Source of the DNA: a virus
Lineage: Duplodnaviria; Caudoviricetes
IMG/VR virus record: IMGVR_UViG_3300028591_000070
Location: 224,001-288,000 of that record
Reading direction: 5' to 3' (one strand)
DNA: 64,000 nt
The notes under the pieces: generated by a model
The model's input: the letters and a program-made list of their open reading frames with translations, nothing else
Databases searched by the model: none
Told to the model about the DNA's origin: nothing
Shown: positions 1 to 64,000 of the stretch, piece by piece
Layout of the letters: each line of letters begins with the position of its first letter
Position numbering within the stretch: the first letter of the stretch is position 1
Program-made: the position numbers and the translations under genes

Positions 1-2
1 AA

Positions 3-407
3 TTATAAGTTACTACTATTCTTTTCATTTTCCCAAAATCCTAATTTTTTAAGAGTTTTTGCCATATCAATATCAGGATATAGCTTTTGCCAAGTTTCAT
101 AAGCTGTTAATTGTTTTTCAGGCTTTGTAAATCTAGCACTTTCCCAATCAATAACAGCTTCAACTTTATTTGGAATATCACGATATGTATTTACTCCATC
201 AGAATAAATATGGTCGTGGTGTCCAGAAAACTTTCTATGAAGTTTTGTTGCAATTTTATCGCCAAAGATAAAAACATTTATCATTTTTAGAAAGTCATGA
301 AAAGGAAAAGAATAGCCTTTTTCCTTAGCAATTCTCTGAACTTCTTTACGGTGTCTTTGAATATTTTTGATTTCAGTAATTCTGTTATGCATAAATGTCA
401 ATCGCAT
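3..407 (-). CDS. HD-like metal-binding protein (DUF5662-like)
   Basis: H..HDFLK...HR....HH...DWESAR pattern typical of phage DUF5662/HD-like proteins. Confidence 0.55.
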   Translation of the reverse strand: MRLTFMHNRITEIKNIQRHRKEVQRIAKEKGYSFPFHDFLKMINVFIFGDKIATKLHRKFSGHHDHIYSDGVNTYRDIPNKVEAVIDWESARFTKPEKQLTAYETWQKLYPDIDMAKTLKKLGFWENEKNSSNL

Positions 408-714
408 TTTTTGGTCTAGGCCTTACAACGATATCATCTGGCACAACAATGTTTACCATGTGAAAGTTTCTGTCGATACCTGCTTTTAAGTATTCTGCAG
501 CTTTATTGCCAGACTTTTCCAAAGATTGAACCTTTTTAACAAGAGCAAGCTGCTCTTCAAATTTCTGTTCTTTGTTAGCTCGCATTACTTCTGCAGTTGG
601 GAACATATCCATAATAGATTCTTCTTTTTTCTGGTGCTTTTTCTTTTTGTCACCATTGAAAGACTGCTGATTACCCATCAAATTGTTATTAGATTGATAT
701 ACTGCTTCTACCAT
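385..714 (-). CDS. hypothetical protein (early-type promoter)
   Basis: ORF with GAGGT SD and TTGAAA-17-TATATT promoter upstream. Confidence 0.75.
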   Translation of the reverse strand: MVEAVYQSNNNLMGNQQSFNGDKKKKHQKKEESIMDMFPTAEVMRANKEQKFEEQLALVKKVQSLEKSGNKAAEYLKAGIDRNFHMVNIVVPDDIVVRPRPKNAIDIYA

Positions 715-763
715 AGATATTACCTCTTATATAGAATATACTATTCTTCGTCCTCTTTTTCAA
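715..763 (-). promoter_or_regulatory. sigma70-type (early-class) promoter plus SD
   Basis: TTGAAA(763-758)-N17-TATATT(740-735)-CTATATAAGAGGT. Confidence 0.75.
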
Positions 764-1154
764 GAAGTGACGTATCTGAATCATCGATACTCATTATTTC
801 TGCTATAGCTAATCCTACTACACACAGGAGAGATATGATAAATAATGTCCAACATACGCCTGTGGCTCCATCAAAAAAGCCCAACTTGGTAGTATCAACT
901 TTCGCAATAGCCAAAAGTGCAACAAAGATGGCCCTTATGCATGAAACAATACAGCAACCTATACCAGAGATAATTGAGGTATAGATACTAAGCATAAACA
1001 TTTTTCCACAAAATGTAAGCTTTGTTGACTCAAAAAGCTGGTCAATTTTCGCTTTCAACTTTTTGTAAAAACGATTGTTTTTCTTTTCAATCTTAGCAAG
1101 TCTTTTAGCTTCCTGCTCTTCCAATTTCTTCTGTTTCTTTTCTTCTCTTGTCAT
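741..1154 (-). CDS. membrane protein, 2 TM helices
   Basis: Basic N-terminus followed by two hydrophobic segments. Confidence 0.7.
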   Translation of the reverse strand: MTREEKKQKKLEEQEAKRLAKIEKKNNRFYKKLKAKIDQLFESTKLTFCGKMFMLSIYTSIISGIGCCIVSCIRAIFVALLAIAKVDTTKLGFFDGATGVCWTLFIISLLCVVGLAIAEIMSIDDSDTSLLEKEDEE

Positions 1155-1387
1155 CTACTACACTCCATTTCATCTTTAGCTTCTTCAAAAGTTTTACTCA
1201 ATTCTGCATAAAGTTTATCAGCGGTTGCACTATTATCACAATTGATATTGTGCGTTGCGCCATAAATTGTTTTTAGAAAAATTGTTTTACTATGTTCATC
1301 ATGCCCAACAAGCCAAACGTCTTCCCAGTCCATAGTTAAACAATTATTAACTCTAGTAATTATTTTTTTCATTTTTTCTCCTACCAA
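1151..1387 (-). CDS. hypothetical protein
   Basis: Coupled ORF in the minus-strand operon; true start probably the downstream ATG (MKKIIT). Confidence 0.6.
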   Translation of the reverse strand: MVGEKMKKIITRVNNCLTMDWEDVWLVGHDEHSKTIFLKTIYGATHNINCDNSATADKLYAELSKTFEEAKDEMECSR

Positions 1388-2724
1388 ATCTCTGGCAATT
1401 CAATTAAAGCCTCATCTTTTTTATCCATAGCATGCCAATATGAAGCATAAGCAAGAAGCATATCATCTAACTCTTCATAAGAAGAACTTGAGTCTGGTTT
1501 ATCTGTAATACCTTCATATGGATTTTCAAATGTAGCACTTTCATCTTTGCTAACATTCATTCTAACTGTAGAATATCCATTATCAAAGTCAAATACTTTT
1601 ACCGTCTTATCTTCAAGAAGTTTATCAACAGCGCAAATTTTCCATGCTCCTTCACCTGCTTCCTGATAGCCTACACCAAAAATAGGATGATCCATTTCAA
1701 ATGTATCTTTCTTAGCAGGATATTTCTGTCGATATGCAGTCCACCATTCTTTAAGGTAATCCCATTCGTCGAATGACATTGCAAAACATTGATGATGAGT
1801 TCCATCAGCATCACCAAACATTACATCTGCATCAATAGAAATTGTGGTAAATGACTGTTTTGAGTATTGCTCAAGGAAAGAATTTTTAAACTCATCCAAT
1901 AAACCTTTATTCTTGATAAAGTCTAATAACTCATCTGGTGTGCTACAAAGAATTTCGTCTAAGCGAGACTGAGCAATAGACAATTTTTCTTCAGCAGAAG
2001 GTTCTACATTCTTTTTAGGAGCGCGAGGCTTTGCAGATTTATATTCATCTGTAAAAGTAATATTTTTCTGCCAGCATTTACCAAAAGCAGTTTTTTCAAT
2101 AAATTCTTTTAATAGTTCATTAAACTTTTCAACAAGTTCTTTTGGATCTGAAAAATCTTCAAAAAAGAAACGAATATTTGAGTCGGCTTCTTTAAACCAT
2201 GATCTTTCTCTCCAATCCCACCAGCACAATTTGGTATTCCAACCTGGCCTAATACAATCATTAAATCCACGTGGATAAATATAACAAATTTCTTTTCCAA
2301 TATTTTTTTCGATAAGCCTAAAAAGCTGGAAAACAACAAAGCTTGAAAGTGACATATCTTTATAGCCGATAGTATTATCATAGTCATCGTGCTTTTTAAA
2401 ATCTGTTAATCCATGTTCTTTTAAGAATTCTTCAAAGTTTTTAAGTCCATTAATACAAGCATCATCATATTCTGTCTTTGGATGGTCTTTATATGGTGGT
2501 ATAAGAACGTTATACCAGTCAACTCGCCATACTGGATATTTATCAATAAACTCATACCATTCATGTTCTTTTCCAGTATTCCAATCTCTGTCATACCTGC
2601 GTTCCATTCTATTTCTATACATAGAAGGTGCTTTTTCCAAAGTATGAATGTCTACATAAGGTAATTTTTTCTTTTTAAGAGTGGCTAAATCAACCAACTC
2701 ACTCTGGTCATCATATTCTTTCAC
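1381..2724 (-). CDS. hypothetical two-module protein (C-terminal GDADG module)
   Basis: 447 aa; C-terminal half resembles the 2724..3365 product. Confidence 0.75.
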   Translation of the reverse strand: MKEYDDQSELVDLATLKKKKLPYVDIHTLEKAPSMYRNRMERRYDRDWNTGKEHEWYEFIDKYPVWRVDWYNVLIPPYKDHPKTEYDDACINGLKNFEEFLKEHGLTDFKKHDDYDNTIGYKDMSLSSFVVFQLFRLIEKNIGKEICYIYPRGFNDCIRPGWNTKLCWWDWRERSWFKEADSNIRFFFEDFSDPKELVEKFNELLKEFIEKTAFGKCWQKNITFTDEYKSAKPRAPKKNVEPSAEEKLSIAQSRLDEILCSTPDELLDFIKNKGLLDEFKNSFLEQYSKQSFTTISIDADVMFGDADGTHHQCFAMSFDEWDYLKEWWTAYRQKYPAKKDTFEMDHPIFGVGYQEAGEGAWKICAVDKLLEDKTVKVFDFDNGYSTVRMNVSKDESATFENPYEGITDKPDSSSSYEELDDMLLAYASYWHAMDKKDEALIELPEIW

Positions 2725-3365
2725 TAGAAAGGCTCCTGTTCTTTATAAGGCAAAAGATAGTCATCCTGGTAGTCATGCTGCTTCCACCAAAGAGCATAAG
2801 GCATAACTCCAAAGAAGAGACCATTTTCGCAGCCATACATTATATATTTATCAAAATCTTCTTCATCAGGTATTTCTGAAATTTCTTCTTCAAGGTCAAA
2901 GTCATTTAAGTCAACTGAGTCATATTCAAGGCTGAATTCATAACAACTTCTACTTGGCGCTTCATATCTGTCATCACAAGAAAATGGTTTTTCAGCATAA
3001 ATGATAGCTTTAAGAACTTGCCAATTTATACAACCTGAAGGACCATCACAATGACCAACATTATCCAACCAGAAATATTCATTATTGACATCTTCTGGAT
3101 ATTTCTTACTGTAAGCTTCAAACCACTTACGTAATAATGGAAGATCTTTCAGTGGGAAAGTTGCTTCATAATCATCATCACCATCAGCATCGCCGAGCAT
3201 AACATTTATATAAGCTGTAAAGCTGTTGTATTCTACATCTTTATTTTGGTCTGCAAAATACTTTTCGAGCTTATCTTTAAGAGAGTTTTTCTCAATAAAA
3301 CTCTGTACGAACTCCGGAACTTTAGCATACTCAGTTTCAAAAACTTCTTTAAGTTTTGGATCCAC
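2724..3365 (-). CDS. hypothetical acidic protein (GDADG module)
   Basis: VMLGDADG...WFEAYSKKYP...YALWW shared with the neighbouring gene. Confidence 0.75.
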   Translation of the reverse strand: MDPKLKEVFETEYAKVPEFVQSFIEKNSLKDKLEKYFADQNKDVEYNSFTAYINVMLGDADGDDDYEATFPLKDLPLLRKWFEAYSKKYPEDVNNEYFWLDNVGHCDGPSGCINWQVLKAIIYAEKPFSCDDRYEAPSRSCYEFSLEYDSVDLNDFDLEEEISEIPDEEDFDKYIMYGCENGLFFGVMPYALWWKQHDYQDDYLLPYKEQEPF

Positions 3366-3633
3366 TATTTTTCTCCTTTCTTTTATTATATTTTAAACCC
3401 CATTTAATTAATGGTTTTAAATTTTTCATATATGCTTTTGTCATTGTAAAGACTTTATATTGAAATGTTTCAGGCTTCATACATATGAGCATATAAAACA
3501 TTCGATTTGGAGTTGGTATAAACTTATAAAATGGGAATTCTGTAAATAAATTTCCCAAAATATATTCATCATGAGAGTCATCTGGTTCGAGTGGAATATT
3601 TTCCCAAGCTATTAAAAAACTTTGATTTATCAT
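3349..3633 (-). CDS. hypothetical protein
   Basis: Start moved to ATG 3633, just downstream of the TTGACC-17-TATATT promoter. Confidence 0.6.
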   Translation of the reverse strand: MINQSFLIAWENIPLEPDDSHDEYILGNLFTEFPFYKFIPTPNRMFYMLICMKPETFQYKVFTMTKAYMKNLKPLIKWGLKYNKRKEKNSGSKT

Positions 3634-3643
3634 ACTATAATAG

Positions 3644-3672
3644 AATATACTTTTAAAATGAAAAAAGGTCAA
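3644..3672 (-). promoter_or_regulatory. sigma70-type (early-class) promoter
   Basis: TTGACC(3672-3667)-N17-TATATT(3649-3644)-CTA; the -35 lies within the terminator stem. Confidence 0.65.
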
Positions 3673-3688
3673 CATTTAGTTGACCTTT
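3661..3688 (-). terminator. intrinsic terminator after bS21
   Basis: AAAGGTCAAC-ATTTA-GTTGACCTTT with a T-tract on the minus strand. Confidence 0.75.
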
Positions 3689-3695
3689 CTTAAAA

Positions 3696-3959
3696 CTACT
3701 CTAAAGTTTTTCCATCTGGCAGCTTTTCAGCATTTTCAAACTTACTTTCTGCAAGTTTTTCCTGCTTCTGAATAACCTTATTAAGGTGTTTCTGCCAAAC
3801 TTTCTTCTGATGCTTTTTAGCAGAAGGCTTTACGAAATAACGCTTTTCTTCATAAGCTTTCATAATACCTTCTTTCATGACTTCCTTCTTAAACTTCTTG
3901 AGAGCACGCTCAAGATTAGGATTTCCATCACGATCTTCCAAAACTTTAACTGTAACCAT
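3696..3959 (-). CDS. rpsU: 30S ribosomal protein bS21 (phage-encoded)
   Basis: LERALKKFKK...KEGI...KRYFVKPS, the canonical bS21 signature. Confidence 0.92.
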   Translation of the reverse strand: MVTVKVLEDRDGNPNLERALKKFKKEVMKEGIMKAYEEKRYFVKPSAKKHQKKVWQKHLNKVIQKQEKLAESKFENAEKLPDGKTLE

Positions 3960-4231
3960 TATTTATCACCTCCTTCCTTCTTCTCTTTACCAAGCAGGTA
4001 ATTAAGGCGATTCTCAAGACAGAACATATAAAGTTCCAGTGCATCACGCTCGTGAACCATGAAGAACATTTCTGTTTCGTCAAAGCCAGCTTTTTCACGA
4101 GTCTTTTTTCCATCATCATCAAATCCAGTAAGTGAATAAAGCTCTTTAAGCTTCTTACCTACATTGTCAATTTCCTGACGAATGAAAGCTGTTTTTCCAA
4201 CTTCTTTCGAAGTTGTGTCTTTTTTAGCCAT
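3959..4231 (-). CDS. small helical phage protein (crAss001_48-like)
   Basis: E...KL..L...F...AL..Y...LE.RL helical pattern. Confidence 0.4.
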   Translation of the reverse strand: MAKKDTTSKEVGKTAFIRQEIDNVGKKLKELYSLTGFDDDGKKTREKAGFDETEMFFMVHERDALELYMFCLENRLNYLLGKEKKEGGDK

Positions 4232-4242
4232 TCCGGCCTCCT

Positions 4243-5202
4243 TTATTTAGTTTTCCCAAACCAAGATTTAGTGTCAACTTTGAAGATAGACTGTCGGATG
4301 ACACTATTATATTCTGGTTTTTCAGGATTAAAATGTATATACTTGCTAATGTCCTTTCCTTCTAGTAAAGAACGAACAACGGACATGTTTAGTATAGTCT
4401 TATCAATTATATTAACCTGTTTTGAATTCATTGCAAAAGCAAAAAGAAGCTGTTCAAGAGGTGTTTCGCCCATATGACCTACATCAAAATGCTGGCCTTT
4501 TTTAAGGTCTGCTTCTACATCAGCTAAAGTTTTACCAGTTTCACCAACTTCTTTAATATAATTATAGCATAACTCTTTAATGTTATTTACAAGTTTAGTT
4601 TTATCTAAATAAATTGAACCTTTAATATTATCAGACTCATCACCATATAAAGCTTTGTAAAGTGTAATAGATGCTTTTGTTGGTTTGAATAAAAATTTTT
4701 CTTCAAAATCTTTAACAGAAAATGGTTTATCTAATCCCTTATTTATCATGTGAACATCTTCTGAAATATAACGAGACCAATCATAGTCTGTTGTCACCAA
4801 AGCAACTTTTTTATTAGGTCCGATCATTGCTAAAAGAGGCTCTACAAAGTCATCGGCTTCATATTCCTGAGAATAAATGGTCTTAACTTTATCACCTCTG
4901 TATGTATAATATTTTTTGTATAATACAATTGACTGATAATAAAGTGAACTATATTGGCGATTTGCTTTATAATTTTCATCAATCTTTTTTCTTTCTGAAG
5001 ATGGAAACTTAAATGACTTAGATTCGCCCAAGTCATATTCTGAAATTGGGTCAAAAATAATGTAAAGAGTATCATTTAAGGATTGTCTTAAATCCTCAGT
5101 AAAAGAAATCATTTTTCTAACAACTTGTTCTGCTGTCTCATTTTTGCCTAAACATCTATAGAAAAGGTTTGCAGAATCAATAATTATATAATCATAAAGC
5201 AC
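4243..5202 (-). CDS. 5'-3' exonuclease / T4 RNase H-like flap endonuclease
   Basis: IIIDSANLFYR, YKANR, EADD, TTDYD, GDESDNIKG acidic motifs. Confidence 0.9.
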   Translation of the reverse strand: MLYDYIIIDSANLFYRCLGKNETAEQVVRKMISFTEDLRQSLNDTLYIIFDPISEYDLGESKSFKFPSSERKKIDENYKANRQYSSLYYQSIVLYKKYYTYRGDKVKTIYSQEYEADDFVEPLLAMIGPNKKVALVTTDYDWSRYISEDVHMINKGLDKPFSVKDFEEKFLFKPTKASITLYKALYGDESDNIKGSIYLDKTKLVNNIKELCYNYIKEVGETGKTLADVEADLKKGQHFDVGHMGETPLEQLLFAFAMNSKQVNIIDKTILNMSVVRSLLEGKDISKYIHFNPEKPEYNSVIRQSIFKVDTKSWFGKTK

Positions 5203-5215
5203 TATTTATTTTCTC

Positions 5216-5596
5216 CTATTCTTTTGTACTCCAAACTGGTTTATCACAGTAATATTCCCAAATAGGAGTACCATTTATAAAATCTTTATGCTCAAAATCA
5301 ATTCCAATAATTTCAGTTCCTCTAAATGAGTCTTCTATCGCTCTAAAGATCTGGTCATCTTCAAAAGTACCGTGGTATGACTCAAGCATAAAAGTTTTTG
5401 TCATATTATATTTTACACCATTTTTATCATAAGCATCAAAAGTAACAGTAACTGGCTCTAATACAGCTTTTCTACGTTTTGGTGGCTTATATTTAAATCC
5501 TTCAGTTTGAGGCAATTTAGACCAATTAACATTTACAGTTTTTGGCTCTACTTTCATTTCATAAGCCGTAAGTTCAATATTTTCTAAATCTTCCAT
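5216..5596 (-). CDS. hypothetical protein
   Basis: 126-aa ORF heading the exonuclease-bS21 operon. Confidence 0.7.
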   Translation of the reverse strand: MEDLENIELTAYEMKVEPKTVNVNWSKLPQTEGFKYKPPKRRKAVLEPVTVTFDAYDKNGVKYNMTKTFMLESYHGTFEDDQIFRAIEDSFRGTEIIGIDFEHKDFINGTPIWEYYCDKPVWSTKE

Positions 5597-5614
5597 ATAT
5601 TAATTATAATAACA

Positions 5615-6931
5615 TTACCTCTGGAAAGTAAATCCAATGAGCTTATCACTCAATTTTCCACTTCCACCCTCAGGCATAATTGATTTTCCATCTGTTTTTA
5701 ATTTAAGATTATACGTAATTTTTGTATCATTATTAGAATAAGCGATAACAGTACACTCATAAGTTGAGCCTGGATTTAATCCTTGAATAACAATTTCATT
5801 CGCATTACAGTCATAAACTCCCTGGCTACAAATACCTGGAATATAGAATGTAAGTGACTTAAAGTTTGTAATTTCAGACTCTCTAATGGTCCAAGAAATT
5901 GTAACTGAATTTTCTGTTTGAGCTGATTGTTTTAACTCATCTAGATTACAATCTCTGTCTTGATTAAAATAACCCTCAATAGTATCAGCAATTACATCAT
6001 CGATTTTTTCTTTTACTGTTTTTCCATTATTATTGATAATGACTTCTTTTCCCTGCTTATCAGTATAAATAGCCTCTTTATCTTCTGAGTCGTCTAACTG
6101 AAGAGTATGCCTCATATCTGGAAGAAGATCTTTTGCATCCATTTCTTTTAGATTTAATTCAGACTTAATATGAGGTGTCCATTTTTCATTAGCCCAAACT
6201 AATGAAGTTTTCTGTGTAAATACAATATCCTCATCATTATAGGCATATAAACCTGAGAATCTAACAGGAAGCTTAATTGTATTTTCAAAGTCTTCAATTA
6301 AGATTTGATATGTTCTAACTGTAAGACCAACTTTAACTGGGAAAATTTTAGCTTCATTAAGCCATTTCTTTTCAGCATATTCTGGATTTTGGTCAATTGA
6401 CTCTATAGTAACATTGACAGGCACATCTACTTTCATACCCGCAACATCATTTTCAACTGACATATAAAGTGGAGCTTTTGGGTATTGTTCCCAGAATAAG
6501 AATGTTGCAGCTTTATCGGTATCTCTTAATTTAGAATAAAATGCTGTTGCTTGATAATTTATTTTTACTGGCATCGCTTTTACTACAATACCAGTTTCAG
6601 GTGAAGTCCAACCTTTAACAGCTGCGGCCGTATTCATAGAGGCTGTTCGGTCATCTTCTTCAAAAGAACCAGCAGCACTATAACAAGCAAAAGGTAAATC
6701 TAGTGACACATAATTTATATTATTATCACCTTTAACAAAGCCTTTTCCAACTGTCTCAGTTCTGCGTCTAAATACAATGTCCTCTTTAGAATAAAGAACT
6801 CGGCTTACATCACCCTTAAATAAAAGAGTAGATAGAAACCATTCGAGTCCTACTTTTACCATGAGGTCGGTACTAATATAATCTTTTCTGTCTAAGCTAT
6901 CATAATAGCCCTTAATTGTTAGATCTTGCAT
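5615..6931 (-). CDS. putative tail completion protein (T4 gp15-like) with C-terminal fibronectin type III domain
   Basis: LPF..Y...PVKINYQ...VPVNVTIESI resembles gp15; C-terminal NSVTISWT...GLNPGSTYECTVIAY is an FN3 signature. Confidence 0.55.
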   Translation of the reverse strand: MQDLTIKGYYDSLDRKDYISTDLMVKVGLEWFLSTLLFKGDVSRVLYSKEDIVFRRRTETVGKGFVKGDNNINYVSLDLPFACYSAAGSFEEDDRTASMNTAAAVKGWTSPETGIVVKAMPVKINYQATAFYSKLRDTDKAATFLFWEQYPKAPLYMSVENDVAGMKVDVPVNVTIESIDQNPEYAEKKWLNEAKIFPVKVGLTVRTYQILIEDFENTIKLPVRFSGLYAYNDEDIVFTQKTSLVWANEKWTPHIKSELNLKEMDAKDLLPDMRHTLQLDDSEDKEAIYTDKQGKEVIINNNGKTVKEKIDDVIADTIEGYFNQDRDCNLDELKQSAQTENSVTISWTIRESEITNFKSLTFYIPGICSQGVYDCNANEIVIQGLNPGSTYECTVIAYSNNDTKITYNLKLKTDGKSIMPEGGSGKLSDKLIGFTFQR

Positions 6932-7511
6932 TTTTAAACGATGTCAATATTTTATCAGCTCTTTCACTGAAAATATTCATAACATTATATTTAGTGGATT
7001 TAATACTATTAATCAAACTATCATCAATTATCAAGTCGGGATCATCACTATAACATAAATAAAATTTATCACCTAAAGCCACATATTTATAATCTTTGGT
7101 GCATTCTGCAAAAACTGTTAAAAGATGCCCTTTTTCAGATTCATTAAGATTATAATGATCATCAATTTTAGGTATTAATCCTAAAGAGCCAAATATATCT
7201 GGTGTCATTTCTGAAGTTAAAACAATTGAAATGATATTAAGTTCAAGTAAAAAAATATATAATTTTAAGTCTTCTGAATGTAAAGCAACATATTTTTCAG
7301 ATAAAATTTTATTATTTAGTAAGTCTTGAATATCTTCTTTTGAACAATCTCTATCTAAGCAATAAACACCGTTCTTTTTAAGAATTTCTTTTTCAGTGTC
7401 CGAACGATAAAAAAATACCACTTTTGTAAGGATATTTTCTGGAGCTTTATAATCTGTTAAACCATAAATAAATTGAATTAAACTTTTTGCATCATTTAAG
7501 CTATATTTCAT
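6912..7511 (-). CDS. hypothetical protein
   Basis: 199-aa ORF with AGGAG SD. Confidence 0.7.
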   Translation of the reverse strand: MKYSLNDAKSLIQFIYGLTDYKAPENILTKVVFFYRSDTEKEILKKNGVYCLDRDCSKEDIQDLLNNKILSEKYVALHSEDLKLYIFLLELNIISIVLTSEMTPDIFGSLGLIPKIDDHYNLNESEKGHLLTVFAECTKDYKYVALGDKFYLCYSDDPDLIIDDSLINSIKSTKYNVMNIFSERADKILTSFKNARSNN

Positions 7512-7532
7512 TTGAAGATCTCCTTTAAAACT

Positions 7533-7559
7533 AAAAAAGCTCCAGCTATAGCTGGAGCT
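7533..7559 (-). terminator. intrinsic terminator / perfect palindrome after SSB
   Basis: AGCTCCAGC-TATA-GCTGGAGCT followed by T6 on the minus strand. Confidence 0.75.
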
Positions 7560-7580
7560 ATATTATTGTTATATTAACAA

Positions 7581-8999
7581 CTATTCGAATTTAACACCAC
7601 AAACTGGACAGTGTGTTGTTCCTTCTTCAGGAGACATAGCACCACAAGTATCACAAGCAAGACAGTCAGCTTCTGTGTCCCAAACAATATTTACTTTACC
7701 ATTGATATTTGTTACATCCTTAATACGCTTTTTTGAAGCTTCTGGAAGCATATCATAACCCTTAAGAAGGGCAATCTTATCTGCTGTTAAACTAGTAGCT
7801 GCTGAACGACGAGTTTTTGGAGCTTCAACATTAGCTGTTTCCATATTATCAAAAGATGGAGCTGCCATTGGATCTGGCATTGTATCTGTTGAAGCAACTT
7901 CATTCATTTCATCTTCTGTCATATTAAGATTTTCACGAATTGCAGCATTCTCAGCTTCTGCCTGAGCAGCTTCTGTTTCAGCTCTCTTAGCTTCCCATTC
8001 AGCCTTTTCTCTTTCAGCAAGACCCTGTAATTCTTCGAAATAATTTGTTCCAAGTGATGCATCACAAAGCTTAAATACAGAAGGAATTCTCTTAAGAAGT
8101 TTGTAATATGGAGTTGGTCCGAAGAGCTTCTCAATATCATACTTCTTATAAGCCATTTCTTCCTGTGTAAGATTACCTTCGACAATAAGAGCTTCATCTA
8201 CTTGAGATCCATCATTGTTGATGAGCTCTTCCATCATCTCTTTTTCCTTGAGACGAGAAGCATTCTTTACATCAAATGGATTATCTTTTTCACCATTCTT
8301 TTTAATGGCTACATCATACTTTTCATAATTACCATATTTACCAATCAAATCACGGATTTTTGTAACAAAACCAAATGACTTAATACCTTCCTTTGCCCAT
8401 ACTCTGTTCTGGTCATCGATTGTAACATCACGAGCAAGAATCTTAGTATGCTTATTTTTAGCACACCAATCATCTGAACGGTCAATTACATTGTAAATTG
8501 TAACGCGGTCACCTTTGAAACCTTTTGAATAAGTGAAGGCAAATCCATCAGACTCCTTAAATCCACCTTTTGAAACAGCTTTGAAGAGTTCTGGAAATTT
8601 AGCCTCATTTACAAATACTGGCTTCTTATTTACATAAGTCTTCTCCATAACTTTGTTATAAAGTCTCAAAAGAATATAGTTATCTGATTCTCTTTCTGCT
8701 GGAATTGGCATACGAATTGTAAAACGCTTTCCATCATCGTCTTTTACATCAGCGATAAGCATTTCATGAGGATCGTAAGGTGATCTCTTGAATGAGGACA
8801 TTACTGATTCTGTTCCGATTGGGGCGCCGAGAAGGCGAACGATACGATACTGACCTTTATCAGTTCCTGTGTAGGCTACATCTTCATAAGTTTTTGAAGG
8901 TGTGTAAGATGAACCCTTATTTTTAGAGTTCTGTTCTTCTTGTTCTTTGAGTTTCTTCGCATACTCTGTGAAGAACTCATCATTGAGTTGTTCTGACAT
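7581..8999 (-). CDS. single-stranded DNA-binding protein (T4 gp32-like) with C-terminal zinc ribbon
   Basis: gp32-like layout (YRIVRLLG, YNVIDRS, YDVAIKK); Ala/Glu-rich linker; terminal CDTC...CPVC. Confidence 0.6.
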   Translation of the reverse strand: MSEQLNDEFFTEYAKKLKEQEEQNSKNKGSSYTPSKTYEDVAYTGTDKGQYRIVRLLGAPIGTESVMSSFKRSPYDPHEMLIADVKDDDGKRFTIRMPIPAERESDNYILLRLYNKVMEKTYVNKKPVFVNEAKFPELFKAVSKGGFKESDGFAFTYSKGFKGDRVTIYNVIDRSDDWCAKNKHTKILARDVTIDDQNRVWAKEGIKSFGFVTKIRDLIGKYGNYEKYDVAIKKNGEKDNPFDVKNASRLKEKEMMEELINNDGSQVDEALIVEGNLTQEEMAYKKYDIEKLFGPTPYYKLLKRIPSVFKLCDASLGTNYFEELQGLAEREKAEWEAKRAETEAAQAEAENAAIRENLNMTEDEMNEVASTDTMPDPMAAPSFDNMETANVEAPKTRRSAATSLTADKIALLKGYDMLPEASKKRIKDVTNINGKVNIVWDTEADCLACDTCGAMSPEEGTTHCPVCGVKFE

Positions 9000-9054
9000 A
9001 TTGCATTTTCTCCTTATATATTACATTAAATTACAGCAACTGCTGTATGATTTA

Positions 9055-9078
9055 ATTAGTACATATCTAAATATTAAC
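9055..9078 (-). promoter_or_regulatory. tandem GTTAATATT + ACTAAT motifs upstream of SSB
   Basis: Both recurrent motifs in series, followed by a leader hairpin at 9032-9047. Confidence 0.55.
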
Positions 9079-9083
9079 AGACC

Positions 9084-9404
9084 TTAAATCGTCTTTTCTT
9101 CAGGGTCTTTATCTGGATTCCAATCTTTCCAAGGACCATAATTCAATTTATATTTACTAAGCTGATTATCATTCAAGGACTCAGCAAACTGTGATACTTC
9201 AAAAGCGCCATATCTAGCTAAAGTAATAAGCTGAACTGCATTTGCTCTGTCCAAAGCCTCAAAATTAAAACCTGGACATTCTTTTTTATTTATCCATTTT
9301 TCAGCTTTAACTTCAGTCATAGACCGCTTAATCATTTTAAAATCTTCAAAATATGAAGAAGTTACTTCTGTAAAGTTTTTTCTAGGTTTAAAAATTAAAC
9401 TCAT
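9084..9404 (-). CDS. hypothetical protein
   Basis: Translationally coupled to the clamp gene. Confidence 0.7.
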   Translation of the reverse strand: MSLIFKPRKNFTEVTSSYFEDFKMIKRSMTEVKAEKWINKKECPGFNFEALDRANAVQLITLARYGAFEVSQFAESLNDNQLSKYKLNYGPWKDWNPDKDPEEKTI

Positions 9405-10573
9405 TATGCATCCACCTTTGTAAGAGCTATATCCATAAAGCTATTTTTGATATGAATAATAATGTGAGCATCATTATCAAAATCAAAACTAAACTTAAAT
9501 GTTTCTTCTTTGAGTAAATCCTCTTTCAAAAATTTCATATGTAAAGTTGGGAAAAGGAAAAGTCCATCAATCAATCTATCTTTGTCAACCGAAACAATTG
9601 GAAGATCTGCACTAACCTCTGAAACCATATTATCATAATGAAGCAAAATCTTTGATTTATCAGTTGGGTCAAAACTTGCTTTAAGCTGTTTATATTTCCA
9701 AGAGTCTGCATCAAATACACCTTCAAACTTTTCAATTGCTTCATAAAAATCTGCAGTCTTAATTGTCAACTCAGATTCTGCATCTGCTGGAGCTGACATT
9801 GCAGTAATTTCTTCATCTGAAGGAATCTGGAAATCAACTTCTGGCTCGTTAAACCACATCTTAATTCCAAGAGAATCAATGTTGATATAAATATATGGGT
9901 TGATTGAATTATCCAAAGAACTTTCAAAATTACAAATCTTAAATTCTCTAGCATCTTTAAGGAGTGGAGAGATTGTTCTTAAAAGATAAAAATCTTTTCC
10001 ATTTGCGCCTGTCTGAATTTTCTTTGTAATAATAGAAGTGTTATCTACACTTGTCACGCCTTCATCTGAAATCTTAATAAACTTATTACAGTTCAAAAGA
10101 CCAGCCATACTACTCATGTAAGAGATTGTATTTTTAAGGTCATCTGTAAGTGAAATTGTTGTGGCATTTGTAAATGCATTAGATGTTTCAAAATCAGAAA
10201 TGGCCTTCATATCATCAGCGGCTTCTTCTTCAATTGTGTTCAAACAAACCTGAGAGTATTTTGCTGAAGTCTGGTCACCAGTGAAAACAAGCTTTGAATT
10301 TGCATAAGAAATAGTGTTTACATCTGAATTTACTTTTTCAAGGTAATTCAAAAACTTAGAAAAGTCGATTGTAAACTTAAATGAATCATTTGATTCTATA
10401 TCAAAGTCTGCCGTAATATGTCCACTTGCTCCATTTCCATAAACTGACAACTTATTATTGTCAATTACGAAAAGCTGTTCTGCTTTAAGAGCCGCAGTGT
10501 TATTACAACTTTTCAAATACGAATTAAATACTTTTAATCTGTTAATTTCATCTTTTTTCAAATTAAATTGCAT
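9404..10573 (-). CDS. putative DNA sliding clamp (DnaN/beta-like size)
   Basis: 389 aa, acidic, alternating beta/alpha pattern, starts MQFNLKK; next to SSB; a DnaX-like loader is present in the window. Confidence 0.55.
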   Translation of the reverse strand: MQFNLKKDEINRLKVFNSYLKSCNNTAALKAEQLFVIDNNKLSVYGNGASGHITADFDIESNDSFKFTIDFSKFLNYLEKVNSDVNTISYANSKLVFTGDQTSAKYSQVCLNTIEEEAADDMKAISDFETSNAFTNATTISLTDDLKNTISYMSSMAGLLNCNKFIKISDEGVTSVDNTSIITKKIQTGANGKDFYLLRTISPLLKDAREFKICNFESSLDNSINPYIYINIDSLGIKMWFNEPEVDFQIPSDEEITAMSAPADAESELTIKTADFYEAIEKFEGVFDADSWKYKQLKASFDPTDKSKILLHYDNMVSEVSADLPIVSVDKDRLIDGLFLFPTLHMKFLKEDLLKEETFKFSFDFDNDAHIIIHIKNSFMDIALTKVDA

Positions 10574-10614
10574 TGATTAGTTTCTCCTTACTATAAAAAT
10601 TGTTTTAATTGATA

Positions 10615-11007
10615 TTAACTTCTAATTCTAAATTCATTACACTCTACTAAACCACTTTTATTAAGCCATTCAGCTACTAAATGCCTATGGCAAAAGTCTC
10701 CAGGTTTCTCATAACATAATAATACAACTTTATTTATATCAAAGTCACCACATAATTTTGAAATGTCGCCTAAAACCTGATCATATGTCAGATGATTTAA
10801 TACTTCATCATTAAAATGTTGGATATAATAGTCATTGTCTCTTTTATGTTCTGTACCATTTTTCCATTCATTAAAGAATGACCACTTAGGAGCGAGTTTT
10901 TTATACCAAAGACCTTTATACCAGTTTGGTATTCCACCACAAATTGCAATAGGTATAAGGCCTAATCTTTCATAATCTTTTAATTTTGCGAAATATCCTG
11001 TGTACAT
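10615..11007 (-). CDS. DUF488-family protein
   Basis: YTGYFA...KLAP.W...LLCYEKPGDFCHRHLVAEWL. Confidence 0.85.
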   Translation of the reverse strand: MYTGYFAKLKDYERLGLIPIAICGGIPNWYKGLWYKKLAPKWSFFNEWKNGTEHKRDNDYYIQHFNDEVLNHLTYDQVLGDISKLCGDFDINKVVLLCYEKPGDFCHRHLVAEWLNKSGLVECNEFRIRS

Positions 11008-11209
11008 ATTCTATTCTTCCAAATCCATATTTTATAAAATGCCATTTTCCATCAATTTCTTCACATTCAGAATATATAACAAAAGGTTTATTTGTATAAA
11101 ATTGAATAAACCTTAAAATTGGATTTATAATACATTTCAGTGGAGTCCTATGCATCCAACAATTATATTCTTTATTATAAATAAAATAATCATCTTTTTG
11201 TTTAAGCAT
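10970..11209 (-). CDS. hypothetical protein
   Basis: Overlapping ORF in the operon. Confidence 0.6.
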   Translation of the reverse strand: MLKQKDDYFIYNKEYNCWMHRTPLKCIINPILRFIQFYTNKPFVIYSECEEIDGKWHFIKYGFGRIEYVHRIFRKIKRL

Positions 11210-12089
11210 TATTCATTTTCTCAAGCATCCAATCTTGAACTTTACTATCAAAATAATAAATTAAAATAAACTCATACCAACTTGGAGTATTAGCTTCTAC
11301 AATATAATCATCAATCTTAAAATAAGGTGGCTTATTAGTTCCTTTAATAACATATGGGTCATGTGGCTTTTTAAGTTTTTCAACCATTTTTTCCCAATCA
11401 GATTTCTTAAACCATCTACCTAAAACTGGAGTATAAAAATGACTCATGAGTTTATATTTTTCTGAGCCAGGACTTGTTATAATGAAGTCCTTTTCAAGAA
11501 GTTCTTGCTTTACTACTTTCATAGTATGCTCAGTTTTATATAAGCGGTCTCGTTCGACACAAGTATTAATCTCTAATCCAGCTGCTGAAACTGGAATAAT
11601 ATCTTCAGCCTCAACTATAAGAGATGTACACATTAAGTGGTCATAGTCTTTTTTAGAGACGGTTTTTCCATCTATGATCCATTCGTGTGGATCTTTTTCA
11701 TAATTTTGATAAAGTTCTTTTTCTTTTTTAGAAACAATATAATATGAATATTCATTATCCCAGCGTTTTCTACCTATAATTGTTGCATTTTTAAATTCTT
11801 CGACGTTTAATAATTTTTTGTAGTCATCACATATTGACACAGGCTCACAATCACTTGGATAACAAAAGCGAATATGTAAATTATTTATTGTATCATAGTG
11901 ATTATTTTTCACTAAAAAACAATCTTTATCATAAATAGAGCCATGAACAAAAATTATATTATCATAATCTGTTCTTCCATCATAGGCAATTCCATTTTCT
12001 CCGATACATTTCCAAACCTTGGTTTCAACATAATTTCCTTCCCATGTATCTTCTTTATGAGAAGGCTGTGCACTTTTAAACCAGTCCAT
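11202..12089 (-). CDS. hypothetical protein
   Basis: 295-aa ORF with GGAG SD. Confidence 0.75.
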   Translation of the reverse strand: MDWFKSAQPSHKEDTWEGNYVETKVWKCIGENGIAYDGRTDYDNIIFVHGSIYDKDCFLVKNNHYDTINNLHIRFCYPSDCEPVSICDDYKKLLNVEEFKNATIIGRKRWDNEYSYYIVSKKEKELYQNYEKDPHEWIIDGKTVSKKDYDHLMCTSLIVEAEDIIPVSAAGLEINTCVERDRLYKTEHTMKVVKQELLEKDFIITSPGSEKYKLMSHFYTPVLGRWFKKSDWEKMVEKLKKPHDPYVIKGTNKPPYFKIDDYIVEANTPSWYEFILIYYFDSKVQDWMLEKMNNA

Positions 12090-12097
12090 ATATTCTC

Positions 12098-12502
12098 CTA
12101 ACTTGGTAAATTCATTTCGTCTTTAAGTTCCATCTCAGCTAAAGTAAGAGGAGCTAAAGCGGCTTTACATCTAGTATCATCTAATTCTGTATCACTTTTA
12201 AAAGCTTCAGGTGGAAGCATCTTTTTCTTACGTAATTCTTGAATAAAAAGAGGGAAATACTTCATAGCTTCAGCTTCAGTCTTAAAAACATCTGAAGAAT
12301 AATATGGGAATGTAAAGCGAGGTTCTTCTTTTACTCTCAATAATTTACAAATCTTTCTAGATGGGATTGCAATTTCCTCTGAAACAGGCTCTGAATAGAA
12401 AACAACACATTGAAAAAATAATGCTGCTCTATCTGCTGTTTTATTTGCTCTTTCTAATGTACGTTGAAAAAGAGCGTTTACTTCATCTTTTTTATTTTCC
12501 AT
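12098..12502 (-). CDS. hypothetical protein
   Basis: ORF starting just after a GTTAATATT motif. Confidence 0.7.
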   Translation of the reverse strand: MENKKDEVNALFQRTLERANKTADRAALFFQCVVFYSEPVSEEIAIPSRKICKLLRVKEEPRFTFPYYSSDVFKTEAEAMKYFPLFIQELRKKKMLPPEAFKSDTELDDTRCKAALAPLTLAEMELKDEMNLPS

Positions 12503-12505
12503 AGA

Positions 12506-12528
12506 GTTAATATTAACCTATAACTAAT
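12506..12528. promoter_or_regulatory. divergent control region (GTTAATATTAAC palindrome + ACTAAT)
   Basis: Palindrome at 12506-12517; ACTAAT at 12523-12528 facing the GGDEF gene. Confidence 0.5.
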
Positions 12529-12569
12529 TAAGCTTGATTTAAAAATAGTTTGCCCACCTATGAATTATT

Positions 12570-13625
12570 ATGATGAATTTGAAACAATATTTTTTAGACA
12601 CTTATTCTACTGAGTTTCGTAGAGATAAGCATGAGGACTTCTTTTGGGTTCAAATGCTTATGACAATTGCATGTTCTCTTTTAAATAGTCTTTGGTTATT
12701 AAAAGATGTATTTGTAAAAGGTATCGGTCCTGAAGGAAATTTATATTTTGTTATTTTATGTCGTCTTATTCCTTCTGTATTACTTATCCCATTTATTCTA
12801 TGGTCTTTCTCAAATAAAAAGATTGAGCCTTACTTTGCTAATTTTCTATTATACATTAATCTTTTTGCACAAATTTTTGCTATTCATTTTTCAGGTAAAC
12901 CTACTAGTGGAACTGGCCATACGATTATGAGCTTAGCTATTTTCATGCTAGAGTATGCCTCAGTATCTGGAGTGGCTCAGATTTTAGCTCAGATTTTATA
13001 TCCATTTTTAATGTATATAAGTTCTCAAGCTGTTTTAGGACTTTTTATAACGTCTAATGACCCAGCAGGATTACTATTTTCAAATTGTATTATGTCTATA
13101 GCTAGTTTAATTTCTGCCACAATTTTAAGAATAAATTATTATAATTCATGGATTATAAAACGCAAACTGGTGCTAGCTGCAAAAATGGATTCTATGACAG
13201 GTCTTTGGAATAGAAAAAGAATAAATGATATTACTAGCAAAGATTTATTATTAGAAGACTCAACTATTTTAATGATAGATATCGATAATTTTAAGTCTAT
13301 AAATGATAATAATGGCCATGACTTTGGTGATAAAGCTATTCTAGACACGGTCGACTATTTAAAAAAATCTTTTTCAACTGCAAATATTATTCGATATGGT
13401 GGTGATGAATTTTTAATTATTATTTCAGAAAATATGAAATTATCAAAAGTTAAAATTAGATTAAGTGCCAATCGTTCTAGAGATGACATTACCTATTCAA
13501 TAGGTATTGCTTATGGAAATAAAGATGATAATATCTATGGAATAATAAAACACGCTGATATAGCACTATATAAATCTAAAGAAACTAAAAATTGTATAAC
13601 ATTATTTAATGACATATTAAAATAA
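12570..13625 (+). CDS. membrane-anchored GGDEF diguanylate cyclase
   Basis: About 6 TM helices, then DSMTGLWNR, DIDNFKSINDNNGHDFGD, RYGGDEF, ADIALYKSK. Confidence 0.93.
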   Translation: MMNLKQYFLDTYSTEFRRDKHEDFFWVQMLMTIACSLLNSLWLLKDVFVKGIGPEGNLYFVILCRLIPSVLLIPFILWSFSNKKIEPYFANFLLYINLFAQIFAIHFSGKPTSGTGHTIMSLAIFMLEYASVSGVAQILAQILYPFLMYISSQAVLGLFITSNDPAGLLFSNCIMSIASLISATILRINYYNSWIIKRKLVLAAKMDSMTGLWNRKRINDITSKDLLLEDSTILMIDIDNFKSINDNNGHDFGDKAILDTVDYLKKSFSTANIIRYGGDEFLIIISENMKLSKVKIRLSANRSRDDITYSIGIAYGNKDDNIYGIIKHADIALYKSKETKNCITLFNDILK

Positions 13626-13626
13626 A

Positions 13627-13658
13627 TAAAAGCCTCTCAAATGAGAGGCTTATTTTTT
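13627..13658. terminator. bidirectional intrinsic terminator
   Basis: AAGCCTCTC-AAAT-GAGAGGCTT between convergent genes. Confidence 0.8.
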
Positions 13659-14709
13659 AAGCTGGAAAGTCGCCTTTATTGATTACACGTACAATATTTC
13701 CATACTGGAAAGTTCCAGGAACAGGCACCATGGCATTAGTATTATAAACAAGTTCATCAATCAATTCACCATTTTTTACAAGTCGTGTGGATCCATCTGG
13801 ATGTGGCATAGGTGACTCAATTTCAAGACGTTTGAAATCTTCAATAAAAGTATTTGGATTCCAATGGATAATGTCTTTATTTACCATTGTATGGTAACCA
13901 CCCGAAGTAGCAACTATTACATAATTTCCTTTTCCAAGTTTTTCATTGCAGTAGTCCATCCAGCCTTCAAGAAGTGGAAATCCATCTACATAATAATCTC
14001 GGATATATTTACCCCAATCATTTAGGTCGAGATCAAAGTCTACCCAATATTTTGTACCAACATTGTCGAACTGAAGGCGCTTCATCTTAGAGAGTGATTT
14101 ACACATCTTATAAAGAGACTGGCTTGTACCACTCTCATCAGATCTCATTTTTAGTGAACCGATTCTCTTTGTAATAGCATCCAAACTTTCGGCAGTAGGA
14201 TTATTCAAATAGCCAGACAAATCAGGACCAAGAATATTTGCAATAAAGTTTGCGCGATCAATATCTTTAATAGCTGAGTTTATCAATTCCTGCTCATGAA
14301 TATTGATATATCCTTTCAAGTCTTCAATAACTTTAAGCTCATCACAAGGATTAATATGGAAATAAACAACCATTGCTTTAGGTGGAAGTGTATGTCCTCC
14401 ATATGCAAAAGCTTCTTTATGGCACTCATAAGAACGAATACCTTTCTTCCAGCGTTCATATGTTGTTTCACCATCTTTAGTTGCAAAAACTACCTGTGGG
14501 TCAAGCATTTCTACACGACCTAAAGGTGATTTTAAATCTTCCTCATTAAGCTTTTTCTTACGAATTGAGAGACAGAAAGCATAAGCCTCATTTCTCTTTA
14601 GAGGATGCACACAATGGTCATAAAACCACTTAAGTTCATCTTCGTCAGCAATAAGCTTATAATGCTCGAGAGACTCCAACATTTTGATATTTTCTTCTAC
14701 AGTACTCAT
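13657..14709 (-). CDS. putative archaeo-eukaryotic primase (AEP)-fold protein
   Basis: WVDFDLD (DxD), ATSGGYH (SxxxH-like) and PVPGT motifs. Confidence 0.45.
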   Translation of the reverse strand: MSTVEENIKMLESLEHYKLIADEDELKWFYDHCVHPLKRNEAYAFCLSIRKKKLNEEDLKSPLGRVEMLDPQVVFATKDGETTYERWKKGIRSYECHKEAFAYGGHTLPPKAMVVYFHINPCDELKVIEDLKGYINIHEQELINSAIKDIDRANFIANILGPDLSGYLNNPTAESLDAITKRIGSLKMRSDESGTSQSLYKMCKSLSKMKRLQFDNVGTKYWVDFDLDLNDWGKYIRDYYVDGFPLLEGWMDYCNEKLGKGNYVIVATSGGYHTMVNKDIIHWNPNTFIEDFKRLEIESPMPHPDGSTRLVKNGELIDELVYNTNAMVPVPGTFQYGNIVRVINKGDFPA

Positions 14710-14715
14710 AATTAG

Positions 14716-14744
14716 ATTATACTTTTTATTTTAAAGATTTTCAA
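14716..14744 (-). promoter_or_regulatory. sigma70-type promoter, leaderless start
   Basis: TTGAAA-N17-TATAAT, 6 nt before ATG 14709. Confidence 0.7.
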
Positions 14745-15567
14745 CTAGTTTTTTAGCCTCATCATCATAGATATCTGGACTTATTTGGACATAATCAATA
14801 CCATGAATTTTAAAGAAAGTTTTTACTTCTTTTATCTCTGAGAAAGCAGGTTTCTTTAAAGTAAAGTTGACAAAAATACTTTGTGATCCAAAGGTATCTC
14901 TTAAATATAGAAGATTATCCATAACCTTTTCCCAACTAGCTCCAATTCTAATGGCCTCAAAACTTTCTTTAGTTATACCATCAATAGATGGGGAAAAATT
15001 ATAAATCACTCCTGTTGTGTCACTTATCGCTTTAAGTTCATCTATTCTAGAATGAGAAAGTAAAGTTAAATTAGATTGAAAGTCTACAATTCTTGTATCT
15101 TTTGGAGATAAACCTTTTAAAAATTGAATTACTTTATAATAATAAAAGAAGACTTCGCCAGAGCTTATTAAATGAATTTTTTCTAATGAATGTCCTTTAA
15201 TTTTTTCTAATGTTTCAAATTGAAGGTCTCTAGTGTCTGGCTCATCTTTATGTTCTGTAAAAAAACAATGATAACAATGTAAATTACAAGCTTTAGAAAA
15301 AGATACAGTAACTACTTCTATTTTAGGACTTAAAGTACATGGGCAAGTGCACCATCCTTCATAAGCAGGCTTTTTAGAAATATTTACTTTTGATGATTCT
15401 TCTTCTGCAAATGAAATAAGATCCTTTATCTTTAAAAAATCTTTAATTGGCATATCTACCACAAAAGGATAGATATAACAACACCTAGAAAGACAAACTG
15501 TTTTTCCTTTTGGCTCATAAGTAATTTCTAGTCTAGAAGGCATTACACATTTATTAAAAACTTCCAT
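14731..15567 (-). CDS. radical SAM protein 1 (N-terminal twitch-like module; subfamily A)
   Basis: C..P...RCC...CTCPC; CNLHCYHCF; SSGEVFFYY; SIDG...FEAIR. Confidence 0.9.
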   Translation of the reverse strand: MEVFNKCVMPSRLEITYEPKGKTVCLSRCCYIYPFVVDMPIKDFLKIKDLISFAEEESSKVNISKKPAYEGWCTCPCTLSPKIEVVTVSFSKACNLHCYHCFFTEHKDEPDTRDLQFETLEKIKGHSLEKIHLISSGEVFFYYYKVIQFLKGLSPKDTRIVDFQSNLTLLSHSRIDELKAISDTTGVIYNFSPSIDGITKESFEAIRIGASWEKVMDNLLYLRDTFGSQSIFVNFTLKKPAFSEIKEVKTFFKIHGIDYVQISPDIYDDEAKKLVENL

Positions 15568-16403
15568 TACATTTCCTCAAACACTTTCTTTGCTTCTTCG
15601 TCAAAGCAGTCGTATGTCACAAAAGTATAGCCTATATTAAAATTTCTTGAAAAAAATTCTTTAACATTTTTATCTTTAAAATTTGGTTTTTTAATAACAT
15701 AGTTAATGCATATGTTCTCTGACCCAAATTCTTTAACCATTAACTCAAGGTTGTTCATAACTTTTTCAAAGTTTGCGCCTATTCTAGTTGCTTCAAACGT
15801 TTCTTTTGTAATTCCATCAATTGAAACAGTGATGTTTTTATATGGAATTCCTGTATTATCACTTACTTGTTTTAATTCTTTAATTCTAGTCTCATTTAAT
15901 GTAGAAAGACTTGATACAAAACTTACTTGTTTAGTATCTTTACATGGGTCTAAAGACTTTAAATAATTAAGTGTTTGATTATAATAAAAAAATGGTTCAC
16001 CTCTATCATTTAATCTTATTTCAGTAAGACAATTTCCTTTAATATTTTCTAAAGTTTTAAAATATAATTGTTTTGTTTCAGGGCTATCTTTATGCATTCC
16101 ATCCCAAAAGCAATGATAGCAACGTAAATTACAAGCCTTTGATAAGCCAACCGTTACTTTTTCAATTTTCTTAGGGAAATGACAAACTAAGCAACTGTCT
16201 TTGTGTTCATCATTAAAAACAGGTGGGACATTACAATGCTGATAAGCATATTCAATTATATTATTAATTTTTAAAAAATCCTCAATTGATAAAATTGAAA
16301 ATGGCTCAAGATAACAACATCTGCGTAAAAAAACTTTATCTTCTTGATTTAATATAATTGATAGTTCACCTAAAGGATTCCAACATTTTCTATTAATTTC
16401 CAT
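15567..16403 (-). CDS. radical SAM protein 2 (subfamily A)
   Basis: CWNP...RRCC...CLVC; CNLRCYHCF; DRGEPFFYY; SIDG. Confidence 0.9.
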   Translation of the reverse strand: MEINRKCWNPLGELSIILNQEDKVFLRRCCYLEPFSILSIEDFLKINNIIEYAYQHCNVPPVFNDEHKDSCLVCHFPKKIEKVTVGLSKACNLRCYHCFWDGMHKDSPETKQLYFKTLENIKGNCLTEIRLNDRGEPFFYYNQTLNYLKSLDPCKDTKQVSFVSSLSTLNETRIKELKQVSDNTGIPYKNITVSIDGITKETFEATRIGANFEKVMNNLELMVKEFGSENICINYVIKKPNFKDKNVKEFFSRNFNIGYTFVTYDCFDEEAKKVFEEM

Positions 16404-16405
16404 AA

Positions 16406-17254
16406 TTATCCCCTATAGTTATAAAATGCTTTTTTGCAATTCTCATCTAACATATCATAGTAAATATTAACTTCTACACCTTTTGAATTAAAAAAGGGTT
16501 TTATATTTGGCAAATCTTTAATAGAAGCTTCTCGAATAGTACAACAAACGCAAATATCTTTTTTATCAAAAATGGAAATTAAGTTATCAAAGTTTTCCAT
16601 AACTTGTTCCCAATTTGCGCCACATCTTGTTCCTTCAAAACTCTCTTTAGTTATGCCGTCTATAGAAGCAACAAACATATATTTAACACCAGTTTGTTCA
16701 CTTATTTTCTTTAATTCTAAAATACGATTTTTATTTAATAAAGTCATATTAGTAAAAAACCGCATAGTTTCAGTATCATTAAGAGTAAGACTCCTTAAAA
16801 ATTTAACAACCTCATTATAATAAAAGAATGGCTCTCCTTGGTCTGTGAGTTGTAGTTGATAAAGCTGATGACCTTTAACACTGTATAATGTTTTAAAAAA
16901 TAAATCTTTAATCTGTTTAGTATCTGTGTGATGTCCATCAAAAAAACAATCATGACAATGAATATTACAAGCATGAGATAAAGATACCACTACTTGTTTA
17001 ATTTTATCGGGTGGAAAATAACAAGTAGTACATCTATCCATGGTCATTTGTTTTCGTAATTCTTCAGGAGAAGGATATTTAAACGTCTTTGTATAATCTA
17101 TTATATCATCTATTTTTGAAAATTCTTCAAAGCTCAGGGTTTTAAAAGGAGCTAAATGACAACATCTTTTTAGAGCAACTTCTGTATCATTTTCTCTTGT
17201 AATCCAAAGCGCACCATAAGGAATGGTACAATTTCCATGATTTGCGAATTCCAT
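16406..17254 (-). CDS. radical SAM protein 3 (subfamily A)
   Basis: CTIPY...KRCC...CTTC; CNIHCHDCF; DQGEPFFYY; start moved to ATG 17254. Confidence 0.9.
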   Translation of the reverse strand: MEFANHGNCTIPYGALWITRENDTEVALKRCCHLAPFKTLSFEEFSKIDDIIDYTKTFKYPSPEELRKQMTMDRCTTCYFPPDKIKQVVVSLSHACNIHCHDCFFDGHHTDTKQIKDLFFKTLYSVKGHQLYQLQLTDQGEPFFYYNEVVKFLRSLTLNDTETMRFFTNMTLLNKNRILELKKISEQTGVKYMFVASIDGITKESFEGTRCGANWEQVMENFDNLISIFDKKDICVCCTIREASIKDLPNIKPFFNSKGVEVNIYYDMLDENCKKAFYNYRG

Positions 17255-17282
17255 AACAATAAAATTAGTGACTAATTTCAAT
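17255..17282. promoter_or_regulatory. back-to-back ACTAAT motifs (bidirectional late-like promoter)
   Basis: ATTAGT-G-ACTAAT at 17264-17276; 9 nt to ATG 17254 (-), 6 nt to ATG 17283 (+). Confidence 0.7.
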
Positions 17283-18116
17283 ATGAATAAATGCCATAGA
17301 AAAATATATTCTATACAAGTAGATTTTACTATAAATAAAGTTGAACTAACAAAATGCTGCTATTTACATGGAAATAAAATTTCAATTGAAGAATTTAAGG
17401 CATTAGATAATATTATTATTCCACCAAATGAATTACCTTCTAATCCTTACCATATTGAAAATTGTTTAATGAATTGCGACTTTGATGATAATAAATATCA
17501 AACAATAGATATTTGTTGCAGTAGTTTATGTAATGCAAAATGTTATCATTGTTGTGCTGCAGATCATTCTCATCCCGACCCTAGAGAAAGAGATTTACTT
17601 TATAATTTTATTTTACCAAAAGTAAAAGGTTTTGGATATGGAACTCTTCAACTAGATGGGAAAGGAGAAGTATTTTTAAATTATAAAGAAATAACAGCAT
17701 TTTTAAAAACTCTTTCTGCTGAAAAAGATTTTAAGACTGTAAGATTTTTAACAAATGGTTCAACACTCACTAAAGAACGATTATTAGAATTAAAATCTAT
17801 TAGTGATATGACAGGTATAAACTATATTTTTGCAATTTCAGTAGATGGCATTAGTAAAAAAACCTTTGAAGCAGTGAGATGTGGACTTTCTTTTGAAAAT
17901 GTAATGGCTAATTTGCAGAACACTGTAGAGATTTTTGGAAATAATAATGTAGATATTACTTTTACGATTAAAGAACCTAACAAAGAAGACACTCCTTATG
18001 TGAAAGATTTTTTAGTAAATAATTATAATATTTTACCTGAAAGAATCGCTATGCAAAGTGATTTTTTAGATAAAAATATGAATCAATATTTAACAAATTA
18101 TTTTAAAGATCGTTAA
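17283..18116 (+). CDS. radical SAM protein 4 (subfamily B)
   Basis: C...KCC...CLMNC; CNAKCYHCCA; DGKGEVF; SVDG; start moved to ATG 17283. Confidence 0.9.
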   Translation: MNKCHRKIYSIQVDFTINKVELTKCCYLHGNKISIEEFKALDNIIIPPNELPSNPYHIENCLMNCDFDDNKYQTIDICCSSLCNAKCYHCCAADHSHPDPRERDLLYNFILPKVKGFGYGTLQLDGKGEVFLNYKEITAFLKTLSAEKDFKTVRFLTNGSTLTKERLLELKSISDMTGINYIFAISVDGISKKTFEAVRCGLSFENVMANLQNTVEIFGNNNVDITFTIKEPNKEDTPYVKDFLVNNYNILPERIAMQSDFLDKNMNQYLTNYFKDR

Positions 18117-18958
18117 AACTTTTCAATAAATAATTTTTTACAATCTTCATCAAAAAAGTCATAAGTAATAACTACCCATACACCTAAATTTCTGAAAAAC
18201 GTTTCAATCTCTTCTCTTGAGGCAGCCATATTAGGTTTTTTAATAGTGTAATTTACTAAAACATCATCAAAATTATTTAATAAATATTTTAGATTTGTGA
18301 TAGTCTTATCAAACTTTCCATAAATACGAGTAGCTTCATAAGCTTCTTTTGTGATACCATCTATAGAGGCCTCAAACTTATAGTGAATACCAGTTTTTTC
18401 ACTTATATCTTTAAGTTCTTTAATTCTTTCTTCCGATAATAAATTTAAATTTGTTAAAAACTTTATTGTTTTTGCATCTTCAGTAGTTAAAGTTTTTAAG
18501 TAATCTCTTATCTTATAATAATAAAAGAAGGGCTCACCTCTGTCAGTAAACTCAATAATATCTAAGTCATGACCTTTAATTTTTTCTAAAGTTTCAAAAT
18601 ATAATTCTTTTAATTCTTTTGTGTCTCTATGATTTTCATAGAAACAATGATAACAATTTAGATTACAAGCATAAGATAGCCCAACAGTTACTCTTTTTAT
18701 TTCATTTTTTGGAAAATAACAAGGATGGCAAAAATTATCTTCTTTAGAAGAAAAATTAGTATTTGCATATTTACTATAGTCTAAATATTCAAAAGTTTTA
18801 GAAAATTCAATAGGATCTTTTATTTTAAGAAATTCTTCAATAGAACAACTATAAAAAGGCTTACCACGACAGCAGCGTTTTAGGTCAATTTTATTTTCAA
18901 AAAAATTAATATTTAATTCACCACCTTCATAAGCAGTACAATTTACTAGTTTACTCAT
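18113..18958 (-). CDS. radical SAM protein 5 (subfamily A)
   Basis: C...KRCC...CHPC; CNLNCYHCF; DRGEPFFYY. Confidence 0.9.
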   Translation of the reverse strand: MSKLVNCTAYEGGELNINFFENKIDLKRCCRGKPFYSCSIEEFLKIKDPIEFSKTFEYLDYSKYANTNFSSKEDNFCHPCYFPKNEIKRVTVGLSYACNLNCYHCFYENHRDTKELKELYFETLEKIKGHDLDIIEFTDRGEPFFYYYKIRDYLKTLTTEDAKTIKFLTNLNLLSEERIKELKDISEKTGIHYKFEASIDGITKEAYEATRIYGKFDKTITNLKYLLNNFDDVLVNYTIKKPNMAASREEIETFFRNLGVWVVITYDFFDEDCKKLFIEKF

Positions 18959-18961
18959 TAC

Positions 18962-19813
18962 TTAATCCCATCTTTTATTTAAAGGTACATATTTAGAACA
19001 ATACTCTTCATCAAAATAGTCAGAGCTCCATAAAACATTTGATCCTAGATTTTTAAAAAATTCTTCTACTTGAGGCACATCTTCTATGTTAGGCCGTTTA
19101 ACTGTAAATGTGACCAAAGTATTTCCAAAAAGATTATTTAATTTTTTTAAAACTAAAATTACTTTGTTAAAATCAGCACCTGGTCGACATTTCGAAAAAG
19201 TATCTTCTTTAATTCCATCTATTGAAAGATTAAACTGATAATTTACACCAGTTTTTTTAGATATTTCATATAATTGATTTATTCTATCTTCGTTTAAAAG
19301 AGTACCATTAGTCATAAAAAATATATTTTTAATATTATTACTTGTAATGCTATTTAAATATGTTATTAAATCATTATAATAAATGAAAATCTCGCCGGAG
19401 CCATCTAAGAATAAAGTACCAATATTTGAGTTTTTTAATAAGTTTAACATTTTAAATAAAAATTCTTTTGCTTTTAATGGATTATTTTGCTCTTTATTTA
19501 AAGGACTCCATCCATCAATAATTCCACCAAAACCTGCACAACAGTGATAACATCTTAAATTACAAGCCTTAATGACATTAAGGGTAACATTTTTTATCTG
19601 ATTTGAAAATGCACAATTCTTTTGGCATTGATTTTCATGACCTTCTTTAAACTCGGAAGAAATTGCAAGTTCACCTAAGTCATTTAAACTTTTATTTAAA
19701 AATTCTTCTAAAGAAATAGTTTTTTGTATAAGTTGACAACATCTACCTATATCTATAGTTTGATTTATATTATCATATGAAACTAATAAATCTGAAGTTT
19801 TACAACAAAACAT
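18962..19813 (-). CDS. radical SAM protein 6 (subfamily B)
   Basis: CC...GRCC...CQKNC; CNLRCYHCCAG; DGSGEIF; TNGTLL. Confidence 0.9.
   Translation of the reverse strand: MFCCKTSDLLVSYDNINQTIDIGRCCQLIQKTISLEEFLNKSLNDLGELAISSEFKEGHENQCQKNCAFSNQIKNVTLNVIKACNLRCYHCCAGFGGIIDGWSPLNKEQNNPLKAKEFLFKMLNLLKNSNIGTLFLDGSGEIFIYYNDLITYLNSITSNNIKNIFFMTNGTLLNEDRINQLYEISKKTGVNYQFNLSIDGIKEDTFSKCRPGADFNKVILVLKKLNNLFGNTLVTFTVKRPNIEDVPQVEEFFKNLGSNVLWSSDYFDEEYCSKYVPLNKRWD
18983..19018. repeat. 36-bp exact direct repeat shared by rSAM6 and rSAM8 (second copy 20692-20727)
   Basis: aggtacatatttagaacaatactcttcatcaaaata occurs at both positions. Confidence 0.85.
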
Positions 19814-19841
19814 ATATAGTAAATTTAGTACTAATTTTAAT
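19814..19841. promoter_or_regulatory. back-to-back ACTAA(T/A) motifs
   Basis: TTTAGT-ACTAAT at 19824-19835; 10 nt to ATG 19813 (-), 6 nt to ATG 19842 (+). Confidence 0.7.
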
Positions 19842-20669
19842 ATGCAAAAATGTCGAAGAACTAATGAATTATATATAACTTTAAATGACCAAAATAATAT
19901 ATATTTACAAAGATGTTGTGCGGCTTCAGGAGAAGTTATTAGTTTAGATGATTTTTTTAATTATTCTATAGATGAACTCAGCGAAATTCCAATAAATGGA
20001 CATACCCTAAATGAAAGAAAAAGTGGTTGTAGTAATAAATGCAATTTTTCAAAAAACATTAAAACAATATTTTTTAATGTGATTAATGTTTGTAATATTA
20101 AATGTTATCATTGCTGCGCCGGATGTGACCATAAAGGTTTAGGTAATATATCATTTAGAAAAAAGCAATTTTTTAAAATAATAAATACTATAAAAAATGC
20201 GCATCTTGATTCTATTGGATTCGATGGCACTGGAGAAATATTTCTCTTTTATAAAGACTTAGTGTCTTTATTAAAAACACTAACTCCAAATGATACTAAA
20301 GATATACGATTTTTAACAAATGGTACTCTTTTAAATGAAGACCGACTAAAAGAACTCTATCAAATAAGTAAAGACACAGGAATAAATTATAGGTTTGGTT
20401 TATCGGTAGATGGTTTAACAAAAGAAACTTATGAGAAAATAAGAGTGGGTGCAAATTTTGAACATACAATAGATATTATTGATTCTATAAAGAATATTTT
20501 TAATAATCCACCTGAAATTATTTTTACTATTAAAAAATATAATATCCAAGAAGTACCTTTTGCAAAAGATTTTTTTATACAACTAGGTTGCTCTTATATT
20601 GAATTTTTATATGACATATTTGATTCAGAATGTGGTAAATATATGCCAGAAGATTGTAGAATTGGTTAA
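19842..20669 (+). CDS. radical SAM protein 7 (subfamily B)
   Basis: C...QRCC...CSNKC; CNIKCYHCCAG; DGTGEIF. Confidence 0.9.
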   Translation: MQKCRRTNELYITLNDQNNIYLQRCCAASGEVISLDDFFNYSIDELSEIPINGHTLNERKSGCSNKCNFSKNIKTIFFNVINVCNIKCYHCCAGCDHKGLGNISFRKKQFFKIINTIKNAHLDSIGFDGTGEIFLFYKDLVSLLKTLTPNDTKDIRFLTNGTLLNEDRLKELYQISKDTGINYRFGLSVDGLTKETYEKIRVGANFEHTIDIIDSIKNIFNNPPEIIFTIKKYNIQEVPFAKDFFIQLGCSYIEFLYDIFDSECGKYMPEDCRIG

Positions 20670-20670
20670 T

Positions 20671-21516
20671 TTATGAATATCTTTTATCTACAGGTACATA
20701 TTTAGAACAATACTCTTCATCAAAATAATCTGAATTCCATGTGATACTAACATCATAAGGTTCAAAAAACTTTTCAACAAAAGGTACATCTTCTACATTA
20801 GGTCGTTTAACTGTAAATATTACAGTAGTATATGGGAATAATTTTGATATAAACTTTAAGTTATCTAATACCCTATTAAAATCAGCACCTGGTCTACAAG
20901 CATTAAAAGTTTTTTCGCTTATACCATCTACCGATATTACGAATCTATACTGAACATTTGTCGTTTTACTTATTTTTAATAAATTAACAATTTTATTTTT
21001 ATTTAAAAGAGTAGCATTTGTTTGAAAATAAATTATTTTTGTATTTTCACCTGAAAAAGATTTTAAAGCTTCAATGAGGTCATCATAATAAATAAATATT
21101 TCGCCAGAGCCATCCATACTAATAGAAGAAAGTTTTTTTGTTCTTAAGTAAGAAAGTGCATCAAAAAGAAAATTTTTTCTATCTTGTAATTCTTCTTTAC
21201 AAATATTTTTAGCATTCCATTCACTAATTGAACCACTCTGTCCTGCACAGCAATGAAGACAAGATAAATTACATTTAGCAATAGCTGATATAACTACGTC
21301 TGTTATAGGCTCTACAAAGCCACAATTAAATTGACACTGATGCATATGATCTGGCCTAAGCTCAATAGGAGTATTTGAAGCTAAATCTTCTAAACTATTT
21401 AAAAATAAATCTGCTCTAGAAAATTGGTGTTCTTTTAAATGACAACATCTACTTATTAAAATAAATCCAGGTTTGTCATATGATATATTTATAATCGAGG
21501 ACCTTGAACATGACAT
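20671..21516 (-). CDS. radical SAM protein 8 (subfamily B)
   Basis: C...SRCC...CQFNC; CNLSCLHCCAG; DGSGEIF. Confidence 0.9.
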   Translation of the reverse strand: MSCSRSSIINISYDKPGFILISRCCHLKEHQFSRADLFLNSLEDLASNTPIELRPDHMHQCQFNCGFVEPITDVVISAIAKCNLSCLHCCAGQSGSISEWNAKNICKEELQDRKNFLFDALSYLRTKKLSSISMDGSGEIFIYYDDLIEALKSFSGENTKIIYFQTNATLLNKNKIVNLLKISKTTNVQYRFVISVDGISEKTFNACRPGADFNRVLDNLKFISKLFPYTTVIFTVKRPNVEDVPFVEKFFEPYDVSITWNSDYFDEEYCSKYVPVDKRYS

Positions 21517-21532
21517 ACTAATTTAATTAGTT
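21517..21532. promoter_or_regulatory. 16-bp intergenic gap with opposed ACTAAT motifs
   Basis: ACTAAT-TTA-ATTAGT near-palindrome between divergent ATGs 21516 and 21533. Confidence 0.7.
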
Positions 21533-22372
21533 ATGTGTCATCCATGGGAAAATTCTTTAGTAATTAATCAATTCGAAGGCTTAGATGGCTTTGAGGTTAG
21601 TAGATGCTGTATATTGAAAAGTAAAAAAATATCAAAAGAACAATTTTTTGAGTCATCCTTAAATGATGTTGGCAGGTTTGCTAAACCTGAGTCTTTTATC
21701 CAAGATGACTTATCACTATGTGCTCATGATTGTAATTTTTTAGAAGATATAAGTAAAGTTCATTTAAATATTATTCATAATTGTAATTTAAGATGTTATC
21801 ATTGTTGTGCAGGCTTTGATAAAAATGACCCAAGATTATGTTTTGGACTTAATAAATCTTTAGAATATCATCAACAGAAAAAAGAGTCATTTTTTCAAGT
21901 TTTAAATTATTTAAAAAACTATCCATTAAAAATAATATCAATGGATGGATCTGGAGAAATTTTTTTATATTATAAAGACCTAATTCATTACTTATTGTCA
22001 GTAAGATCTCACAATGTAGAAGAAATTTGTTTTTTAACAAATGGTACATTATTAACTGAAGAAAAAATTATTACTTTAAGTAAAATAAGTGAAAAAACAA
22101 AAATCAAATATAGTTTCGACCTCTCAATAGATGGTGTAACTAAAGAAAGTTTTGAATCAATTAGACATGGTGCAAAGTTTGAACAAATAATAGAAACAGC
22201 ATATCTTTTAAAAAATTATTTTGATACACAGATTAATTTTACTATTAAAAAACCAAATATCAGTGATATTGATAAGGTAGCAGATTTTTTTAAAGATTTT
22301 AGACTTTTCTGGTCATATGATTATTATGATCCTGAATGTGCGAAATATTTAAAAAATAAATGGGGAGAATAA
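21533..22372 (+). CDS. radical SAM protein 9 (subfamily B)
   Basis: CHPW...SRCC...CAHDC; CNLRCYHCCAG; DGSGEIF. Confidence 0.9.
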   Translation: MCHPWENSLVINQFEGLDGFEVSRCCILKSKKISKEQFFESSLNDVGRFAKPESFIQDDLSLCAHDCNFLEDISKVHLNIIHNCNLRCYHCCAGFDKNDPRLCFGLNKSLEYHQQKKESFFQVLNYLKNYPLKIISMDGSGEIFLYYKDLIHYLLSVRSHNVEEICFLTNGTLLTEEKIITLSKISEKTKIKYSFDLSIDGVTKESFESIRHGAKFEQIIETAYLLKNYFDTQINFTIKKPNISDIDKVADFFKDFRLFWSYDYYDPECAKYLKNKWGE

Positions 22373-22380
22373 ATCTCCCC
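22351..22380 (-). terminator. intrinsic terminator of the topo II operon
   Basis: GGGGAGA-ATAAA-TCTCCCC with a T-rich tail on the minus strand. Confidence 0.65.
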
Positions 22381-22385
22381 TCATA

Positions 22386-24260
22386 TTAAGCCATATCAAT
22401 ATGAAACTCTCTTCCTCTTAAATAATTTTTACGAGGAGTTGAGTCATCACCATACCATTCTTCAATAGTTGTTTTAGCTCTATCATCCATTTCAAAAGGT
22501 TTAAGAAGTTTATCCATTCCACCAACTTTTTCGATAATTTGTTTTAAGTCTTCTTTTACCCAAGAACCCAATCCTTTCAAATAAAAATATTCAAGATTTT
22601 TCTTAAGTTCTGAATTTTTAGGAAATGCAAAATAATACTCTTCTACGCTATTACCTTTTTTACCAATCAAAAGAGGTGTTTCCAATCTACAAACTCTTCC
22701 TTGTTCAAGCATTTTAGGAGCAACTATACTAAAGAATGTGAGAATAAGACCAGCAATAGCACAACCATCTGGGTCGGCGTCAGTAAGAATTACAACTTTA
22801 TCATAAGTCATATCTTCTGTATTACCATTGGCATCTAAACCTAAAATATCACACAACTCCTTGATTTCGCGATTCTTCATAAACTCAACTGGCTTTTCAC
22901 CGAAGATATTCATCAACTTACCACGAAGCATATAATATCCAATACCTTTTCTACCTAAAATTGGAGAAATACCTGAAAAGGCAGAGAAACCCTCAGTTAT
23001 CATAAGATAATTTTTTCCAGTTTTTCCAATAGGTCCAAAATATTTATCAGACTCAACTTCCTTCTTACCTTTATTTAACTTTGCCAACTCTTTCTGTTCA
23101 GCTAATTCTTCTTTAAGTCTAAATAAATCAGTAATGTTATTAACAATTTCTTTTTCTCTAAGAATTTTAGCTGTAAAGCCATCCATATCAAGTTGATTAT
23201 CTCTAATAAAGTCGCCTACTTCTCCCCAAGAGTTTGTAAGTTTCTTTTTAGTCTGACTATCAAATGCACAGTTCAAAAATCCTTTTAAGAAAATTACAAT
23301 ACCGATGCGGTTACGAATATCAGCCGGTTTAATTGCTTTATATTTCTTTGAAACTTTATCACGAATATCACTTACAATTTTGTTTGTGATATAGTCAGCA
23401 TGGGTTCCACCTTCCTTCAATGAAATACCATTTACATAAGTAAGTGTATAAGGCTCTTCAGAAGGATAAACACAGATATAAGCATTTGGCTCATTCATAA
23501 CAATTGCTGGCTGTGGAAATAATGAACTTAAATCTTTGGCTGCTTTAATATTTACTTTTTCACCATTGAAAGTAAAAGTACAATCTGGATAAAACCATGA
23601 CAAAAACTTCAATCTAGTTTTTACAAGCAAAATAATATCTTCATCAAATCCTTTTACTGAAAATTTTTCAAAATCAGGTGAGAAAGTAATTTTTGTTCCA
23701 GTCTTGTTATTAGCTGCAAGTTCTTTTACATTGATTTTAGAAAGATTATTTTCACAAGAGATTTTCATCTTTCCTTGGCCATCACAAGTAATACATTCAA
23801 ATGTTTTTGAGAAAATAGATGCGGCCTTAATTCCAATACCATTTGTACCAATTGTCTCACGATTTTCATCATTGAAGTTTGAACCTGACATTGGAACTGT
23901 TACAGCATTTACACACATCCAATCTCCATTATCCATTTTCTTAACTGGAATACCACGGCCATTATCTTCAATAGAGAAAGTATTTTTGTCCATTGTGATA
24001 TTTATTTTTGTTGAATACTTCCAACCTGTTTTAATACCTTCGTCAACCGAATTATCAATTGCTTCATTTACAATCTTGTGAAGACCTTCTACAATATTTA
24101 CAGTTTTTAATTCAATTCCGCCTTCTTCATTCAAAGTCCACTCCATAGTATCAGAAGGTTTCATACCGCCTACATACATCTGTGGTCTCGCCAAAATATG
24201 TTCTACTGGAGAAAGTGATTTAATTGATCTATCATCTACTTGTTTCTTTTTTGCTGCCAT
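22386..24260 (-). CDS. type IIA topoisomerase ATPase/TOPRIM subunit (T4 gp39+gp60-like, fused)
   Basis: EHILARPQMYVG, EAIDNSVDE, DNGRGIP, GTNGIG, ITEG.SA, LRGK, DADPDG, YLKGLG. Confidence 0.95.
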   Translation of the reverse strand: MAAKKKQVDDRSIKSLSPVEHILARPQMYVGGMKPSDTMEWTLNEEGGIELKTVNIVEGLHKIVNEAIDNSVDEGIKTGWKYSTKINITMDKNTFSIEDNGRGIPVKKMDNGDWMCVNAVTVPMSGSNFNDENRETIGTNGIGIKAASIFSKTFECITCDGQGKMKISCENNLSKINVKELAANNKTGTKITFSPDFEKFSVKGFDEDIILLVKTRLKFLSWFYPDCTFTFNGEKVNIKAAKDLSSLFPQPAIVMNEPNAYICVYPSEEPYTLTYVNGISLKEGGTHADYITNKIVSDIRDKVSKKYKAIKPADIRNRIGIVIFLKGFLNCAFDSQTKKKLTNSWGEVGDFIRDNQLDMDGFTAKILREKEIVNNITDLFRLKEELAEQKELAKLNKGKKEVESDKYFGPIGKTGKNYLMITEGFSAFSGISPILGRKGIGYYMLRGKLMNIFGEKPVEFMKNREIKELCDILGLDANGNTEDMTYDKVVILTDADPDGCAIAGLILTFFSIVAPKMLEQGRVCRLETPLLIGKKGNSVEEYYFAFPKNSELKKNLEYFYLKGLGSWVKEDLKQIIEKVGGMDKLLKPFEMDDRAKTTIEEWYGDDSTPRKNYLRGREFHIDMA

Positions 24261-25624
24261 TAAAGTCTACCCTCCTTTTTAAGTTCTTTTTCTAACTCAT
24301 CAATATCTTTAAGCCAAAGTGTAACTGGAGTTTCGTTCTTAATAAAATTGTCTAATTCTTCAACTTTAGCTTGATACTTTTCTTCCATCTCTTTTGCTTT
24401 ATCAGATGTAATAGAATAAAGTGGCATAGAAATAAGTTTATCGATATTAATATATTTCTTTTTCTTCATATCTGCTTCTACAACAGATTTTTTAAATTTA
24501 AGATTTATAGTTCCTGCAATTACTTCTTTAATAAAGCGAACGACTTCAGCTAAATAAATCTTTTCATTTTCAAGTCGCTTTTCTTCAGACTTCTTACGCT
24601 TCTCCATATATTTAAGCTTAATATCATAATAAGCATTAAATACATCTGTTGCATCTTTAAAACCATCTTCAACGGCATTATTTTCATTAATCAATGTTGG
24701 ATTTTCGGTGATTACTTCAACTAAGCCCAAATCTTTAAGAATTGTTTCTTGTGGTAGGGCGGCTTCTTCATCAGTAAGAGTTATTTCAAAGTGAAAAGTA
24801 TCTACCTCTGGGTCAGATCCATCAATATATTTTTCAATTCTCTTTTTCTCTTTAGGTTTTTTAGGATCTGGATTTTTATATTTAGATAAAAGAGCTAAAT
24901 ACTTTTGTAAATCCCAGGTAATAGGAAGTTCATCAATTACAACTTTTTTACCTTGGATAGTTGCAACTCCACGAACCTCATATTTATTTGGCTCTAATTC
25001 AGCAACCGTTCCTTTAAATCCCTGCCAATTTGGGAGTAATAAATCCTTTTTAATTCTTTTGCCTTCCAATTTATTTCGAGTAAGCTTAATAATATTTTCA
25101 ATTGGGCGAGCATACATTTGGCCTGCAAAACCTACGCCAATACCTTCTGCTCCATTCACCAAAATCATAGGTAAAGTTGGCACATAAAATCTTGGCTCAA
25201 TTTCGTCACCTTCAAATTCCTGAGAAATAAGATTTTCATCATCACTTTTTCTAAAAATTAAATCTGAATAGTCTGCCATTCTCGCAAAAATATAACGAGG
25301 AGCAGAAGCTTCTGGAATAAGACGAGTTCCAAAAGAACCTTCACCTTTAACATAAGGTAAATTATTAGCTCCACAATAATCTGCTGCCAATGTTACAATT
25401 GTACCTTGAATTCCTGAGTCACCATGTAAATAACCAGCTTCCATAATAATAGAACTTGCTAATGCTGATACTTTAATTTTGCTTTTAATGTTACGTTGCT
25501 TTACTGTATAAATTACTTTTCTACCTGAGTTTTTCAAACCGTCAATATATGATGGCAAAGACCTATATGCCATATACAAAGCGCTTTGACTATACTCTTC
25601 ATTTAAAAACTTTGTAATATCCAT
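24260..25624 (-). CDS. type IIA topoisomerase breakage-reunion subunit (T4 gp52-like)
   Basis: DGLKNSGRK, YLHGD, SAPRY (catalytic Tyr), LVNGAEGIGVGF; no gyrase CTD pinwheel. Confidence 0.95.
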   Translation of the reverse strand: MDITKFLNEEYSQSALYMAYRSLPSYIDGLKNSGRKVIYTVKQRNIKSKIKVSALASSIIMEAGYLHGDSGIQGTIVTLAADYCGANNLPYVKGEGSFGTRLIPEASAPRYIFARMADYSDLIFRKSDDENLISQEFEGDEIEPRFYVPTLPMILVNGAEGIGVGFAGQMYARPIENIIKLTRNKLEGKRIKKDLLLPNWQGFKGTVAELEPNKYEVRGVATIQGKKVVIDELPITWDLQKYLALLSKYKNPDPKKPKEKKRIEKYIDGSDPEVDTFHFEITLTDEEAALPQETILKDLGLVEVITENPTLINENNAVEDGFKDATDVFNAYYDIKLKYMEKRKKSEEKRLENEKIYLAEVVRFIKEVIAGTINLKFKKSVVEADMKKKKYINIDKLISMPLYSITSDKAKEMEEKYQAKVEELDNFIKNETPVTLWLKDIDELEKELKKEGRL

Positions 25625-25632
25625 AATAAATA

Positions 25633-25641
25633 AATATTAAC
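25633..25641 (-). promoter_or_regulatory. GTTAATATT motif upstream of topo II
   Basis: Recurrent motif ending 8 nt before ATG 25624; no SD. Confidence 0.6.
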
Positions 25642-25643
25642 TG

Positions 25644-25672
25644 AAATAAAAAAGGACGGCCTGAACCGTCCT
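25644..25672 (-). terminator. intrinsic terminator
   Basis: AGGACGG-CCTGAA-CCGTCCT with a T-tract on the minus strand. Confidence 0.7.
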
Positions 25673-25677
25673 CTTAG

Positions 25678-25878
25678 CTAAGCATTCTTAGGCTTAACAA
25701 CTGTGTTTTCACTCGCAAAAGGAGCAACTAATAAATCACTAATCACTCCAGATGCAAGATTACCTGCAAATTCACAGCCAATCTTAAAGCCTACAATTAA
25801 AGCATCCACCTGTTGCTTAGGATAACCCTGAGCCATATAAGCCTGCTCAAGTTTAGAAATATATTCAGGAATAGTCAT
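25678..25878 (-). CDS. small hypothetical protein
   Basis: Own GTTAATATT motif (25885-25893) and own terminator. Confidence 0.65.
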   Translation of the reverse strand: MTIPEYISKLEQAYMAQGYPKQQVDALIVGFKIGCEFAGNLASGVISDLLVAPFASENTVVKPKNA

Positions 25879-25924
25879 AAAAATAATATTAACATGGGGC
25901 GTTTTTAATTTTACTAATTAAAGT

Positions 25925-27118
25925 ATGTTAGGAAGTCCAAATCTAGTTTCTGCAGCTTGGAGAAGTCAAAGTGGTGATAAAAATGACCCATTAACTGACT
26001 ATCAGGGATATAAAAATATTTATATTTCCGACCCAAAATTTGAAAATTATTATATAAATCATGTCTCTGTTCCAAACCCTGTAGTAGATGCTATGGACTC
26101 ATCTATTGCAGGTGAAGGCTCTCATGCACAAGAAAGTGTAAACTATTTTAGGACTATAGATATTAAAATTGTTCAAGATGCTGGAGCTTATACTAGTTGG
26201 TATGCTAATAAAACAAAAGGATGGGGAAATTGGCGAAGTAACAGTATAAAAGTTGATGATAGAGTTACTCTCTATATAGATGACCTTTCTAAAATAGGAA
26301 TGACTTATTCTCAAAACTTTGGTTATGCTTGGGATGAAATTGCTGGATCAGGAGCTATTGGTAAAGTAGCTGATATGGCCAAGAAAATCCAAAATAATGC
26401 AGCTATGTTAGCAGCTGCTAATGGAAGTTCAATGGATGTTGATTCTTCTACTCCAATGGGAAAATATCAAAAAGTACCATATATTAAGTCAGTAGAACCT
26501 TTTAAGATTGAGCCATCTTCTTTAACATTTAATTTCAACTTTGGGCAAGCAGGTATTTTTAGTGGTGAACAAGAAGTTGTAAGACCTATTTTAGCTTTAG
26601 CTCGTATCTTTTTACCTTATCAATCACCTTATAAAGAAGATGGAACAGGTGGAGATTGGTTAAATTTAGCTGCTCCTACTCAAGCTCAAGTATATGCCAA
26701 TATTGCCTCTGTTATGGGTGGTTTTATTAGTGAGCAAGGAAAAAACTTATCTGATAAACTTTCTGAAATGGGAAGTGCATTAAAAGAAGATTTTGATATT
26801 TCTCATCCAGTCGACTCTACTAAAAAAGCATTAGGAGATGGAGCTGCTGCAGCTTCAAATATAGCTACTACATTTATTAAAGGCTTATATAAACGTATTG
26901 ACCAAGGCCTTAAAACATCAATGGAGAAGAATAGTAAAAGTATTATTCTTAGAATAGGCCGCTATCAATTGCCACCTTGTTTTCCAAGTAGTGTTTCGTG
27001 GAATTTTGATTTTACACAAGTTGATGAGTATGGATTCCCAAGAGGTGGTACTATTACTTTTGAAGGACTTCAGTCACCTAAATGTGGTGAACTTACTGAT
27101 ATTGGTTTATTATCTTAA
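25925..27118 (+). CDS. putative baseplate / tail-tube initiator (T4 gp48/gp54-like)
   Basis: C-terminal ILRIG..LPPCF.SSVSWNF...GFP..GTITF; next to tape-measure-like gene; ACTAAT motif at 25913-25918. Confidence 0.5.
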   Translation: MLGSPNLVSAAWRSQSGDKNDPLTDYQGYKNIYISDPKFENYYINHVSVPNPVVDAMDSSIAGEGSHAQESVNYFRTIDIKIVQDAGAYTSWYANKTKGWGNWRSNSIKVDDRVTLYIDDLSKIGMTYSQNFGYAWDEIAGSGAIGKVADMAKKIQNNAAMLAAANGSSMDVDSSTPMGKYQKVPYIKSVEPFKIEPSSLTFNFNFGQAGIFSGEQEVVRPILALARIFLPYQSPYKEDGTGGDWLNLAAPTQAQVYANIASVMGGFISEQGKNLSDKLSEMGSALKEDFDISHPVDSTKKALGDGAAAASNIATTFIKGLYKRIDQGLKTSMEKNSKSIILRIGRYQLPPCFPSSVSWNFDFTQVDEYGFPRGGTITFEGLQSPKCGELTDIGLLS

Positions 27119-30100
27119 AGTTGAAGCTTCCTGATCTGTCCAAGTTTTTCCTTCCTTAAGACTTTCAATTGCATTTAAGATTCTTTCAAGCATTGCTTCA
27201 AGATTACTATTATCAACATTTACATTAGTTGTAGGAGTATTCTTTTTATTTTCGGCACCCATTGCAGAACTACTTGTTTCTCTAAAGTTGAGAGAGCCTT
27301 CAATACCTAAAGTTTTAGCAATACTAGATGAGTCTATTTTTGAGAATCTTTCTAGAGCATCTGTTAGTCTATCAACTTTATTTATCATATCATCTGCATT
27401 CTTATTCATTTTAATATTGAACAATGTTGTAATAGCAGTTTTAATTTCTTTTGCTTTCTTGTTTAAGCCATCACCTTCTGGTAAACTTTGAAGTCTTTCA
27501 ATTCCAGGCATAATTGATTCTATATTTGCATTAAACTTATTGCCATCAATTGTGTCTATTTGAGATGTGAGTTCATTTACTCCAGCAATTGCATTTTTAA
27601 TTGCTTTTGTATTAGGAGAAGCTTTCATACTTTGTATTTTGTTTAAGGCATCTAAGAAGATTGAAATACCATCTAAGTTGATACCCTTTAATTGATCACT
27701 TAAATTTCTCATAGGGCCTACTGAGTCTGACATTTTATTGATTAAATCTGCTACAGTAGTTCCCATCTTATCTGAAACCCAAGATGCTGCTGCTTCATGA
27801 ACACTTGCCAATAATCCAGGACTTCTTGCTTTTTCTGCAATCAATTCCATAGTATCTAAGTATTTTATAACAGCTTCTGTATCAACTCCATTTTTAGATA
27901 ATTCAGTGAGCTGTTCCATTGCATCTAATGATTTTTTAAGTGTTGAGAAGAATAAACTCATAAGAACAGCTGAAATAGTACCTAATAAGAAATGGATAGT
28001 ACCACCTACTAAAGTTTTAGCTGCAATAACAGCTCCTGCTAAGAATGGAATTAAGCCATATTTACTCTGGAATGGCTTTAAGATATTATCACCATACATA
28101 GCATCCACTAAGTTTGGGTCAGATCTCTTTCCAAAGAATTTTGCAACCTTTGAAAATATAAATAATGCTGGTGTTAAAGTTATAAGTACAGCTGAAATTA
28201 AAGTAGCACCAACCATGGCAATTGGACCTAACGCAGCTGTTAAACCTAATAAACTAATAGTAAGGGTCATTGCGTTTACAAAACCTAAAATACCAGTCTT
28301 AGCTAATGCTGGATTTGTCTCTGTAAATAATGGCTCATTACCCAGCATTTCTGATATAGCTTTGAAAGGTAATGCAACCATAGCCAACATGGTAATTGCA
28401 GCCATAATAGGTGGTAAACTAGCCATAGCAATTATAGCTGCAGGAGCGGTTACTGCTGTAGCCGCAAATGGAAGGGCCATAAGAGTGATATTTTTAGCAG
28501 ATAATTTAATCTGGTCTTTATCTATTTTACTTAATGCTGAAACAGCAACTTTAGATCCAACAGCAAAAGCAGCTAACATTAAAGCTGCAGGCATAGATGT
28601 TGCCATAGCCAATAAAGCGACTGGACCAACTAAAGCTAAAGGCATAGTAGCAGTGAATAAGCCAATAAGACCTGGGCCTTCATCTCCACCAGCCATAACA
28701 GTTACAGCATGTTGGATATCAGTTGGATTTATCATTGCTAAAGTTTTCAAAGCAAGGAATGCAGTTAATGCGAATGTAGTTGTAAGAATAGCTGCAGCCA
28801 CTCCTAATGCTAATGGAGCCATAACATACATGGCTGCCGCACCTAATAAAGCTGTAACTGCCATAACTCCAACAAATCCTAAAACAGCTATCATAGCAAC
28901 TCCAACCATTTTAGGAGTAATTGAACTTAATGCCTTTAATGCGACGAACGCTAAACCTGCAAATACAGTAGTGAGTACGGCCGCTAATAAACCTTGAGCA
29001 ATCTTATCTGTCATTTTGCCCATTAGATTTAAGGCAAAAGTCATGCCTATAGCAAATAGTCCAAGGGCTGCTGCTCCAACTAATGCTTTAACAGCAATAG
29101 GAGTTATCAATGAAGTTATAATCATTGAGACAGAGGTAAGAGTAACTAACAGAACGATGGCTTTAATGGCTCTTGTACTTTTCTGTATTTTCTTTAAGTC
29201 AAATTTATCTGAAACAAAATCTAGAAATATCGCTAATTCCTTTACAAAAAACTTTGCAGCCATTGCTCCAAATTTACCTAATATTGCAAATGGAGTTATA
29301 ATAGCAAAAGTTTTACAAGTTTTTAAGGTATTCACAGCGATGTCTTTGATACTCTCCATTGATTTAGCTAAACTTTTAATTTTTGATAGCTTCATATCTT
29401 CAAGAGTATCTATCAAAGGCTGAATACCTTTTGTAAAGAAACTTTTTATATTTTTTACTGAGCTAATAGCCAATTTAGAAATTAAACTAGACTTAATAAT
29501 GGCTTTCATAGAGTCATTGATACATGATGCTGCAAGAGCTAGATTTGTAGCAAAATTACCAATATTATCTCCCATACCACTAAGCCGTTCAAGATATTTA
29601 TCCATATCATCTAGTTTGGCGTTTGCTTTTTTGAAGTTTATAAAATGTGTAAGTGCATTTAAGGATATAACTTGTTTTACAACTTGACCAAAGTTTGCAG
29701 TAATAGAACCCATTTGCTTTGTAAACTTTTCAGAGTTCTTTGTATTAACTTTAGTATGAGTAGTTTTATCCATAGACTCAGTAAGTTCATCCAATCTTTT
29801 CTGAGTATCTTTGAACACACCTATATCTAATGGCTTTTGATTTGAAACAAAGTTTGTTAATTCTTGAAAATCTTTAATATATTTTTTAGAGTTTTCAACA
29901 TTAGATCCTAAAACAATAACTCCTGCTGCTGAAATAGGATTATTTTTAGAAGCAGTTATTTCTTTTACAGGCTTATTTAAGATTTTAATAATATCATCTA
30001 TTTTGGCACCCAAATATAAAGCAGGAGTACCATATTTTGCAGCCAATTTTTTAACATCATTTATTTTATCAGTTGGTTTCTGGAAATGTTCTTTTGGCTC

Positions 30101-30346
30101 TTCTGGAGTTTTAGGTTCATTAGCAAATATTTCATTAACAATTGACTGGCCTGTTGCTTGTAAAGTTTCTTTTAATACTTGTCTAAAAGACTCTGGCATA
30201 TCTTTAATAGCTTGCATAAGCTCAGATTGCTCATCTTTTTTAAAGAGTTTTTTAGTATCATCTCCTTTAGGTGTTAATCCAATACCTTCAAGGGATTTTG
30301 TATTGAGTGTTACTTTATCTGCATTAAGGGTAATTCCATCAGGCAT
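27110..30346 (-). CDS. tape-measure-like tail protein
   Basis: 1078 aa, helical, long Ala/Gly/hydrophobic central region; ACTAAT motif at 30353-30358. Confidence 0.65.
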   Translation of the reverse strand: MPDGITLNADKVTLNTKSLEGIGLTPKGDDTKKLFKKDEQSELMQAIKDMPESFRQVLKETLQATGQSIVNEIFANEPKTPEEPKEHFQKPTDKINDVKKLAAKYGTPALYLGAKIDDIIKILNKPVKEITASKNNPISAAGVIVLGSNVENSKKYIKDFQELTNFVSNQKPLDIGVFKDTQKRLDELTESMDKTTHTKVNTKNSEKFTKQMGSITANFGQVVKQVISLNALTHFINFKKANAKLDDMDKYLERLSGMGDNIGNFATNLALAASCINDSMKAIIKSSLISKLAISSVKNIKSFFTKGIQPLIDTLEDMKLSKIKSLAKSMESIKDIAVNTLKTCKTFAIITPFAILGKFGAMAAKFFVKELAIFLDFVSDKFDLKKIQKSTRAIKAIVLLVTLTSVSMIITSLITPIAVKALVGAAALGLFAIGMTFALNLMGKMTDKIAQGLLAAVLTTVFAGLAFVALKALSSITPKMVGVAMIAVLGFVGVMAVTALLGAAAMYVMAPLALGVAAAILTTTFALTAFLALKTLAMINPTDIQHAVTVMAGGDEGPGLIGLFTATMPLALVGPVALLAMATSMPAALMLAAFAVGSKVAVSALSKIDKDQIKLSAKNITLMALPFAATAVTAPAAIIAMASLPPIMAAITMLAMVALPFKAISEMLGNEPLFTETNPALAKTGILGFVNAMTLTISLLGLTAALGPIAMVGATLISAVLITLTPALFIFSKVAKFFGKRSDPNLVDAMYGDNILKPFQSKYGLIPFLAGAVIAAKTLVGGTIHFLLGTISAVLMSLFFSTLKKSLDAMEQLTELSKNGVDTEAVIKYLDTMELIAEKARSPGLLASVHEAAASWVSDKMGTTVADLINKMSDSVGPMRNLSDQLKGINLDGISIFLDALNKIQSMKASPNTKAIKNAIAGVNELTSQIDTIDGNKFNANIESIMPGIERLQSLPEGDGLNKKAKEIKTAITTLFNIKMNKNADDMINKVDRLTDALERFSKIDSSSIAKTLGIEGSLNFRETSSSAMGAENKKNTPTTNVNVDNSNLEAMLERILNAIESLKEGKTWTDQEASTLR

Positions 30347-30401
30347 AATTTAATTAGTAAAATCATGACTGTTAATATTTTTTGTATAGGAGAAAATATT
30401 A

Positions 30402-31595
30402 ATGACCGAGAATGGTATTGAAATGAAATCAGATTGGTTTATCACAGATGCTCCAAAACAGTTATCTGATGTTAAATCTCAAGACACAATTATTAAGTAT
30501 TACACAAAAAAATTTGCTTCAGGTTCAATGGATAAAAATACAATGTTCCTTGGACAGTTTGGTTCTGGTAAAACAGTTATGGCCAAAATTATCGCAAAGT
30601 CATTGGTATGTAAAGACCTTGATGCTGGTGGAAATCCTTGTGATAAGTGTGCAGCTTGTCAGGCAATCAATAATGAAACTTATAACCGTGATTGTCTCTA
30701 TATTGATGCTGAAAAAATGAGTGCTCAGGATGTTCGTGATGAAGTTGAAAAGTTTACAGCGACAAGAGCTATTCGTGACCGTAATAAGGTAATTATTTGT
30801 GATGAAGCTCAGGCACTTTCAAAAGAAGCAGTTGAAGCCTTCCTTACAGTAACTCAGAATCCAAAACCTGGTTTTTATTTTATTTTTACAGCAATGTCAA
30901 AACTTCAGGGACCAAAGGCCGGAGCTCTTCAGTCACGTTGTAAAGTTTGGAAAATGAAGACACCTCAGGTTGATGATACTTATATGTATTTGGCATCAAT
31001 TGCTCAGAAGAAAAACCTTATTGCTGACACTTCAGTTCCAAAAGAATTCTGGACAGATGGCTTGAAATTTATCGCACAGAATTCAGAGTATTCTTTCCGT
31101 AAAGGTATTCAAATGCTTGAACAGTGTTATGAAGGAAGAATCTTTACTCAGAAAGAAATGGAAGAGACTTTTGGTCTTGTCTCATATGATGATGCTGTTG
31201 CAGCACTTATCCAATTTGGAAATAAGGAAATCACTCGTACAACTTGGAATATTGTAAACGGTGAAGATTATATCGACAAGTTTAATCTTTTGATTAAGAT
31301 TATTGGTGATGCTCAGGCAGTAAAAACATTTGGTACTGAATTTATTGAAGAAGGTGACAAATGGAAGTGGGATCAAGCCGTTCAGCTTTCTAAGACAAAA
31401 TACTTTGATGAAATGCGTGATGTATTTATGGAATTAGGAAAACAAGCTTGGTTGAAAAATGGTACTTGGAGAAGTTCTCTTGCATTATATCTTGAGTCTG
31501 GTACAAAAGCAGGTGAAGCTCCAAAACCTGAGCATTTGCAGGAAACAGTTCCACCTACAACAGGAAGACGTAGAAGGGTAGCAGTAGCAGAATAA
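30402..31595 (+). CDS. dnaX: clamp-loader ATPase, DNA Pol III gamma/tau-like
   Basis: GQFGSGKT, C...PCDKCAAC zinc module, DEAQ, LQSRC; GTTAATATT at 30371-30379. Confidence 0.85.
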   Translation: MTENGIEMKSDWFITDAPKQLSDVKSQDTIIKYYTKKFASGSMDKNTMFLGQFGSGKTVMAKIIAKSLVCKDLDAGGNPCDKCAACQAINNETYNRDCLYIDAEKMSAQDVRDEVEKFTATRAIRDRNKVIICDEAQALSKEAVEAFLTVTQNPKPGFYFIFTAMSKLQGPKAGALQSRCKVWKMKTPQVDDTYMYLASIAQKKNLIADTSVPKEFWTDGLKFIAQNSEYSFRKGIQMLEQCYEGRIFTQKEMEETFGLVSYDDAVAALIQFGNKEITRTTWNIVNGEDYIDKFNLLIKIIGDAQAVKTFGTEFIEEGDKWKWDQAVQLSKTKYFDEMRDVFMELGKQAWLKNGTWRSSLALYLESGTKAGEAPKPEHLQETVPPTTGRRRRVAVAE

Positions 31596-31852
31596 TGACA
31601 ACTATCGAAATTATTGAAAAAGAAAGATTAGAATTAGCTAAAAATGATGATTGTGATACAAAACAATATATGTCTAATGAATTTTTCTATGAAAAACTTT
31701 ATAATCAAATTCATTGGGATAAAAATCACATGACAACTGAAGGTGAAATTTCAAAACTTGCTCTTAGAGCTATGATAGAAATGGCTTATAGAGAAGGTAA
31801 AATAGATGGTCTAGAAAGAGCATCTGAAATTATAATTCAAAATCAGTCATAA
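31595..31852 (+). CDS. hypothetical protein
   Basis: Coupled ORF. Confidence 0.65.
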   Translation: MTTIEIIEKERLELAKNDDCDTKQYMSNEFFYEKLYNQIHWDKNHMTTEGEISKLALRAMIEMAYREGKIDGLERASEIIIQNQS

Positions 31853-31856
31853 AAAT

Positions 31857-31886
31857 AAAGCTCCTCAAATGAGGAGCTTTTTATTT
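31857..31886. terminator. bidirectional intrinsic terminator
   Basis: AAAGCTCCTC-AAAT-GAGGAGCTTT between convergent genes. Confidence 0.8.
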
Positions 31887-31887
31887 A

Positions 31888-32310
31888 CTACATATTTTTG
31901 ATGTCATCTTCAAGAGACTTAAACTTTTCCATCATTTCTTTCATGCAGTCTTTCCAGCCACGTTTATATGACTCAGTATCGATACCTTCATCTACTGGTT
32001 CTTTGGCTTCATGAGCCGGAGCTTCAGGAACTGGGCCAGAATCTTCGGGTTTTTCGATAGGCTTAACATAAAATGAAAAACTGTCTTCTCTAAATCGAAG
32101 ATTTATTCCAACATCAGCATCTTGTGCTGATACATCTTTGATTACTTTTTCAATTTTTGAAAAATAATCTTTTACTTCCTGAGAAGCATATTCAAACTGA
32201 ACATCTCTGGAATTGTCCAAAAAACAAAATCCAGAGCCTAATTGCTGACCAACAAGCCCTTCTTTTTTGAGAGCTTCTTCAATGTCATTTGAAACTTTTA
32301 ATAAATCCAT
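31888..32310 (-). CDS. hypothetical protein
   Basis: 140-aa ORF with GGAG SD. Confidence 0.7.
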   Translation of the reverse strand: MDLLKVSNDIEEALKKEGLVGQQLGSGFCFLDNSRDVQFEYASQEVKDYFSKIEKVIKDVSAQDADVGINLRFREDSFSFYVKPIEKPEDSGPVPEAPAHEAKEPVDEGIDTESYKRGWKDCMKEMMEKFKSLEDDIKNM

Positions 32311-32314
32311 ATTA

Positions 32315-32572
32315 TTAACTCCTATTGGTATCTTTTAAAAAAGATTTATACTCAGTGTCTATTTTATCTGTCGCTGTATTTAAGTCATCTTCACACTTAA
32401 AAGAAACAGTAAACTCAATTTCATTTGAGCCTTTTACTGGATAGCCATGAATATCATGGTCTCTTGTTTTTTCACGAACTCTGATAGAAGGAAAAGTAAT
32501 AACGTCTGCATATTCGTCCAAAATATCCAAAATTTTGTGATTAAATTCTATAATTCTTTTATCAATTGTCAT
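32315..32572 (-). CDS. hypothetical protein
   Basis: Preceded by ATGAAA-17-TATAAT. Confidence 0.65.
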   Translation of the reverse strand: MTIDKRIIEFNHKILDILDEYADVITFPSIRVREKTRDHDIHGYPVKGSNEIEFTVSFKCEDDLNTATDKIDTEYKSFLKDTNRS

Positions 32573-32610
32573 TTTATCTAGATTATACCAAAAGGTTAAT
32601 ATTTTTTCAT

Positions 32611-33393
32611 ATGGTACAAGTAGGAATAACAGAGAGAGGTGATGCTGCCTTAAATACTAGCTGGAAGAAATGGGTAGAAAATGGGCAGCCTGCGATTTTA
32701 ATCACAAAAAATGTAATTAAACTTATTGAAGAAAACAAGCAATTATTATTAAATGGAAATGTAATTATTCATGCAACTGTTACTGGATTAGGTGGCACAA
32801 GATGGGAGCCTAATGTTCCAAATTATAAAAAGGTTTTAGAATTTTTAGAAAAACAAATTAGATATGGTTTTCCAAAAGAAAGATTAGTTATAAGATGCGA
32901 CCCAATTTTTATTCCTTTTATGGCTCCAGAAACCCAATCTATATTTGACTACAAGTCAATTATTTCTGAAATATTAAACTTTGCTATTGATAATGATTTA
33001 AGGTATCGTATTTCATTTTTTGACTATTACCCACATGTTAGAGAAAGAGTTAAGAATTTACCACAAACTCTTGTTATTGAGAAGTTAAACCAAATACAAC
33101 CTGAATTACATGCTAATATCCTTTTAAGGCAAGGTTTTTTAGCTATGTTGGAAGATTATATTACTACTCGAGGTGGAAAAACTGAAGTAGAAATCTGTGG
33201 TGAGCCTGGTTTACCTTGTACTGGTTGTTTATCTAAAAAAGACTTAGACATTTTTGGCATTGAATTGGATAAAGACCCAGAAACAGGAATGCAAAGACCT
33301 GCTTGTGCTTGTTTAGGAATTAAAAGAGAATTATTAGATAATAAACACCCTTGTGCCCATGGCTGTCTCTACTGTTATTGGAAAGATTACTAA
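32611..33393 (+). CDS. DUF1848-like (permuted radical SAM / SPL-related) protein
   Basis: LITKN, TVTG..G..WEPNVP, RCDPI, ISFFD, QRPACAC, terminal CAHGCLYCY; start moved to 32611 after GTTAATATT (32595-32603). Confidence 0.75.
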   Translation: MVQVGITERGDAALNTSWKKWVENGQPAILITKNVIKLIEENKQLLLNGNVIIHATVTGLGGTRWEPNVPNYKKVLEFLEKQIRYGFPKERLVIRCDPIFIPFMAPETQSIFDYKSIISEILNFAIDNDLRYRISFFDYYPHVRERVKNLPQTLVIEKLNQIQPELHANILLRQGFLAMLEDYITTRGGKTEVEICGEPGLPCTGCLSKKDLDIFGIELDKDPETGMQRPACACLGIKRELLDNKHPCAHGCLYCYWKDY

Positions 33394-33400
33394 TTTATTT

Positions 33401-34612
33401 ATGAGATTAAATGAAACTATTTCAGATGTATTCTATGATCAGCCTGAAATTTACTTAAAGTGTATTGAGGCTGGAGCAAAATATTTACAAGAAAAACCAT
33501 ATCCAGAAAATAATCAAGATATTAAATTTAAATATGGTTATCATCCAGAAAAAGTAACTAACAGAGAAAAGTGGTGGACCGATGCTCTTAGACCTATTAA
33601 AGCTGAATTGAAAGATCACTATGGCCCAGGATTTACAAAGAAGATTAAGGGTATTGTTTGGACTTTAGCAGATGAAGGTAATACTGCTTTGGAAAATATG
33701 AAGCAGTTTATCTCAACTGGAACCTGTGAACAATATGAAGCTTTTTTAAATAGCAATTCTAACAATTCAGATGCAGGTGGCCTTTATATTGATGATAAGG
33801 TTTTTGATAAACCAGTTTGTATAGAGTGCGGAGCTCCATTATCAAAAGAAGAAGTTGAAGCTTATGGCGATACTTGTGAAGCTTGTGCTTTAGATGATAT
33901 TGGAAGAGATAGACATTATGATGGCCCAGATATGGGAGATTTATTTGAGTCTATTATAAAAGAAGGAACAAACACAGAAAAGAAAAATTATATCGACATT
34001 AAAGGTGAAAAAGCTCCATTAGACTGGGATAGAATAGATGATAAAATAGAAAAAGTTGGTTTTGGTAAAGACTTATATGAATGTATTATTCGCGAAAGTG
34101 AGATTAAATCTTGGTATGAGCCATTTATGAATTTCTATTACCAGATTTATAATGGTGGTGTAGGTCAGCCAATTAGATTAAATCCTGGATATTACAAAGA
34201 AGTAGATGAAATTTTAAGCATTGCTTCATATAATGATATTCTTACAAATATATATGAAGAAAAATATATTCCAGAAGAAGTAAAACCATTATTTGAAGAG
34301 TTTGTGAGAAATGTTAAAGAAGTTTGTGATGCAGTATCTTCAACTACATTCTATAGACCTTGTGAATATTGTGGTGGATCTGGTGAAGAATATGTAATGG
34401 ATGAAGATGAGGACGGAAATGATCGTTCTTATTATGATACTTGCATTAACTGTGGTGGTGATGGTGAAGTTCAATGCAGCTATGATGAAGTAGATGACCC
34501 AGACGATATTAAAAATTATCTAAACTTAGAAGCAAAAAATGCTTGGGATGAGCTTGAGAATAAATGTTTAGACTATCAAAAAATGTTTAAGATTATAGAA
34601 GGAAAAGAGTAA
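33401..34612 (+). CDS. multidomain late-class protein with zinc ribbon, DMP19-like motif and DnaJ-type CxxCxGxG pair
   Basis: CIEC...CEAC; FYYQIYNGGVGQ; CEYCGGSG...CINCGGDG; start moved to 33401 (ACTAAT at 33389-33394). Confidence 0.6.
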   Translation: MRLNETISDVFYDQPEIYLKCIEAGAKYLQEKPYPENNQDIKFKYGYHPEKVTNREKWWTDALRPIKAELKDHYGPGFTKKIKGIVWTLADEGNTALENMKQFISTGTCEQYEAFLNSNSNNSDAGGLYIDDKVFDKPVCIECGAPLSKEEVEAYGDTCEACALDDIGRDRHYDGPDMGDLFESIIKEGTNTEKKNYIDIKGEKAPLDWDRIDDKIEKVGFGKDLYECIIRESEIKSWYEPFMNFYYQIYNGGVGQPIRLNPGYYKEVDEILSIASYNDILTNIYEEKYIPEEVKPLFEEFVRNVKEVCDAVSSTTFYRPCEYCGGSGEEYVMDEDEDGNDRSYYDTCINCGGDGEVQCSYDEVDDPDDIKNYLNLEAKNAWDELENKCLDYQKMFKIIEGKE

Positions 34613-35508
34613 TGACATATAATCAAATTATAAAATTTCTTAAAAATACCCCAAGACCTAATGGCCGAAAGTATGATTTATATCGCTCTATAGCTGAAAA
34701 AACAAATCAAAATATTTCATATCTAAAAGCTGTAATTATTGATGATGGTTTTAGGTATGAACCTGATGAAGATGGTTATGTTATTGAGATGAATCCTAAG
34801 TTTTTAAATAAAACTACTTGGGTTGCTTATTTTGACCCAAACTCAGGTGAGTTTATAAATAGATGGGACCAATATAAACATGAAGATATGAGTGGTTTTG
34901 AAGCTCAATTAAATGGCTATAATGATGAGGGTGAGTGGATTTGTACTATAGTAGATACATCAGCACCTGATATGGATTCAGGTGGAGCTTATGATGCTTT
35001 ATTAGCTATTGTTGAACATAAAGATGAAATCTCAGGTGATGAGAATGATGAATACAAAACTTTGGAAATTGTAAATTCTCTTCAATTCAGAAAAGATATA
35101 CACAATGCTCTTGGAGAATGGGATGAAATATTTAATAGATATAGAGCATTTGAAATGGAATATGAAGTTGGCGAAAAATGTGTTGATGACTTGCACGTAG
35201 CTAAAAGATTTCATAACTATGAAACTGGTGAAGATGACTGGGACCATATCCTTGAAGATGACACAGAAAAACTTACTAAAATTATTAGTAATATTAAAAG
35301 CATATTTAAGAAGCATAATGTACCATATTATGGAACTGGTTATATTAGAGGTAGCCTAGGAGACGATCCTCGATATGCCGTTGCTGAACTCCATCCATAT
35401 TTTGCGGAACCAGGAGAAAATCACTATACTATCTTAGATGAAAAAATTGGATTAAAAGAGTCTAGTGACATTGTTAGTGAGTTTTTAAGATTGTGTGAGG
35501 GTAAATAA
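34612..35508 (+). CDS. acidic hypothetical protein
   Basis: 298-aa coupled ORF. Confidence 0.75.
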   Translation: MTYNQIIKFLKNTPRPNGRKYDLYRSIAEKTNQNISYLKAVIIDDGFRYEPDEDGYVIEMNPKFLNKTTWVAYFDPNSGEFINRWDQYKHEDMSGFEAQLNGYNDEGEWICTIVDTSAPDMDSGGAYDALLAIVEHKDEISGDENDEYKTLEIVNSLQFRKDIHNALGEWDEIFNRYRAFEMEYEVGEKCVDDLHVAKRFHNYETGEDDWDHILEDDTEKLTKIISNIKSIFKKHNVPYYGTGYIRGSLGDDPRYAVAELHPYFAEPGENHYTILDEKIGLKESSDIVSEFLRLCEGK

Positions 35509-35509
35509 A

Positions 35510-35695
35510 ATGACAGAACCTAAAGTAGTTGAGTTTAAATGTCCAAAATGTGGATATGAATGGACTAAGTCTTTTCCAGAAGGAATGGAAATTTGGACAA
35601 GAAGACGCTGCCCTAATTGTATGCGATATAGTGACAATTGTTTAAAACCTTTCAATTTTTTTGAAAAGATGAAAAAGGAAATTTCTAATGAATAA
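35510..35695 (+). CDS. small zinc-ribbon protein
   Basis: CPKCGYEW...CPNC. Confidence 0.65.
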   Translation: MTEPKVVEFKCPKCGYEWTKSFPEGMEIWTRRRCPNCMRYSDNCLKPFNFFEKMKKEISNE

Positions 35696-36230
35696 ATCTG
35701 AACTATTTGAGTCCATTTTAGCAGAATCTTTACAAGAGGATTATGAACAAGCCTTAGGAGATTGGATCTGTGGATGGGACCTTAGATTTAAGAGTATTAA
35801 AAATAGAATTAAAAAATTTAAAAAACAATTTAAGGTACTTTATAGATATATTGCTCTACCATATGATTCTTATATTGAAGAGGGTCAGAATGTTTGGAAA
35901 ATGAAAGTTGGTGATATTTTTAATGCAACTCCTTGTTCAACTTCAATTATACCATTTTGCAGTAAATTAAATTATAAAAAATATGTTGATCGCATGTGCG
36001 TTTTTACAGGTAATTCTTCAGATGTTGACCTTTTAGAAATGATTTTTCATAATGCAGAAGGTTGGCAAATACCTCAGAGTGTTTATGATAAAAATAATTA
36101 TGAAGACTCAGATTATGCATGGCAAAAAGAAGTTATTTTAGATGGAAAATATCGAATAACTAAAATTATGAATATAAATGACCCACAAAGACCAACTTTA
36201 AAAAAGAAAGTTTTTTTAGAAAAATGTTAG
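35688..36230 (+). CDS. putative ADP-ribosyltransferase (R-S-E clade)
   Basis: VLYRY, VGDIF, CSTS, QKEVIL..KYRITKI. Confidence 0.6.
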   Translation: MNKSELFESILAESLQEDYEQALGDWICGWDLRFKSIKNRIKKFKKQFKVLYRYIALPYDSYIEEGQNVWKMKVGDIFNATPCSTSIIPFCSKLNYKKYVDRMCVFTGNSSDVDLLEMIFHNAEGWQIPQSVYDKNNYEDSDYAWQKEVILDGKYRITKIMNINDPQRPTLKKKVFLEKC

Positions 36231-36257
36231 TTTTAATAAAATAAGTAATTTCTATAT

Positions 36258-36281
36258 AAAGGCGCAAAAAGCGCCTTTTTT
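36258..36281 (+). terminator. intrinsic terminator
   Basis: AAAGGCGC-AAAAA-GCGCCTTTTTT. Confidence 0.75.
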
Positions 36282-36326
36282 GAATTTTTATTGAATTTGA
36301 TGTATAATCTATATAAGAGGTAAATT
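36280..36326 (+). promoter_or_regulatory. sigma70-type (early-class) promoter plus SD
   Basis: TTGAAT-N17(TG)-TATAAT-CTATATAAGAGGT. Confidence 0.8.
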
Positions 36327-38180
36327 ATGTCAAGTCCAAGAGTTTTAGCAGGTAAGAAAAATTTCACAACAGTTAATGATGCATGGGAAGATTATTATTC
36401 TGAGAATAAGTTTGCTATTTCAGCAGATGTTCAGAAAGCTCTTAAGTATGTTCCTATTTATTATCAGAAGAAAAATCTTATGGCTATGGCTGCAGCTTAT
36501 TCTCTTTGGAATAGTGCTGAACAGCGATTTGAAATATTCTGTCCTAAGAATGCAGTTTTCCGTTCAACAAACCTTCATGAACTTGGACATATTTATTTCG
36601 GCCACTTAAAAAACTCTCGTAAGTATATTGCTATGGCTGAAAAAATCCTCGAACCTTATAGAAGTCAGATTGCAGATTTTCTTGATATAAGCCGCATGAA
36701 TGCAATCCATGATATTATCAATATTTGTATGGATTTTGAAATCAACTCAAAACTTTTTGTTACTAACAAAGAGCGAGAAGAATTGAATGCCTCAGTTCAA
36801 TTTTATTTAATGAGAAGACACGACACTAGAACTATTAGTTCTTTTATTAGTTCTTTTGATCCTGAAAAACTTTCTAAAGAAACTATAATTTTCTTCCCAG
36901 AAAACTTTGGTTTTCCTGGAAAAAAATCATTTCTTGAATATGTTCAAATGATGGTTGATTATTGTGTTCATCATAAAAAGCCAGAAATTCCACAGAATGG
37001 AACTGGTTCTTCTTATGAAGGTCAACTTTCTAATGAAACTAAAGGTGCAACTGCATTTTCTCTTCCTAGTAATAATACTGAAAATACTTCAAAAAATGAT
37101 GATGCTGAAGGTGACTCACCATTTAATGAAGAAGATGAAAATAATTCTGATGAAGAAAATAAACTTCCTTCATTTAATGAAAATAAATTGGAAGAAGAAA
37201 CTCAGGACAATTCTAACGAAGAAAACCCAGGTTCTGCTTCTTCTCCTAATGAAAATGATAAAGAAGAAGCTAATAGCAATAGTAGCAATAATGAAAAAGG
37301 TAAAGACTCAGTATCTTCAGATACTCCTCAAATTGAAGAAATAGATGATGATACTTTTGCTAAGCGTTTTAGAATTAATCGTGACACTAAAGAACAAAAA
37401 GATAACATTAAAGGAGAAGACTGCCGAGCTAATCGCAGAAATAGCGAACCTCTTTATGAACTTGAAGGTGAATCTCTTGACAATGAAATCTATAACTCTA
37501 AAACTTGGATGCTAGACCATGAAAGAGAAGAGGAAGAAATAAATAATCTTAAAGGAAAGGTTGACATAGCTTCTAATGCTTCTGAGATTAACAACTTTAT
37601 TCTTAAGAATGCTCTTCCTTCTATTGATATTTCATCTTATAATGATATTTTATACAACTATAATCGTGGTAAAACAACAGATGTATTTATCAATAAGGTA
37701 AGAACTCGTTCAACTTTCAGAAAGCCAAATGTTCATATTTTCACTGATGTTTCTGGCTCAATGGATGCTGAATATACTAAAAAGGTTGTAAAAGCTGTAA
37801 AAGCAATTAGCAGCCGTATTGATACTCGCTCATCAATTACATTTTATAATGAATGGGCCTTGAATACTGAAAAGTTTACAACTCTTAGTGATGAAGTTAT
37901 AAATAAATCATTTGTTGGTGGTGGCACTGAACTCGCTAGATCACTTAACAGAAATTATGTTAAAACTCAGGAAAATAACTCAGCTAATACTTTGGTTATT
38001 ATTTCAGATTTTTGTGATAATATCAGTGCAATTAAAAAATCATTTGATAATATCAAATCTACAATTCTTTGTATTGAAGTTGGAAACTCTAATAATGATG
38101 ATGTTGCTCAAGAATTCAAAGAAAATGAAATTAACAATGTAAAACACATAAAAATCGTAAATCGTCAATATGCTGCATAA
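36327..38180 (+). CDS. HExxH metallopeptidase-like / vWA protein (DUF2201-like)
   Basis: HELGH, DFEIN, acidic N/S/E linker, DVSGSM MIDAS, GGGT, ISD. Confidence 0.85.
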   Translation: MSSPRVLAGKKNFTTVNDAWEDYYSENKFAISADVQKALKYVPIYYQKKNLMAMAAAYSLWNSAEQRFEIFCPKNAVFRSTNLHELGHIYFGHLKNSRKYIAMAEKILEPYRSQIADFLDISRMNAIHDIINICMDFEINSKLFVTNKEREELNASVQFYLMRRHDTRTISSFISSFDPEKLSKETIIFFPENFGFPGKKSFLEYVQMMVDYCVHHKKPEIPQNGTGSSYEGQLSNETKGATAFSLPSNNTENTSKNDDAEGDSPFNEEDENNSDEENKLPSFNENKLEEETQDNSNEENPGSASSPNENDKEEANSNSSNNEKGKDSVSSDTPQIEEIDDDTFAKRFRINRDTKEQKDNIKGEDCRANRRNSEPLYELEGESLDNEIYNSKTWMLDHEREEEEINNLKGKVDIASNASEINNFILKNALPSIDISSYNDILYNYNRGKTTDVFINKVRTRSTFRKPNVHIFTDVSGSMDAEYTKKVVKAVKAISSRIDTRSSITFYNEWALNTEKFTTLSDEVINKSFVGGGTELARSLNRNYVKTQENNSANTLVIISDFCDNISAIKKSFDNIKSTILCIEVGNSNNDDVAQEFKENEINNVKHIKIVNRQYAA

Positions 38181-38185
38181 TTGAT

Positions 38186-38220
38186 AAAAATCGCATTTTA
38201 TTAAAAAATGCGATTTTTTT
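38186..38220 (+). terminator. intrinsic terminator
   Basis: AAAAATCGCATTTT...AAAATGCGATTTTTTT. Confidence 0.75.
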
Positions 38221-38256
38221 GAATTTATTAAAACCTTAAGGTATTATCTATATAAG
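38219..38256 (+). promoter_or_regulatory. sigma70-type (early-class) promoter
   Basis: TTGAAT-N17-TATTAT-CTATATAAG. Confidence 0.7.
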
Positions 38257-38283
38257 AAAACTTAAACAAAAGAGGTAAACTTT

Positions 38284-39597
38284 ATGAAAAATTTTGACAA
38301 AATGGTAAATGCTATTTCCCTTTCAAAGGATAGCGACGTTCCTTTCCTTTTAGTAGGAAATCCTGGTTTTGGTAAAACAACTGTAGTTCATGCTTGGGCT
38401 AAACAGAATGGTTACCATGTAGAAGAAATTATGGGTTCTTCATTCTCGCGTGATGAAGTTCTTGGTTACATGGTAAATGTAAATGGTTCTCTTGAAATGC
38501 TCGCTCCTTTTTGGTTCAAGAGAATTAAGAAACTTGCTGATGAAGGTACAAAATCAGTTTTATTTATTGATGAACTTTCAACAACTGGTGGTGATGTTCA
38601 GTCATCTCTCCTTCGTCTTATTTTTGAGCGTACAATTGGAAATGGTGATATGCTTCCTGAAGGAACTATCGTAATGTCAGCTGCTAACTATAAAGCAAAT
38701 CTTCCTGGTTACTGTGATGTTTCTTCTCCTGCTGTAAATCGTTTCTGTATTATCAATTTGGAAGAAGCTTCTCTTGAAACAATGGTTGATGACTATGTTA
38801 TCAATGAAATGCCTACTCCAAAAACTCCTAAGTTTGGTACAATCAATCCTTCAAAGTTACCTGACATCAGTGCTAAGATTGGTCTTTCAATGAAGAAGAC
38901 TTTTGTTAAATATTCAAATGGTGATGATGGCGGAAATGTACTCAACCCACTTAATCATAATCTCCAGATTTATGATGTTGAAAATGATACAAACACAAAG
39001 CGCCTTGCAAACTTTATCTCAGGTCGTTGTCTCAGCTATCTTAAGAGAGTACTTATAAGTATTGCAAAGTCTGATATTGAAGAAATTGAGCCACTTATCC
39101 GTGGAGCTGTAGAAGGTCTGGTAGGTGCTGGTACAAATACATTCCCAAGTGAAACTGTTCAGGAAGCATATATTTCTTATATGACAGACTCTTTTGTGGA
39201 AGATGTTGAAAAAATCCGTAGAATGTATGTAAAATATGATGCTACTCCAGCTTATGAAGCTATAACAGAAAAGCTAGTTGAAGACACAAAAGCTACTGCT
39301 TCTTCATCAAATCCTGATGAACTCTTCGAAAATATTCGCCGCAATGTAGAATATAACCCAGAAGAAAGAGAACAGATTGTTGCTGATATGGACCAGCTCG
39401 CTGTTGCACTTAAAATCAAAGGTCGCAACTTCGAAAAGAAGTATGCAACAAACCCTCTCTTTGCAGCAACTTGTAATTACATCATGAGTGTTTATACAAA
39501 TTATGTAAAAGCAAATCGTCTTAATCGCGAACTTGTAAATTATGTAAAGTATTATATGAACCGCATGGAAGAAACTTCTAAATCAGAAGTAGCTTAA
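38284..39597 (+). CDS. MoxR-like AAA+ ATPase
   Basis: GNPGFGKT, LFIDEL, SAAN, NRF; adjacent to the vWA gene. Confidence 0.88.
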   Translation: MKNFDKMVNAISLSKDSDVPFLLVGNPGFGKTTVVHAWAKQNGYHVEEIMGSSFSRDEVLGYMVNVNGSLEMLAPFWFKRIKKLADEGTKSVLFIDELSTTGGDVQSSLLRLIFERTIGNGDMLPEGTIVMSAANYKANLPGYCDVSSPAVNRFCIINLEEASLETMVDDYVINEMPTPKTPKFGTINPSKLPDISAKIGLSMKKTFVKYSNGDDGGNVLNPLNHNLQIYDVENDTNTKRLANFISGRCLSYLKRVLISIAKSDIEEIEPLIRGAVEGLVGAGTNTFPSETVQEAYISYMTDSFVEDVEKIRRMYVKYDATPAYEAITEKLVEDTKATASSSNPDELFENIRRNVEYNPEEREQIVADMDQLAVALKIKGRNFEKKYATNPLFAATCNYIMSVYTNYVKANRLNRELVNYVKYYMNRMEETSKSEVA

Positions 39598-39623
39598 TAT
39601 AAAAAGTTTACCTAAGTTTTCTT

Positions 39624-39653
39624 AAGGGACCCTCTTACCAGGGGTCCCTTTTT
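39624..39653 (+). terminator. intrinsic terminator
   Basis: AAGGGACCC-loop-GGGTCCCTTTTT. Confidence 0.8.
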
Positions 39654-39660
39654 CATTTGT

Positions 39661-39675
39661 GTTAATATTACTAAT
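39661..39675 (+). promoter_or_regulatory. abutting GTTAATATT + ACTAAT motifs
   Basis: GTTAATATT-ACTAAT, 7 nt before ATG 39683. Confidence 0.6.
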
Positions 39676-39682
39676 AATTATT

Positions 39683-40027
39683 ATGAATGAAAATACAGTA
39701 AACTTGGGCATTGACTCAACATTAAAAGAATATCATAAGGGTGATCATATTTTCTCAGTTGATTTTGGTAAAAATGCTGAAGATGAAAAACCTTCTTTCG
39801 AAATCCATGAATATGAGATTAAGTCTGTTATAAACTCTCATTTTGAGAATACTGAAGGAACATTCTATAAGATCGCCGACATTAAGCATCCCAGAGTAGA
39901 AATCAAAACTAATCTCAAATCAGGATTTTTTACTACTCCAAAAGAAGCTGCAGATGAGTTTATTAGCTCAATGGAATATATCTTAGAAGAAGCAAGAAGG
40001 TCATATAGTGAGCAATTCAGCGACTAA
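39683..40027 (+). CDS. hypothetical protein
   Basis: Start moved to ATG 39683. Confidence 0.7.
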   Translation: MNENTVNLGIDSTLKEYHKGDHIFSVDFGKNAEDEKPSFEIHEYEIKSVINSHFENTEGTFYKIADIKHPRVEIKTNLKSGFFTTPKEAADEFISSMEYILEEARRSYSEQFSD

Positions 40028-41150
40028 TCTTTTTGATGAGCTTGAATATAAAAGCTCTAAAATGAAAGTGGACTTACCCTATGGTGGTAGTCCAAAATAT
40101 AATTTACATAATCTCAATTTTATTGCTGAGAAATTTGGTTATTCAATTTTAAAATCTATTTATGGTAAAGAAGTTTATAAAACTTCTGCAAATCAAGCGA
40201 AAGGCTATTTCAAGAATAGAGAAAAAGAATTTAACTCTGTTTATGGGCATCTGATTCAAGATGGTTTTAATTATCGAATAGCTACAACAATAGATCTGGA
40301 TAAAAAGATTGTTCAAATCCCAGAAAGTGAGCAAGAATTATTTAAGCCAGAAAATAGATTATTCTTTTTTAAGAATAATTTTTTTGTTATTCTAGACTCA
40401 AGCAGATGCAGCAAATATGTTGATTATTACTATAATGATGTGAATAATCTAACTATTGATTTGGCACGCATGATTGAAAAAGAAGATTATATCAATTTTG
40501 GTTTATTAGATGGAACTAAAGTTGTTACTGCAAAAGGTACATTTGATAAAGACTTAAATCCTATATCTGAAAACTTTTTGAAAGCTTCTTTGAAAGGTTG
40601 TACAGCTTTTGCTCGACCAAAATATTATGCAATTCATAAAAATCGGTCTACATTTGAGGGACAATCTTTTGCATCAGCTGAAACTCTTATAAAAGAATTA
40701 AACCTAGATAATTCTGCTTCTTGGATTTGCCGTATTTCTAAGAAAAATGCTGATGTTTATGAGACCTTAAATAACCGCTCTTTTTTGAGCCAAGATCTTG
40801 TAAACTTCAAAGAGTTGAATGACTATATTATCATTAAGTCTGATAATGATGATTTCTTAAAAGAAGCTTATGGTCATTTCTTAGAAGTTCAAACTGATTT
40901 AGATGCTTTGGATAAATTGTCTTATGCTGAGAATAGTAAGACTTGTAAAGTATCAGATGCTCTTAAACTATTTACTTGTAAATCTAAGGAAGAGCGCGAA
41001 TATTATAAAGATCAACTCAAAGAGTTAAAAAAGAATATGGGAAATGCTTTCTCAGTTAATAATATTAAAGAGAAATTAGAACTTAATGAGATTAAATCAT
41101 TTAAGTATGAAGATAATGGAAACTATACCTATTATAGTTGGGTAAAATAA
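40008..41150 (+). CDS. hypothetical protein, possible NUMOD1-like HTH segment
   Basis: 380 aa; FEGQSFASAETLIKELNL weakly resembles NUMOD1. Confidence 0.55.
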   Translation: MSNSATNLFDELEYKSSKMKVDLPYGGSPKYNLHNLNFIAEKFGYSILKSIYGKEVYKTSANQAKGYFKNREKEFNSVYGHLIQDGFNYRIATTIDLDKKIVQIPESEQELFKPENRLFFFKNNFFVILDSSRCSKYVDYYYNDVNNLTIDLARMIEKEDYINFGLLDGTKVVTAKGTFDKDLNPISENFLKASLKGCTAFARPKYYAIHKNRSTFEGQSFASAETLIKELNLDNSASWICRISKKNADVYETLNNRSFLSQDLVNFKELNDYIIIKSDNDDFLKEAYGHFLEVQTDLDALDKLSYAENSKTCKVSDALKLFTCKSKEEREYYKDQLKELKKNMGNAFSVNNIKEKLELNEIKSFKYEDNGNYTYYSWVK

Positions 41151-41151
41151 G

Positions 41152-41481
41152 ATGGCTACAATTATAGAGTTTGAAGATAATTTAATTTGGGTTACATGTT
41201 CAGGTTCTCAATTCCAAGATCAGATAGAATCTTGTAAGTATCTCAAAATGAATTATAATCCCTCTAAAAAGAAGTGGTCTATAAGTCCAGGAAAAATAAA
41301 AGAAGTAATGGATGAGTTCTCAGCTTATGGTATTCAATTATCTGAGTATGATAAAGAAGCCATCAATAATTATATTGATGGCCTTTCAAACTTTCATAGA
41401 ATAGTTAAGCGTTCAGAAAGACGGCATTTCAATTTAAGTTTAATGAAAAAACCACCTTTTATTCCACCTAGCAGTTCTTAA
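41152..41481 (+). CDS. short protein resembling the N-terminal (HARP-like) part of SF2 helicases
   Basis: YNPSKKKWSI motif; ends at KKPPF, where a helicase Q-motif would normally follow. Confidence 0.35.
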   Translation: MATIIEFEDNLIWVTCSGSQFQDQIESCKYLKMNYNPSKKKWSISPGKIKEVMDEFSAYGIQLSEYDKEAINNYIDGLSNFHRIVKRSERRHFNLSLMKKPPFIPPSSS

Positions 41482-42751
41482 TGCTATCTTTTGTAGTAAT
41501 ATCACAATATTTCATTTGCGCTCTAAAACATTTATAAGATAAAAATAAATTATTGGTTGAAATAAGTGGTACTCCCATAAATACACAAATTTTACAAGTT
41601 TTTAGTTCATCAGCATATTTTACCATTTCTTTAATGTTCTTTATAGTAGCAGGTTTATTTTTTAATACTTTAGGTTCAAACATAAATCTAAATACATTAA
41701 ACTGGTAATCCATTAATTTAGAAGTAAAATCATATCCTTTATATTTTTCTTGTTCAGGTGTGCACTTTCCCAGATTGATACACTCTTGTTTTGCAATAGC
41801 TTGAATAACTTTTCTCTTATGTCTATAATAAAGCATTAGCTTTATAATAATTTTTAAGGTCTCTGTCATAATAACGATGCTTATTAAAATAAGAATGATA
41901 TTAGTTGTATAATACCAAATATTTGAAATTCTATAAATTTCTGAATAAGATGCGGCACTTAAAACTTTATAATAGAAAATATAAGTAACAATAAGATCAA
42001 TACATAATAATAATGCACCAAATACTCCAAATTGTCTTTTCTTAAAAATATCATTGTTTATTTTTAGAATTCCAGATTTATTTTGATTAGCAGTTTTAAT
42101 ATCTCTCCACTCTAAATGATATAAAATTTCACATACAATTAAAAATCCTAAAGTTAAAATTATTCCAACTACAACTAAAAATATTGCACTATGGGCGCAT
42201 GAATTTAAATTTTCCAAAGTAAACTTTGTTCTATTTATGTCTACAACTCTAACGGCTTTCTTAATTTCTTGTAAAATTTCATTAGTTTGAATAAGACTTG
42301 CATCATATTTATTTTCAGCTAAATAATAAATTTGTATACCTAAAATAGAGACGCCTACGGAAATAATTGAAATAACTAAAAATAAGATTTCAAAAAATCT
42401 TCCATAGCAATATGAAAACTTCTTATAATTTTTTATTCCAGACTCTAATGCAAATTGGAAATGACTAGAATAATTATTTGGAAGGATCTTTATAGCTATA
42501 AATAAAGCTGTTGCAATTTTAAGTGGTACTAATATTTTATTACAAAAATCAATATCAAAATGATTTCTACAAAACCAAATGCTTGCTGCAAAAAATAAAA
42601 CTACCATATTTTTAGATAAAATAAACATTTGTGTCTTAATAGATTTATCAATATAGCTTAATCCTGGGTTATCAGATTTATAGCACCTAAAATCATTTAA
42701 GATAAATGGTAAAAATCCAAAAGCTAAAACTAATATAAGAGCATATTCCAT
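41468..42751 (-). CDS. polytopic membrane protein
   Basis: About 7 hydrophobic segments. Confidence 0.7.
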   Translation of the reverse strand: MEYALILVLAFGFLPFILNDFRCYKSDNPGLSYIDKSIKTQMFILSKNMVVLFFAASIWFCRNHFDIDFCNKILVPLKIATALFIAIKILPNNYSSHFQFALESGIKNYKKFSYCYGRFFEILFLVISIISVGVSILGIQIYYLAENKYDASLIQTNEILQEIKKAVRVVDINRTKFTLENLNSCAHSAIFLVVVGIILTLGFLIVCEILYHLEWRDIKTANQNKSGILKINNDIFKKRQFGVFGALLLCIDLIVTYIFYYKVLSAASYSEIYRISNIWYYTTNIILILISIVIMTETLKIIIKLMLYYRHKRKVIQAIAKQECINLGKCTPEQEKYKGYDFTSKLMDYQFNVFRFMFEPKVLKNKPATIKNIKEMVKYADELKTCKICVFMGVPLISTNNLFLSYKCFRAQMKYCDITTKDSIKNC

Positions 42752-42752
42752 A

Positions 42753-43616
42753 TTATTTATCCTCCTTAGTTTTAATAGTTACATTAATTGCAGTTTTATA
42801 TCCTTTTGTAATTCCTACAAATAAAATCTGTAAAAGGATATAAGATATGGCTTTTACAATTGTAATTGATGCTAAAGAATCAACATAAAATATTATTAAA
42901 AGAGTTAAACCATCACATAATAAAATATTGTACAATAACTCTATGTTTTCTTGTTTGCTAATAGTTACCAGCTCTCTAATCTTTGTGTTCCCAAATAAAA
43001 GTTTTCTTAAGCTTTCTTTTTTCTTAGATTGAAGTTTATGTAAGAAAACGCATAAAAGAACAAAACAGAATGTTGCCACAATACAGAAACTTGAAACACT
43101 ACCAATAGTTGTTCCAATAGGTCTAGAATGTTTTGTTGCTCCTATGTAAATAGCACATAATAAAATGCTTAATAATGACTCTAATAAGCAATAATTATTT
43201 TTTAATAAACTCATAAAATTATTGCTATTACGAATATAGTATAATAAAATGGCAATAGCAATTAAAGATGCACTTAATATAGCCATGATTTGAATACTCA
43301 ATTCTGAATATGAAACCAACTCAATATTTATTGGAATACCACAATAAGCATAAAGAGCTAATATTAGATAAAAACTATTTAAGACTAAAAGTGAACAGAT
43401 TATTAAAAAATATGAAGCGATCATTAAGCTGACATGCCGATAAGAATATAAGATTGGTTGATTATCTCTGATTTGAAATAATTTTTTAATTAAAAAACAA
43501 ACATTATCCTTAAAAGACATTTTAAGAACGCTTAAATGAACTAGTACTGAGATTGCAAAAGTTGCTATTAAATATATCAATTCAGTACTAGCTAGATTAG
43601 CAAAACTACTTATCAC
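42753..43616 (-). CDS. polytopic membrane protein
   Basis: About 7 hydrophobic segments. Confidence 0.7.
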   Translation of the reverse strand: MISSFANLASTELIYLIATFAISVLVHLSVLKMSFKDNVCFLIKKLFQIRDNQPILYSYRHVSLMIASYFLIICSLLVLNSFYLILALYAYCGIPINIELVSYSELSIQIMAILSASLIAIAILLYYIRNSNNFMSLLKNNYCLLESLLSILLCAIYIGATKHSRPIGTTIGSVSSFCIVATFCFVLLCVFLHKLQSKKKESLRKLLFGNTKIRELVTISKQENIELLYNILLCDGLTLLIIFYVDSLASITIVKAISYILLQILFVGITKGYKTAINVTIKTKEDK

Positions 43617-44415
43617 TCTGGCTTTCCTCCAATTTTGAGAGGAACGCCGAAATTGTGTTGTTTAAGTCATTGTCGAACTGCTTATCTTTAAGTTTGAATT
43701 CAGGAATTAAACGTGTTAGAATATCACCAACTTTAAGCTTGGCTTGTTCCTCAATAATTGTATTGATGGTTTTTGTATCAACCATATCGCGGCATGGGTC
43801 GTCGCGGCCTACAAAAACATTCATATAGATTTCTTTTATCTCAGAGATGATCATATCTTTCTTCTGAGCTTTTTCTGAGTCTGAAGCATTTTCGTCTTCT
43901 AATTCAATAATATCTTTAACACCGTTTGTAATCTTTGTGATAACATCTTTCTCAAATGATGCTAATTCCATAAGGTTTTTAAGATATTTAAGAGAGTCTG
44001 GCTGCAATAAAAAATCTTTATCATCACCTTTATAGTCGTCATTTAATGATGTCTCATAACAACCTTGAATTGCTTTAATATAATCTTCTAGACGATCTTT
44101 TGTTTTATCTGTGAGTTCTTGGAAGTGATTTTGTGCGTCATTAATAATTTCATAAGAGAACTCTAAGATTGAAGTTTTAAGGTCATCATCCAAATGAATC
44201 GGTTTTGATTCTTTATTTTTCTTTTCTTTATTTTTCCAAAAATTACCACCAAATGTACCCCATTTAGTTTTAATTTCAAGCCCAAATAAAGGAAGAATAA
44301 ATTTATTTAAAATACCAATAACCACAGCTGCGGCCAAAATAATGAGAATAATCTTTCCACCAGCTGTGCTTAAAAGGTCGATTAAATTTTTTGTGAGAGC
44401 AACTTTATCTTCCAT
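43606..44415 (-). CDS. N-anchored membrane protein with helical soluble domain
   Basis: Single N-terminal TM; ACTAAC motif at 44423-44428, 7 nt before ATG. Confidence 0.7.
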   Translation of the reverse strand: MEDKVALTKNLIDLLSTAGGKIILIILAAAVVIGILNKFILPLFGLEIKTKWGTFGGNFWKNKEKKNKESKPIHLDDDLKTSILEFSYEIINDAQNHFQELTDKTKDRLEDYIKAIQGCYETSLNDDYKGDDKDFLLQPDSLKYLKNLMELASFEKDVITKITNGVKDIIELEDENASDSEKAQKKDMIISEIKEIYMNVFVGRDDPCRDMVDTKTINTIIEEQAKLKVGDILTRLIPEFKLKDKQFDNDLNNTISAFLSKLEESQSDK

Positions 44416-44423
44416 AATATAAG

Positions 44424-44906
44424 TTAGTTGATGATTTTGTCTAACTCTATTATGTAATTATCGAAGTTGAGATTAGTTCTATTCATTGTCTTCCAATACT
44501 CAATAATAAGTTTAATATCTTCACGGCAGAGAATAAGATAGTTATCTCTTTGGCTTTTTACTTTATCTTCTTCTTGAGTTAAAGCTTCTAGTTTTGCAGC
44601 ATCTTGTTTAACCTCTTCCATATTATATGACTGAGGCTGTGTATAAATACCAGGTAATTGTCCAGATCCTACACCTTTTCCACTAAGGTTATTTGATTTA
44701 TATTTACTCTGAATATCCAATGCTTCTGTAGTAATGTTTAGATAATCAACCATGCATTCTTTATACAAAGCAATATTATTATTCAAATCTTGAATGGCGG
44801 CCATCAATTTAGCGATAGCAGCAACACTTTGATTTGTAAGTGAGTTTATATTATCTGTATCTCTTTTAGAAAGATTTTGTGGATTATATTCTTCTAATTT
44901 TTCCAT
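44424..44906 (-). CDS. coiled-coil hypothetical protein
   Basis: Start moved to ATG 44906 (AAGGAG SD). Confidence 0.65.
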   Translation of the reverse strand: MEKLEEYNPQNLSKRDTDNINSLTNQSVAAIAKLMAAIQDLNNNIALYKECMVDYLNITTEALDIQSKYKSNNLSGKGVGSGQLPGIYTQPQSYNMEEVKQDAAKLEALTQEEDKVKSQRDNYLILCREDIKLIIEYWKTMNRTNLNFDNYIIELDKIIN

Positions 44907-44916
44907 AGTAATCTCC

Positions 44917-46110
44917 TTAGTTATGATATCCAAATGTGTGCATATTTGTTACTTCATAAACAATGCCATTTTCCCAGATTTCTTCCTTAAATACAGGGGT
45001 ATCATGGAATTTTGTTACAGAAACAAAGTAATGCGTAAGAGTTCTTTCTAATTCCGCACTTTCTTCAGGTGTATTAGCTATAGGCCATTTGTTAGAAAGA
45101 TAATGTTTTTCAAGCATTGTAATCTTTACAGGCTTTTCAACGTGTATTGTTGACTCAATTCTAGCATAGTTATTGTGGAAATAATCAATTGCTGAGAATA
45201 AGAAATTGTCTGCATCAAGTCTACTAGCAAATGAGAATGTTACAGAGTTTGTATCAACTGAAACTTTTCTACCAGTTGCTGAAGTCTTAAACTCAATAGG
45301 TTCATGAGACTCATCAAAAGTAAGACCATTAACATCATCACTTGTAGGCCATTTAATTTCATCAAATCCAGGATTTTTAAGAATGTTAACCAAGTCAAAT
45401 TCTCTTGAAATGTCAACTCTCTTATGAGGTGCTTGAACTTTAATCAATTCTGGAGCAGCAGTTTCTTGATATTCGTCATCAATAATATGCTTATGTTCTG
45501 CAGCTTCTTCATTACCCCAGCATAAAGCAACATCATATTTAATAAGATGGTCTAAATCATGTAATCTTGTTCTGTGGGTTTTAGCATACTCAAAAATGGT
45601 CATTAATTTCTCTAATGTTTCTCTTAAATCTGAATATTGATCTTCAAGTTTTGTAAGCTTAAATTCTACCCATTCTGGAGCTTTTCTTCCTTCAGCAGAA
45701 TTATAAGCAGTATAAAGTTCACCATAGTCTTCTTTAGGACTCTTAAACTCTTTTAATATACCTCTATTAATTAAAACTCTAACATATTGTTCACGAGCAT
45801 TTATAAACCAGTGAGTTGAACTAGCAATCTTCCAAGGACCACTTTCACGTAATTTACCATATTTATAAAACCATTGTCTTTCTTCTTCAGTTAGAGTATG
45901 GATATTTTCTCCAGCTTGAATTTGTTCTTTTGGAGCATCTAATAACCAAATTTGTTCAAGAGTTGTAATATAATAATTTCCATGGTCGATCTCAGCATTA
46001 AAATTAAGGTCATTTAGTCTTTGAACAACATCTCTGAGGTCACGGTTCCAGTTAAAAGTATTATCTTTTAATTCTTGTATTTTAGAAAGAATATCATCAA
46101 TCTTAGCCAT
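44917..46110 (-). CDS. late-class hypothetical protein (possible virion protein)
   Basis: 397 aa; ACTAAT at 46117-46122, 6 nt before ATG. Confidence 0.7.
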   Translation of the reverse strand: MAKIDDILSKIQELKDNTFNWNRDLRDVVQRLNDLNFNAEIDHGNYYITTLEQIWLLDAPKEQIQAGENIHTLTEEERQWFYKYGKLRESGPWKIASSTHWFINAREQYVRVLINRGILKEFKSPKEDYGELYTAYNSAEGRKAPEWVEFKLTKLEDQYSDLRETLEKLMTIFEYAKTHRTRLHDLDHLIKYDVALCWGNEEAAEHKHIIDDEYQETAAPELIKVQAPHKRVDISREFDLVNILKNPGFDEIKWPTSDDVNGLTFDESHEPIEFKTSATGRKVSVDTNSVTFSFASRLDADNFLFSAIDYFHNNYARIESTIHVEKPVKITMLEKHYLSNKWPIANTPEESAELERTLTHYFVSVTKFHDTPVFKEEIWENGIVYEVTNMHTFGYHN

Positions 46111-46181
46111 ATTTTAATTAGTTATCTATGAATATTTTTTGACAGTAGAGGTATATTCTTTATATAGTGAGGTAATAACTT

Positions 46182-46433
46182 ATGCAAATTTTTAAGTCAA
46201 AGCTTTATCTTCCAGATGAAAGAGAGCCAGCTGGAAATGCTTATTGTATTCTTGGATTTATTGATGAGGTAATGAGCAAAGCTTATGAAGCTACCCATGA
46301 GGATGAACGTTTTAATAAAGAAGCTCGCACTGCTTATCAGAAAGATGCAACCTCTGGAGATTATGACCATCTTCGTAATGTTTCTCAGAAAATTCTAAAC
46401 TTAGTAAATGACTATGATGGAGTTATTCTTTAA
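46182..46433 (+). CDS. hypothetical early protein
   Basis: GTATATTCT...GAGGT upstream; GNAY.ILG...ATSGDYDHL conserved phage motif. Confidence 0.7.
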   Translation: MQIFKSKLYLPDEREPAGNAYCILGFIDEVMSKAYEATHEDERFNKEARTAYQKDATSGDYDHLRNVSQKILNLVNDYDGVIL

Positions 46434-46918
46434 TGGAGCGCTTTAATAATTATGCAGATCATATGAGTAAAAATTGGGGATTTAACTCAACCGAAATTTT
46501 TGATGTTCTAAATATGTGTCCGCAATTAAAGCCTGAATCTAATATGGTCGTTCAAGTTGGAGATCATGGTCCCGTAGTTACTTTTGATATTGTTCATAGA
46601 GTTGTTTTGAATGATGACTGGTATGGAAAAGATAATGCTCAAATTGATAGAGATAGTTTTCATGGGCCAAAATTACCAAAACTTACTTATGGTGAATTTC
46701 TTGAAATTTTAACTGAAAATTCAGATAAACATTTTACTATTGCTGATATGTCTGGTATTGCTGAAATTGCTATTTGTGAAAACTTTGAAGAACTTAAAAA
46801 ATATGTAAAAGCTTATGAATATTATGATGTCTGCGAAAAAGATTTGAAAAAAGCAAACTTAACTTATCCAGTTATTGTATTTAATGACTCTAGCTATAAT
46901 GATGCTTTCAAGGAGTAA
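46433..46918 (+). CDS. hypothetical protein
   Basis: Coupled ORF. Confidence 0.7.
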   Translation: MERFNNYADHMSKNWGFNSTEIFDVLNMCPQLKPESNMVVQVGDHGPVVTFDIVHRVVLNDDWYGKDNAQIDRDSFHGPKLPKLTYGEFLEILTENSDKHFTIADMSGIAEIAICENFEELKKYVKAYEYYDVCEKDLKKANLTYPVIVFNDSSYNDAFKE

Positions 46919-46923
46919 ACAAA

Positions 46924-47442
46924 ATGACTGAGACAAAATATATCCCATTTTCTGAATTAAAAGTTGGTATGGAAATCCATGGTTATAAAAAAGGATGCTC
47001 AGAAAGTTTTTGCCGCCAAGAAGTAAAATCAATTAAAAAGAATTCTGTAACTTTAAGCTGGGGAGAAACTCTGGAAAATGCTTCTGATTATATGTTTTCA
47101 ATTGAATTAACTGATGAAGAATTGGAAGAAAAATATAAAGATGCTATTCAGGAAATAAAAGAAGCTCTAAACCATGATTTGGGTCAAGTGGATGGCTATC
47201 ATGAAATGAATAATACTTGGCTTTATGCAGGTGATTTAGCTGAAATAGCCTCATCATTAAATGAACATAATTTAAGAATTATAGGTTATGCAACCTTATC
47301 TGTTCCAAAGCATTCAATGCTTGGCAATTTATTAGATATCGGAGTCGTAGCTGAATATAATGATGGTGAACGAATATGGTGTCACTGCTCTAATAAACAT
47401 AGAAAATTTCTTTTGGAAGGTAAAATAGAAGATGATGACTGA
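46924..47442 (+). CDS. hypothetical protein
   Basis: AGGAG SD. Confidence 0.7.
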   Translation: MTETKYIPFSELKVGMEIHGYKKGCSESFCRQEVKSIKKNSVTLSWGETLENASDYMFSIELTDEELEEKYKDAIQEIKEALNHDLGQVDGYHEMNNTWLYAGDLAEIASSLNEHNLRIIGYATLSVPKHSMLGNLLDIGVVAEYNDGERIWCHCSNKHRKFLLEGKIEDDD

Positions 47443-47827
47443 AGAAGAACTTAGAAAAGAAGCAACCTCAACTATCGAATGGGAAAATATACCAATGATC
47501 GACCGACCTTTATTTGTTCATGGGTATATAACAAGCGCGAAGCCAAGAGAAAAGTGTATAGAAGAGCAAAAAGTAAAAATTGCGGAACTTGAACTAAAGA
47601 TAAAATATCTCACCGAGCATCTGGAACCACAGACTGCATCCGCATTATTTGAACAAGTTGAAGAAGAAGTTGAGCGAGAGCAGAAACTCAAAGAATTCGA
47701 AGAACAAATTGAAAAAATGAGGTCTTTATTAAAAGAAATATATGTGGAATATGGTTTTTCTGAGTTGGTAAAAATAAGAAACGACTTGCCCACAGAAATA
47801 CAAGAAGTTATTAATGATGAAAGATAA
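47432..47827 (+). CDS. coiled-coil protein (AKPREK family)
   Basis: GYITSAKPREKCIE shared with 48128..48610. Confidence 0.65.
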   Translation: MMTEEELRKEATSTIEWENIPMIDRPLFVHGYITSAKPREKCIEEQKVKIAELELKIKYLTEHLEPQTASALFEQVEEEVEREQKLKEFEEQIEKMRSLLKEIYVEYGFSELVKIRNDLPTEIQEVINDER

Positions 47828-48128
47828 GATAAATATTCTTGGCACAGATTATAAGATTATTTTTGAAACAAAAGAAGAAAATGAGCAATTACTAGAATGT
47901 AAAGGGTATGCAGATTTTTCCACAAAAGAAATCCACATAAATAAAGAAACATATGATTGGTATGGGCTTGGTTGGAAAACACTAAAACATGAAATTGTGC
48001 ATTGTTTTATTTTTGAGAGTGGATTATGGAATAATTGCTCTTGGGCAGATAATGAAGAACTAACAGATTGGATTGCAATTCAAACACCAAAATTAGCAAA
48101 ATGCTTTGAAAGTTTGGGAGAAAAATAA
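47814..48128 (+). CDS. small HExxH metallopeptidase-like phage protein
   Basis: KINILG..Y...G..D....I...TLKHEIVH...ESGL. Confidence 0.7.
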   Translation: MMKDKINILGTDYKIIFETKEENEQLLECKGYADFSTKEIHINKETYDWYGLGWKTLKHEIVHCFIFESGLWNNCSWADNEELTDWIAIQTPKLAKCFESLGEK

Positions 48129-48610
48129 TGAAAAAACTTGAAAAAGAAGTAGAAGAATGGCTTGATAAGAAATATTTAAAAGATATGGGCGTTAGAAAAC
48201 CTTGTAGAGAAGCCTATCTTGCAGCTGCAAAACCTAGAGAAAAGCAAATTGAAGTTCTTAAAAAAGAAAATGCAGATCTTAAAAAGAAAAATACTGCTCT
48301 AAGACAAGATTGGGACATAATGAAGAGTACCATAACTGATTATGAAAAAGAAAATGAAGAGCTAACAAAAAAGTTAGAGGGCGCAGAAAGAGCAAGAGAT
48401 TATTGGAAAGACAGCTCTTTTGATTGGCGGCATAAATGCACAAGTAGAAAACCTTTTAAAGCAGCAGTAAAAGCACAGAAACAACTCTCTAAAGCAAAAA
48501 CTCTACTAGCGAAATGGGTAGAGCTATATAAGCCAAAATTAGAAGACTTCCCAAAACCACCAATACAGGTTGATACAGAACAATTTTTAAAGGAGACAGA
48601 AAATGAATAA
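48128..48610 (+). CDS. coiled-coil protein (AKPREK family)
   Basis: AYLAAAKPREKQIE. Confidence 0.65.
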   Translation: MKKLEKEVEEWLDKKYLKDMGVRKPCREAYLAAAKPREKQIEVLKKENADLKKKNTALRQDWDIMKSTITDYEKENEELTKKLEGAERARDYWKDSSFDWRHKCTSRKPFKAAVKAQKQLSKAKTLLAKWVELYKPKLEDFPKPPIQVDTEQFLKETENE

Positions 48611-48836
48611 TAATATTACAAATAAAGAACTCGCAGAATGGCTGGCACATGGCAAAGGTGAATGGAAACATGAACCTTCTAACTCTGGAAAGATTTATGA
48701 TTTCTATTATTTTAACCCAAACGATGCAGACAAACAGATAACAATAAATGAAGAAAATCAAAAAATCGTTGTAAGAAAATATGGCGATAATGAATGGCAT
48801 AGTCCAACTTATGATTATTGCGAGATTGAGAAATGA
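48603..48836 (+). CDS. hypothetical protein
   Basis: Coupled ORF with SD. Confidence 0.65.
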   Translation: MNNNITNKELAEWLAHGKGEWKHEPSNSGKIYDFYYFNPNDADKQITINEENQKIVVRKYGDNEWHSPTYDYCEIEK

Positions 48837-49039
48837 TTATATTTGAAAAATGGTGGCATAAAAATAATAAAGTTATTAATCTTCAATATTGTAAAGAATG
48901 GAAAAAACCAATGTATAAAATATATACCAATGGTGGAAAAAGAAAGAATGGTGATAACTGTTTTGACTTTCATATTCATTTTGGAAGATTTTCTTTCTCC
49001 TATACAAATTATGATTTACAGAGAAAGGTGGGAAAATGA
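48833..49039 (+). CDS. hypothetical protein
   Basis: ATGA-overlap coupling on both sides. Confidence 0.55.
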   Translation: MIIFEKWWHKNNKVINLQYCKEWKKPMYKIYTNGGKRKNGDNCFDFHIHFGRFSFSYTNYDLQRKVGK

Positions 49040-49242
49040 ATAATGTAATTATACATTGCCCAGATGGAGATGAATGTATTACAAATGCCTATGAATATTA
49101 TGCAGAAAATAATCGACTTAAATTCCGTAGTCTAGTTACTGGTAATTGGATAGCTGTTGATGATGTTGATATTGCTATAGAAATTACTGGCTTTCTCGTA
49201 GAAATAACTTGTACATATAGGCATAATTTGAATTTCTCTTAA
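49036..49242 (+). CDS. hypothetical protein
   Basis: Coupled ORF. Confidence 0.55.
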   Translation: MNNVIIHCPDGDECITNAYEYYAENNRLKFRSLVTGNWIAVDDVDIAIEITGFLVEITCTYRHNLNFS

Positions 49243-49276
49243 GTTTGTAGTATATTCTATATAAGAGGTAAATAAT
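49228..49276 (+). promoter_or_regulatory. sigma70-type (early-class) promoter plus SD
   Basis: TTGAAT-N17-TATATT-CTATATAAGAGGT. Confidence 0.8.
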
Positions 49277-49609
49277 ATGCGTTTAGAAGTTAATTCACAG
49301 GTAGAAGTTATTAAGATTTTTAAGGAAAAGCTCTCAAGCAATAAAGCTTGGGCACTTCGCGGACTGAAGGTTATCTATGATAATCAGACAGCTGATGAAA
49401 AGCGCGATGCTTCTACAAAGCATTATAACAAGATTGGTTTTACTGGTTCTGATGCTGAAATTCTTACTTCATTTGCTCAGCAGTATGAACGTAAAGGAGA
49501 CCTTTCTGACAAGCAGATGGCACTTCTTTACAAGAAAATGCCAAAATATGCTGGACAGCTGCTCAAAATGAGTGGCCTTAAGAAAGTAAACCACGGCTTT
49601 GAAAAATAA
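49277..49609 (+). CDS. conserved large-phage hypothetical protein
   Basis: IY..QTADE.....T...N..GF...DA..LTSFA...LS.KQ...KYA.QL pattern. Confidence 0.75.
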   Translation: MRLEVNSQVEVIKIFKEKLSSNKAWALRGLKVIYDNQTADEKRDASTKHYNKIGFTGSDAEILTSFAQQYERKGDLSDKQMALLYKKMPKYAGQLLKMSGLKKVNHGFEK

Positions 49610-49632
49610 GTCATAGTTGTACCCTCCCACTT

Positions 49633-49662
49633 GGACCTTCTGTGAAAGGAAGGTCCTTTTTT
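49633..49662 (+). terminator. intrinsic terminator
   Basis: GGACCTTC-TGTGAAAG-GAAGGTCC-TTTTTT. Confidence 0.85.
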
Positions 49663-49884
49663 GTTTTAAAAACTCATGAAACTGGTCACTGTTAAATTAT
49701 ATTTAAAGATGACCACTTTCCAGACTTTTTTCGCTTCGCTCAAAAATCCTGTAAACTGGTACTGTGACCACGGCACCGCCTTAGGTCTGCTAATAAGTGG
49801 ATATAAATCAAAAAAGACCTTAAATCTATTCTGTTAATATTTTTATATTATGATTAAAAATTTAATATCAATGGAGGATAAGTA
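49663..49884. other. structured non-coding region upstream of recA (origin or ncRNA candidate)
   Basis: Longest gap in the window; inverted and direct repeats; GCGAAGC mini-hairpin on the minus strand. Confidence 0.4.
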
Positions 49885-51036
49885 GTGTCTAGTGCTTTTG
49901 ACAAGTTAATTAAGAAAGTGGCCGATAAAAATCCTATGGCAGTATCATGCGATGGTACTATTAAATGGTGTCCTATAGAGTCGCCTCAGGCAACCTATAT
50001 GATGGGTGGTGGAGTTCCAACAGCTCGTATTATTCGTTTCAGAGGACCTTCATCTTCTGGTAAATCTGCATTTTGTAATTATTTAGCAGGTCAGCTTCAG
50101 AAAGGTTGTCCAGAACTTTATGACAATCCAAATAAAAATAAAGTTTTATATCTTGACTTTGAGCGTACATTTGAAAAGAGATTTGCAACTTCAGTAGGTG
50201 TTGATACAAGTCCAGATAAGTTTTTCCAGTTGACATTTGATACAATTGAAGATATGTCAGATGGTATTGAAGATCTTGTAAAATCTGGAGAAGTTGCGGC
50301 AATTATTTTAGACTCAGATGCGGCAGCACCAACTCGTACTACAATTACAGACCCAGCTGGTAAGGCATCTTTTGGTTCACGCGCTAAAGCTCTTACAGAG
50401 TTCTGTAATAAATACAATATTCTTTGTGCAAATTATGGTACAACTATTCTTTGGATTTCTCAGGAACGTGCAAACCTTAATCCTATGGCACGTCTTCCAA
50501 CTGCAACTGGTGGTGAAGCAATCAATTATTATACATCAATCACATGTCGTATTACTAAAACAGATGATATTAAGGATGCTACAGGTGATGTTTGTGGTAT
50601 TGAGATGCGCGTAAGAAACTACAAAAATAAGTGTTCTGTTCCATTCCGTGATGCTAATATGAAGCTTTACTATGATGGTGGTTTTGACTCTAATTCAGAG
50701 TATATCGACTTCCTTCTTCTTTTAGGAATGGTAAAACAGGCCGGAGCTTATTTTAAGTTTAGCCATGAAGGTCAGGATTATTCTCTTCAGGGACGTAAAA
50801 AACTTCAGGAATGGCTTGATACTCATGCTGATGTTTATGATTCTTGGAAGAAAGAGATTATTGAGAAGATTTCTCATCACAATGAGATTTTGGATGCTAA
50901 TAATCAGGCAACAGATGAAAATGGAAATGAGATTTCTTTGGATGAAGCTAAGAAAATGGGAAATGCTGTTGACCCAGCAGAACTCGCTTCTCAAGCTTTG
51001 GCTGCAGCAACAGCAGATGATGCTGTGACTGATTAA
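49885..51036 (+). CDS. recA: RecA/UvsX recombinase
   Basis: GGGVP..RII...GPSSSGKS, YLDFE, ILDS, ISQER, TGGEA, KNK; GTTAATATT at 49833-49841. Confidence 0.92.
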   Translation: MSSAFDKLIKKVADKNPMAVSCDGTIKWCPIESPQATYMMGGGVPTARIIRFRGPSSSGKSAFCNYLAGQLQKGCPELYDNPNKNKVLYLDFERTFEKRFATSVGVDTSPDKFFQLTFDTIEDMSDGIEDLVKSGEVAAIILDSDAAAPTRTTITDPAGKASFGSRAKALTEFCNKYNILCANYGTTILWISQERANLNPMARLPTATGGEAINYYTSITCRITKTDDIKDATGDVCGIEMRVRNYKNKCSVPFRDANMKLYYDGGFDSNSEYIDFLLLLGMVKQAGAYFKFSHEGQDYSLQGRKKLQEWLDTHADVYDSWKKEIIEKISHHNEILDANNQATDENGNEISLDEAKKMGNAVDPAELASQALAAATADDAVTD

Positions 51037-51078
51037 AACATGGAGCCACTCCTTAAATGGAGTGGTTAATATTTTACT

Positions 51079-51438
51079 ATGAGCAATAAACAAATTTTTA
51101 AACTCTCTAAGGAAGAGAAAGAATTTTTACAGAAAGTCTCAAATGTTAGTGGTATTAAGAAACAATCAATCCAGATGGTTTGGTTGTATACTATTTATAC
51201 AATGCTTTTAGAGGCTGCTGAAAATAAAAATGCCAAGTTTACAGAGCTTATCATTCCTTATTTTGCAAAAATCCTGGCAAAATCTACAGAAGATGACTAT
51301 GAGCTCATTATGAATTTAAACTCAGATTTTACTGAGCAACTTAAAAACGTTAAGAATGATGATTTCCTTGATTTAATCAATTTCTTTAAGGAAAATTTCG
51401 TTAAGCAAACAATCAATCAGGTAGTAGTAAACTCATGA
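51079..51438 (+). CDS. hypothetical protein
   Basis: Leaderless-like start 5 nt after GTTAATATT (51065-51073). Confidence 0.65.
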   Translation: MSNKQIFKLSKEEKEFLQKVSNVSGIKKQSIQMVWLYTIYTMLLEAAENKNAKFTELIIPYFAKILAKSTEDDYELIMNLNSDFTEQLKNVKNDDFLDLINFFKENFVKQTINQVVVNS

Positions 51439-51785
51439 TAAATACAATTTTATTGATAATCCTTGCTCTTATTGGGTTTGGAATAATTGGAATAGGAATA
51501 AATATCTCTAAAAAATTAGATTCTCTTAAGGATGGAAATAATCCTCTCACATCAGACATTAGTTTGATTGATGAGGTTGTAAATTATATATCATCAAAAG
51601 GATTAGAGCCAACTATCGGAGATAGCGATAGTGGTAAACAGTATTTTGCTTACATCAAAGATAATGTAATTATGAATATAGTTCCTATTGAGGATATTGA
51701 ATATAAAAAAGATTCATTAGCATGGAAAGCTCGAAGATCAGAACTTTTTAAAGCTATTGATAAATATTTGGAAGAGAACAACTAA
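51435..51785 (+). CDS. N-anchored membrane protein
   Basis: N-terminal TM helix. Confidence 0.65.
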   Translation: MINTILLIILALIGFGIIGIGINISKKLDSLKDGNNPLTSDISLIDEVVNYISSKGLEPTIGDSDSGKQYFAYIKDNVIMNIVPIEDIEYKKDSLAWKARRSELFKAIDKYLEENN

Positions 51786-52798
51786 TGGCGTTATATTTAC
51801 TTGGAGATTTGCATTTTACAAATTCCCATGAATGGGATGATATTTGTTTTACAAGATTTATTGAATATTTCTCAAACCTAGAAGTGGAGGCTGATTCAAG
51901 CCTCCTTTTATTAGGTGATATATCTGATAAGAAGATAAATGATAGTAAAACAATTGATTTGATTTCTTGGTTCTTTGCCGTGGCCCTTAAAAAGTTTAAG
52001 ATGATTTATGTATTAGGTGGAAATCACGATATGCATAAGGATTCTTTTAAGAAAGTTCATTATACAACACAGTTTGTTAAGTATTTTAATTCAGAAAAAA
52101 TACACCTCATTTATAATGAGGAAATATTAGATATTGATGGCCTTAAAGTATTAGCATTACCTCATAAAGAAACAACATTGGGAATAGAAGAATATTATAA
52201 TTCAGAATTGGATAATAAATATTATTCTACTCAAGTTGATTTATTGGTGGGACATTTAAACATTTATGATGAAAAAATGCCAATGGCTGAAGGTTTAGAT
52301 ATACATAAGTTTAATTATAAAACAGCTTATTTTGGACATGTACATTCAAGAGTTGGTTCATATGCTCAGAATTATACTGGTTCTATTATGCCATTTAAGA
52401 AAACCGAGAATGATACTACTCTTCCAAGATGTATTGCTAAAATAACAAAAGACTCAGTGGAAGAAATTCCATTACCAATCTTTAAGTTATTCAAGACTTT
52501 GGATATTTCTAAAGAATTGCCAGACCATAAAAAAGATGCCAATCCAACCATTATTTATGATTTTATAAACTGTAATGATGAGACAGCAGAATCACTTAAA
52601 AAGGACTATTTTGTAAGGTCTGAAAAAGATGTATTAGACATGTCCGAGGATGTAGAAGTTGATCAAGAAGCTGTTATTTTTGAGCAGATTTTTGAAAGTT
52701 TCTATGATGCATACACCCAGATGTGTAAAGATTTAGACATTCATCCAAAACGTTCTGTAAACTCTATAATTAAACAACTCTTGGAAGAAGATGATTAA
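51785..52798 (+). CDS. Mre11/SbcD/T4 gp47-like metallophosphoesterase nuclease
   Basis: GDLH, GDI, GGNHD, GH, FGHVH motifs. Confidence 0.88.
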   Translation: MALYLLGDLHFTNSHEWDDICFTRFIEYFSNLEVEADSSLLLLGDISDKKINDSKTIDLISWFFAVALKKFKMIYVLGGNHDMHKDSFKKVHYTTQFVKYFNSEKIHLIYNEEILDIDGLKVLALPHKETTLGIEEYYNSELDNKYYSTQVDLLVGHLNIYDEKMPMAEGLDIHKFNYKTAYFGHVHSRVGSYAQNYTGSIMPFKKTENDTTLPRCIAKITKDSVEEIPLPIFKLFKTLDISKELPDHKKDANPTIIYDFINCNDETAESLKKDYFVRSEKDVLDMSEDVEVDQEAVIFEQIFESFYDAYTQMCKDLDIHPKRSVNSIIKQLLEEDD

Positions 52799-52850
52799 GT
52801 TATTTTCAATAATGACCTTTGAAAATAAAAAATTAAGCTAATTTATTCCT

Positions 52851-55409
52851 ATGAAGGAAGAGAATATGATAAAAACAGTAATTAAAAGGGATGGTGTTAA
52901 AAGACAAGATTTCAATCCCGAGAAAATTAAAAAAGCTATAAGAGCAGCAAATACTCAAGTAGATAAAGAAAAAAGACTCGATGAAGATCAAATTGAAAAA
53001 GTATTACAAAATGTTATAAAGTCTATTGAAAGTATTCAAGAGGAAACAATAGATATTGAACAAATTCAGGATTTTGTAGAAAAGAGTCTTATTAAATATA
53101 ATCATCATGCAGTAGTTAAGGCTTTTATTCTTTACCGTGAAGAACGTAACAAGGAAAGATTTAAGAAGCTTGCTATTACCAAAGAAATAAATAAAAAATT
53201 AGCTGCGTCTGATATTGAAAATCAGAATGCTAATGTTGATGAAGCTTCTTTTGGTGGTCGTAAAGGTGAAGCATCTTCATGTCTTAATAAACAACTTGCA
53301 TTGGATTATTATATGAATCCAAAATTTGCAAAAAATCATTTATTAAACAGAATTTATATTCACGACCTTGACTCATTTGTAGTAGGACAGCACAACTGTC
53401 TTTCATTGCCTATTGACCATTTATTAAAGAAAGGATTTAAGACTAGGCAAACAGATATTCGTCCAGCAAGGTCTGTTTCTACAGCTTTCCAGTTGTTAGC
53501 AGTTGGATTCCAAGTTCAGTCATTGCAGCAATTTGGTGGTGTTTCAGTGACACACTTAGACTGGTCACTTGTTCCATACGTAAGATACTCATTCATGAAG
53601 CATTTTATCCTCAATTACCTTAAACTTACTGGTGAGTTTGAAAAACTTGATTTGCTTCTTATGACAACAGAAGAATTGGACGACTGGATCGACAACAATA
53701 AACAAAAATATCTCAAGAAATGGAAGCTCTCTTATAAAGATTTCTATTTCGATAATAAAATATTTAAGAAAAGAAAGTTTAGAAAACTTCGCCAGATGGC
53801 ATTATTAGATACAATTGTTGAAACAAATCAAGCAGCAGAAGGTATGTATCATAACTTAAATACATTACAATCTCGTTCTGGTAATCAGTTGCCATTTACC
53901 TCTATCAATTATGGTACATGTACTTCAAGTGAAGGTCGTTTGATTATTAAAGCTCTCTTGAATGGTAGTATCAAAGGTGTTGGTATCAATCACAGAACAG
54001 CAATCTTCCCATGTGGTATCTTCCAGTACAGCAAGAAGATTAATGGTTTCCCAGGAACTCCAAATTATGATATGTATCAATTAGCCCTTAAATCAACAGC
54101 TAAGAGACTTTATCCAAATTATGTTAATACTGATTGGTCTAATGATACAGATTGGTCTGATGTTGCATTCAAGAAACTTCATCTTTCAAAGATGACAAAA
54201 GAAGATGAAAAAACATTGATTAAGCGTCTCCAAGAAAATGAAGACTTAATGGATATTTTTGGTCTTGAGATTAAAAACGGCCATGTTAAAGCAATGGATA
54301 TCATTCCAGCTGCAATGCCTTCAACTATGGGATGTCGTACTTATACAAGTAAAGACGTTAGTTGGCCAGAGGATTGGACTTCTGAATTAAGAAAGACTAT
54401 TGATAATCCATCATATCAGCCTGTAACATTTGCCTCTTCTCATATGAAGGATGGCCGTGGAAATATTTGTCCTGCAACTATCATTCTCCCAACATTAGCT
54501 ATGGAAGCTAAGAAAAAAGCTGAAAAAGAGCAGCAACCTGAATATATTGTAGATTATTTCATGGATATTCTTGAAAAAGCAATAGGTGATTGTAAAGATG
54601 AATTGCTTGAAAGATTTAATTGGATTTGTGCTCAGCCAGCCGCTTCAGCTAAGTTTATGTATGAAAACAATACATTCTTTGGATATAAACCTGAGGAAGG
54701 TGTTCGTTCAGCATTGAGACATGGTTCATTAGCAGTTGGCCAACTCGGTCTTGCAGAATGTCTTCAGATTTTGGTTGGTTGTAATCATACTGAAGAAAAA
54801 GGTATGAAAGTTGCTAAACAGATTGAACAGCTATTTAAGGATAAGTGTGCCGAATATAAAGAGCATTATAAATTAAACTTTGGTGTTTATTACACTCCTG
54901 CTGAAAACCTCTGTTATACAGCAATGAAGAAGTTTAAGGCTAAATATGGTGAAATTCCAAATGTATCAAATCATGAATACTTTACAAACTCAATTCATGT
55001 TCCAGTTTGGGAAAAGGTTTCTCCATTCAGAAAGATTGATATTGAAAGTCAATTGACAGGATATTCTGGAGCAGGATGTATCACTTATGTTGAATTAGAC
55101 AGTAATGCTATAAATAACCTTAAATCTTTGGAAGAGATTGTAAATTATGCGATGGCAAAAGATATTCCATATTTTGCATTAAATGTTCCAGTAGATTATT
55201 GTGAATGTTGTGGATATCAGGGATTTATTGATAATGAATGTCCAATTTGTCATAATGATGATGAAAATCAAATTCAGAGATTGCGCCGTGTAACTGGTTA
55301 TCTTTCAACAGATTACCGTCATTTCAATCCTGGAAAACAGAGAGAAGTTTTGGAAAGAGTTCATCATACAGATATGATGCAAGATTGGAAGAAATATGCA
55401 GATTGCTAA
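52851..55409 (+). CDS. nrdD: anaerobic ribonucleoside-triphosphate reductase with ATP cone
   Basis: VIKRDG ATP cone, ENQNANVDE, HNC, MGCRT, TPAENL, CECC...CPIC, RVTGYL glycyl-radical motif. Confidence 0.97.
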   Translation: MKEENMIKTVIKRDGVKRQDFNPEKIKKAIRAANTQVDKEKRLDEDQIEKVLQNVIKSIESIQEETIDIEQIQDFVEKSLIKYNHHAVVKAFILYREERNKERFKKLAITKEINKKLAASDIENQNANVDEASFGGRKGEASSCLNKQLALDYYMNPKFAKNHLLNRIYIHDLDSFVVGQHNCLSLPIDHLLKKGFKTRQTDIRPARSVSTAFQLLAVGFQVQSLQQFGGVSVTHLDWSLVPYVRYSFMKHFILNYLKLTGEFEKLDLLLMTTEELDDWIDNNKQKYLKKWKLSYKDFYFDNKIFKKRKFRKLRQMALLDTIVETNQAAEGMYHNLNTLQSRSGNQLPFTSINYGTCTSSEGRLIIKALLNGSIKGVGINHRTAIFPCGIFQYSKKINGFPGTPNYDMYQLALKSTAKRLYPNYVNTDWSNDTDWSDVAFKKLHLSKMTKEDEKTLIKRLQENEDLMDIFGLEIKNGHVKAMDIIPAAMPSTMGCRTYTSKDVSWPEDWTSELRKTIDNPSYQPVTFASSHMKDGRGNICPATIILPTLAMEAKKKAEKEQQPEYIVDYFMDILEKAIGDCKDELLERFNWICAQPAASAKFMYENNTFFGYKPEEGVRSALRHGSLAVGQLGLAECLQILVGCNHTEEKGMKVAKQIEQLFKDKCAEYKEHYKLNFGVYYTPAENLCYTAMKKFKAKYGEIPNVSNHEYFTNSIHVPVWEKVSPFRKIDIESQLTGYSGAGCITYVELDSNAINNLKSLEEIVNYAMAKDIPYFALNVPVDYCECCGYQGFIDNECPICHNDDENQIQRLRRVTGYLSTDYRHFNPGKQREVLERVHHTDMMQDWKKYADC

Positions 55410-55881
55410 TATTATTCTAAATGATGTTCAAAATGGTGAAAGTGGAATAGTTGTCTCACTTTGGGTAAGTGGCTGTCCACATAAATGTCCTGGTTGTCAT
55501 AATGCTGAATTATGGGATTATTCATATGGCCAGGATATTCCAATAGACCAATTAAAAATTATAATCCAAAAAATGATTTCTGCTGAAGGGATAACTAGAG
55601 ACTTAGCCATTTTAGGTGGTGAGCCTCTAGATCCATCAAAAAGAGATGAGATGGCAGAATTATTAAAGCATATTAAGTTTGTATATCCAGATAAGAAAAT
55701 CTATTTATGGACAGGCTATGACTATAAAGATGTTAAAAAGTTGGAATGCCTCAAATATGTAGATGTTCTTATTGACGGAAAGTTTGACATTACAAAAAGA
55801 GATCTTACCTTGAAATTAAGAGGTAGTTCTAATCAAAATATCTACTATAGAAAAGGTCGAAGACTAAAGAGAGGGAAATAA
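55396..55881 (+). CDS. nrdG: anaerobic RNR activase
   Basis: GCPHKCPGCHN, LGGEP, WTGY, DVLIDG.F, RGSSNQ. Confidence 0.95.
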   Translation: MQIANIILNDVQNGESGIVVSLWVSGCPHKCPGCHNAELWDYSYGQDIPIDQLKIIIQKMISAEGITRDLAILGGEPLDPSKRDEMAELLKHIKFVYPDKKIYLWTGYDYKDVKKLECLKYVDVLIDGKFDITKRDLTLKLRGSSNQNIYYRKGRRLKRGK

Positions 55882-56037
55882 ATGGCATCATATTTTGAAT
55901 GGAAAAAGATTAATCAAAAGGATTATGAAGAGATTAGAAAAGCTTTTATTATTGCAGCCAATGAATATGAGTTAGAAGAAGCATTTAAACTTTTCTATGA
56001 TAAAATAAATAATCTCTCAGAAGATGATGGAAAATAG
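55882..56037 (+). CDS. 51-aa hypothetical protein (not in ORF track)
   Basis: ATG directly after the nrdG stop with GAGG SD; MASYFEWKKINQKDYEEIRKAF... Confidence 0.6.
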   Translation: MASYFEWKKINQKDYEEIRKAFIIAANEYELEEAFKLFYDKINNLSEDDGK

Positions 56038-56085
56038 TTGAAAATTTATTAATCTTGGTGGTATATTCTATATACGAGGTAGAAT
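56038..56085 (+). promoter_or_regulatory. sigma70-type (early-class) promoter plus SD
   Basis: TTGAAA-N18-TATATT-CTATATACGAGGT. Confidence 0.7.
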
Positions 56086-57006
56086 ATGGCTAAAGAAAAA
56101 AGATTTAATAAACTTTATCCACCAATTCCAATATTTCCTGAAGAATATGCTCCTAGGGGTTTTGATCTTAATAATGAAGTTTTACCTTCCCTTGCAGAAG
56201 AGATGCTTTGGAATTGTGCTTCATATTATTTGCATGAATCTTATTGGAAGCGTCTTATAGAATTAAATAACTTCTGGCAGTGTCTTAAGCCAGAACTTAC
56301 TAAAAATCAACGACAACTCTCATTTCCAGCTGATTTTGAAACTTTGCTTGCTGAAATGAAAGATATTAAAACTGCTGAGTCTGAAGCTAAAAAGCAGTGG
56401 CAGAAAAATAATAAAATTGAGTATGCAAAACAAAAATCTGAAAACGAAAAATTCCGTGATGAACATAATTTCTGTCTTATTGATGGCAAAAAGGTGAAAT
56501 GTCCTTATCAAATAGAAGGACCTGGACTTATTATGTCACACCCAGGTGATCCTAAGTTTGGTGCTTGGAAATATCGTGTAAAGCCAGAAGATGTTACATT
56601 AAATATTGTTGGTTATGAAACTCCAAAAGACTGGAAGGGCAAGGTTGTTTCATCTAACACATCTCAGTGGGTCTTCAAATATAAGATGGACTGTGGCCGC
56701 AAAGGTATGTCTTGCTATACTCAGCTTGCTAAAAAAGCTAATGTTGATGCTAAGAGTGATATTGCTCAGGGAAATACTTCTAAGAAGTTTGATAAAACAA
56801 TGAAAGCTATTAAGAAGTATAAAAAACTTGAAAAACATATTGAAGATGGTCTTAAGTCTTCAGATTTGAAAACACAGCAAACTGCTTTAGTTACTTGGTT
56901 GATTTCTCAGACTGGTATTCGTGTCGGAAATGAAAAAAATCTTAATATTTCTGCTGATACTGTTGGAGCCACAACTCTCAAGGTTAAAGACATCATCTTG
57001 AATTAA
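56086..57006 (+). CDS. type IB topoisomerase, eukaryote-like, N-terminal half
   Basis: AEE...NNFW, FCLIDG, IEGPGL...PKFG..K.RVKPEDVTLN, KKF.K, IRVGNEK....DTVG..TLKV matches TOP1 core up to the first catalytic Arg. Confidence 0.9.
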   Translation: MAKEKRFNKLYPPIPIFPEEYAPRGFDLNNEVLPSLAEEMLWNCASYYLHESYWKRLIELNNFWQCLKPELTKNQRQLSFPADFETLLAEMKDIKTAESEAKKQWQKNNKIEYAKQKSENEKFRDEHNFCLIDGKKVKCPYQIEGPGLIMSHPGDPKFGAWKYRVKPEDVTLNIVGYETPKDWKGKVVSSNTSQWVFKYKMDCGRKGMSCYTQLAKKANVDAKSDIAQGNTSKKFDKTMKAIKKYKKLEKHIEDGLKSSDLKTQQTALVTWLISQTGIRVGNEKNLNISADTVGATTLKVKDIILN

Positions 57007-57043
57007 GCTTTACAAAAAAGTATATTCTATATAAGAGGTAGAT
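56998..57043 (+). promoter_or_regulatory. internal early-class promoter plus SD between the topo IB halves
   Basis: TTGAAT(56998-57003)-N17-TATATT(57021-57026)-CTATATAAGAGGT. Confidence 0.8.
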
Positions 57044-57835
57044 ATGAAAACTATTACATTAAACTTTGTAGGTAAGAGTTCAGTTCCATTTAACCGTACT
57101 ATTGAAGTTTCTGATGAACTTTATGAAGTAATTAAACGAAGCCAGGAAAATAAAAAACCAACTGATGAAATCTTTGATATGGTTGACTCTGGTGATGTAG
57201 GAAACTTTTTGAAGGAAGTTGATAAAAGTTTCTCACCTAAAGTTTTGCGTACAGCTCGTTGTAATAGTGTTCTTGTTGAAAATCTTAAAAAGCAGAAGGT
57301 TGATAAAAACTCGACAGAAACCCAGAAGCTTGAGGCAATTTATAATGCAAATTATGCTATTGCTAAAGAGCTTAATCACCAGAAAAATATCGGCAAAAAT
57401 CAGTCAAACAATGAGGAAAAAGCAAATACAAATCTTCAGAATGCTAAAGATAAATTAAAGACTCTTAAAAAAGAGTCTAAGGCAAAACTTGCTGATATTG
57501 ATAATCAGGAAAAAAGCTTTGAAGAAAAATATGCAAAAATGCCTCAGATGCTCGAAGCTAAAAAGGCCGCATTGAAAATTGCTCGTGAAAAAATTGCAGA
57601 ACGTATTAAAAAGCAAGAAGCAACTGTTTCAAAGAACGAATTGAAAGCTAAGAAAACTTCTGAAACTGCTGATATTGCTCTTGGTACATCCCTTGGAAAT
57701 TATGCTGACCCACGTATTATCTATTCTTGGTGTAAAGATGTAGACCTTCCTATTGGAAAAGTTTATAATAAAAACTTACAGGAAAAATTTGAATGGGCAA
57801 AAGATACTCCTGCAGATTATTGGAGAAAAATATAG
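57044..57835 (+). CDS. type IB topoisomerase, eukaryote-like, C-terminal half
   Basis: LNFVGKSS, PKVLRT, NANY.IA..LNHQK, coiled-coil linker, IALGTSLGNYADPRI, KFEWA. Confidence 0.92.
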   Translation: MKTITLNFVGKSSVPFNRTIEVSDELYEVIKRSQENKKPTDEIFDMVDSGDVGNFLKEVDKSFSPKVLRTARCNSVLVENLKKQKVDKNSTETQKLEAIYNANYAIAKELNHQKNIGKNQSNNEEKANTNLQNAKDKLKTLKKESKAKLADIDNQEKSFEEKYAKMPQMLEAKKAALKIAREKIAERIKKQEATVSKNELKAKKTSETADIALGTSLGNYADPRIIYSWCKDVDLPIGKVYNKNLQEKFEWAKDTPADYWRKI

Positions 57836-58330
57836 ATGTTTGAAAGCTCAAGCGAAGATAATAGATTTTTTAAAGCCCTTGATGATTTTGTCCAACGAAT
57901 GAAGAGTACTTTTACAAGTGATTTTCATCAAGGCTTTATAAAAGAGTCGGAATATCAACGATTATTACACCTTATGCTTAGAAATCCTCATATGACAAGA
58001 GGCGCCGGCTTTGGTAATATGCTTCTTGAGAAAGATGGGATTAGAATTCTCATAGAAGATGATAAACTTTATGTGCATTATACTTATTTTAAACGAGAAG
58101 ACGACTCTAAGTTAAGTTCTCCTTATGCTATTTTTATTAAAAACTCTAACAAGCCAGTAAGATATTATAATTATTATGTAGACCATTCTGGTAATTTTAG
58201 TTTTAAGCAGCAGCGTGATTTAGTAGATATTATGACAGAATTTGGACTTACTAAAGAAGAAGCTGAAGCCTATGAAAAAATTTCAAGAGATGAGATACAA
58301 GACTTAAGTGAAGAGGAGAAAGAATGTTAA
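57836..58330 (+). CDS. hypothetical protein
   Basis: Coupled ORF. Confidence 0.7.
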   Translation: MFESSSEDNRFFKALDDFVQRMKSTFTSDFHQGFIKESEYQRLLHLMLRNPHMTRGAGFGNMLLEKDGIRILIEDDKLYVHYTYFKREDDSKLSSPYAIFIKNSNKPVRYYNYYVDHSGNFSFKQQRDLVDIMTEFGLTKEEAEAYEKISRDEIQDLSEEEKEC

Positions 58331-59418
58331 ATATTTATGACCCAAGTGAATATAGTAAAAAACTTAAAAAAGTTGCTACAGTAAAAGGCACAACTTTAAG
58401 GTCTATTGAAATTTCCTTTCTTATTGATGAACACTCTAAATATAACTTAAAAGTTTATGGTAGAGAACATTATGATAGACAGAGTTTTTATGATTGGGAC
58501 TCAGATCATCGTGATAATAAAAATGATGCTGAAGAAAGAGTATGGTTTATATTAAGACAACCTTGGATTAAGCTTCCAGATTTTCTTAATATTTGGTGTG
58601 AAAATCATACACCTTGTTCTTGGAGTGATCCTAAACTTACAACACCTCCTAAAGACTTAGAGTTTTCTCCATTTGAGAAAAAAGTTGAAGATTATTTTGA
58701 CAAAAACAATTTTTTACTTGGAGAACTAGCAACAAATAATGATGTTGCTGACTATAAAGAGGCACTACAAGAATATAAAAATGATGAATTTGAGGGCAAT
58801 TTTGAACATTTTTTAAGAACAGGTGGAAGTTTTCCATTTGATAGGCGTGGCTTGCTCTATCATGCAGGATATGCTAAAATTACTAGTTCTTTAATGGCAA
58901 ATTTCTTAAATTATCTTAATGATAAAGATATAAACATCAGTGCCTGCGAGTTTAAAGATTATGATGCTCCAAAACTTACAACATCATTTAAAATTTGTTT
59001 TGAAGATTTTGATGGTCCACCTGCTAAAGCAAAAGAACTTTTTGAAGCTTATGCAGAGGAGTTTGGTTTATATCGCCATCTTATAAATATTTATTTTGAT
59101 GAAACTGAACCTATTGAGAAAGCTCCTGCCTTACTTGGAATTAAGATAAAAGTTTCAAGTCATACTCCATCAAAGTCATCATCGGCTCTTGTGCCGCAAG
59201 GTACTCTTTTGGATCAAAATGGAGTTCTTATTGAAGTTGGGGATGTCATTGCTTATCCAAGAGGTGGTGACCACAATTACTATTGCCTCTATTATGGAAA
59301 GGTTGTGGCTAATACAGCAAAAATGGTTATTATGGAAGATGACTCTCAGGCTCGTCATGATAAAGTAATGGTTATTAAATCTAAAAATCCAAATAAAAAA
59401 TTGCCATGGGACGATTAA
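58324..59418 (+). CDS. hypothetical protein with C-terminal SH3/KOW-like module
   Basis: LDQNGVLIEVGDVIAY...YGKVV at the C-terminus. Confidence 0.7.
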   Translation: MLNIYDPSEYSKKLKKVATVKGTTLRSIEISFLIDEHSKYNLKVYGREHYDRQSFYDWDSDHRDNKNDAEERVWFILRQPWIKLPDFLNIWCENHTPCSWSDPKLTTPPKDLEFSPFEKKVEDYFDKNNFLLGELATNNDVADYKEALQEYKNDEFEGNFEHFLRTGGSFPFDRRGLLYHAGYAKITSSLMANFLNYLNDKDINISACEFKDYDAPKLTTSFKICFEDFDGPPAKAKELFEAYAEEFGLYRHLINIYFDETEPIEKAPALLGIKIKVSSHTPSKSSSALVPQGTLLDQNGVLIEVGDVIAYPRGGDHNYYCLYYGKVVANTAKMVIMEDDSQARHDKVMVIKSKNPNKKLPWDD

Positions 59419-59672
59419 AAAAACTTACAAATAAACAAAGACTTTTCGAAATAAGTAAAGCTCTTCTAACAGCTAAAGAGCCTGAAATTGTTGAAAAGTT
59501 GGGTACTTATATTTATGATGTAAGTAATGTTTATACAAATGGAAAGATTGCTCAAATTGAAATCTCTGATGAGAGAGGAAATAAAATTATTTATCAATTT
59601 GATAAGCCTAAACTATGGAAAGGTGAGCCACAATTAGATAGAGCTCACCTTGTAGGAGAAAACAATGTCTAA
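59406..59672 (+). CDS. hypothetical protein
   Basis: Overlapping ORF in the operon. Confidence 0.6.
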   Translation: MGRLKKLTNKQRLFEISKALLTAKEPEIVEKLGTYIYDVSNVYTNGKIAQIEISDERGNKIIYQFDKPKLWKGEPQLDRAHLVGENNV

Positions 59673-60567
59673 AAGAGTACATTACTGTGATGACTGTTAT
59701 AATTCTTACGATATTATACGCTTATATGATGGTGAAGAAGATAAACCATTCGCAAAAGTATATAATGCTTCTGAGATAGAAAAGAAATTATTTCCTAGAG
59801 AATGGAAGCCAGAATTTCAAGAGTCACTATATAATCTCTCTTCATGGCCAAAAGACTCTTATGCTATTATGTTTAGTGGTGGTTTTGATAGTTTGTCTTT
59901 AGCATTAAGACATTTGGAGAAAGGTGAAAGAGTTTTTCTTTTATCAATTGGTTTTTCAGAGGAGAGAACAACTAGTTCTCTAACAGTTAAATTATTAAAA
60001 TCAATTTACAATGATGCCGTTATTGGACCTATTAAACTTTTTGCGCCTATTTTCATAGATTTGGAAGGTGGTAATGGATTAGTACAACAGCCTTTTACCG
60101 CTTTCTATGCTGCTCATATGCCAGATAGAGTTAGACAAGTAGTTAAAGCTGTAGAATGTGCGTATGTTTTAAATGATGATGCTATATCTTTTCAGAATGA
60201 ACTAAAGGCAATTTATAATAATTCTGTTAAGTGCCACATCCTTGACAAAGAGAATCCTCCATTAAAGTTTCCACTTACTAAAGTTTCGCATTATGAAAAT
60301 CTTGAATATGTTGCAGGTATTGAGAAAAAATATCAAATTATTTTCCCAGCACTCTCTTCAGAAGGTTTAATTTGTAATAAGTATACAGATAAAAATGATA
60401 ATACTTTGTATACAATACAAGGTGGTACAAACTCTGATAAGCCTAATAAAAAGTGTGATATAAGTGGTTATCTTATTTTAGAAAAATCAGCGAGAAAAGC
60501 ATTTCCAAGATTAAAGCTTAAGTCAAAACTTGAAAAGCTTGAAGACCCCGTACAGATAAAGTGTTAA
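59665..60567 (+). CDS. PP-loop ATP pyrophosphatase, QueC-like
   Basis: AIMFSGGFDS PP-loop; FPL...; lacks the QueC terminal Cys cluster. Confidence 0.65.
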   Translation: MSKRVHYCDDCYNSYDIIRLYDGEEDKPFAKVYNASEIEKKLFPREWKPEFQESLYNLSSWPKDSYAIMFSGGFDSLSLALRHLEKGERVFLLSIGFSEERTTSSLTVKLLKSIYNDAVIGPIKLFAPIFIDLEGGNGLVQQPFTAFYAAHMPDRVRQVVKAVECAYVLNDDAISFQNELKAIYNNSVKCHILDKENPPLKFPLTKVSHYENLEYVAGIEKKYQIIFPALSSEGLICNKYTDKNDNTLYTIQGGTNSDKPNKKCDISGYLILEKSARKAFPRLKLKSKLEKLEDPVQIKC

Positions 60568-60624
60568 TATTATTTTATTGTGGGTTGAAATAAACTCATA
60601 AAGTTCAAAAGGAGAATAAACACA

Positions 60625-61428
60625 ATGACAAAAACATTGGGTGATCGTATGAAAGAATATGAAAATGTCACAGATGCATCCCTTTATCATAGGATGCCAA
60701 TAATTTTAAGAATCGATGGAAGAGCATTCCATACCCTCACTTCCTTTATGGAAAAGCCTTATGATAATAATTTTATCAATCTCATGAATAATACAATGAT
60801 TGAGGTTTTTAATTCTTTTCCAGATGCAACTCTTGGATATGTACAGTCTGATGAAATCAGCATTCTTATGTGTCCATATGCTACTTATGAAACTGAGCCT
60901 GTTTTTGGTGCTCGTATTCAGAAAATCAGTTCAGTAGCCGCTTCTATTGCCACTCAAGCATTCATTAAAAATCTTTACAAGATGACTCAGTCTGATGAAA
61001 CTAAAGAATGGGCAGAAAAATGTCTTAATGGAAATATTACTTTTGACTGTAGATGCTTTAATCTTCCAAAAGAAGAAGTAATAAATTATTTTAGATTTAG
61101 ACAGCAAGATTGTACAAGAAACTCAATTTTGAATGCAGGACATTTTTATATTGGAAAGAAAAAATGCCATGGATTTAAGACTCCAGATATTATTGAAGCC
61201 TTAAAAGAAAAAAGCATTGACTATTGGACTACTTGGCCAAATTATGTTCATTATGGACGCTCATGTTATAGAGGAGAAGATGGCCATACAAAACTCTGGA
61301 CTCTTGTTTATGGAGCTAAAGATGTCGCCCTCGCTGTAGATAAGATGGTAAACTTCAATTATGAAAATCGCTCAGAATATATTGAAATGTTAGAGAGGTG
61401 TGTCAATGATACTGAATCCAGTAGGTGA
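60625..61428 (+). CDS. tRNA(His) guanylyltransferase Thg1-like 3'-5' polymerase
   Basis: RMKEYE, LRIDGRAFH, YVQSDEISIL, FDCR, RQQDC.RNS; GTTAATATT at 60563-60571. Confidence 0.93.
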   Translation: MTKTLGDRMKEYENVTDASLYHRMPIILRIDGRAFHTLTSFMEKPYDNNFINLMNNTMIEVFNSFPDATLGYVQSDEISILMCPYATYETEPVFGARIQKISSVAASIATQAFIKNLYKMTQSDETKEWAEKCLNGNITFDCRCFNLPKEEVINYFRFRQQDCTRNSILNAGHFYIGKKKCHGFKTPDIIEALKEKSIDYWTTWPNYVHYGRSCYRGEDGHTKLWTLVYGAKDVALAVDKMVNFNYENRSEYIEMLERCVNDTESSR

Positions 61429-61567
61429 AGTTGTTATAAATGACGATGGTAGTTTGAGTGTCATTACCTCAAATGGCCAGAAGTTGTCTATGCTTGAAGC
61501 TGAGAAGTTGAAAGCTAAAATTGAACATAAAGAGCCAGAAGTTCATATTTATACAACGGAGGATTAA
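61406..61567 (+). CDS. 53-aa hypothetical protein (not in ORF track)
   Basis: GAGGTG SD; MILNPVGEVVINDDGSLSV...; fills the Thg1-dCMP deaminase gap exactly. Confidence 0.6.
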   Translation: MILNPVGEVVINDDGSLSVITSNGQKLSMLEAEKLKAKIEHKEPEVHIYTTED

Positions 61568-62068
61568 ATGACTGTTGCTCAGAAAAAATTAAGTTGGGAT
61601 AAATCCTTTCTAAGAATAGCATGGGAATATGCGACACATTCAACTTGTTCTAGAAAACATGTTGGAGCCTTAATTGTAAAAGATGGTAGAATTGTTGCAA
61701 CTGGTTTTAATGGTACTCCTAAAGGTTTTGAAAACTGTAAAGATAAATTCAAAAATATCAATTGGAAAGAGCAACCATTAGATGGCCCTTTAAGTAAAGA
61801 ACATCATTCTTTTTCAGAAAAATATGAAATTCATGCTGAGCAAAATGCGTTATTAACTCTTATTCATAATGAAACAAATTGTGATGGAGCAACTTTATAT
61901 ACAACATTAAGTCCTTGTTCTACTTGTGCCAAAATGATTGTTCAGTCTGGGATTATAAGAGTTGTTTATGAAGAAGAATATGACAGAGATACTTCAGGTG
62001 TTGATTTACTGAGAGATATGGGTATTGAAGTTTGTCATATTCCATTTTTTGATAAGGAGAAAAAATAA
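61568..62068 (+). CDS. dCMP deaminase (ComEB family)
   Basis: STC..KHVGA, GFNG.P, HAEQN, SPCSTC. Confidence 0.93.
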   Translation: MTVAQKKLSWDKSFLRIAWEYATHSTCSRKHVGALIVKDGRIVATGFNGTPKGFENCKDKFKNINWKEQPLDGPLSKEHHSFSEKYEIHAEQNALLTLIHNETNCDGATLYTTLSPCSTCAKMIVQSGIIRVVYEEEYDRDTSGVDLLRDMGIEVCHIPFFDKEKK

Positions 62069-62359
62069 ATGGAAACAACAAATTTTATGCAGGAAATTCC
62101 AAATTCTTCATTTACAATTGGAGATTTAATCGAGGCTGAGATTAAAAATGCTAATGGCCTTTGGGACCTTGTAAAAGGTCGTATTACAAATGATGTAAAT
62201 AATGCTATGCTAATAACTATACTAGAAGTAGATGAAAATGGAAACTTGAATTTTAATGCTGGTGGATTTACTTCTTTCCATCTAAAAGACCTAGAAATGA
62301 GAAATGTTAAAGTCTTAGAAAAAGGACCATGGCATAAGCTTATTTGTGGAGAAGACTAA
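62069..62359 (+). CDS. hypothetical protein (SH3-like)
   Basis: FTIGDLIE...VKGRI. Confidence 0.6.
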   Translation: METTNFMQEIPNSSFTIGDLIEAEIKNANGLWDLVKGRITNDVNNAMLITILEVDENGNLNFNAGGFTSFHLKDLEMRNVKVLEKGPWHKLICGED

Positions 62360-62868
62360 TGACAACAGATGAAACTTTAAAAACTCAAGAAGAAGAACTC
62401 AAAGAACATTTTGAAAGATTTTGGAAAACAGCGTCTAAAGATTTTGTAAATGGTAATATTTCTGCCAAAGAATTTGGATATATGCTCTATAAACAAGGGC
62501 ATCTAGACCAAACACCTCAGGGAGTTGATATTGACCCAGATATTTTTGCAGACAACTACCAAAGAGATGCATTTATTAAATTTGTTGAAGAGTGTCTTGA
62601 ACATCCAAGCTCAACAACTGAAGCATCTAAAAACGATTATGCTTTGGTAGCTTATAAATGCCCGGGCCATGATAAGTGTATTGCTTGGCCAGATAGATGT
62701 GAGGATATAGGCGGTGATGGAGAAGTTTGTACAACTCTTATCAACCTTTCTAAATTGTGTGGTGTTCAGAAAACAGATGATGGCTTTATTCCAAAAGTTG
62801 ATACTAAAGCAATGCTTACACCTGATGAAGTAAAAACTCTTTCTGAGATTGTAGCGAGATATAAATAA
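62344..62868 (+). CDS. hypothetical protein
   Basis: Coupled ORF; start probably ATG 62359. Confidence 0.65.
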   Translation: MWRRLMTTDETLKTQEEELKEHFERFWKTASKDFVNGNISAKEFGYMLYKQGHLDQTPQGVDIDPDIFADNYQRDAFIKFVEECLEHPSSTTEASKNDYALVAYKCPGHDKCIAWPDRCEDIGGDGEVCTTLINLSKLCGVQKTDDGFIPKVDTKAMLTPDEVKTLSEIVARYK

Positions 62869-63314
62869 TGAGCTGCGGTTCAAGAAAACTTTTAGTATGT
62901 GGGTCTCGTACTATTCGAGATACCACTTATATCCAAGGTCCTACTCAGTGGGCTAAAGACCAAATTGAAGCATATTGGTATTGGAATCTAGCAGGATATG
63001 AAGACCTTACAATGATTGAGGGTGCTGCAAAAGGTATTGATACTATTGCTAAAGAATATGCTCAAGAAAATGACTGGAAAATTGAAGAATACCCAGCCGA
63101 TTGGGATAAATATGGAAAAAGTGCAGGTTTTATTCGTAATGAGATTATGGTGAAAGCTGCAGATGAAGTTTTAATATTGTGGGATGGTGAGAGTAAAGGT
63201 ACCAAAAACGATATTGACTTATGCGAAAAATATAATAAGCCTTATAAGGTTTTAATATATAATGACAAGGTAAAAGAAACTTATGTTGAAAAATATCTAA
63301 AGGAGAATAAATAA
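62868..63314 (+). CDS. SLOG-superfamily (YspA/DUF2493-like) protein
   Basis: VCGSR, GAAKG.D, YPADW.KYGKSAG.IRN..M, WDGESKGT. Confidence 0.88.
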   Translation: MSCGSRKLLVCGSRTIRDTTYIQGPTQWAKDQIEAYWYWNLAGYEDLTMIEGAAKGIDTIAKEYAQENDWKIEEYPADWDKYGKSAGFIRNEIMVKAADEVLILWDGESKGTKNDIDLCEKYNKPYKVLIYNDKVKETYVEKYLKENK

Positions 63315-63889
63315 TGGGACGAGAATTTGAAGCTAAAGTTTTGATTTCCGCTGATGAGTTTATTGATTTAATCAGAGAATGGAGTCTTACTTTTTCTCAG
63401 AAAAAGAGTGATGTTTATTGGTCTAAATATGCTTCAACTGAAGAAGCACTTAAGAATGGTGAAAGTCTTACTCGTATTAGAATAGAAGAAGATAATGCTT
63501 TTCTTACTCTTAAACAGAAAAATAAGACAGATGGTTTTGAAAATAATAAAGAATATGAGACAAGAGTTTTAGATGTAAATGTTTTACAGAAACTTTTGGA
63601 AGAAGCAGGATATAGCCCTTATTTCAAAAAGTATAAAACATCATATATGCTTAAAAGCACTGTAAACAGAGTTGACGTTCATACCGAAATTGAAATGGTT
63701 GAAAACTCCACTCATCCTAATAAAGAAACTTATAAGCGTTTTTATGCTATTGAGATTGAAGCTATTCCACCTATTGGTGTTTATCCAGATGATGAAGAAC
63801 TTATAAATATTGTAAAAGAAGAATTTTCAAAATATGGAAAAACAGAAGCAGATTTTGAAACAAGAAGTTGGAGAGAACTTTTAAGTTAA
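63314..63889 (+). CDS. CYTH-domain protein (class IV adenylate cyclase CyaB-like / triphosphatase)
   Basis: ExExK (REFEAK), DVYW, RIR, LTLK, EYET, IEIE. Confidence 0.85.
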   Translation: MGREFEAKVLISADEFIDLIREWSLTFSQKKSDVYWSKYASTEEALKNGESLTRIRIEEDNAFLTLKQKNKTDGFENNKEYETRVLDVNVLQKLLEEAGYSPYFKKYKTSYMLKSTVNRVDVHTEIEMVENSTHPNKETYKRFYAIEIEAIPPIGVYPDDEELINIVKEEFSKYGKTEADFETRSWRELLS

Positions 63890-64000
63890 TGTTTAAGCAA
63901 AATGAATATAGAGAAGAAGATTTCTCAGATCATTATAATCTTTATAAAGGTAAAGAAAGAAATATTTCTCTAAATGGTTGGGTTTTTGATAGATTCAATC

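Follow-up and report, generated by a model that had tools for sequence, protein, structure and literature searches.

The window analyzed here, a stretch of 64,000 nucleotides from a 385,934-bp virus contig with a completeness rating of 100%, carries at 14731-22372 an array of nine intact radical SAM paralogs (W1 to W9), which constitutes a dispensable, AT-rich accessory island between the topoisomerase II subunit B gene and a conserved core gene. On the basis of their sequences, W1 to W9 belong to a radical SAM family without a curated model. It is possible to hypothesize, with roughly even chances in our estimation, that the copies are radical tailoring enzymes of a phage-made glycoconjugate.

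Organization of the nine-gene array

The sequence-only reading of this DNA had described nine consecutive ORFs, and we confirmed them at the same positions, with products of 275 to 283 amino acids once two starts are revised and with neighboring genes that either overlap or are separated by at most 28 nt (Table 1). The listed starts of W3 and W4 are probably over-extended, since the alignment and the upstream motif point to ATG 17254 for W3 and ATG 17283 for W4. From W1 to W9, the strand order is - - - + - - + - +, and pairwise identity ranges from 28 to 48% (mean, 36%). The shared motifs listed in that reading are all present and invariant in 9/9 copies, namely, C7, C29-C30, C73, and C77 (W1 numbering), followed by C-N-x2-C-x2-C, G-E, S-x-D-G, R, and a C-terminal D-x2-D. 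The greatest divergence among the paralogs falls in the loop after the cluster motif, and the RS-to-GE spacing varies from 35 to 49 residues. PF04055 matched all nine copies, seven of them above the gathering score; W2 (24.1 bits) and W3 fall below it with every motif kept.

Table 1. Features of the island and its flanks (positions in the window)
Feature	Position	Strand	Remarks
orf350, flanking core gene	13657..14709	-	Directly after topoisomerase II-B in siblings
Whole island	14731..22385		7,655 bp; present here, missing from closest siblings
W1, radical SAM paralog, 278 aa, subgroup I	14731..15567	-	PF04055, 43.9 bits
W2, radical SAM paralog, 278 aa, subgroup I	15567..16403	-	Stop overlaps W1 start by 1 nt
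W3, radical SAM paralog, 282 aa	16406..17254	-	Revised ATG start (probable); ORF list had TTG 17281
Divergent W3/W4 junction	17255..17282		Inverted ACTAATTT motif pair, each a few nt upstream of its ATG
W4, radical SAM paralog, 277 aa	17283..18116	+	Revised ATG start (probable); ORF list had GTG 17268
W5, radical SAM paralog, 281 aa	18113..18958	-	3' end overlaps W4 3' end by 4 nt, convergent
W6, radical SAM paralog, 283 aa, subgroup II	18962..19813	-	Long loop after cluster motif
Divergent W6/W7 junction	19814..19841		Inverted motif pair as at W3/W4 (ACTAAATT / ACTAATTT)
W7, radical SAM paralog, 275 aa	19842..20669	+	Copy used for structure model
W8, radical SAM paralog, 281 aa	20671..21516	-	No ortholog in the related array of L002
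Divergent W8/W9 junction, 16 nt	21517..21532		Inverted motif pair as at W3/W4
W9, radical SAM paralog, 279 aa	21533..22372	+	No ortholog in the related array of L002
Terminator-like hairpin	22362..22380	-	Directly after topoisomerase II-B stop, at island edge; overlaps W9 3' end
Topoisomerase II subunit B gene	22386..24260	-	Conserved flank on opposite island side; 96% aa identity to sibling

The island and its surroundings

In the sibling genomes, gene order and junction alignment agree in placing topoisomerase II-B and then orf350 with a 21-nt gap and no array between them, in flanks 91 to 94% identical to those of the window. Since the closest relatives do without the array and topoisomerase II-B is there joined straight to the next core gene, the array is dispensable. 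The blastn gap between the window and one sibling (L027) spans 14735-22385, and the GC content of the island is 26.4%, compared to 31.7% genome-wide. A more distant relative carries an array at the same site with a different composition. In the present genome, orf350 is co-transcribed with W3-W2-W1, and a terminator at 13630-13651 ends this unit. We considered orf350 as a specific partner of the radical SAM enzymes and rejected it, as it is a core gene that follows topoisomerase II-B also in the siblings devoid of the array. The hairpin at the opposite edge is missing at the sibling junction; the island would be insulated by a terminator of its own and would carry three start-proximal signals that work in both directions.

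Selection on the copies

The copies are under purifying selection, with dN/dS values of 0.11 to 0.24 across six ortholog pairs, N-terminal module included (W2 and L2a, 0.24; W3 and L2b, 0.11; W4 and L2c, 0.19; W5 and L2e, 0.13; W6 and L2f, 0.12; W7 and L2g, 0.23), and a diverged relative retains one-to-one orthologs of array copies. These values speak against neutral evolution, which the sequence-only reading had named as a ground for discarding its proposal, and agree with its view of diversified radical SAM paralogs in a jumbo phage, each under selection. Active, individually maintained paralogs are the best explanation that the sequences offer for the nine genes. The dispensability of the island in siblings and its odd composition might recall selfish or decaying repeats devoid of enzymatic function; however, such an origin is hardly credible, since no reading frame is interrupted, each copy retains its catalytic motifs, dN/dS is low throughout, and the orthologs have been retained.

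Extent and distribution of the family

The family comprises at least 157 clusters at 50% identity, with representatives at E<=1e-30, most of which align from about profile position 5. Neither the nine copies nor ten diverse family members pass any NCBIfam cut-off. The Cys pattern of the nine copies is shared by 119 representatives from clustering at 50% identity, which is far beyond chance. The genome contains 15 family copies in total, six of them outside the nine-gene array, and a second array comprising five genes. The use of both strands, the six further copies, and the absence of the island from the closest relatives are observations that go beyond the earlier reading.

Among the loci whose context was inspected (about a dozen, out of at least 157 clusters), all those with recognizable marker genes are viral; at two loci (L025 and L026), no viral hallmark genes occur in the stretch seen. 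Furthermore, a sample of 401 cellular genomes, all from one phylum, contained no family member at family-level stringency. The latter result bears on the idea that the copies supply oxygen-independent metabolic steps to an infected anaerobic host, which has been put forward for the radical SAM modules of phages CP220 and CPt10 (PMC2853527) and would suit the anaerobic habitat. We consider it very unlikely, since in addition no curated metabolic equivalog was matched, and 15 diverged copies and GT fusions are ill suited to the replacement of a host pathway.

The N-terminal Cys module and the fold

Family proteins consist of an N-terminal module of about 80 residues with five conserved Cys and of a standard partial-barrel radical SAM core. 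In 119 diverse representatives, C4, C25, C63, and C67 are conserved at 99 to 100%, the level of the catalytic triad, and C26 at 88%. Neither a C-terminal SPASM/twitch domain nor an RRE-like domain was detected in the nine copies. The module is probably the site of one auxiliary Fe-S cluster or of some other metal. Its earlier description as twitch/SPASM-like derives solely from the Cys/hairpin pattern, and homology could not be demonstrated by sequence or fold: with an HMM of the N-terminal module only, genuine SPASM proteins scored no better than shuffles, hhalign gave a probability under 1%, and a model of the module in isolation found no PDB fold with a Z of 5 or more.

The AF2 model of W7 (pLDDT, 89.2) presents a radical SAM fold, with low confidence in the C63-C67 loop (pLDDT, 56 to 72). 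The top Foldseek match in the PDB is BlsE, a sugar-nucleoside decarboxylase (7vob; E, 7e-7), and anSME is among the top matches; the highest structural Z is that of the nucleotide enzyme viperin (13.8; rmsd, 2.8 Å over 187 residues), MoaA scores 13.3, and the differences among the top fold matches are small. The closest solved structures by sequence are YydG/EpeE (E, 3e-11), CteB, and SkfB, all peptide modifying, and BtrN (4m7t) was found by profile (E, 2.7e-5).

The Z values of viperin and MoaA, the location of the island amid DNA-metabolism genes (topoisomerase II and exonuclease), and the modified DNA reported for Campylobacter phages rich in radical SAM genes would be consistent with a modification of nucleotides or DNA that shields the genome or poisons host processes. 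This is, however, quite improbable: the adjacency to the topoisomerase has no functional meaning, because the island is inserted into an otherwise conserved gene string, family members elsewhere occupy virion modules and have GT2 fused to them, and the curated cut-offs of viperin and MoaA are missed by a wide margin.

Comparison with known systems

Campylobacter group II phages CP220 and CPt10, which are large, T4-like, and associated with a low-oxygen gut host, carry 11 to 12 radical SAM genes (Timms et al. 2010, PMC2853527), with a five-gene tandem module described as interchangeable and probably nonessential; in CP220, an amidinotransferase-like gene is interleaved and two nucleotide-diphospho-sugar transferases come after the module (PMC2853527). 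In the literature up to 2025, these modules have no assigned function. Multicopy radical SAM modules in large phages had been described in 2010 (PMC2853527), a precedent that the sequence-only reading missed. Different from the present array, the CP220 copies are co-directional and belong to another protein family, with the cluster motif at residues 7 to 39 and a Cys-rich C terminus (the conventional order), and they match the HMM of the present family with 11 to 40 bits over the core alone.

NF033640 (N_Twi_rSAM, "twitch domain-containing radical SAM protein") likewise has no known function and an auxiliary Cys domain described as N-terminal, and it is among the better NCBIfam matches for several copies (27 to 45 bits; cut-off, 170). 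However, only its core (profile positions of about 100 to 320) aligns, the N-terminal 100 positions are unmatched, and the model has 398 positions versus about 280 amino acids here. The copies are not members of NF033640, since none exceeds 45 bits, and the same applies to ten diverse members of their family. Viperin and prokaryotic viperins share the compact size and have no C-terminal cluster domain, but they are devoid of an N-terminal Cys module, and the copies reach at most 38 bits with NF038283 (cut-off, 180). BlsE and BtrN are alike in core fold and DesII is comparable by function; in these single genes of bacterial antibiotic pathways, the auxiliary cluster, if any, is C-terminal, whereas here the Cys module is N-terminal and the genes are phage borne and arranged in arrays.

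GDGT-MAS/Tes (7tol and 7tom; PMC9433317) is the sole solved structure that aligns co-linearly into the N-terminal region by both sequence and structure. Family profile positions 17-247 align with chain positions 41-271, and VIA gave a Z of 13.7 with 213 residues aligned over model positions 1-275. In the alignment, in which the N-terminal match is weak (E, 0.24), the family CC corresponds to C33 (rubredoxin-type site), and C63/C67 correspond to C73/C80 (N-terminal [4Fe-4S] site). However, the two N-terminal sites of GDGT-MAS require 6 Cys and 2 His, and the enzyme also possesses a cluster domain at its C terminus; in the present family, there are 5 Cys and His is not conserved; moreover, the Tes curated cut-off is 450 bits versus 36 here, and the GDGT-MAS substrate is a lipid.

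Association with sugar-pathway and virion genes

GT2 occurs in 8/9 long family fusions tested; these eight fusions are independent, include both possible orders of the two domains, and draw on at least three GT2 lineages. A GT2 fusion (B5) is encoded in this genome, where the second array is followed, about 11 kb downstream, by glf. Two arbitrarily picked members revealed a cassette in which 5 to 6 family copies are accompanied by DegT_DnrJ_EryC1, Glyco_transf_56, and ATP-grasp genes of the TupA-like and PylC-like types, and the same ATP-grasp pair occurs at L009. In cassette L026, a DegT-family aminotransferase is paired with a family member, and in desosamine biosynthesis a DegT-family aminotransferase combined with a radical SAM enzyme represents the DesI/DesII logic. 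Family copies are also frequent among virion genes: they directly follow a Gp23-type capsid gene in this genome and in L003, adjoin a portal gene in L012 and genes for terminase and baseplate in L008, and close tail or baseplate modules in L006 and L007.

The nine-gene array and its immediate surroundings contain no glycosyltransferase or sugar-nucleotide gene. Since the sugar genes of the whole genome are only glf and two GT2 domains, with no DegT and no NDP-sugar epimerase, the sugar link exists at the family level and not at the locus level. Glycans, one of the targets conceived in the sequence-only reading, receive independent support from the GT2 fusions and the sugar-pathway cassettes of the family, but none from the locus itself.

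Some of these associations, together with the sequence matches to a peptide epimerase (YydG/EpeE), a sactisynthase (CteB), and SkfB and the fold match to anSME, could also suit protein or peptide maturases that introduce thioether or C-C cross-links, epimerization, or Cα oxidation on virion or other phage proteins, with a different target for each copy and GTs acting on the same proteins. Family copies are indeed placed in virion gene modules, the ATP-grasp ligases of the cassettes are known in peptide pathways too, and two proteins that contain 65 and 68 Cys are encoded about 4.5 kb downstream of the second array. We regard this as possible but, on balance, unlikely. The array has no precursor gene and, with gaps of at most 28 nt, no space for one, so it is not a standard RiPP cluster, as had been recognized from the sequence; the RRE-like and C-terminal SPASM domains went undetected, and nearly all such maturases have SPASM; and the DegT aminotransferase and GT56 of the cassettes indicate NDP-sugar rather than peptide chemistry.

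According to the preferred reading, the tailoring of a glycoconjugate, the paralogs would differ in the sugar, or in the position on the sugar, from which a 5'-deoxyadenosyl radical takes hydrogen, and the substrate may be an NDP-sugar or a glycan already on a virion component; that a sugar is the substrate and that the virion is targeted are both inferences. The outcome could be epimerization, deamination or dehydration, oxidation, or C-C bond formation, and installation of the products would fall to glycosyltransferases, which some relatives carry as fusions. As related phages gain, lose, and reshuffle copies, the decoration would then vary. The picture is that of a giant gut or rumen phage with a swappable island of nine diverged, uncatalogued radical SAM enzymes, which, because their relatives are fused to or lie beside sugar-handling enzymes, would probably tailor a sugar coat made by the phage.

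Architecture of the nine-gene array

The virus record to which the window belongs (385,934 bp, rated 100% complete) carries, between the core genes orf350 and topo II-B, nine ORFs (W1 to W9) of a single radical SAM family, whose junctions overlap or span at most 28 nt. The comparison of the copies, together with the motif found upstream of them, showed the listed starts of W3 and W4 to lie too far upstream; with the revised starts, all nine proteins are 275 to 283 amino acids (aa) long. Thus, the sizes, gaps, and motifs described in the sequence-only reading hold, while its strand layout and two of its starts had to be corrected.

Positions of the array, its signals, and neighboring or related features (window coordinates unless a locus or record is named)
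Feature	Position	Strand	Remarks
Nine-ORF array (W1 to W9)	14731-22372	- - - + - - + - +	junctions of at most 28 nt or overlapping
W3, revised start	17254		ATG
W4, revised start	17283		ATG
ACTAA[AT]T sites	17262-17278, 19822-19837, 21517-21532, 33389-33396
Convergent 3' ends	18113-18116, 20669-20671, 22372-22386		abutting or overlapping, in the array and at its edge
orf350	13657-14709	-	core gene
Bidirectional terminator	13630-13651		closes the transcription unit that contains orf350
topo II-B	22386-24260	-	core gene
GGDEF diguanylate cyclase domain protein	12570-13625	+	PF00990, 91 bits; kept in sibling genomes
Small DUF488-N3a subclade protein	10615-11007	-	PF22751, 57.5 bits; kept in siblings
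Ribosomal protein S21 domain protein, 87 aa	L027:20595-20858		sibling genome; homologous window place near 3.7-3.96 kb
Radical SAM protein of another family, 503 aa	L005:20-1531		directly follows the second array
Proteins of 65 and 68 Cys	L005:3726-5495, L005:5496-7064		genome 30226-33564; CxxxC-type repeats
glf	L005:9676-10770		further downstream of the second array
GT2-radical SAM fusion, 1092 aa	L007:10001-13279		distal end of a tail module
Integrase of the same siphophage	L007:20159-21271
CP220 radical SAM module	L033, record 70690-80717

All nine copies keep five N-terminal Cys residues, the cluster motif C-N-x2-C-x2-C, G-E, S-x-D-G, a conserved Arg, and a C-terminal D-x2-D. Pairwise identity in the alignment of the nine is 28 to 48% (mean, 36%), and two subgroups can be recognized (W1, W2, W3, and W5 versus W4, W6, W7, W8, and W9), which differ in residues and in the length of the loop after the cluster motif, the spacing from this motif to G-E being 35 to 36 residues in the former and 37 to 49 in the latter. 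Since no terminator was found at the convergent W4/W5 and W7/W8 junctions, transcripts must run antisense into the neighboring copy.

Each of the three divergent junctions, where only 13 to 28 nt separate the two ATG codons, consists of an inverted pair of ACTAA[AT]TT. This octamer is rarer than expected in the window (7 occurrences versus 21 ± 5), and five of the seven sit at the divergent junctions of the array. Genome-wide, 86 of the 179 sites of the 7-mer ACTAA[AT]T are located no more than 40 nt ahead of an ATG-initiated ORF, mostly at a distance of exactly 5 nt from the ATG, and the motif precedes some 50 genes, including other family copies, an amidase gene, and giant ORFs of 4431, 2362, 2017, 1731, and 1078 aa; in front of the capsid gene, an AAGGAG-type site takes its place. 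Sigma-70-like sites showed no enrichment, and ten genes with the ACTAATT signal, looked at for late-expressed status, had no informative Pfam domain. The motif could represent the promoter of near-leaderless transcripts or a translation-start signal.

A separate family of radical SAM proteins

PF04055 matched all nine copies, seven of which passed the gathering score (29.5 bits) with 30.9 to 47.8 bits; W2 (24.1 bits) and W3 (16.4 bits), which fell under it, keep all the motifs and align over their full length with the other copies. The C-N-x2-C-x2-C motif is invariant in the nine, in all 15 copies of the genome, and in 119 family representatives. In the AF2 model of W7 (pLDDT 89.2), a standard radical SAM barrel follows the N-module, i.e., the N-terminal region of about 80 residues bearing the five Cys; this core is a partial (β/α) barrel, matched by Foldseek with a probability of 1.00 to many radical SAM structures and with VIA Z scores of 12 to 14 over about 190 residues.

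An exhaustive profile search with 50% clustering returned at least 157 representatives at E ≤ 1e-30, most of which are 270 to 320 aa long and have alignments beginning at about profile position 5, so that the N-module is included in the family match. Neither the nine copies nor ten diverse relatives attained the cutoff of any curated NCBIfam model, and the PHROG matches of the nine were only generic. In particular, kinship with the N-terminal-twitch family NF033640, to which the array had been likened, is not supported, as the nine copies scored 27 to 45 bits and the ten diverse members at most 42 bits versus a cutoff of 170, with only the core (profile positions of about 100 to 320) aligning. 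For Tes/GDGT-MAS (NF045702), the score was 36.5 bits versus a curated cutoff of 450; these enzymes have N-terminal rubredoxin-type and [4Fe-4S] sites and a C-terminal cluster domain, whereas the family studied here has five Cys, no conserved His, and no C-terminal domain. The structural match with the highest Z score was viperin, which could suggest that the paralogues modify a nucleotide or DNA; however, the best score against the viperin model NF038283 was 37.8 bits versus a cutoff of 180, and we consider such a substrate improbable.

A tblastn search of three members against 50,697 deposited phage records gave no match at E ≤ 1e-5 to 1e-8, and none was found at E ≤ 1e-25 among 401 cellular genomes sampled from one phylum; a Bacteroidales MAG contained radical SAM matches at the core level only, and the pattern-based scans of genomes had hardly any sensitivity. 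Literature searches returned no description of the family. It is a separate family, so far met in viral contexts only and provided with a distinctive N-terminal Cys5 module, and W1 to W9 are very likely enzymes of this new phage family.

The N-terminal Cys5 module

Across the 119 representatives (W7 numbering), C63 and C67 are conserved in 100% of the sequences, C4 and C25 in 99%, and C26 in 88%, the catalytic triad being conserved in 100% of the same alignment; the last two Cys are spaced by 2 to about 12 residues. The near-complete conservation of four of these residues (99 to 100%) argues for a metal site, and we regard the module as an uncharacterized Cys5 domain for which the binding of a metal or cluster is very probable. 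In the W7 model, it comprises a hairpin joining C4 and C25, a third strand, short helices, and a low-confidence loop bearing C63 and C67.

The module had been proposed to be twitch/SPASM-like. The order of its elements (Cys, hairpin, CC, helices, C-xn-C) does resemble the first half of a SPASM domain, and P0169, a conventional relative from locus L010, presents C-x2-PW…hairpin…SCC…CC-x2-C within a genuine C-terminal PF13186 domain. Homology found no support. PF13186 gave no match at E ≤ 0.1 in W1 to W9, while P0169, the positive control of this search, did score; the nine proteins stop soon after the last core element and have no conserved C-terminal Cys. The N region of the family HMM produced secondary matches to P0169 and to gp084 and gp087 of the Campylobacter phage CP220, in their C-terminal Cys domains, but we dropped these as twitch evidence, because an HMM of the N-module only gave real SPASM proteins 1 to 3 bits and shuffled sequences up to 5.8. 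Moreover, hhalign assigned a probability under 1% to the N-module versus SPASM/twitch, and the module folded alone (pLDDT 80), when compared with 48,161 PDB representatives, reached a best Z of 3.3, with none at 5 or more. The sole solved protein with alignments co-linear into the N-module is GDGT-MAS, in a weak match (E = 0.24), where the residues facing the N-module Cys belong to its rubredoxin-type Fe site and its N-terminal [4Fe-4S] site.

The nearest solved relatives by sequence would favor the modification of a protein or peptide. The array contains no RiPP precursor gene, its gaps being at most 28 nt and the only additional ORFs being antisense ones of 82 to 86 aa inside W2 and W3, and an RRE family search of W1 to W9 gave no match, in agreement with the earlier view that this is not a standard RiPP cluster. 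Since the N-module matched no known fold, it may still be an unusual recognition domain. On balance, a protein or peptide substrate appears to us rather unlikely.

Maintenance and turnover of the copies

The genome contains 15 family copies: the nine of the window, five at a second array (B1 to B5) directly downstream of a Gp23-type capsid gene, and a solitary one. Two copies of the second array are extended at the C terminus, in one case by a GT2 domain. In the more distant related phage (L001/L002), an array of at least eight copies lies next to the same topoisomerase genes. In a maximum-likelihood tree, six window copies pair one to one with L002 copies with a support of 98 to 100%, while W8 and W9 lack an orthologue in L002, which in turn has two additional members. 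For the six pairs, dN/dS was 0.11 to 0.24 (0.14 to 0.36 for the N-module alone), with dS values of 0.64 to 1.38 that are partly saturated. These ratios, far from the value near 1 expected under neutral evolution, indicate selection, and decay or selfish repeats as an explanation of the array is hardly credible. The copies are old, maintained one by one, and both gained and lost.

In array-less siblings (L027, of 389,784 bp; L028; and four similar places), topo II-A, topo II-B, orf350, and the GGDEF gene onward follow each other, topo II-B and orf350 being separated by a spacer of only 21 nt. The flanks are 91 to 94.5% identical in nucleotide sequence between the window and the sibling, and about 7,651 nt are unique to the window genome: divergence begins straight after the topo II-B stop, where the window has a terminator hairpin, and similarity returns at the 21-nt spacer ahead of orf350. 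The topo II-B of the array-bearing L001 lineage is 88% identical to that of the window versus 96% for the array-less sibling, and other neighbors in the L001 lineage are 34 to 58% identical, which places this array-bearing lineage further from the window phage than the array-less sibling. Furthermore, the GC content of the island is 26.4% versus 31.7% genome-wide, only 0.8% of equal-sized windows being as low, and the other two family loci of the genome have 25.6% and 27.1%. It follows from the sibling gap, flank, and GC comparisons that the island is dispensable, compositionally distinct, and lost or exchanged between relatives; the array is almost certainly an accessory island, and its place among DNA-metabolism genes has no functional meaning.

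The only non-radical SAM gene in a transcription unit of the array is orf350, which is co-transcribed with W3 to W1. We rejected it as a partner or substrate, as it is a widely conserved core gene that directly follows topo II-B in the array-less siblings; it also has no relationship to the 349-aa gene beside the family copies of another locus (L026).

Association of the family with sugar and virion genes

Among the best 150 family matches, 20 long proteins were surveyed. Eight of them join GT2 to an entire family module, with either domain coming first and with GT2 domains that stem from three or more lineages, and two or three are tandem double copies of the family; a word-based search for longer fused forms gave one protein only. 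The fused GT2 domains had no matches by sequence among solved structures. In P0010 (565 aa) and P0009 (553 aa), two family copies are naturally fused into one polypeptide; the halves of P0010 are B1-like and B2-like and follow the order of the first two genes of the second array. For the B1-B2 heterodimer that this fusion brings to mind, complex prediction scored 0.00, with no call either way.

Among the contexts inspected, those with recognizable marker genes were all viral and most lay in virion modules: after the capsid gene (the window genome and L003), ending tail/baseplate modules (L006 and L007), beside terminase, gp15, and gp25 (L008), or beside a T4-type portal gene (L012). Support of host metabolism by the paralogues seems very improbable to us. 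The L007 fusion belongs to an apparently temperate siphophage; the distal position in tail modules is often occupied by lysogenic-conversion or tail-decoration genes. Some 4.5 kb separate the second array from the genes for the two Cys-rich proteins, which are downstream of it.

Two members chosen arbitrarily, by their index (L025 and L026, the latter from a 240-kb contig), share a cassette in which five to six family copies, distributed over both strands, accompany a GT56-family transferase, TupA-like and PylC-like ATP-grasp proteins, and a DegT/DnrJ/EryC1 sugar aminotransferase; the ATP-grasp pair recurs in L009. Such a combination of genes is that of NDP-amino-sugar biosynthesis and decoration. 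A DegT-type aminotransferase combined with a radical SAM enzyme follows the DesI/DesII logic of desosamine synthesis. Glycans, already named as one possible target from the sequence alone, thus gain support at the family level from the GT2 fusions and from the cassettes with DegT, GT56, and ATP-grasp genes. The main weakness of this reading is that the island has no adjoining sugar gene and the sugar toolkit of the genome is sparse; no DegT, TupA-like, GT56, or PF01370 match was found in the window genome.

It is possible to hypothesize that the paralogues are radical tailoring enzymes, each acting on a glycoconjugate made by the phage. The core cluster would cleave SAM reductively, and the resulting 5'-deoxyadenosyl radical would take a hydrogen from a sugar carbon, while the putative N-terminal cluster would accept or donate the electron finishing an epimerization, a deamination/dehydration, an oxidation, or a C-C coupling. 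The product would then be attached by glycosyltransferases, specificity would depend on the variable loop that follows the cluster motif, and copy gain and loss would vary the decoration. For a sugar or glycoconjugate substrate, we see the case as evenly balanced; the virion as the target is held with less confidence.

The Campylobacter phage precedent and significance

Radical SAM genes of large phages are common and almost wholly uncharacterized, the Campylobacter phages being the one documented case with many copies per genome. CP220 and CPt10 carry 11 to 12 radical SAM genes, with a five-gene module called interchangeable and probably nonessential (Timms et al. 2010, PMC2853527). The CP220 module joins five radical SAM genes to an amidinotransferase-like gene, two nucleotide-diphospho-sugar transferases, and a PAP2 phosphatase, and the literature to 2025 assigns no function to the CP220/CPt10 modules. 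As in CP220, the window island consists of tandem radical SAM genes in a large phage, absent in siblings and differing in content in L002, and its family is tied to sugar transferases, although at the family level. Different from W1 to W9, CP220 gp080 to gp087 have a conventional layout, with an N-terminal cluster motif and C-terminal Cys, and they scored 11 to 40 bits, in the core only, against the family HMM, and hence are not the same protein family. What is new with respect to CP220/CPt10 is a separate family with a new N-terminal module, a larger copy number, a demonstrable island behavior, a dense packing of genes on both strands with bidirectional start signals, and a concrete connection of the family with glycosyltransferases and amino-sugar enzymes.

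The copies of W1 to W9 are under selection yet packed as a dispensable, reshuffled island. We tentatively propose, as a model that in its entirety is more speculative than its parts, that large phages of anaerobes may use interchangeable islands of paralogous radical SAM enzymes with an N-terminal Fe-S module not seen before, in combination with fused or neighboring glycosyltransferases, sugar aminotransferases, and ATP-grasp ligases, to place variable, oxygen-independent sugar decorations on virions (or DNA), so that close relatives would come to differ in surface chemistry through copy gain, loss, and reshuffling. An unexplained array thereby becomes a testable proposal, the anaerobic tailoring of a phage glycoconjugate, for which sibling phages with and without the island provide a natural experiment and CP220, a cultured phage, a tractable system for the role of phage radical SAM modules. 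If the proposal is true, these islands would offer a series of small enzymes, related to each other but probably differing in specificity, and a radical-chemistry route to phage glycan diversification, and radical chemistry would join the short list of ways in which phages decorate their particles.

Follow-up and report, generated by a model that had tools for sequence, protein, structure and literature searches.

An ACTAAT motif shared by an rSAM gene array and virion genes of an uncultured 386-kb phage is probably a phage-specific promoter element with predicted leaderless mRNAs

The genome analysed here (386 kb) belongs to an uncultured gut/rumen phage, and the window, a stretch of 64,000 nucleotides from it, carries an array of nine radical-SAM (rSAM) paralogues. 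Each is about 280 aa long, shares 31-41% identity with the others and contains a CX3CX2C motif; all four paralogues tested matched Pfam Radical_SAM. A conserved Cys, on which all nine N-termini can be aligned, supports the ATG calls of these genes. Coordinates and strands fit the layout given in the initial annotation, namely (1<-2<-3), (4->)(5<-6), (7->)(8<-) and (9->), separated by divergent gaps of 28, 28 and 16 bp (17255-17282, 19814-19841 and 21517-21532), and these gaps hold the opposed ACTAA(T/A) hexamers quoted there. In window coordinates, the locus reads as follows:

13630-13651: bidirectional terminator, at the end of the minus-strand unit of the 350-aa gene and rSAM paralogues 1-3
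13657-14709, minus strand: gene for a 350-aa protein, one unit with rSAM paralogues 1-3
14731-15567, 15567-16403 and 16406-17254, minus strand: rSAM (CX3CX2C) paralogues 1, 2 and 3
17264-17276: gap 1, back-to-back ATTAGT (ACTAAT on the minus strand, N9 from the paralogue 3 ATG at 17254), G and ACTAAT (on the plus strand, N6 from the paralogue 4 ATG at 17283)
17283-18116, plus strand: rSAM paralogue 4, canonical ACTAAT-N6-ATG
18113-18958 and 18962-19813, minus strand: rSAM paralogues 5 and 6, a single unit
19824-19835: gap 2, back-to-back TTTAGT (ACTAAA on the minus strand, N10 from the paralogue 6 ATG at 19813) directly joined to ACTAAT (on the plus strand, N6 from the paralogue 7 ATG at 19842)
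19842-20669, plus strand: rSAM paralogue 7, canonical ACTAAT-N6-ATG
20671-21516, minus strand: rSAM paralogue 8
21517-21531: gap 3, ACTAAT-TTA-ATTAGT, a perfect 15-nt palindrome (plus-strand motif N10 to the ATG at 21533, minus-strand motif N9 to the ATG at 21516)
21533-22372, plus strand: rSAM paralogue 9

The nine genes are arranged as six ACTAA(T/A)-headed units, and the canonical N6 spacing is present in only two of the six putative promoters (genes 4 and 7). Unlike the back-to-back pairs of gaps 1 and 2, the motifs of gap 3 face and cross each other, and the predicted 5' ends would therefore overlap. Further genes in the window are also headed by ACTAAT-N6-ATG, and a motif scan confirmed the sites at 25913, 30358, 33389 and 46122 (the latter two before the genes that had been noted at 33401 and 46110):

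25913-27118, plus strand, motif at 25913: gene W25925 for a 397-aa protein with a tail-tube-initiator/baseplate fold, ACTAAT-N6-ATG
27110-30358, minus strand, motif at 30353-30358: gene for a 1078-aa orphan protein, ACTAAT-N6-ATG
33389-34612, plus strand: gene for a 403-aa orphan (ATG at 33401), ACTAAT-N6-ATG inside a GTTAATAT-headed operon
41468-46122, minus strand, motif at 46117-46122: five-gene unit (44917-46110 and downstream) headed by ACTAAT-N6-ATG

The predicted structure of the W25925 protein, which had been called gp48-like, matched baseplate tube-initiator chains with Foldseek probabilities of 0.95-1.0, and four of its homologues matched phrog_1114. The label tape-measure-like for the 1078-aa protein found no support in family comparisons.

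The initial annotation had proposed a genome-wide scan for the motif. Across the whole genome, ACTAAT-N6-ATG occurs 45 times and opens 43 ORFs of at least 60 codons, compared with 0-5 such ORFs for each other spacer between 0 and 15. The ORF-bearing N6 sites are followed by ATG in 43 cases and by GTG and TTG in one case each. Counted by gene, ACTAAT begins at -12 in 40 of the 483 called genes and at any other position in 0-5 genes. Within the window, six ACTAAT-N6-ATG sites contrast with 1.17 expected, and none of 100 shuffles reached six. A logo of 44 N6 sites together with 61 other sites gave the consensus ACTAATT(A/T)(A/T), with no information upstream of -13 and no -35 element. At -1, 77% of the sites have T and 20% have C (97% T or C), and +1 is A. 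As had been noted for the array, Shine-Dalgarno (SD) sequences are scarce next to the motif: an SD core is found in two of the 66 short-spaced ACTAA genes (3%) versus 70% of the other genes, and the SD is kept in 89% of genes with leaders.

With the A of the ATG taken as the transcription start, the N6 spacing places the hexamer at -12 to -7. This N6 geometry, the T or C at -1, the missing SD and the near-universal ATG together suggest leaderless mRNAs. At the 45 N6 sites the hexamer lies 6 bp 5' of the start codon, within the 6-7 bp of leaderless promoters, and the combination of an AUG start with no SD corresponds to these as well. The leaderless consequence of the N6 spacing was absent from the initial annotation. 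Compared with the TANNNT form of sigma-70-family -10 elements, the T at -7 agrees, as do the middle bases, but A stands at -12 and C at -11. Because C replaces the near-invariant A at -11, both the register and the reader of ACTAAT are uncertain.

The motif is not confined to start codons. ACTAATT is also found 18-29 nt 5' of ordinary AGGAG leaders (for example at genome positions 14871, 43444, 54942, 71884, 219258 and 304555), ACTAAT precedes three tRNA-operon leaders, and it often lies directly 3' of hairpin-plus-T-run terminators. These contexts indicate that ACTAAT is a transcription signal and not a substitute for a ribosome-binding site. Of 40 divergent gaps in the genome, 30 contain ACTAAT and ten have it on both sides; 63 of the 80 gene starts at these gaps have one of three motifs, namely ACTAAT or one of the two described below. 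Logo, contexts and divergent gaps thus support the promoter-type role that had been assigned to ACTAAT, as a single -10-like element with no -35.

Two other motif classes accompany it. The host sigma-A-type class TTGAA-N17-TATATT precedes small early genes as well as the single sigma-70-family gene of the phage; GTTAATAT forms a second phage class before replication genes. Like ACTAAT, the GTTAATAT class is devoid of -35 elements; its TAATAT part conforms to TANNNT, the pattern of ordinary -10 hexamers. The window holds an example of each:

25634-25641, minus strand: GTTAATAT, N9 before the topoisomerase II subunit genes 24260-25624 and 22386-24260
46151-46159, plus strand: GTATATTCT, the -10 part of the TTGAA-N17-TATATT class, before the small-gene run 46182-48128

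The classes differ in gene content. Units headed by GTTAATAT encode polymerase, clamp loader, topoisomerase II, helicases, primase, NrdD and GroEL. ACTAAT units encode rSAMs, baseplate wedge, DNA methylases, homing endonucleases and many orphans, as well as RtcB and tRNA operons, and no replication protein was found among 106 ACTAAT-unit proteins. As had been proposed, ACTAAT precedes morphogenesis genes, namely the baseplate wedge gene, the tube-initiator-like gene W25925 and the Gp23 capsid gene, the last of which lies behind ACTAAT plus an SD leader. Since most ACTAAT-driven proteins have no family match, the label "structural" refers to three identified virion genes plus orphans. Because ACTAAT units lack the replication genes, which follow GTTAATAT, the rSAM genes appear to share a regulon with the virion genes, and with their six ACTAA(T/A)-headed units all nine would therefore be made together with them.

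To find the reader of ACTAAT, we searched the genome for candidate factors. The gp55-like sigma factor suggested by the initial annotation gave no match at E<=10 when phrog_234 and phrog_12791, the families picked out from T4 gp55 itself, were compared with the six-frame genome, although a very diverged homologue is possible. The earlier proposal of a late promoter that co-expresses the rSAMs is hence sustained for the promoter and the regulon shared with virion genes, but not for a gp55-type factor. No beta, beta' or T7-type RNA polymerase was found in the genome either: PF00562 and PF00623 had no match while control genomes responded, and PF00940 had no match with a silent control, which makes this last result weak. 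The only recognisable sigma in the genome is a SigA-like protein with regions 2 and 4 (genome 209897-210634), encoded in an early operon behind a host-type promoter, an arrangement that is kept in a relative. It may read GTTAATAT, ACTAAT or neither. Another candidate is a 258-aa two-domain protein (genome 202030-202806) encoded behind GTTAATAT. Sigma domain 2 gave the best structural matches to its N-terminal domain (Z 7-8.5, rmsd about 3 Å over about 89 residues), with a model pLDDT of 63 and Z values that helical proteins often reach; comparisons with Pfam, PHROG and PDB sequences and by hhalign were all negative.

Both phage motifs are conserved. Relatives with capsid identities of 44-68% again show GTTAATAT and ACTAAT beside ATG, and ACTAAT is found in relatives down to 32-46% protein identity. 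Orthologues of W25925 at 32-35% identity, with a GC content of 35-45%, still have the divergent ATTAGT..ACTAAT pair. Motif-to-ATG spacing in relatives is N5 in L023, and N4 and N6 in L025. A fixed motif-to-start distance does not account for the N5 and N4 spacings.

Other readings of the motif have to be weighed. A phage or host endoribonuclease could use ACTAAT as a processing site and trim precursors just upstream of the ATG; the rigid spacing and the C at -11, odd for a -10 element, would fit, and leaderless mRNAs made by a nuclease are known (MazF). We consider this improbable, as divergent gaps of 16-32 bp leave no room and show no other motif for a precursor promoter, many sites follow immediately after terminators, a sigma-70 consensus scan over the rSAM array stayed at shuffle level (99 sites versus 96 expected), and the pyrimidine/purine at -1/+1 fits initiation. 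Very improbable, in our view, is a non-SD translation signal, be it a binding site for the ribosome or a factor or a RegA-type translational operator. The motif does occupy the SD position and replaces it, with a rigid spacing that shifts between lineages, but it also occurs 18-29 nt upstream of genes with their own AGGAG, precedes tRNA operons and follows terminators, and GTTAATAT with its TANNNT-type TAATAT behaves alike. There is hardly more than a slim chance that the inverted ATTAGT..ACTAAT pairs, present in ten gaps and forming a perfect palindrome in gap 3, are operators of a dimeric DNA-binding regulator acting on unseen gap promoters; most sites consist of one co-directional half-site whose distance to the ATG is fixed, and the spacers of paired half-sites measure anything between 0 and 8 nt or more, a range too wide for a dimer operator.

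A further reading accepts ACTAAT as a promoter but questions its timing: the class could be middle, continuous or not set in time at all, and rSAM expression need not coincide with assembly. Here tRNA operons, RtcB, DNA methylases and homing endonucleases behind ACTAAT, tandem GTTAATAT and ACTAAT before some genes and tRNA operons, and the one "head maturation protease" match, which sits in a GTTAATAT unit, speak in its favour. We regard it as unlikely, since capsid, baseplate wedge and tube initiator are all behind ACTAAT and the replication proteins that fill the GTTAATAT units are missing from the ACTAAT units.

Taken together, the motif, its spacing, contexts and conservation, and the split in gene content between classes, all directly observed, lead us to infer that ACTAAT most likely marks a phage-specific class of single -10-type promoters that makes leaderless mRNAs and forms the late or structural tier of a three-tier programme; start site, timing and factor are predicted with reasonable, though not high, confidence, and "late" is read from gene content only. 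ACTAAT(T) would be the sole element, with no -35, and would be read by the host core RNA polymerase together with a phage-encoded specificity factor. At N6, transcription would start on the start codon and give an mRNA with neither leader nor SD; at N7-N10, the leader would measure 1-4 nt, and at other genes ACTAAT lies 18-29 nt 5' of a normal SD leader. In the first tier, host sigma-A-type promoters would serve the small early genes together with the gene for the phage sigma, in the second GTTAATAT would drive DNA replication and nucleotide metabolism genes, and in the third ACTAAT would drive the capsid, baseplate and tube-initiator genes, those for giant orphan proteins, DNA methylases and homing endonucleases, and the two rSAM islands. 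From such co-expression one could speculate that virion or DNA are the rSAM substrates.

More tentatively, and with considerable doubt, a wide clade of uncultured 250-440-kb gut/rumen phages might run this three-tier cascade on the host core polymerase, with a cryptic and strongly diverged sigma-like factor (candidate: the 258-aa protein) as the reader of the last tier; this factor would recognise a C-containing -10 and start on the start codon. If so, about a fifth of phage genes, including virion and some sixteen rSAM genes, would be translated leaderless, in a late switch of translation mode with the other genes staying on strong SD sites, and factor and motif-to-ATG distance would evolve together (N6, N5 or N4 by lineage).

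The closest parallels come from promoters of other phages and of Deinococcus-Thermus bacteria. T4 late promoters (TATAAATA; gp55 with gp33 and the gp45 clamp) likewise consist of a single -10-type element with no -35 and serve capsid, baseplate and tail genes, and the capsid of this phage is of the Gp23 family. In T4, homing endonuclease genes are also behind the late motif, as they are behind ACTAAT here. The differences are the motif itself (ACTAATT, not TATAAATA), the missing gp55 homologue (phrog_234, phrog_12791) and the leaders: T4 late mRNAs have SD leaders, whereas about half of the ACTAAT sites are predicted to be leaderless. In the sigma cascade of Bacillus phage SPO1, host sigma-A is followed by gp28 and then gp33/34. 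It resembles the present case in its three promoter classes on the host core enzyme, with a phage sigma gene in a host-type early operon here, but we recognise one sigma and two phage classes without -35.

Late promoters of the jumbo phages AR9 and phiKZ (AACA-N6-TA/G; TATG) are similarly short single boxes whose distance to the start site is fixed, yet they are read by phage multisubunit RNA polymerases, none of which was found in this genome, and AR9 UTRs of 26-491 nt are not leaderless. Where a gene of these jumbo phages has promoters of two classes, its expression is continuous (PMC5312081). In Deinococcus, a -10 motif 6-7 bp before ORFs was shown experimentally to be a leaderless promoter arrangement, and the Thermus host itself widely uses leaderless mRNAs (PMC12340547). 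The hexamer 6 bp before ATG and the missing SD agree with these TANNNT promoters; the bases at -12 and -11, which are A and C where TANNNT has T and A, do not, and ACTAAT is phage-specific, beside a separate host-type class, with GTTAATAT fitting TANNNT better. Most middle and late mRNAs of the large Thermus phage phiYS40 are leaderless (PMC3594737), a parallel to the leaderless mRNAs predicted here; the motif differs, and in this phage the SD-led genes use strong AGGAG sites while about 20% of phage genes would switch mode.

The window belongs to a single virus contig of 385,934 bp (GC 31.7%), on which a crude call of ATG-initiated ORFs yielded 483 genes covering 91% of the genome. It encodes a T4-type Gp23 capsid protein, and a scan of the genome for the Pfam families Portal_T4, Phage_sheath_1, Peptidase_S77 and Terminase_6N gave no match for any of them. 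No close annotated relative was detected by megablast and tblastn against 50,697 phage records; homologues of the capsid protein (44-69% identity) are located on metagenomic contigs of 250-440 kb, some of which were binned with Clostridia.

By a wide margin, the placement of the hexamer ACTAAT relative to start codons is beyond chance. It begins at position -12 in 40 called genes, compared with 0-5 genes for each of the other positions between -60 and -1. Scanning the genome without gene calls, we found 45 ACTAAT-N6-ATG sites (N6: 6 nt between motif and ATG), 43 of which open at least 60 codons, while each of the other spacers within 0-15 gave only 0-5 ORFs of this length. In the window, six sites were observed and 1.17 expected, and the four further sites named in the initial annotation were all recovered. 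Start codons of the ORF-bearing N6 sites are ATG (43), GTG (1) and TTG (1). With the A of the ATG as +1, N6 places the hexamer at -12 to -7; the extended motif reads ACTAATT(A/T)(A/T), and -1 is T or C in 97% of the sites. An alternative parsing, TAATTW extended by 'AC', was rejected because a normal 6-nt discriminator would put the start site on the G of the ATG. The arrangement is a practical start-codon guide in these genomes and speaks, for example, for a start at W33401 (W, window coordinate) rather than for that of the longer ORF.

To decide between a promoter and a translation signal, we considered the contexts of the motif. ACTAATT also occurs 18-29 nt ahead of genes with an AGGAG of their own, upstream of three tRNA-operon leaders and directly 3' of hairpin-plus-T-run terminators. 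We found a Shine-Dalgarno (SD) core in 89% of the leader-bearing ACTAAT genes and in 70% of other genes, but in only 3% (2/66) of the short-spaced ACTAAT genes. The hexamer geometry of the N6 sites is that of leaderless promoters proven experimentally in Deinococcus (PMC12340547). Based on these contexts and this geometry, we conclude that ACTAAT is most probably a promoter element and that the N6 genes would give leaderless mRNAs from a presumed start site. This predicts a large-scale use of leaderless mRNAs in a phage whose other genes rely on strong SD sites and, if true, bears on how the phage redirects translation late in infection.

Divergent gaps provide a form of bookkeeping, as each of them requires two promoters. 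One of three recurring motifs, ACTAAT, GTTAATAT or a host-type promoter, is found at 63 of the 80 gene starts of the genome's 40 divergent gaps. ACTAA is present on at least one side in 30 of the 40 and on both sides in ten, three of which lie in the array of radical-SAM (rSAM) genes. A generic sigma-70 scan over this array revealed no excess (99 sites vs 96 in shuffles).

The host-type class, with 36 intergenic copies, consists of TTGAA-N17-TATATT and a conserved leader ATATAAGAGGTAA and is, judged by its sequence, a textbook sigma-A promoter. Downstream are short genes, DNA ligase, a CCA-adding enzyme and the phage sigma gene. GTTAATAT occurs in 88 copies in the genome, 68 of them not wholly within a coding region. 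Its TAATAT part fits the TANNNT form of a -10 hexamer, and no -35 element was found for it. The motif is N6 or N7 from the ATG in 20 genes, with SD leaders at its other genes, and its units encode DNA polymerase pieces, clamp loader, topoisomerase II, helicases and primase together with NrdD/G, dTMP kinase, dUTPase, GroEL and Mre11/Rad50-like proteins. By contrast, no replication protein was found among 106 sampled proteins of ACTAAT units, which include at least seven rSAMs, a baseplate wedge protein (phrog_219), DNA methylases, homing endonucleases, RtcB and a sugar isomerase. Most of the 106 are without any family, and a PHROG scan of 20 large ACTAAT-driven proteins assigned no family to almost all of them. 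As gene content divides the classes in this way, the ACTAAT class is best read as a putative virion or late-type regulon. The promoter reading of the initial annotation gains from the contexts of the motif (terminators, tRNA operons, AGGAG leaders); the term 'late' is inferred from gene content. The three classes chart, from sequence alone, how an uncultured jumbo-phage clade programmes its transcription, and they sort hundreds of orphan genes into regulons of early, replication or virion type.

Upstream of the capsid gene (genome 17569-17987, contig coordinates, stretch L001), ACTAAT is followed in order by an SD, a 62-aa ORF, about 200 nt of non-coding DNA and the gene's own SD. The small ORF and ACTAAT are also found in the relatives L022, L025 and L026, and the arrangement may be a regulatory leader. 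For the protein encoded at W25925, the label 'gp48-like' is reasonable: four of its 165 homologues match phrog_1114, and Foldseek matched its AlphaFold model (pLDDT 78) best with tube-initiator/baseplate chains, from contractile injection systems as well as from the baseplates of phages P1 and A-1(L) (probability 0.95-1.0, E 5e-3 to 6e-2). The only match of its profile to PDB sequences, a designed helical bundle, was dismissed as spurious. Neither Pfam nor PHROGs lent support to the 'tape-measure-like' label of W27110-30346, and the proteins of W25925, W30402 and W44917, each 397 aa long, turned out not to be paralogues. A homing endonuclease gene (genome 156269-157135, L008:16269-17135, minus strand; phrog_655, E 8e-38) has the canonical ACTAAT-N6-ATG. 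In three tRNA-operon leaders (genome 164104, 169264 and 183440, minus strand), GTTAATAT lies about 35 nt upstream of TGTACTAATTA(A/T)A(A/G)(T/A)TATAAA; these are predicted tandem promoters of both phage classes.

The rSAM array and its surroundings comprise the following features:

W12506-12528: palindrome GTTAATATTAAC, two GTTAATAT in opposite directions, with ACTAATT 17 nt later
W12570-13625: GGDEF diguanylate cyclase gene (Pfam E 7.5e-26), preceded by the palindrome
W13657-14709: 350-aa gene, included in the first rSAM unit
W14731-22372: nine rSAM paralogues
W16464-16471, minus strand: GTTAATAT copy within rSAM gene 3; rSAM gene 2 follows 60 nt downstream
W18113-18116: 4-nt overlap of convergent rSAM genes
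W20669-20671: convergent rSAM genes 1 nt apart

The nine paralogues, of about 280 aa each, are 31-41% identical and have in common a CX3CX2C motif as well as additional cysteines at the N-terminus; all four tested matched Pfam Radical_SAM. Their layout was borne out, as were the gap sizes of 28, 28 and 16 bp and the strings quoted from the gaps; the motifs had been described as back-to-back throughout, but those of gap 3, a perfect palindrome of 15 nt, face each other. The genes, whose ATG calls are backed by protein alignment, fall into six units with ACTAA(T/A) at the head of each. An exact ACTAAT-N6-ATG is found only at paralogues 4 and 7, the remaining four promoter-proximal genes having N9 or N10 spacing and one of them ACTAAA. 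The first unit ends in a bidirectional terminator. The same ACTAAT motif is used by another rSAM island, located near the capsid gene. With both islands under this class, the rSAM genes would thus be co-regulated with virion genes, and their place in a virion-type regulon narrows the substrate hypotheses without settling them.

No terminator was found between the convergent rSAM genes at either junction, and opposing transcripts would collide or run antisense to the neighbour gene. The GTTAATAT copy inside rSAM gene 3 may be an internal promoter of the second class or a chance match. Ahead of the GGDEF gene, GTTAATATTAAC and ACTAATT together resemble a dual-class promoter, and a second copy of the palindrome lies at genome 158267-158278.

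Which factor might read ACTAAT? Neither a beta/beta' or T7-type RNA polymerase nor, in the search suggested by the initial annotation, a member of the gp55 family was found in the genome. Its one sigma-70-family gene, which comes second in a host-type early operon, encodes a 245-aa protein with regions 2-4 and with SigA as the best PDB matches; relatives of this sigma in IMG/VR added no information. A further candidate is a 258-aa orphan protein (genome 202030-202806, L011:2030-2806, minus strand) behind GTTAATAT-N13. Its conservation, at 72-95% identity, is confined to close relatives, and a search of IMG/VR returned none. Its model (pLDDT 63) shows two helical domains with a disordered linker between them, and the best structural matches of the N-terminal domain are sigma domain 2, at Z values (ShbA 8.5, pro-sigma-K 7.6, SigC 7.5, SigB 7.5, SigW 7.2) that helical proteins commonly reach. 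Sigma chains make up about half of the top Foldseek matches, with E values of at least 0.35, and every sequence-based test was negative: Pfam, PHROG, BLASTP against the genome's true sigma, PDB sequences, and hhalign with a sigma profile. We hypothesize a cascade from host sigma-A to the phage SigA-like sigma reading GTTAATAT and on to a cryptic factor reading ACTAAT, which fits the layout.

In the relatives L023, L025 and L026 (capsid identity 68%, 46% and 44%), ACTAAT adjoins SD-less ATGs, and GTTAATAT-N6/7-ATG is likewise present. Unexpectedly, the spacing to the ATG is lineage-specific: N6 in this genome, N5 in L023, N4 (twice) and N6 (once) in L025, and N5 and N6 in L026. Orthologues of W25925 (32-35% identity), whose DNA has a GC content of 35-45%, still share a divergent ATTAGT..ACTAAT pair with their small neighbour, and a 30%-GC relative retains the host-type motif ahead of the sigma gene and GTTAATAT ahead of the 258-aa gene. 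Both phage motifs are absent from the 22 kb examined of L024 (58% GC, capsid 57% identical), where the divergent gap before the capsid gene (L024:9828-10001) contains TACTAACTAAC. A single-protein scan detected no related rSAM arrays, and a profile scan only a near-identical contig and two unrelated phages, both without the ACTAAT motif.

We found no paper that describes the motif or links ACTAAT to a phage promoter. The system differs from the gp55 system of T4 in its consensus and in giving no gp55-family match, but is like the T4 late promoters in architecture and like phiYS40 in consequence (PMC3594737).

Follow-up and report, generated by a model that had tools for sequence, protein, structure and literature searches.

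A long-type topoisomerase IB gene split within its catalytic domain in a jumbo gut phage, and its possible origin through homing endonucleases

Features of the locus

Within the window (the whole 64,000-nucleotide stretch of phage DNA that was analysed), two open reading frames on the plus strand, out of frame with each other and 37 nt apart, encode the two parts of a long-type topoisomerase IB (TopIB), here called chain A and chain B (Table 1). Chain A comprises the CAP clamp (core subdomains I–II), the hinge, and the first third of the CAT domain, and chain B comprises the remaining CAT domain, a coiled-coil linker (helices 120–162 and 167–207), and the C-terminal domain. Based on alignment to human TOP1 (1A31), chain A ends at the equivalent of L514 and chain B starts at that of V525, the cut site being a surface beta-turn (human residues 515–524).

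Table 1 Features of the split TopIB locus; positions are those of the window
Feature	Position	Strand	Details
Promoter of gene A, sigma-70-like	56038..56067	+	-35 TTGAAA, 18 nt, extended -10 TATATT
Ribosome-binding site of gene A, GAGGT	56076..56080	+	Sequence
TopIB chain A, 306 aa, 35 kDa	56086..57006	+	Profile search: PF02919 (CAP/DNA-binding fragment) on residues 16–201, E 7e-20, and PF01028 profile positions 2–81; human TOP1 E 5e-23
H152 of chain A (human R364 position)	56539..56541	+	Arg in 34/41 homologs
Catalytic R279 of chain A (= human R488)	56920..56922	+	Invariant, 41/41
Promoter of gene B	56998..57026	+	-35 TTGAAT (56998–57003), 17-nt spacer, -10 TATATT
TAA in B frame, then ribosome-binding site GAGGT	57032..57039	+	GAGGT 4 nt before ATG
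TopIB chain B, 263 aa, 30 kDa	57044..57835	+	Profile search: PF01028 profile positions 86–227 and PF14370; structure model pLDDT 91.8; best Foldseek matches human TOP1 and CsTOP1
Catalytic K11 (= K532) and S12 (human D533 position) of chain B	57074..57079	+	
Catalytic R69 of chain B (= R590)	57248..57250	+	Invariant, 36/36
Catalytic H112 of chain B (= H632)	57377..57379	+	Invariant, 36/36
Nucleophile Y220 of chain B (= Y723)	57701..57703	+	Invariant, 36/36

The gap between the genes is occupied by a promoter and ribosome-binding site, and the -35 element of gene B coincides with the last two sense codons of gene A. The same promoter motif precedes gene A and was counted 40 times in the genome, compared with 0–2 times in shuffled sequences. 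A similar cassette, followed by a Met start a few residues ahead of an F-x-G-K motif, was seen in nearly all inspected B genes. In relative L069, where the gap is 24 nt, an upstream TTGAAA lies within coding sequence 18 nt before the -10 element; hence the promoter spacing is preserved despite the different gap. Contigs from RNA run X9 were short and of low depth, covered short parts of both genes, and cannot indicate transcription.

An earlier note, made from the letters alone, had read both frames as a long-type TOP1 separated by such a cassette, with the R488 equivalent on the first chain and the other four catalytic residues on the second. Profile searches (PF02919, PF01028, PF14370), the phylogenetic tree, and the human TOP1 alignment bore this reading out. 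The note had also spoken of a phage early promoter cassette; the genome-wide count upholds the motif, the "early" class is suggested by its sigma-70-like form, and the promoters presumably fire.

Phage genome and probable host

The source virus record is that of a jumbo phage (385,934 bp, rated complete), the first 100 nt of which recur at the far end, and its best-matching sequencing run was from sheep gut. Its genes include those for a Gp23-like capsid protein, UvsX, NrdD/NrdG, and a T4-like two-gene type II topoisomerase (window 22386–25624; phrog_543, phrog_551), so that the phage has type II as well as type IB enzymes. The capsid protein is common to related phages of 190–330 kb; profiles for the PF03237 terminase and Gp23 were too insensitive on these relatives, and all five were recovered when the capsid protein of the phage itself served as the query. 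Flagellin is encoded in four of five genomes and FlaA in two relatives, which, together with rumen and termite-gut sources, points to spirochaetes as the hosts of the phage family. A scan of GTDB gave four matches. The best of them, a fused gene, comes from a 306-kb contig assigned to a Fimenecus bin; this contig is probably a mis-binned phage and was left out of the host reading.

Gene arrangement and phylogeny of related enzymes

Roughly 40 clusters of A chains (299–309 aa) and 35 of B chains (257–272 aa) end or start at the same turn, with 36–97% identity across clusters. Each half is single-copy per genome, and both were found wherever the sequence extends far enough. The halves may be direct neighbours, may have a homing endonuclease or other genes between them, or may lie about 51 kb apart; the gaps in split loci measure 24, 37, 56, 588, 771, 889, 941, 945, and 51,244 nt, the last in a relative whose complete genome (300,878 bp) has each half once. 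An intact gene of 555–580 aa, with the two parts connected by a turn of 3–9 residues, occurs in many related phages. In two relatives (G001:C1:288959–291830; L150), gene B stands alone in the vicinity of the major capsid gene, with A distant or not in view.

In an unrooted IQ-TREE phylogeny, some basal rows of which are putative phages, the phage-type enzymes were separated (99/98) from an archaeal group (100/100) and from a group of eukaryotes and giant viruses (100/100). Some members carry labels given by tree position only, i.e., "fused phage" for L097, L100, L107, L111, P0044, P0115, P0119, and P0122, and "archaeal" for P0128, P0130, and P0131. Judged by their sequences, the long-type TopIB proteins of phages are a branch of their own. 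That a long-type enzyme is unexpected in a bacteriophage, as had been remarked beforehand, agrees with published work in which the long version among prokaryotes was seen only in Thaumarchaeota (PMC4824112), and neither a long nor a split TopIB matched in 50,697 GenBank phage records or in PHROGs. A literature search, to which subscription journals were mostly inaccessible, found no published description of either form in phages. Giant-virus-type contigs (L030–L068 and L118–L148, GVMAG records among them) carry an intact long-type TopIB and form one clade next to eukaryotes; in one of them (L125:670–2432) the gene is broken elsewhere, near the CAP/CAT hinge, a state seen on a single contig that may be an error.

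Split and fused forms interleave, with eight changes on the B tree, a number that is distorted by recombination and does not stand for eight independent fissions. The same tree rejects a split that arose only once (one split clade: AU p 8e-41). Fused L014/P0108 and a fused termite-gut group nest among split forms.

Origin of the split

In L013 the halves are separated by a GIY-YIG endonuclease gene and in L093 by an HNH/NUMOD3 endonuclease gene (phrog_655), and in L163 an HNH endonuclease (phrog_655) 87% identical to that of L093 directly precedes gene B. The 37-nt gap of the studied genome and most split loci examined are free of an endonuclease. Relatives of the L093 HNH (38%) and L013 GIY-YIG (27%) enzymes are encoded elsewhere in the studied genome (G000:C1:156434–157135 and 167531–168106, respectively).

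L163 and L164, two assemblies that are 100% identical, carry a mosaic gene B, which up to codon 95 agrees with split L013 in 72 of 80 informative sites and from codon 96 onwards with fused L014 in 158 of 165 (Fisher p 4e-44 at the best breakpoint, uncorrected). From gene B through 1.8 kb downstream, the DNA is 91% identical to that of L014, and this flank is about 70% identical to that of L013. Such a mosaic is the picture to be expected of homing with co-conversion, in which a locus of the intact lineage would have received the endonuclease, the promoter, and the 5' portion of gene B in place of its own sequence. Scanning P0034, P0043, and L087 for mosaicism gave weak or negative results, with only a weak signal in P0034.

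We propose that a homing endonuclease of the free-standing kind, bringing a promoter and start cassette with it, may have invaded the turn that separates two conserved catalytic motifs, and that the split allele would then have been carried into intact genes by homing or recombination. Later, the endonuclease could have been lost, as in the studied genome, or the halves could have drifted apart. The L163 mosaic is from one lineage and could arise by ordinary recombination, and the gap may have been there before the endonucleases arrived; for these reasons, an origin and spread of the split through homing endonucleases is regarded as reasonably likely, but not as firmly established.

The most serious competing explanation accepts a working heterodimer but attributes the mixture of split and fused forms to repeated fissions, re-fusions, and ordinary recombination, the endonucleases having arrived later in the gap. 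It draws on the two different endonuclease families found there, on the unrelated genes that occupy the gap in L151, L154, and L165, on the fused groups nested among split forms, and on the weak mosaic signal of P0034. Against it, the L163 mosaic brings an endonuclease together with a short split-type tract into a fused-lineage locus, as co-conversion predicts. This history is considered possible, though the less probable one.

Predicted assembly of the enzyme

As proposed beforehand, the two chains were submitted to complex prediction, which scored 0.69 for A with B compared with 0.00 for the best of three controls; the mark applied was reached by 58 of 80 solved pairs and 2 of 110 mismatched pairs. 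The two parts of a split gene easily pass this test through their resemblance to solved TOP1 structures, and the score hence speaks for a plausible geometry and not for binding. Predicted contacts agreed by at least 96% between runs, with a partner pLDDT of at least 85, and the predicted interface joins residues 264–283 and 290–306 of chain A with residues 2–13, 62–75, 109–111, and 222–224 of chain B, including strand pairing of A304 with B4–5.

Overall, it is highly probable that A and B, made separately, form an active heterodimeric long-type TopIB. Both genes would be transcribed and translated separately, the signals for which are present, and the chains would join non-covalently, the final strand of A pairing with the opening strand of B. 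The CAT helices of A are predicted to pack on those of B, restoring the catalytic domain, so that R279 of A would complete the active site with K11, R69, H112, and Y220 of B. By analogy with TopIB biochemistry, the enzyme should then clamp around DNA, become linked to it through a 3'-phosphotyrosine at Y220, and, needing no ATP, remove supercoils of either sign, positive or negative, while the phage transcribes and replicates its genome. Against an active heterodimer, H152 and S12 occupy positions at which human TOP1 has conserved residues, and TopIB may be dispensable because the phage has a type II topoisomerase.

In human TOP1, R364 and D533 form a salt bridge (PMC3905883). The subclade of the studied phage has His at the R364 position in A and Ser at the D533 position in B, and the next branch out, matching in both trees, keeps Arg (P0007, A tree) and Asp (P0076, B tree). 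This paired change across the chains, one event only, fits a working dimer. R364H and D533 mutants are reportedly resistant to camptothecin, and by analogy H152 and S12 would predict such resistance in the phage enzyme.

Alternatively, the chains might work independently, A clamping onto DNA and B acting as a nicking or recombinase-like protein, with no topoisomerase formed; separate promoters, halves that can be unlinked, and the type II topoisomerase would be compatible with this. However, a single domain is shared out between the two chains, the predicted interface is large, both halves occur together as described above, and R279 is invariant on A though useful only beside the residues of B, so that separate roles appear improbable.

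Joining into a single polypeptide through ribosomal frameshifting, bypassing, or RNA or protein splicing was also considered, the genes being adjacent and in order here and T4 topoisomerase gene 60 being a precedent for bypassing. The TAA in the B frame, however, sits four codons before the ATG of gene B, and after it that frame holds no codon matching the last codon of A on which a ribosome could land. No RNA structure was detected at the junction (z +1.25), no Rfam match in five split loci, and no intein sequence at either end of the halves. On these grounds, neither recoding by frameshift or bypass nor an intron or intein was accepted; the variable gaps among relatives likewise speak against such readings, and joining in cis is ruled out by the complete genome with halves 51 kb apart, leaving a single polypeptide scarcely credible.

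An assembly error or decaying pseudogene, for which only the intact relatives in the same phage family would speak, can be dismissed with equal confidence: contigs from three other studies cross the locus and retain stop and restart (one with a gap 13 nt shorter), dN/dS among close relatives is 0.06–0.21 for A and 0.03–0.22 for B, the pentad does not vary among 41 A and 36 B sequences, and the gap is taken up by a complete promoter and ribosome-binding site. The conserved split, purifying selection, invariant pentad, and independent assemblies show the split topIB to be a conserved, selected feature, neither artefact nor decay. The earlier note was thus right that this is no simple sequencing frameshift; of the finding by which it would have been overturned, namely intact relatives beside a decaying copy, the intact relatives exist and the split copies are free of decay.

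Comparison with known systems

The phage enzyme shares with human TOP1 (1A31, 1K4T) and Caldiarchaeum CsTOP1 (6Z01) the CAP, CAT, coiled-coil linker, and C-terminal domains and the R/K/R/H/Y pentad, i.e., PF02919, PF01028 with R488/K532/R590/H632, the linker, and PF14370 with the Tyr; it differs in being made as two chains, in being phage-encoded, and in its separate tree branch. A short poxviral or bacterial TopIB, a single chain of about 310–350 aa without CAP and linker, was rejected, as PF02919, the linker, and PF14370 are all present here. Short enzymes (vaccinia 1A41, Deinococcus 2F4Q), which occur in viruses and bacteria, share the catalytic fold and chemistry but have none of these three elements, and their Foldseek matches were weak (E 0.2–0.6).

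With the kinetoplastid enzyme (Leishmania L/S, 2B9S), the phage TopIB has in common two genes, two chains, and a composite active site; in Leishmania, the L subunit holds the core and the S subunit the tyrosine (PMC4266802). Whereas the kinetoplastid split is at the linker, the phage chains part between R488 and K532, about 120 residues closer to the N-terminus, and the linker is left whole. A kinetoplastid-type TopIB was rejected, given the split at human 515–524 and the alignment of B to 2B9S_A 321–431 plus 2B9S_B. The split point inside the CAT domain is thus new, as had been claimed; an active site composed of two chains is not, given the kinetoplastid case.

The closest precedent for the gene split is the NrdA of phage Aeh1, beside which stands gp43A/B of phage 25. 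According to published work (PMC3045599, PMC2988022), the HNH gene mobE cut NrdA-a/NrdA-b between two beta-strands with the composite site remaining active, Aeh1 needs assembly tails, and T4 topoisomerase 39/60 was split by mobA. In contrast to Aeh1, the TopIB halves are without added tails, the enzyme is a different one, and it is found across a phage family in adjacent, interrupted, unlinked, and intact states. Measured against the Aeh1 type, the lack of an Rfam hit and of terminal inteins goes along with predicted non-covalent chain assembly. Both endonuclease gene-splitting and two-chain TopIB accordingly have precedents; a TopIB that is heterodimeric through its catalytic domain is what distinguishes the phage enzyme.

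Taken together, a rough probability of 0.55 is given to the full reading, namely a deep, phage-specific TopIB branch in gut jumbo phages, probably of spirochaetes, with the active site split at a new point and homing endonucleases converting intact genes to working two-chain genes, every stage of this being present and some genes possibly re-fused. Many jumbo gut phages appear to make TopIB as two proteins, with the split appearing to have spread through selfish endonucleases. The locus offers a naturally occurring cut point within the catalytic domain of TOP1 and a second route to a heterodimeric TopIB; two separately made chains provide a system for studying clamp opening and active-site assembly, and the turn at the cut may serve for a split human TOP1 reagent. 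The separate phage branch of the unrooted tree bears on the origin of eukaryotic and archaeal TOP1, and the relatives would represent an unusually full natural series of mobile endonucleases breaking an enzyme gene without loss of function.

Other features of the phage genome

An array of about nine radical SAM paralogues of about 280 aa (window 14731–22372; PF04055 match for the first) is present, as is a membrane protein with a GGDEF diguanylate cyclase domain (window 12570–13625; PF00990, E 8e-26). A 617-aa acidic protein with a vWA-like DxSGS motif adjoins a MoxR-like AAA ATPase (phrog_1297; window 36327–39597), and a Thg1-like tRNA-His guanylyltransferase is encoded at window positions 60625–61428 (phrog_4717). 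Outside the window, the flagellin gene (G000:C1:331374–331783) is in two frames, 49 codons followed by 240 aa; it is unbroken in three relatives, and the break in the studied phage is either real or an assembly error.
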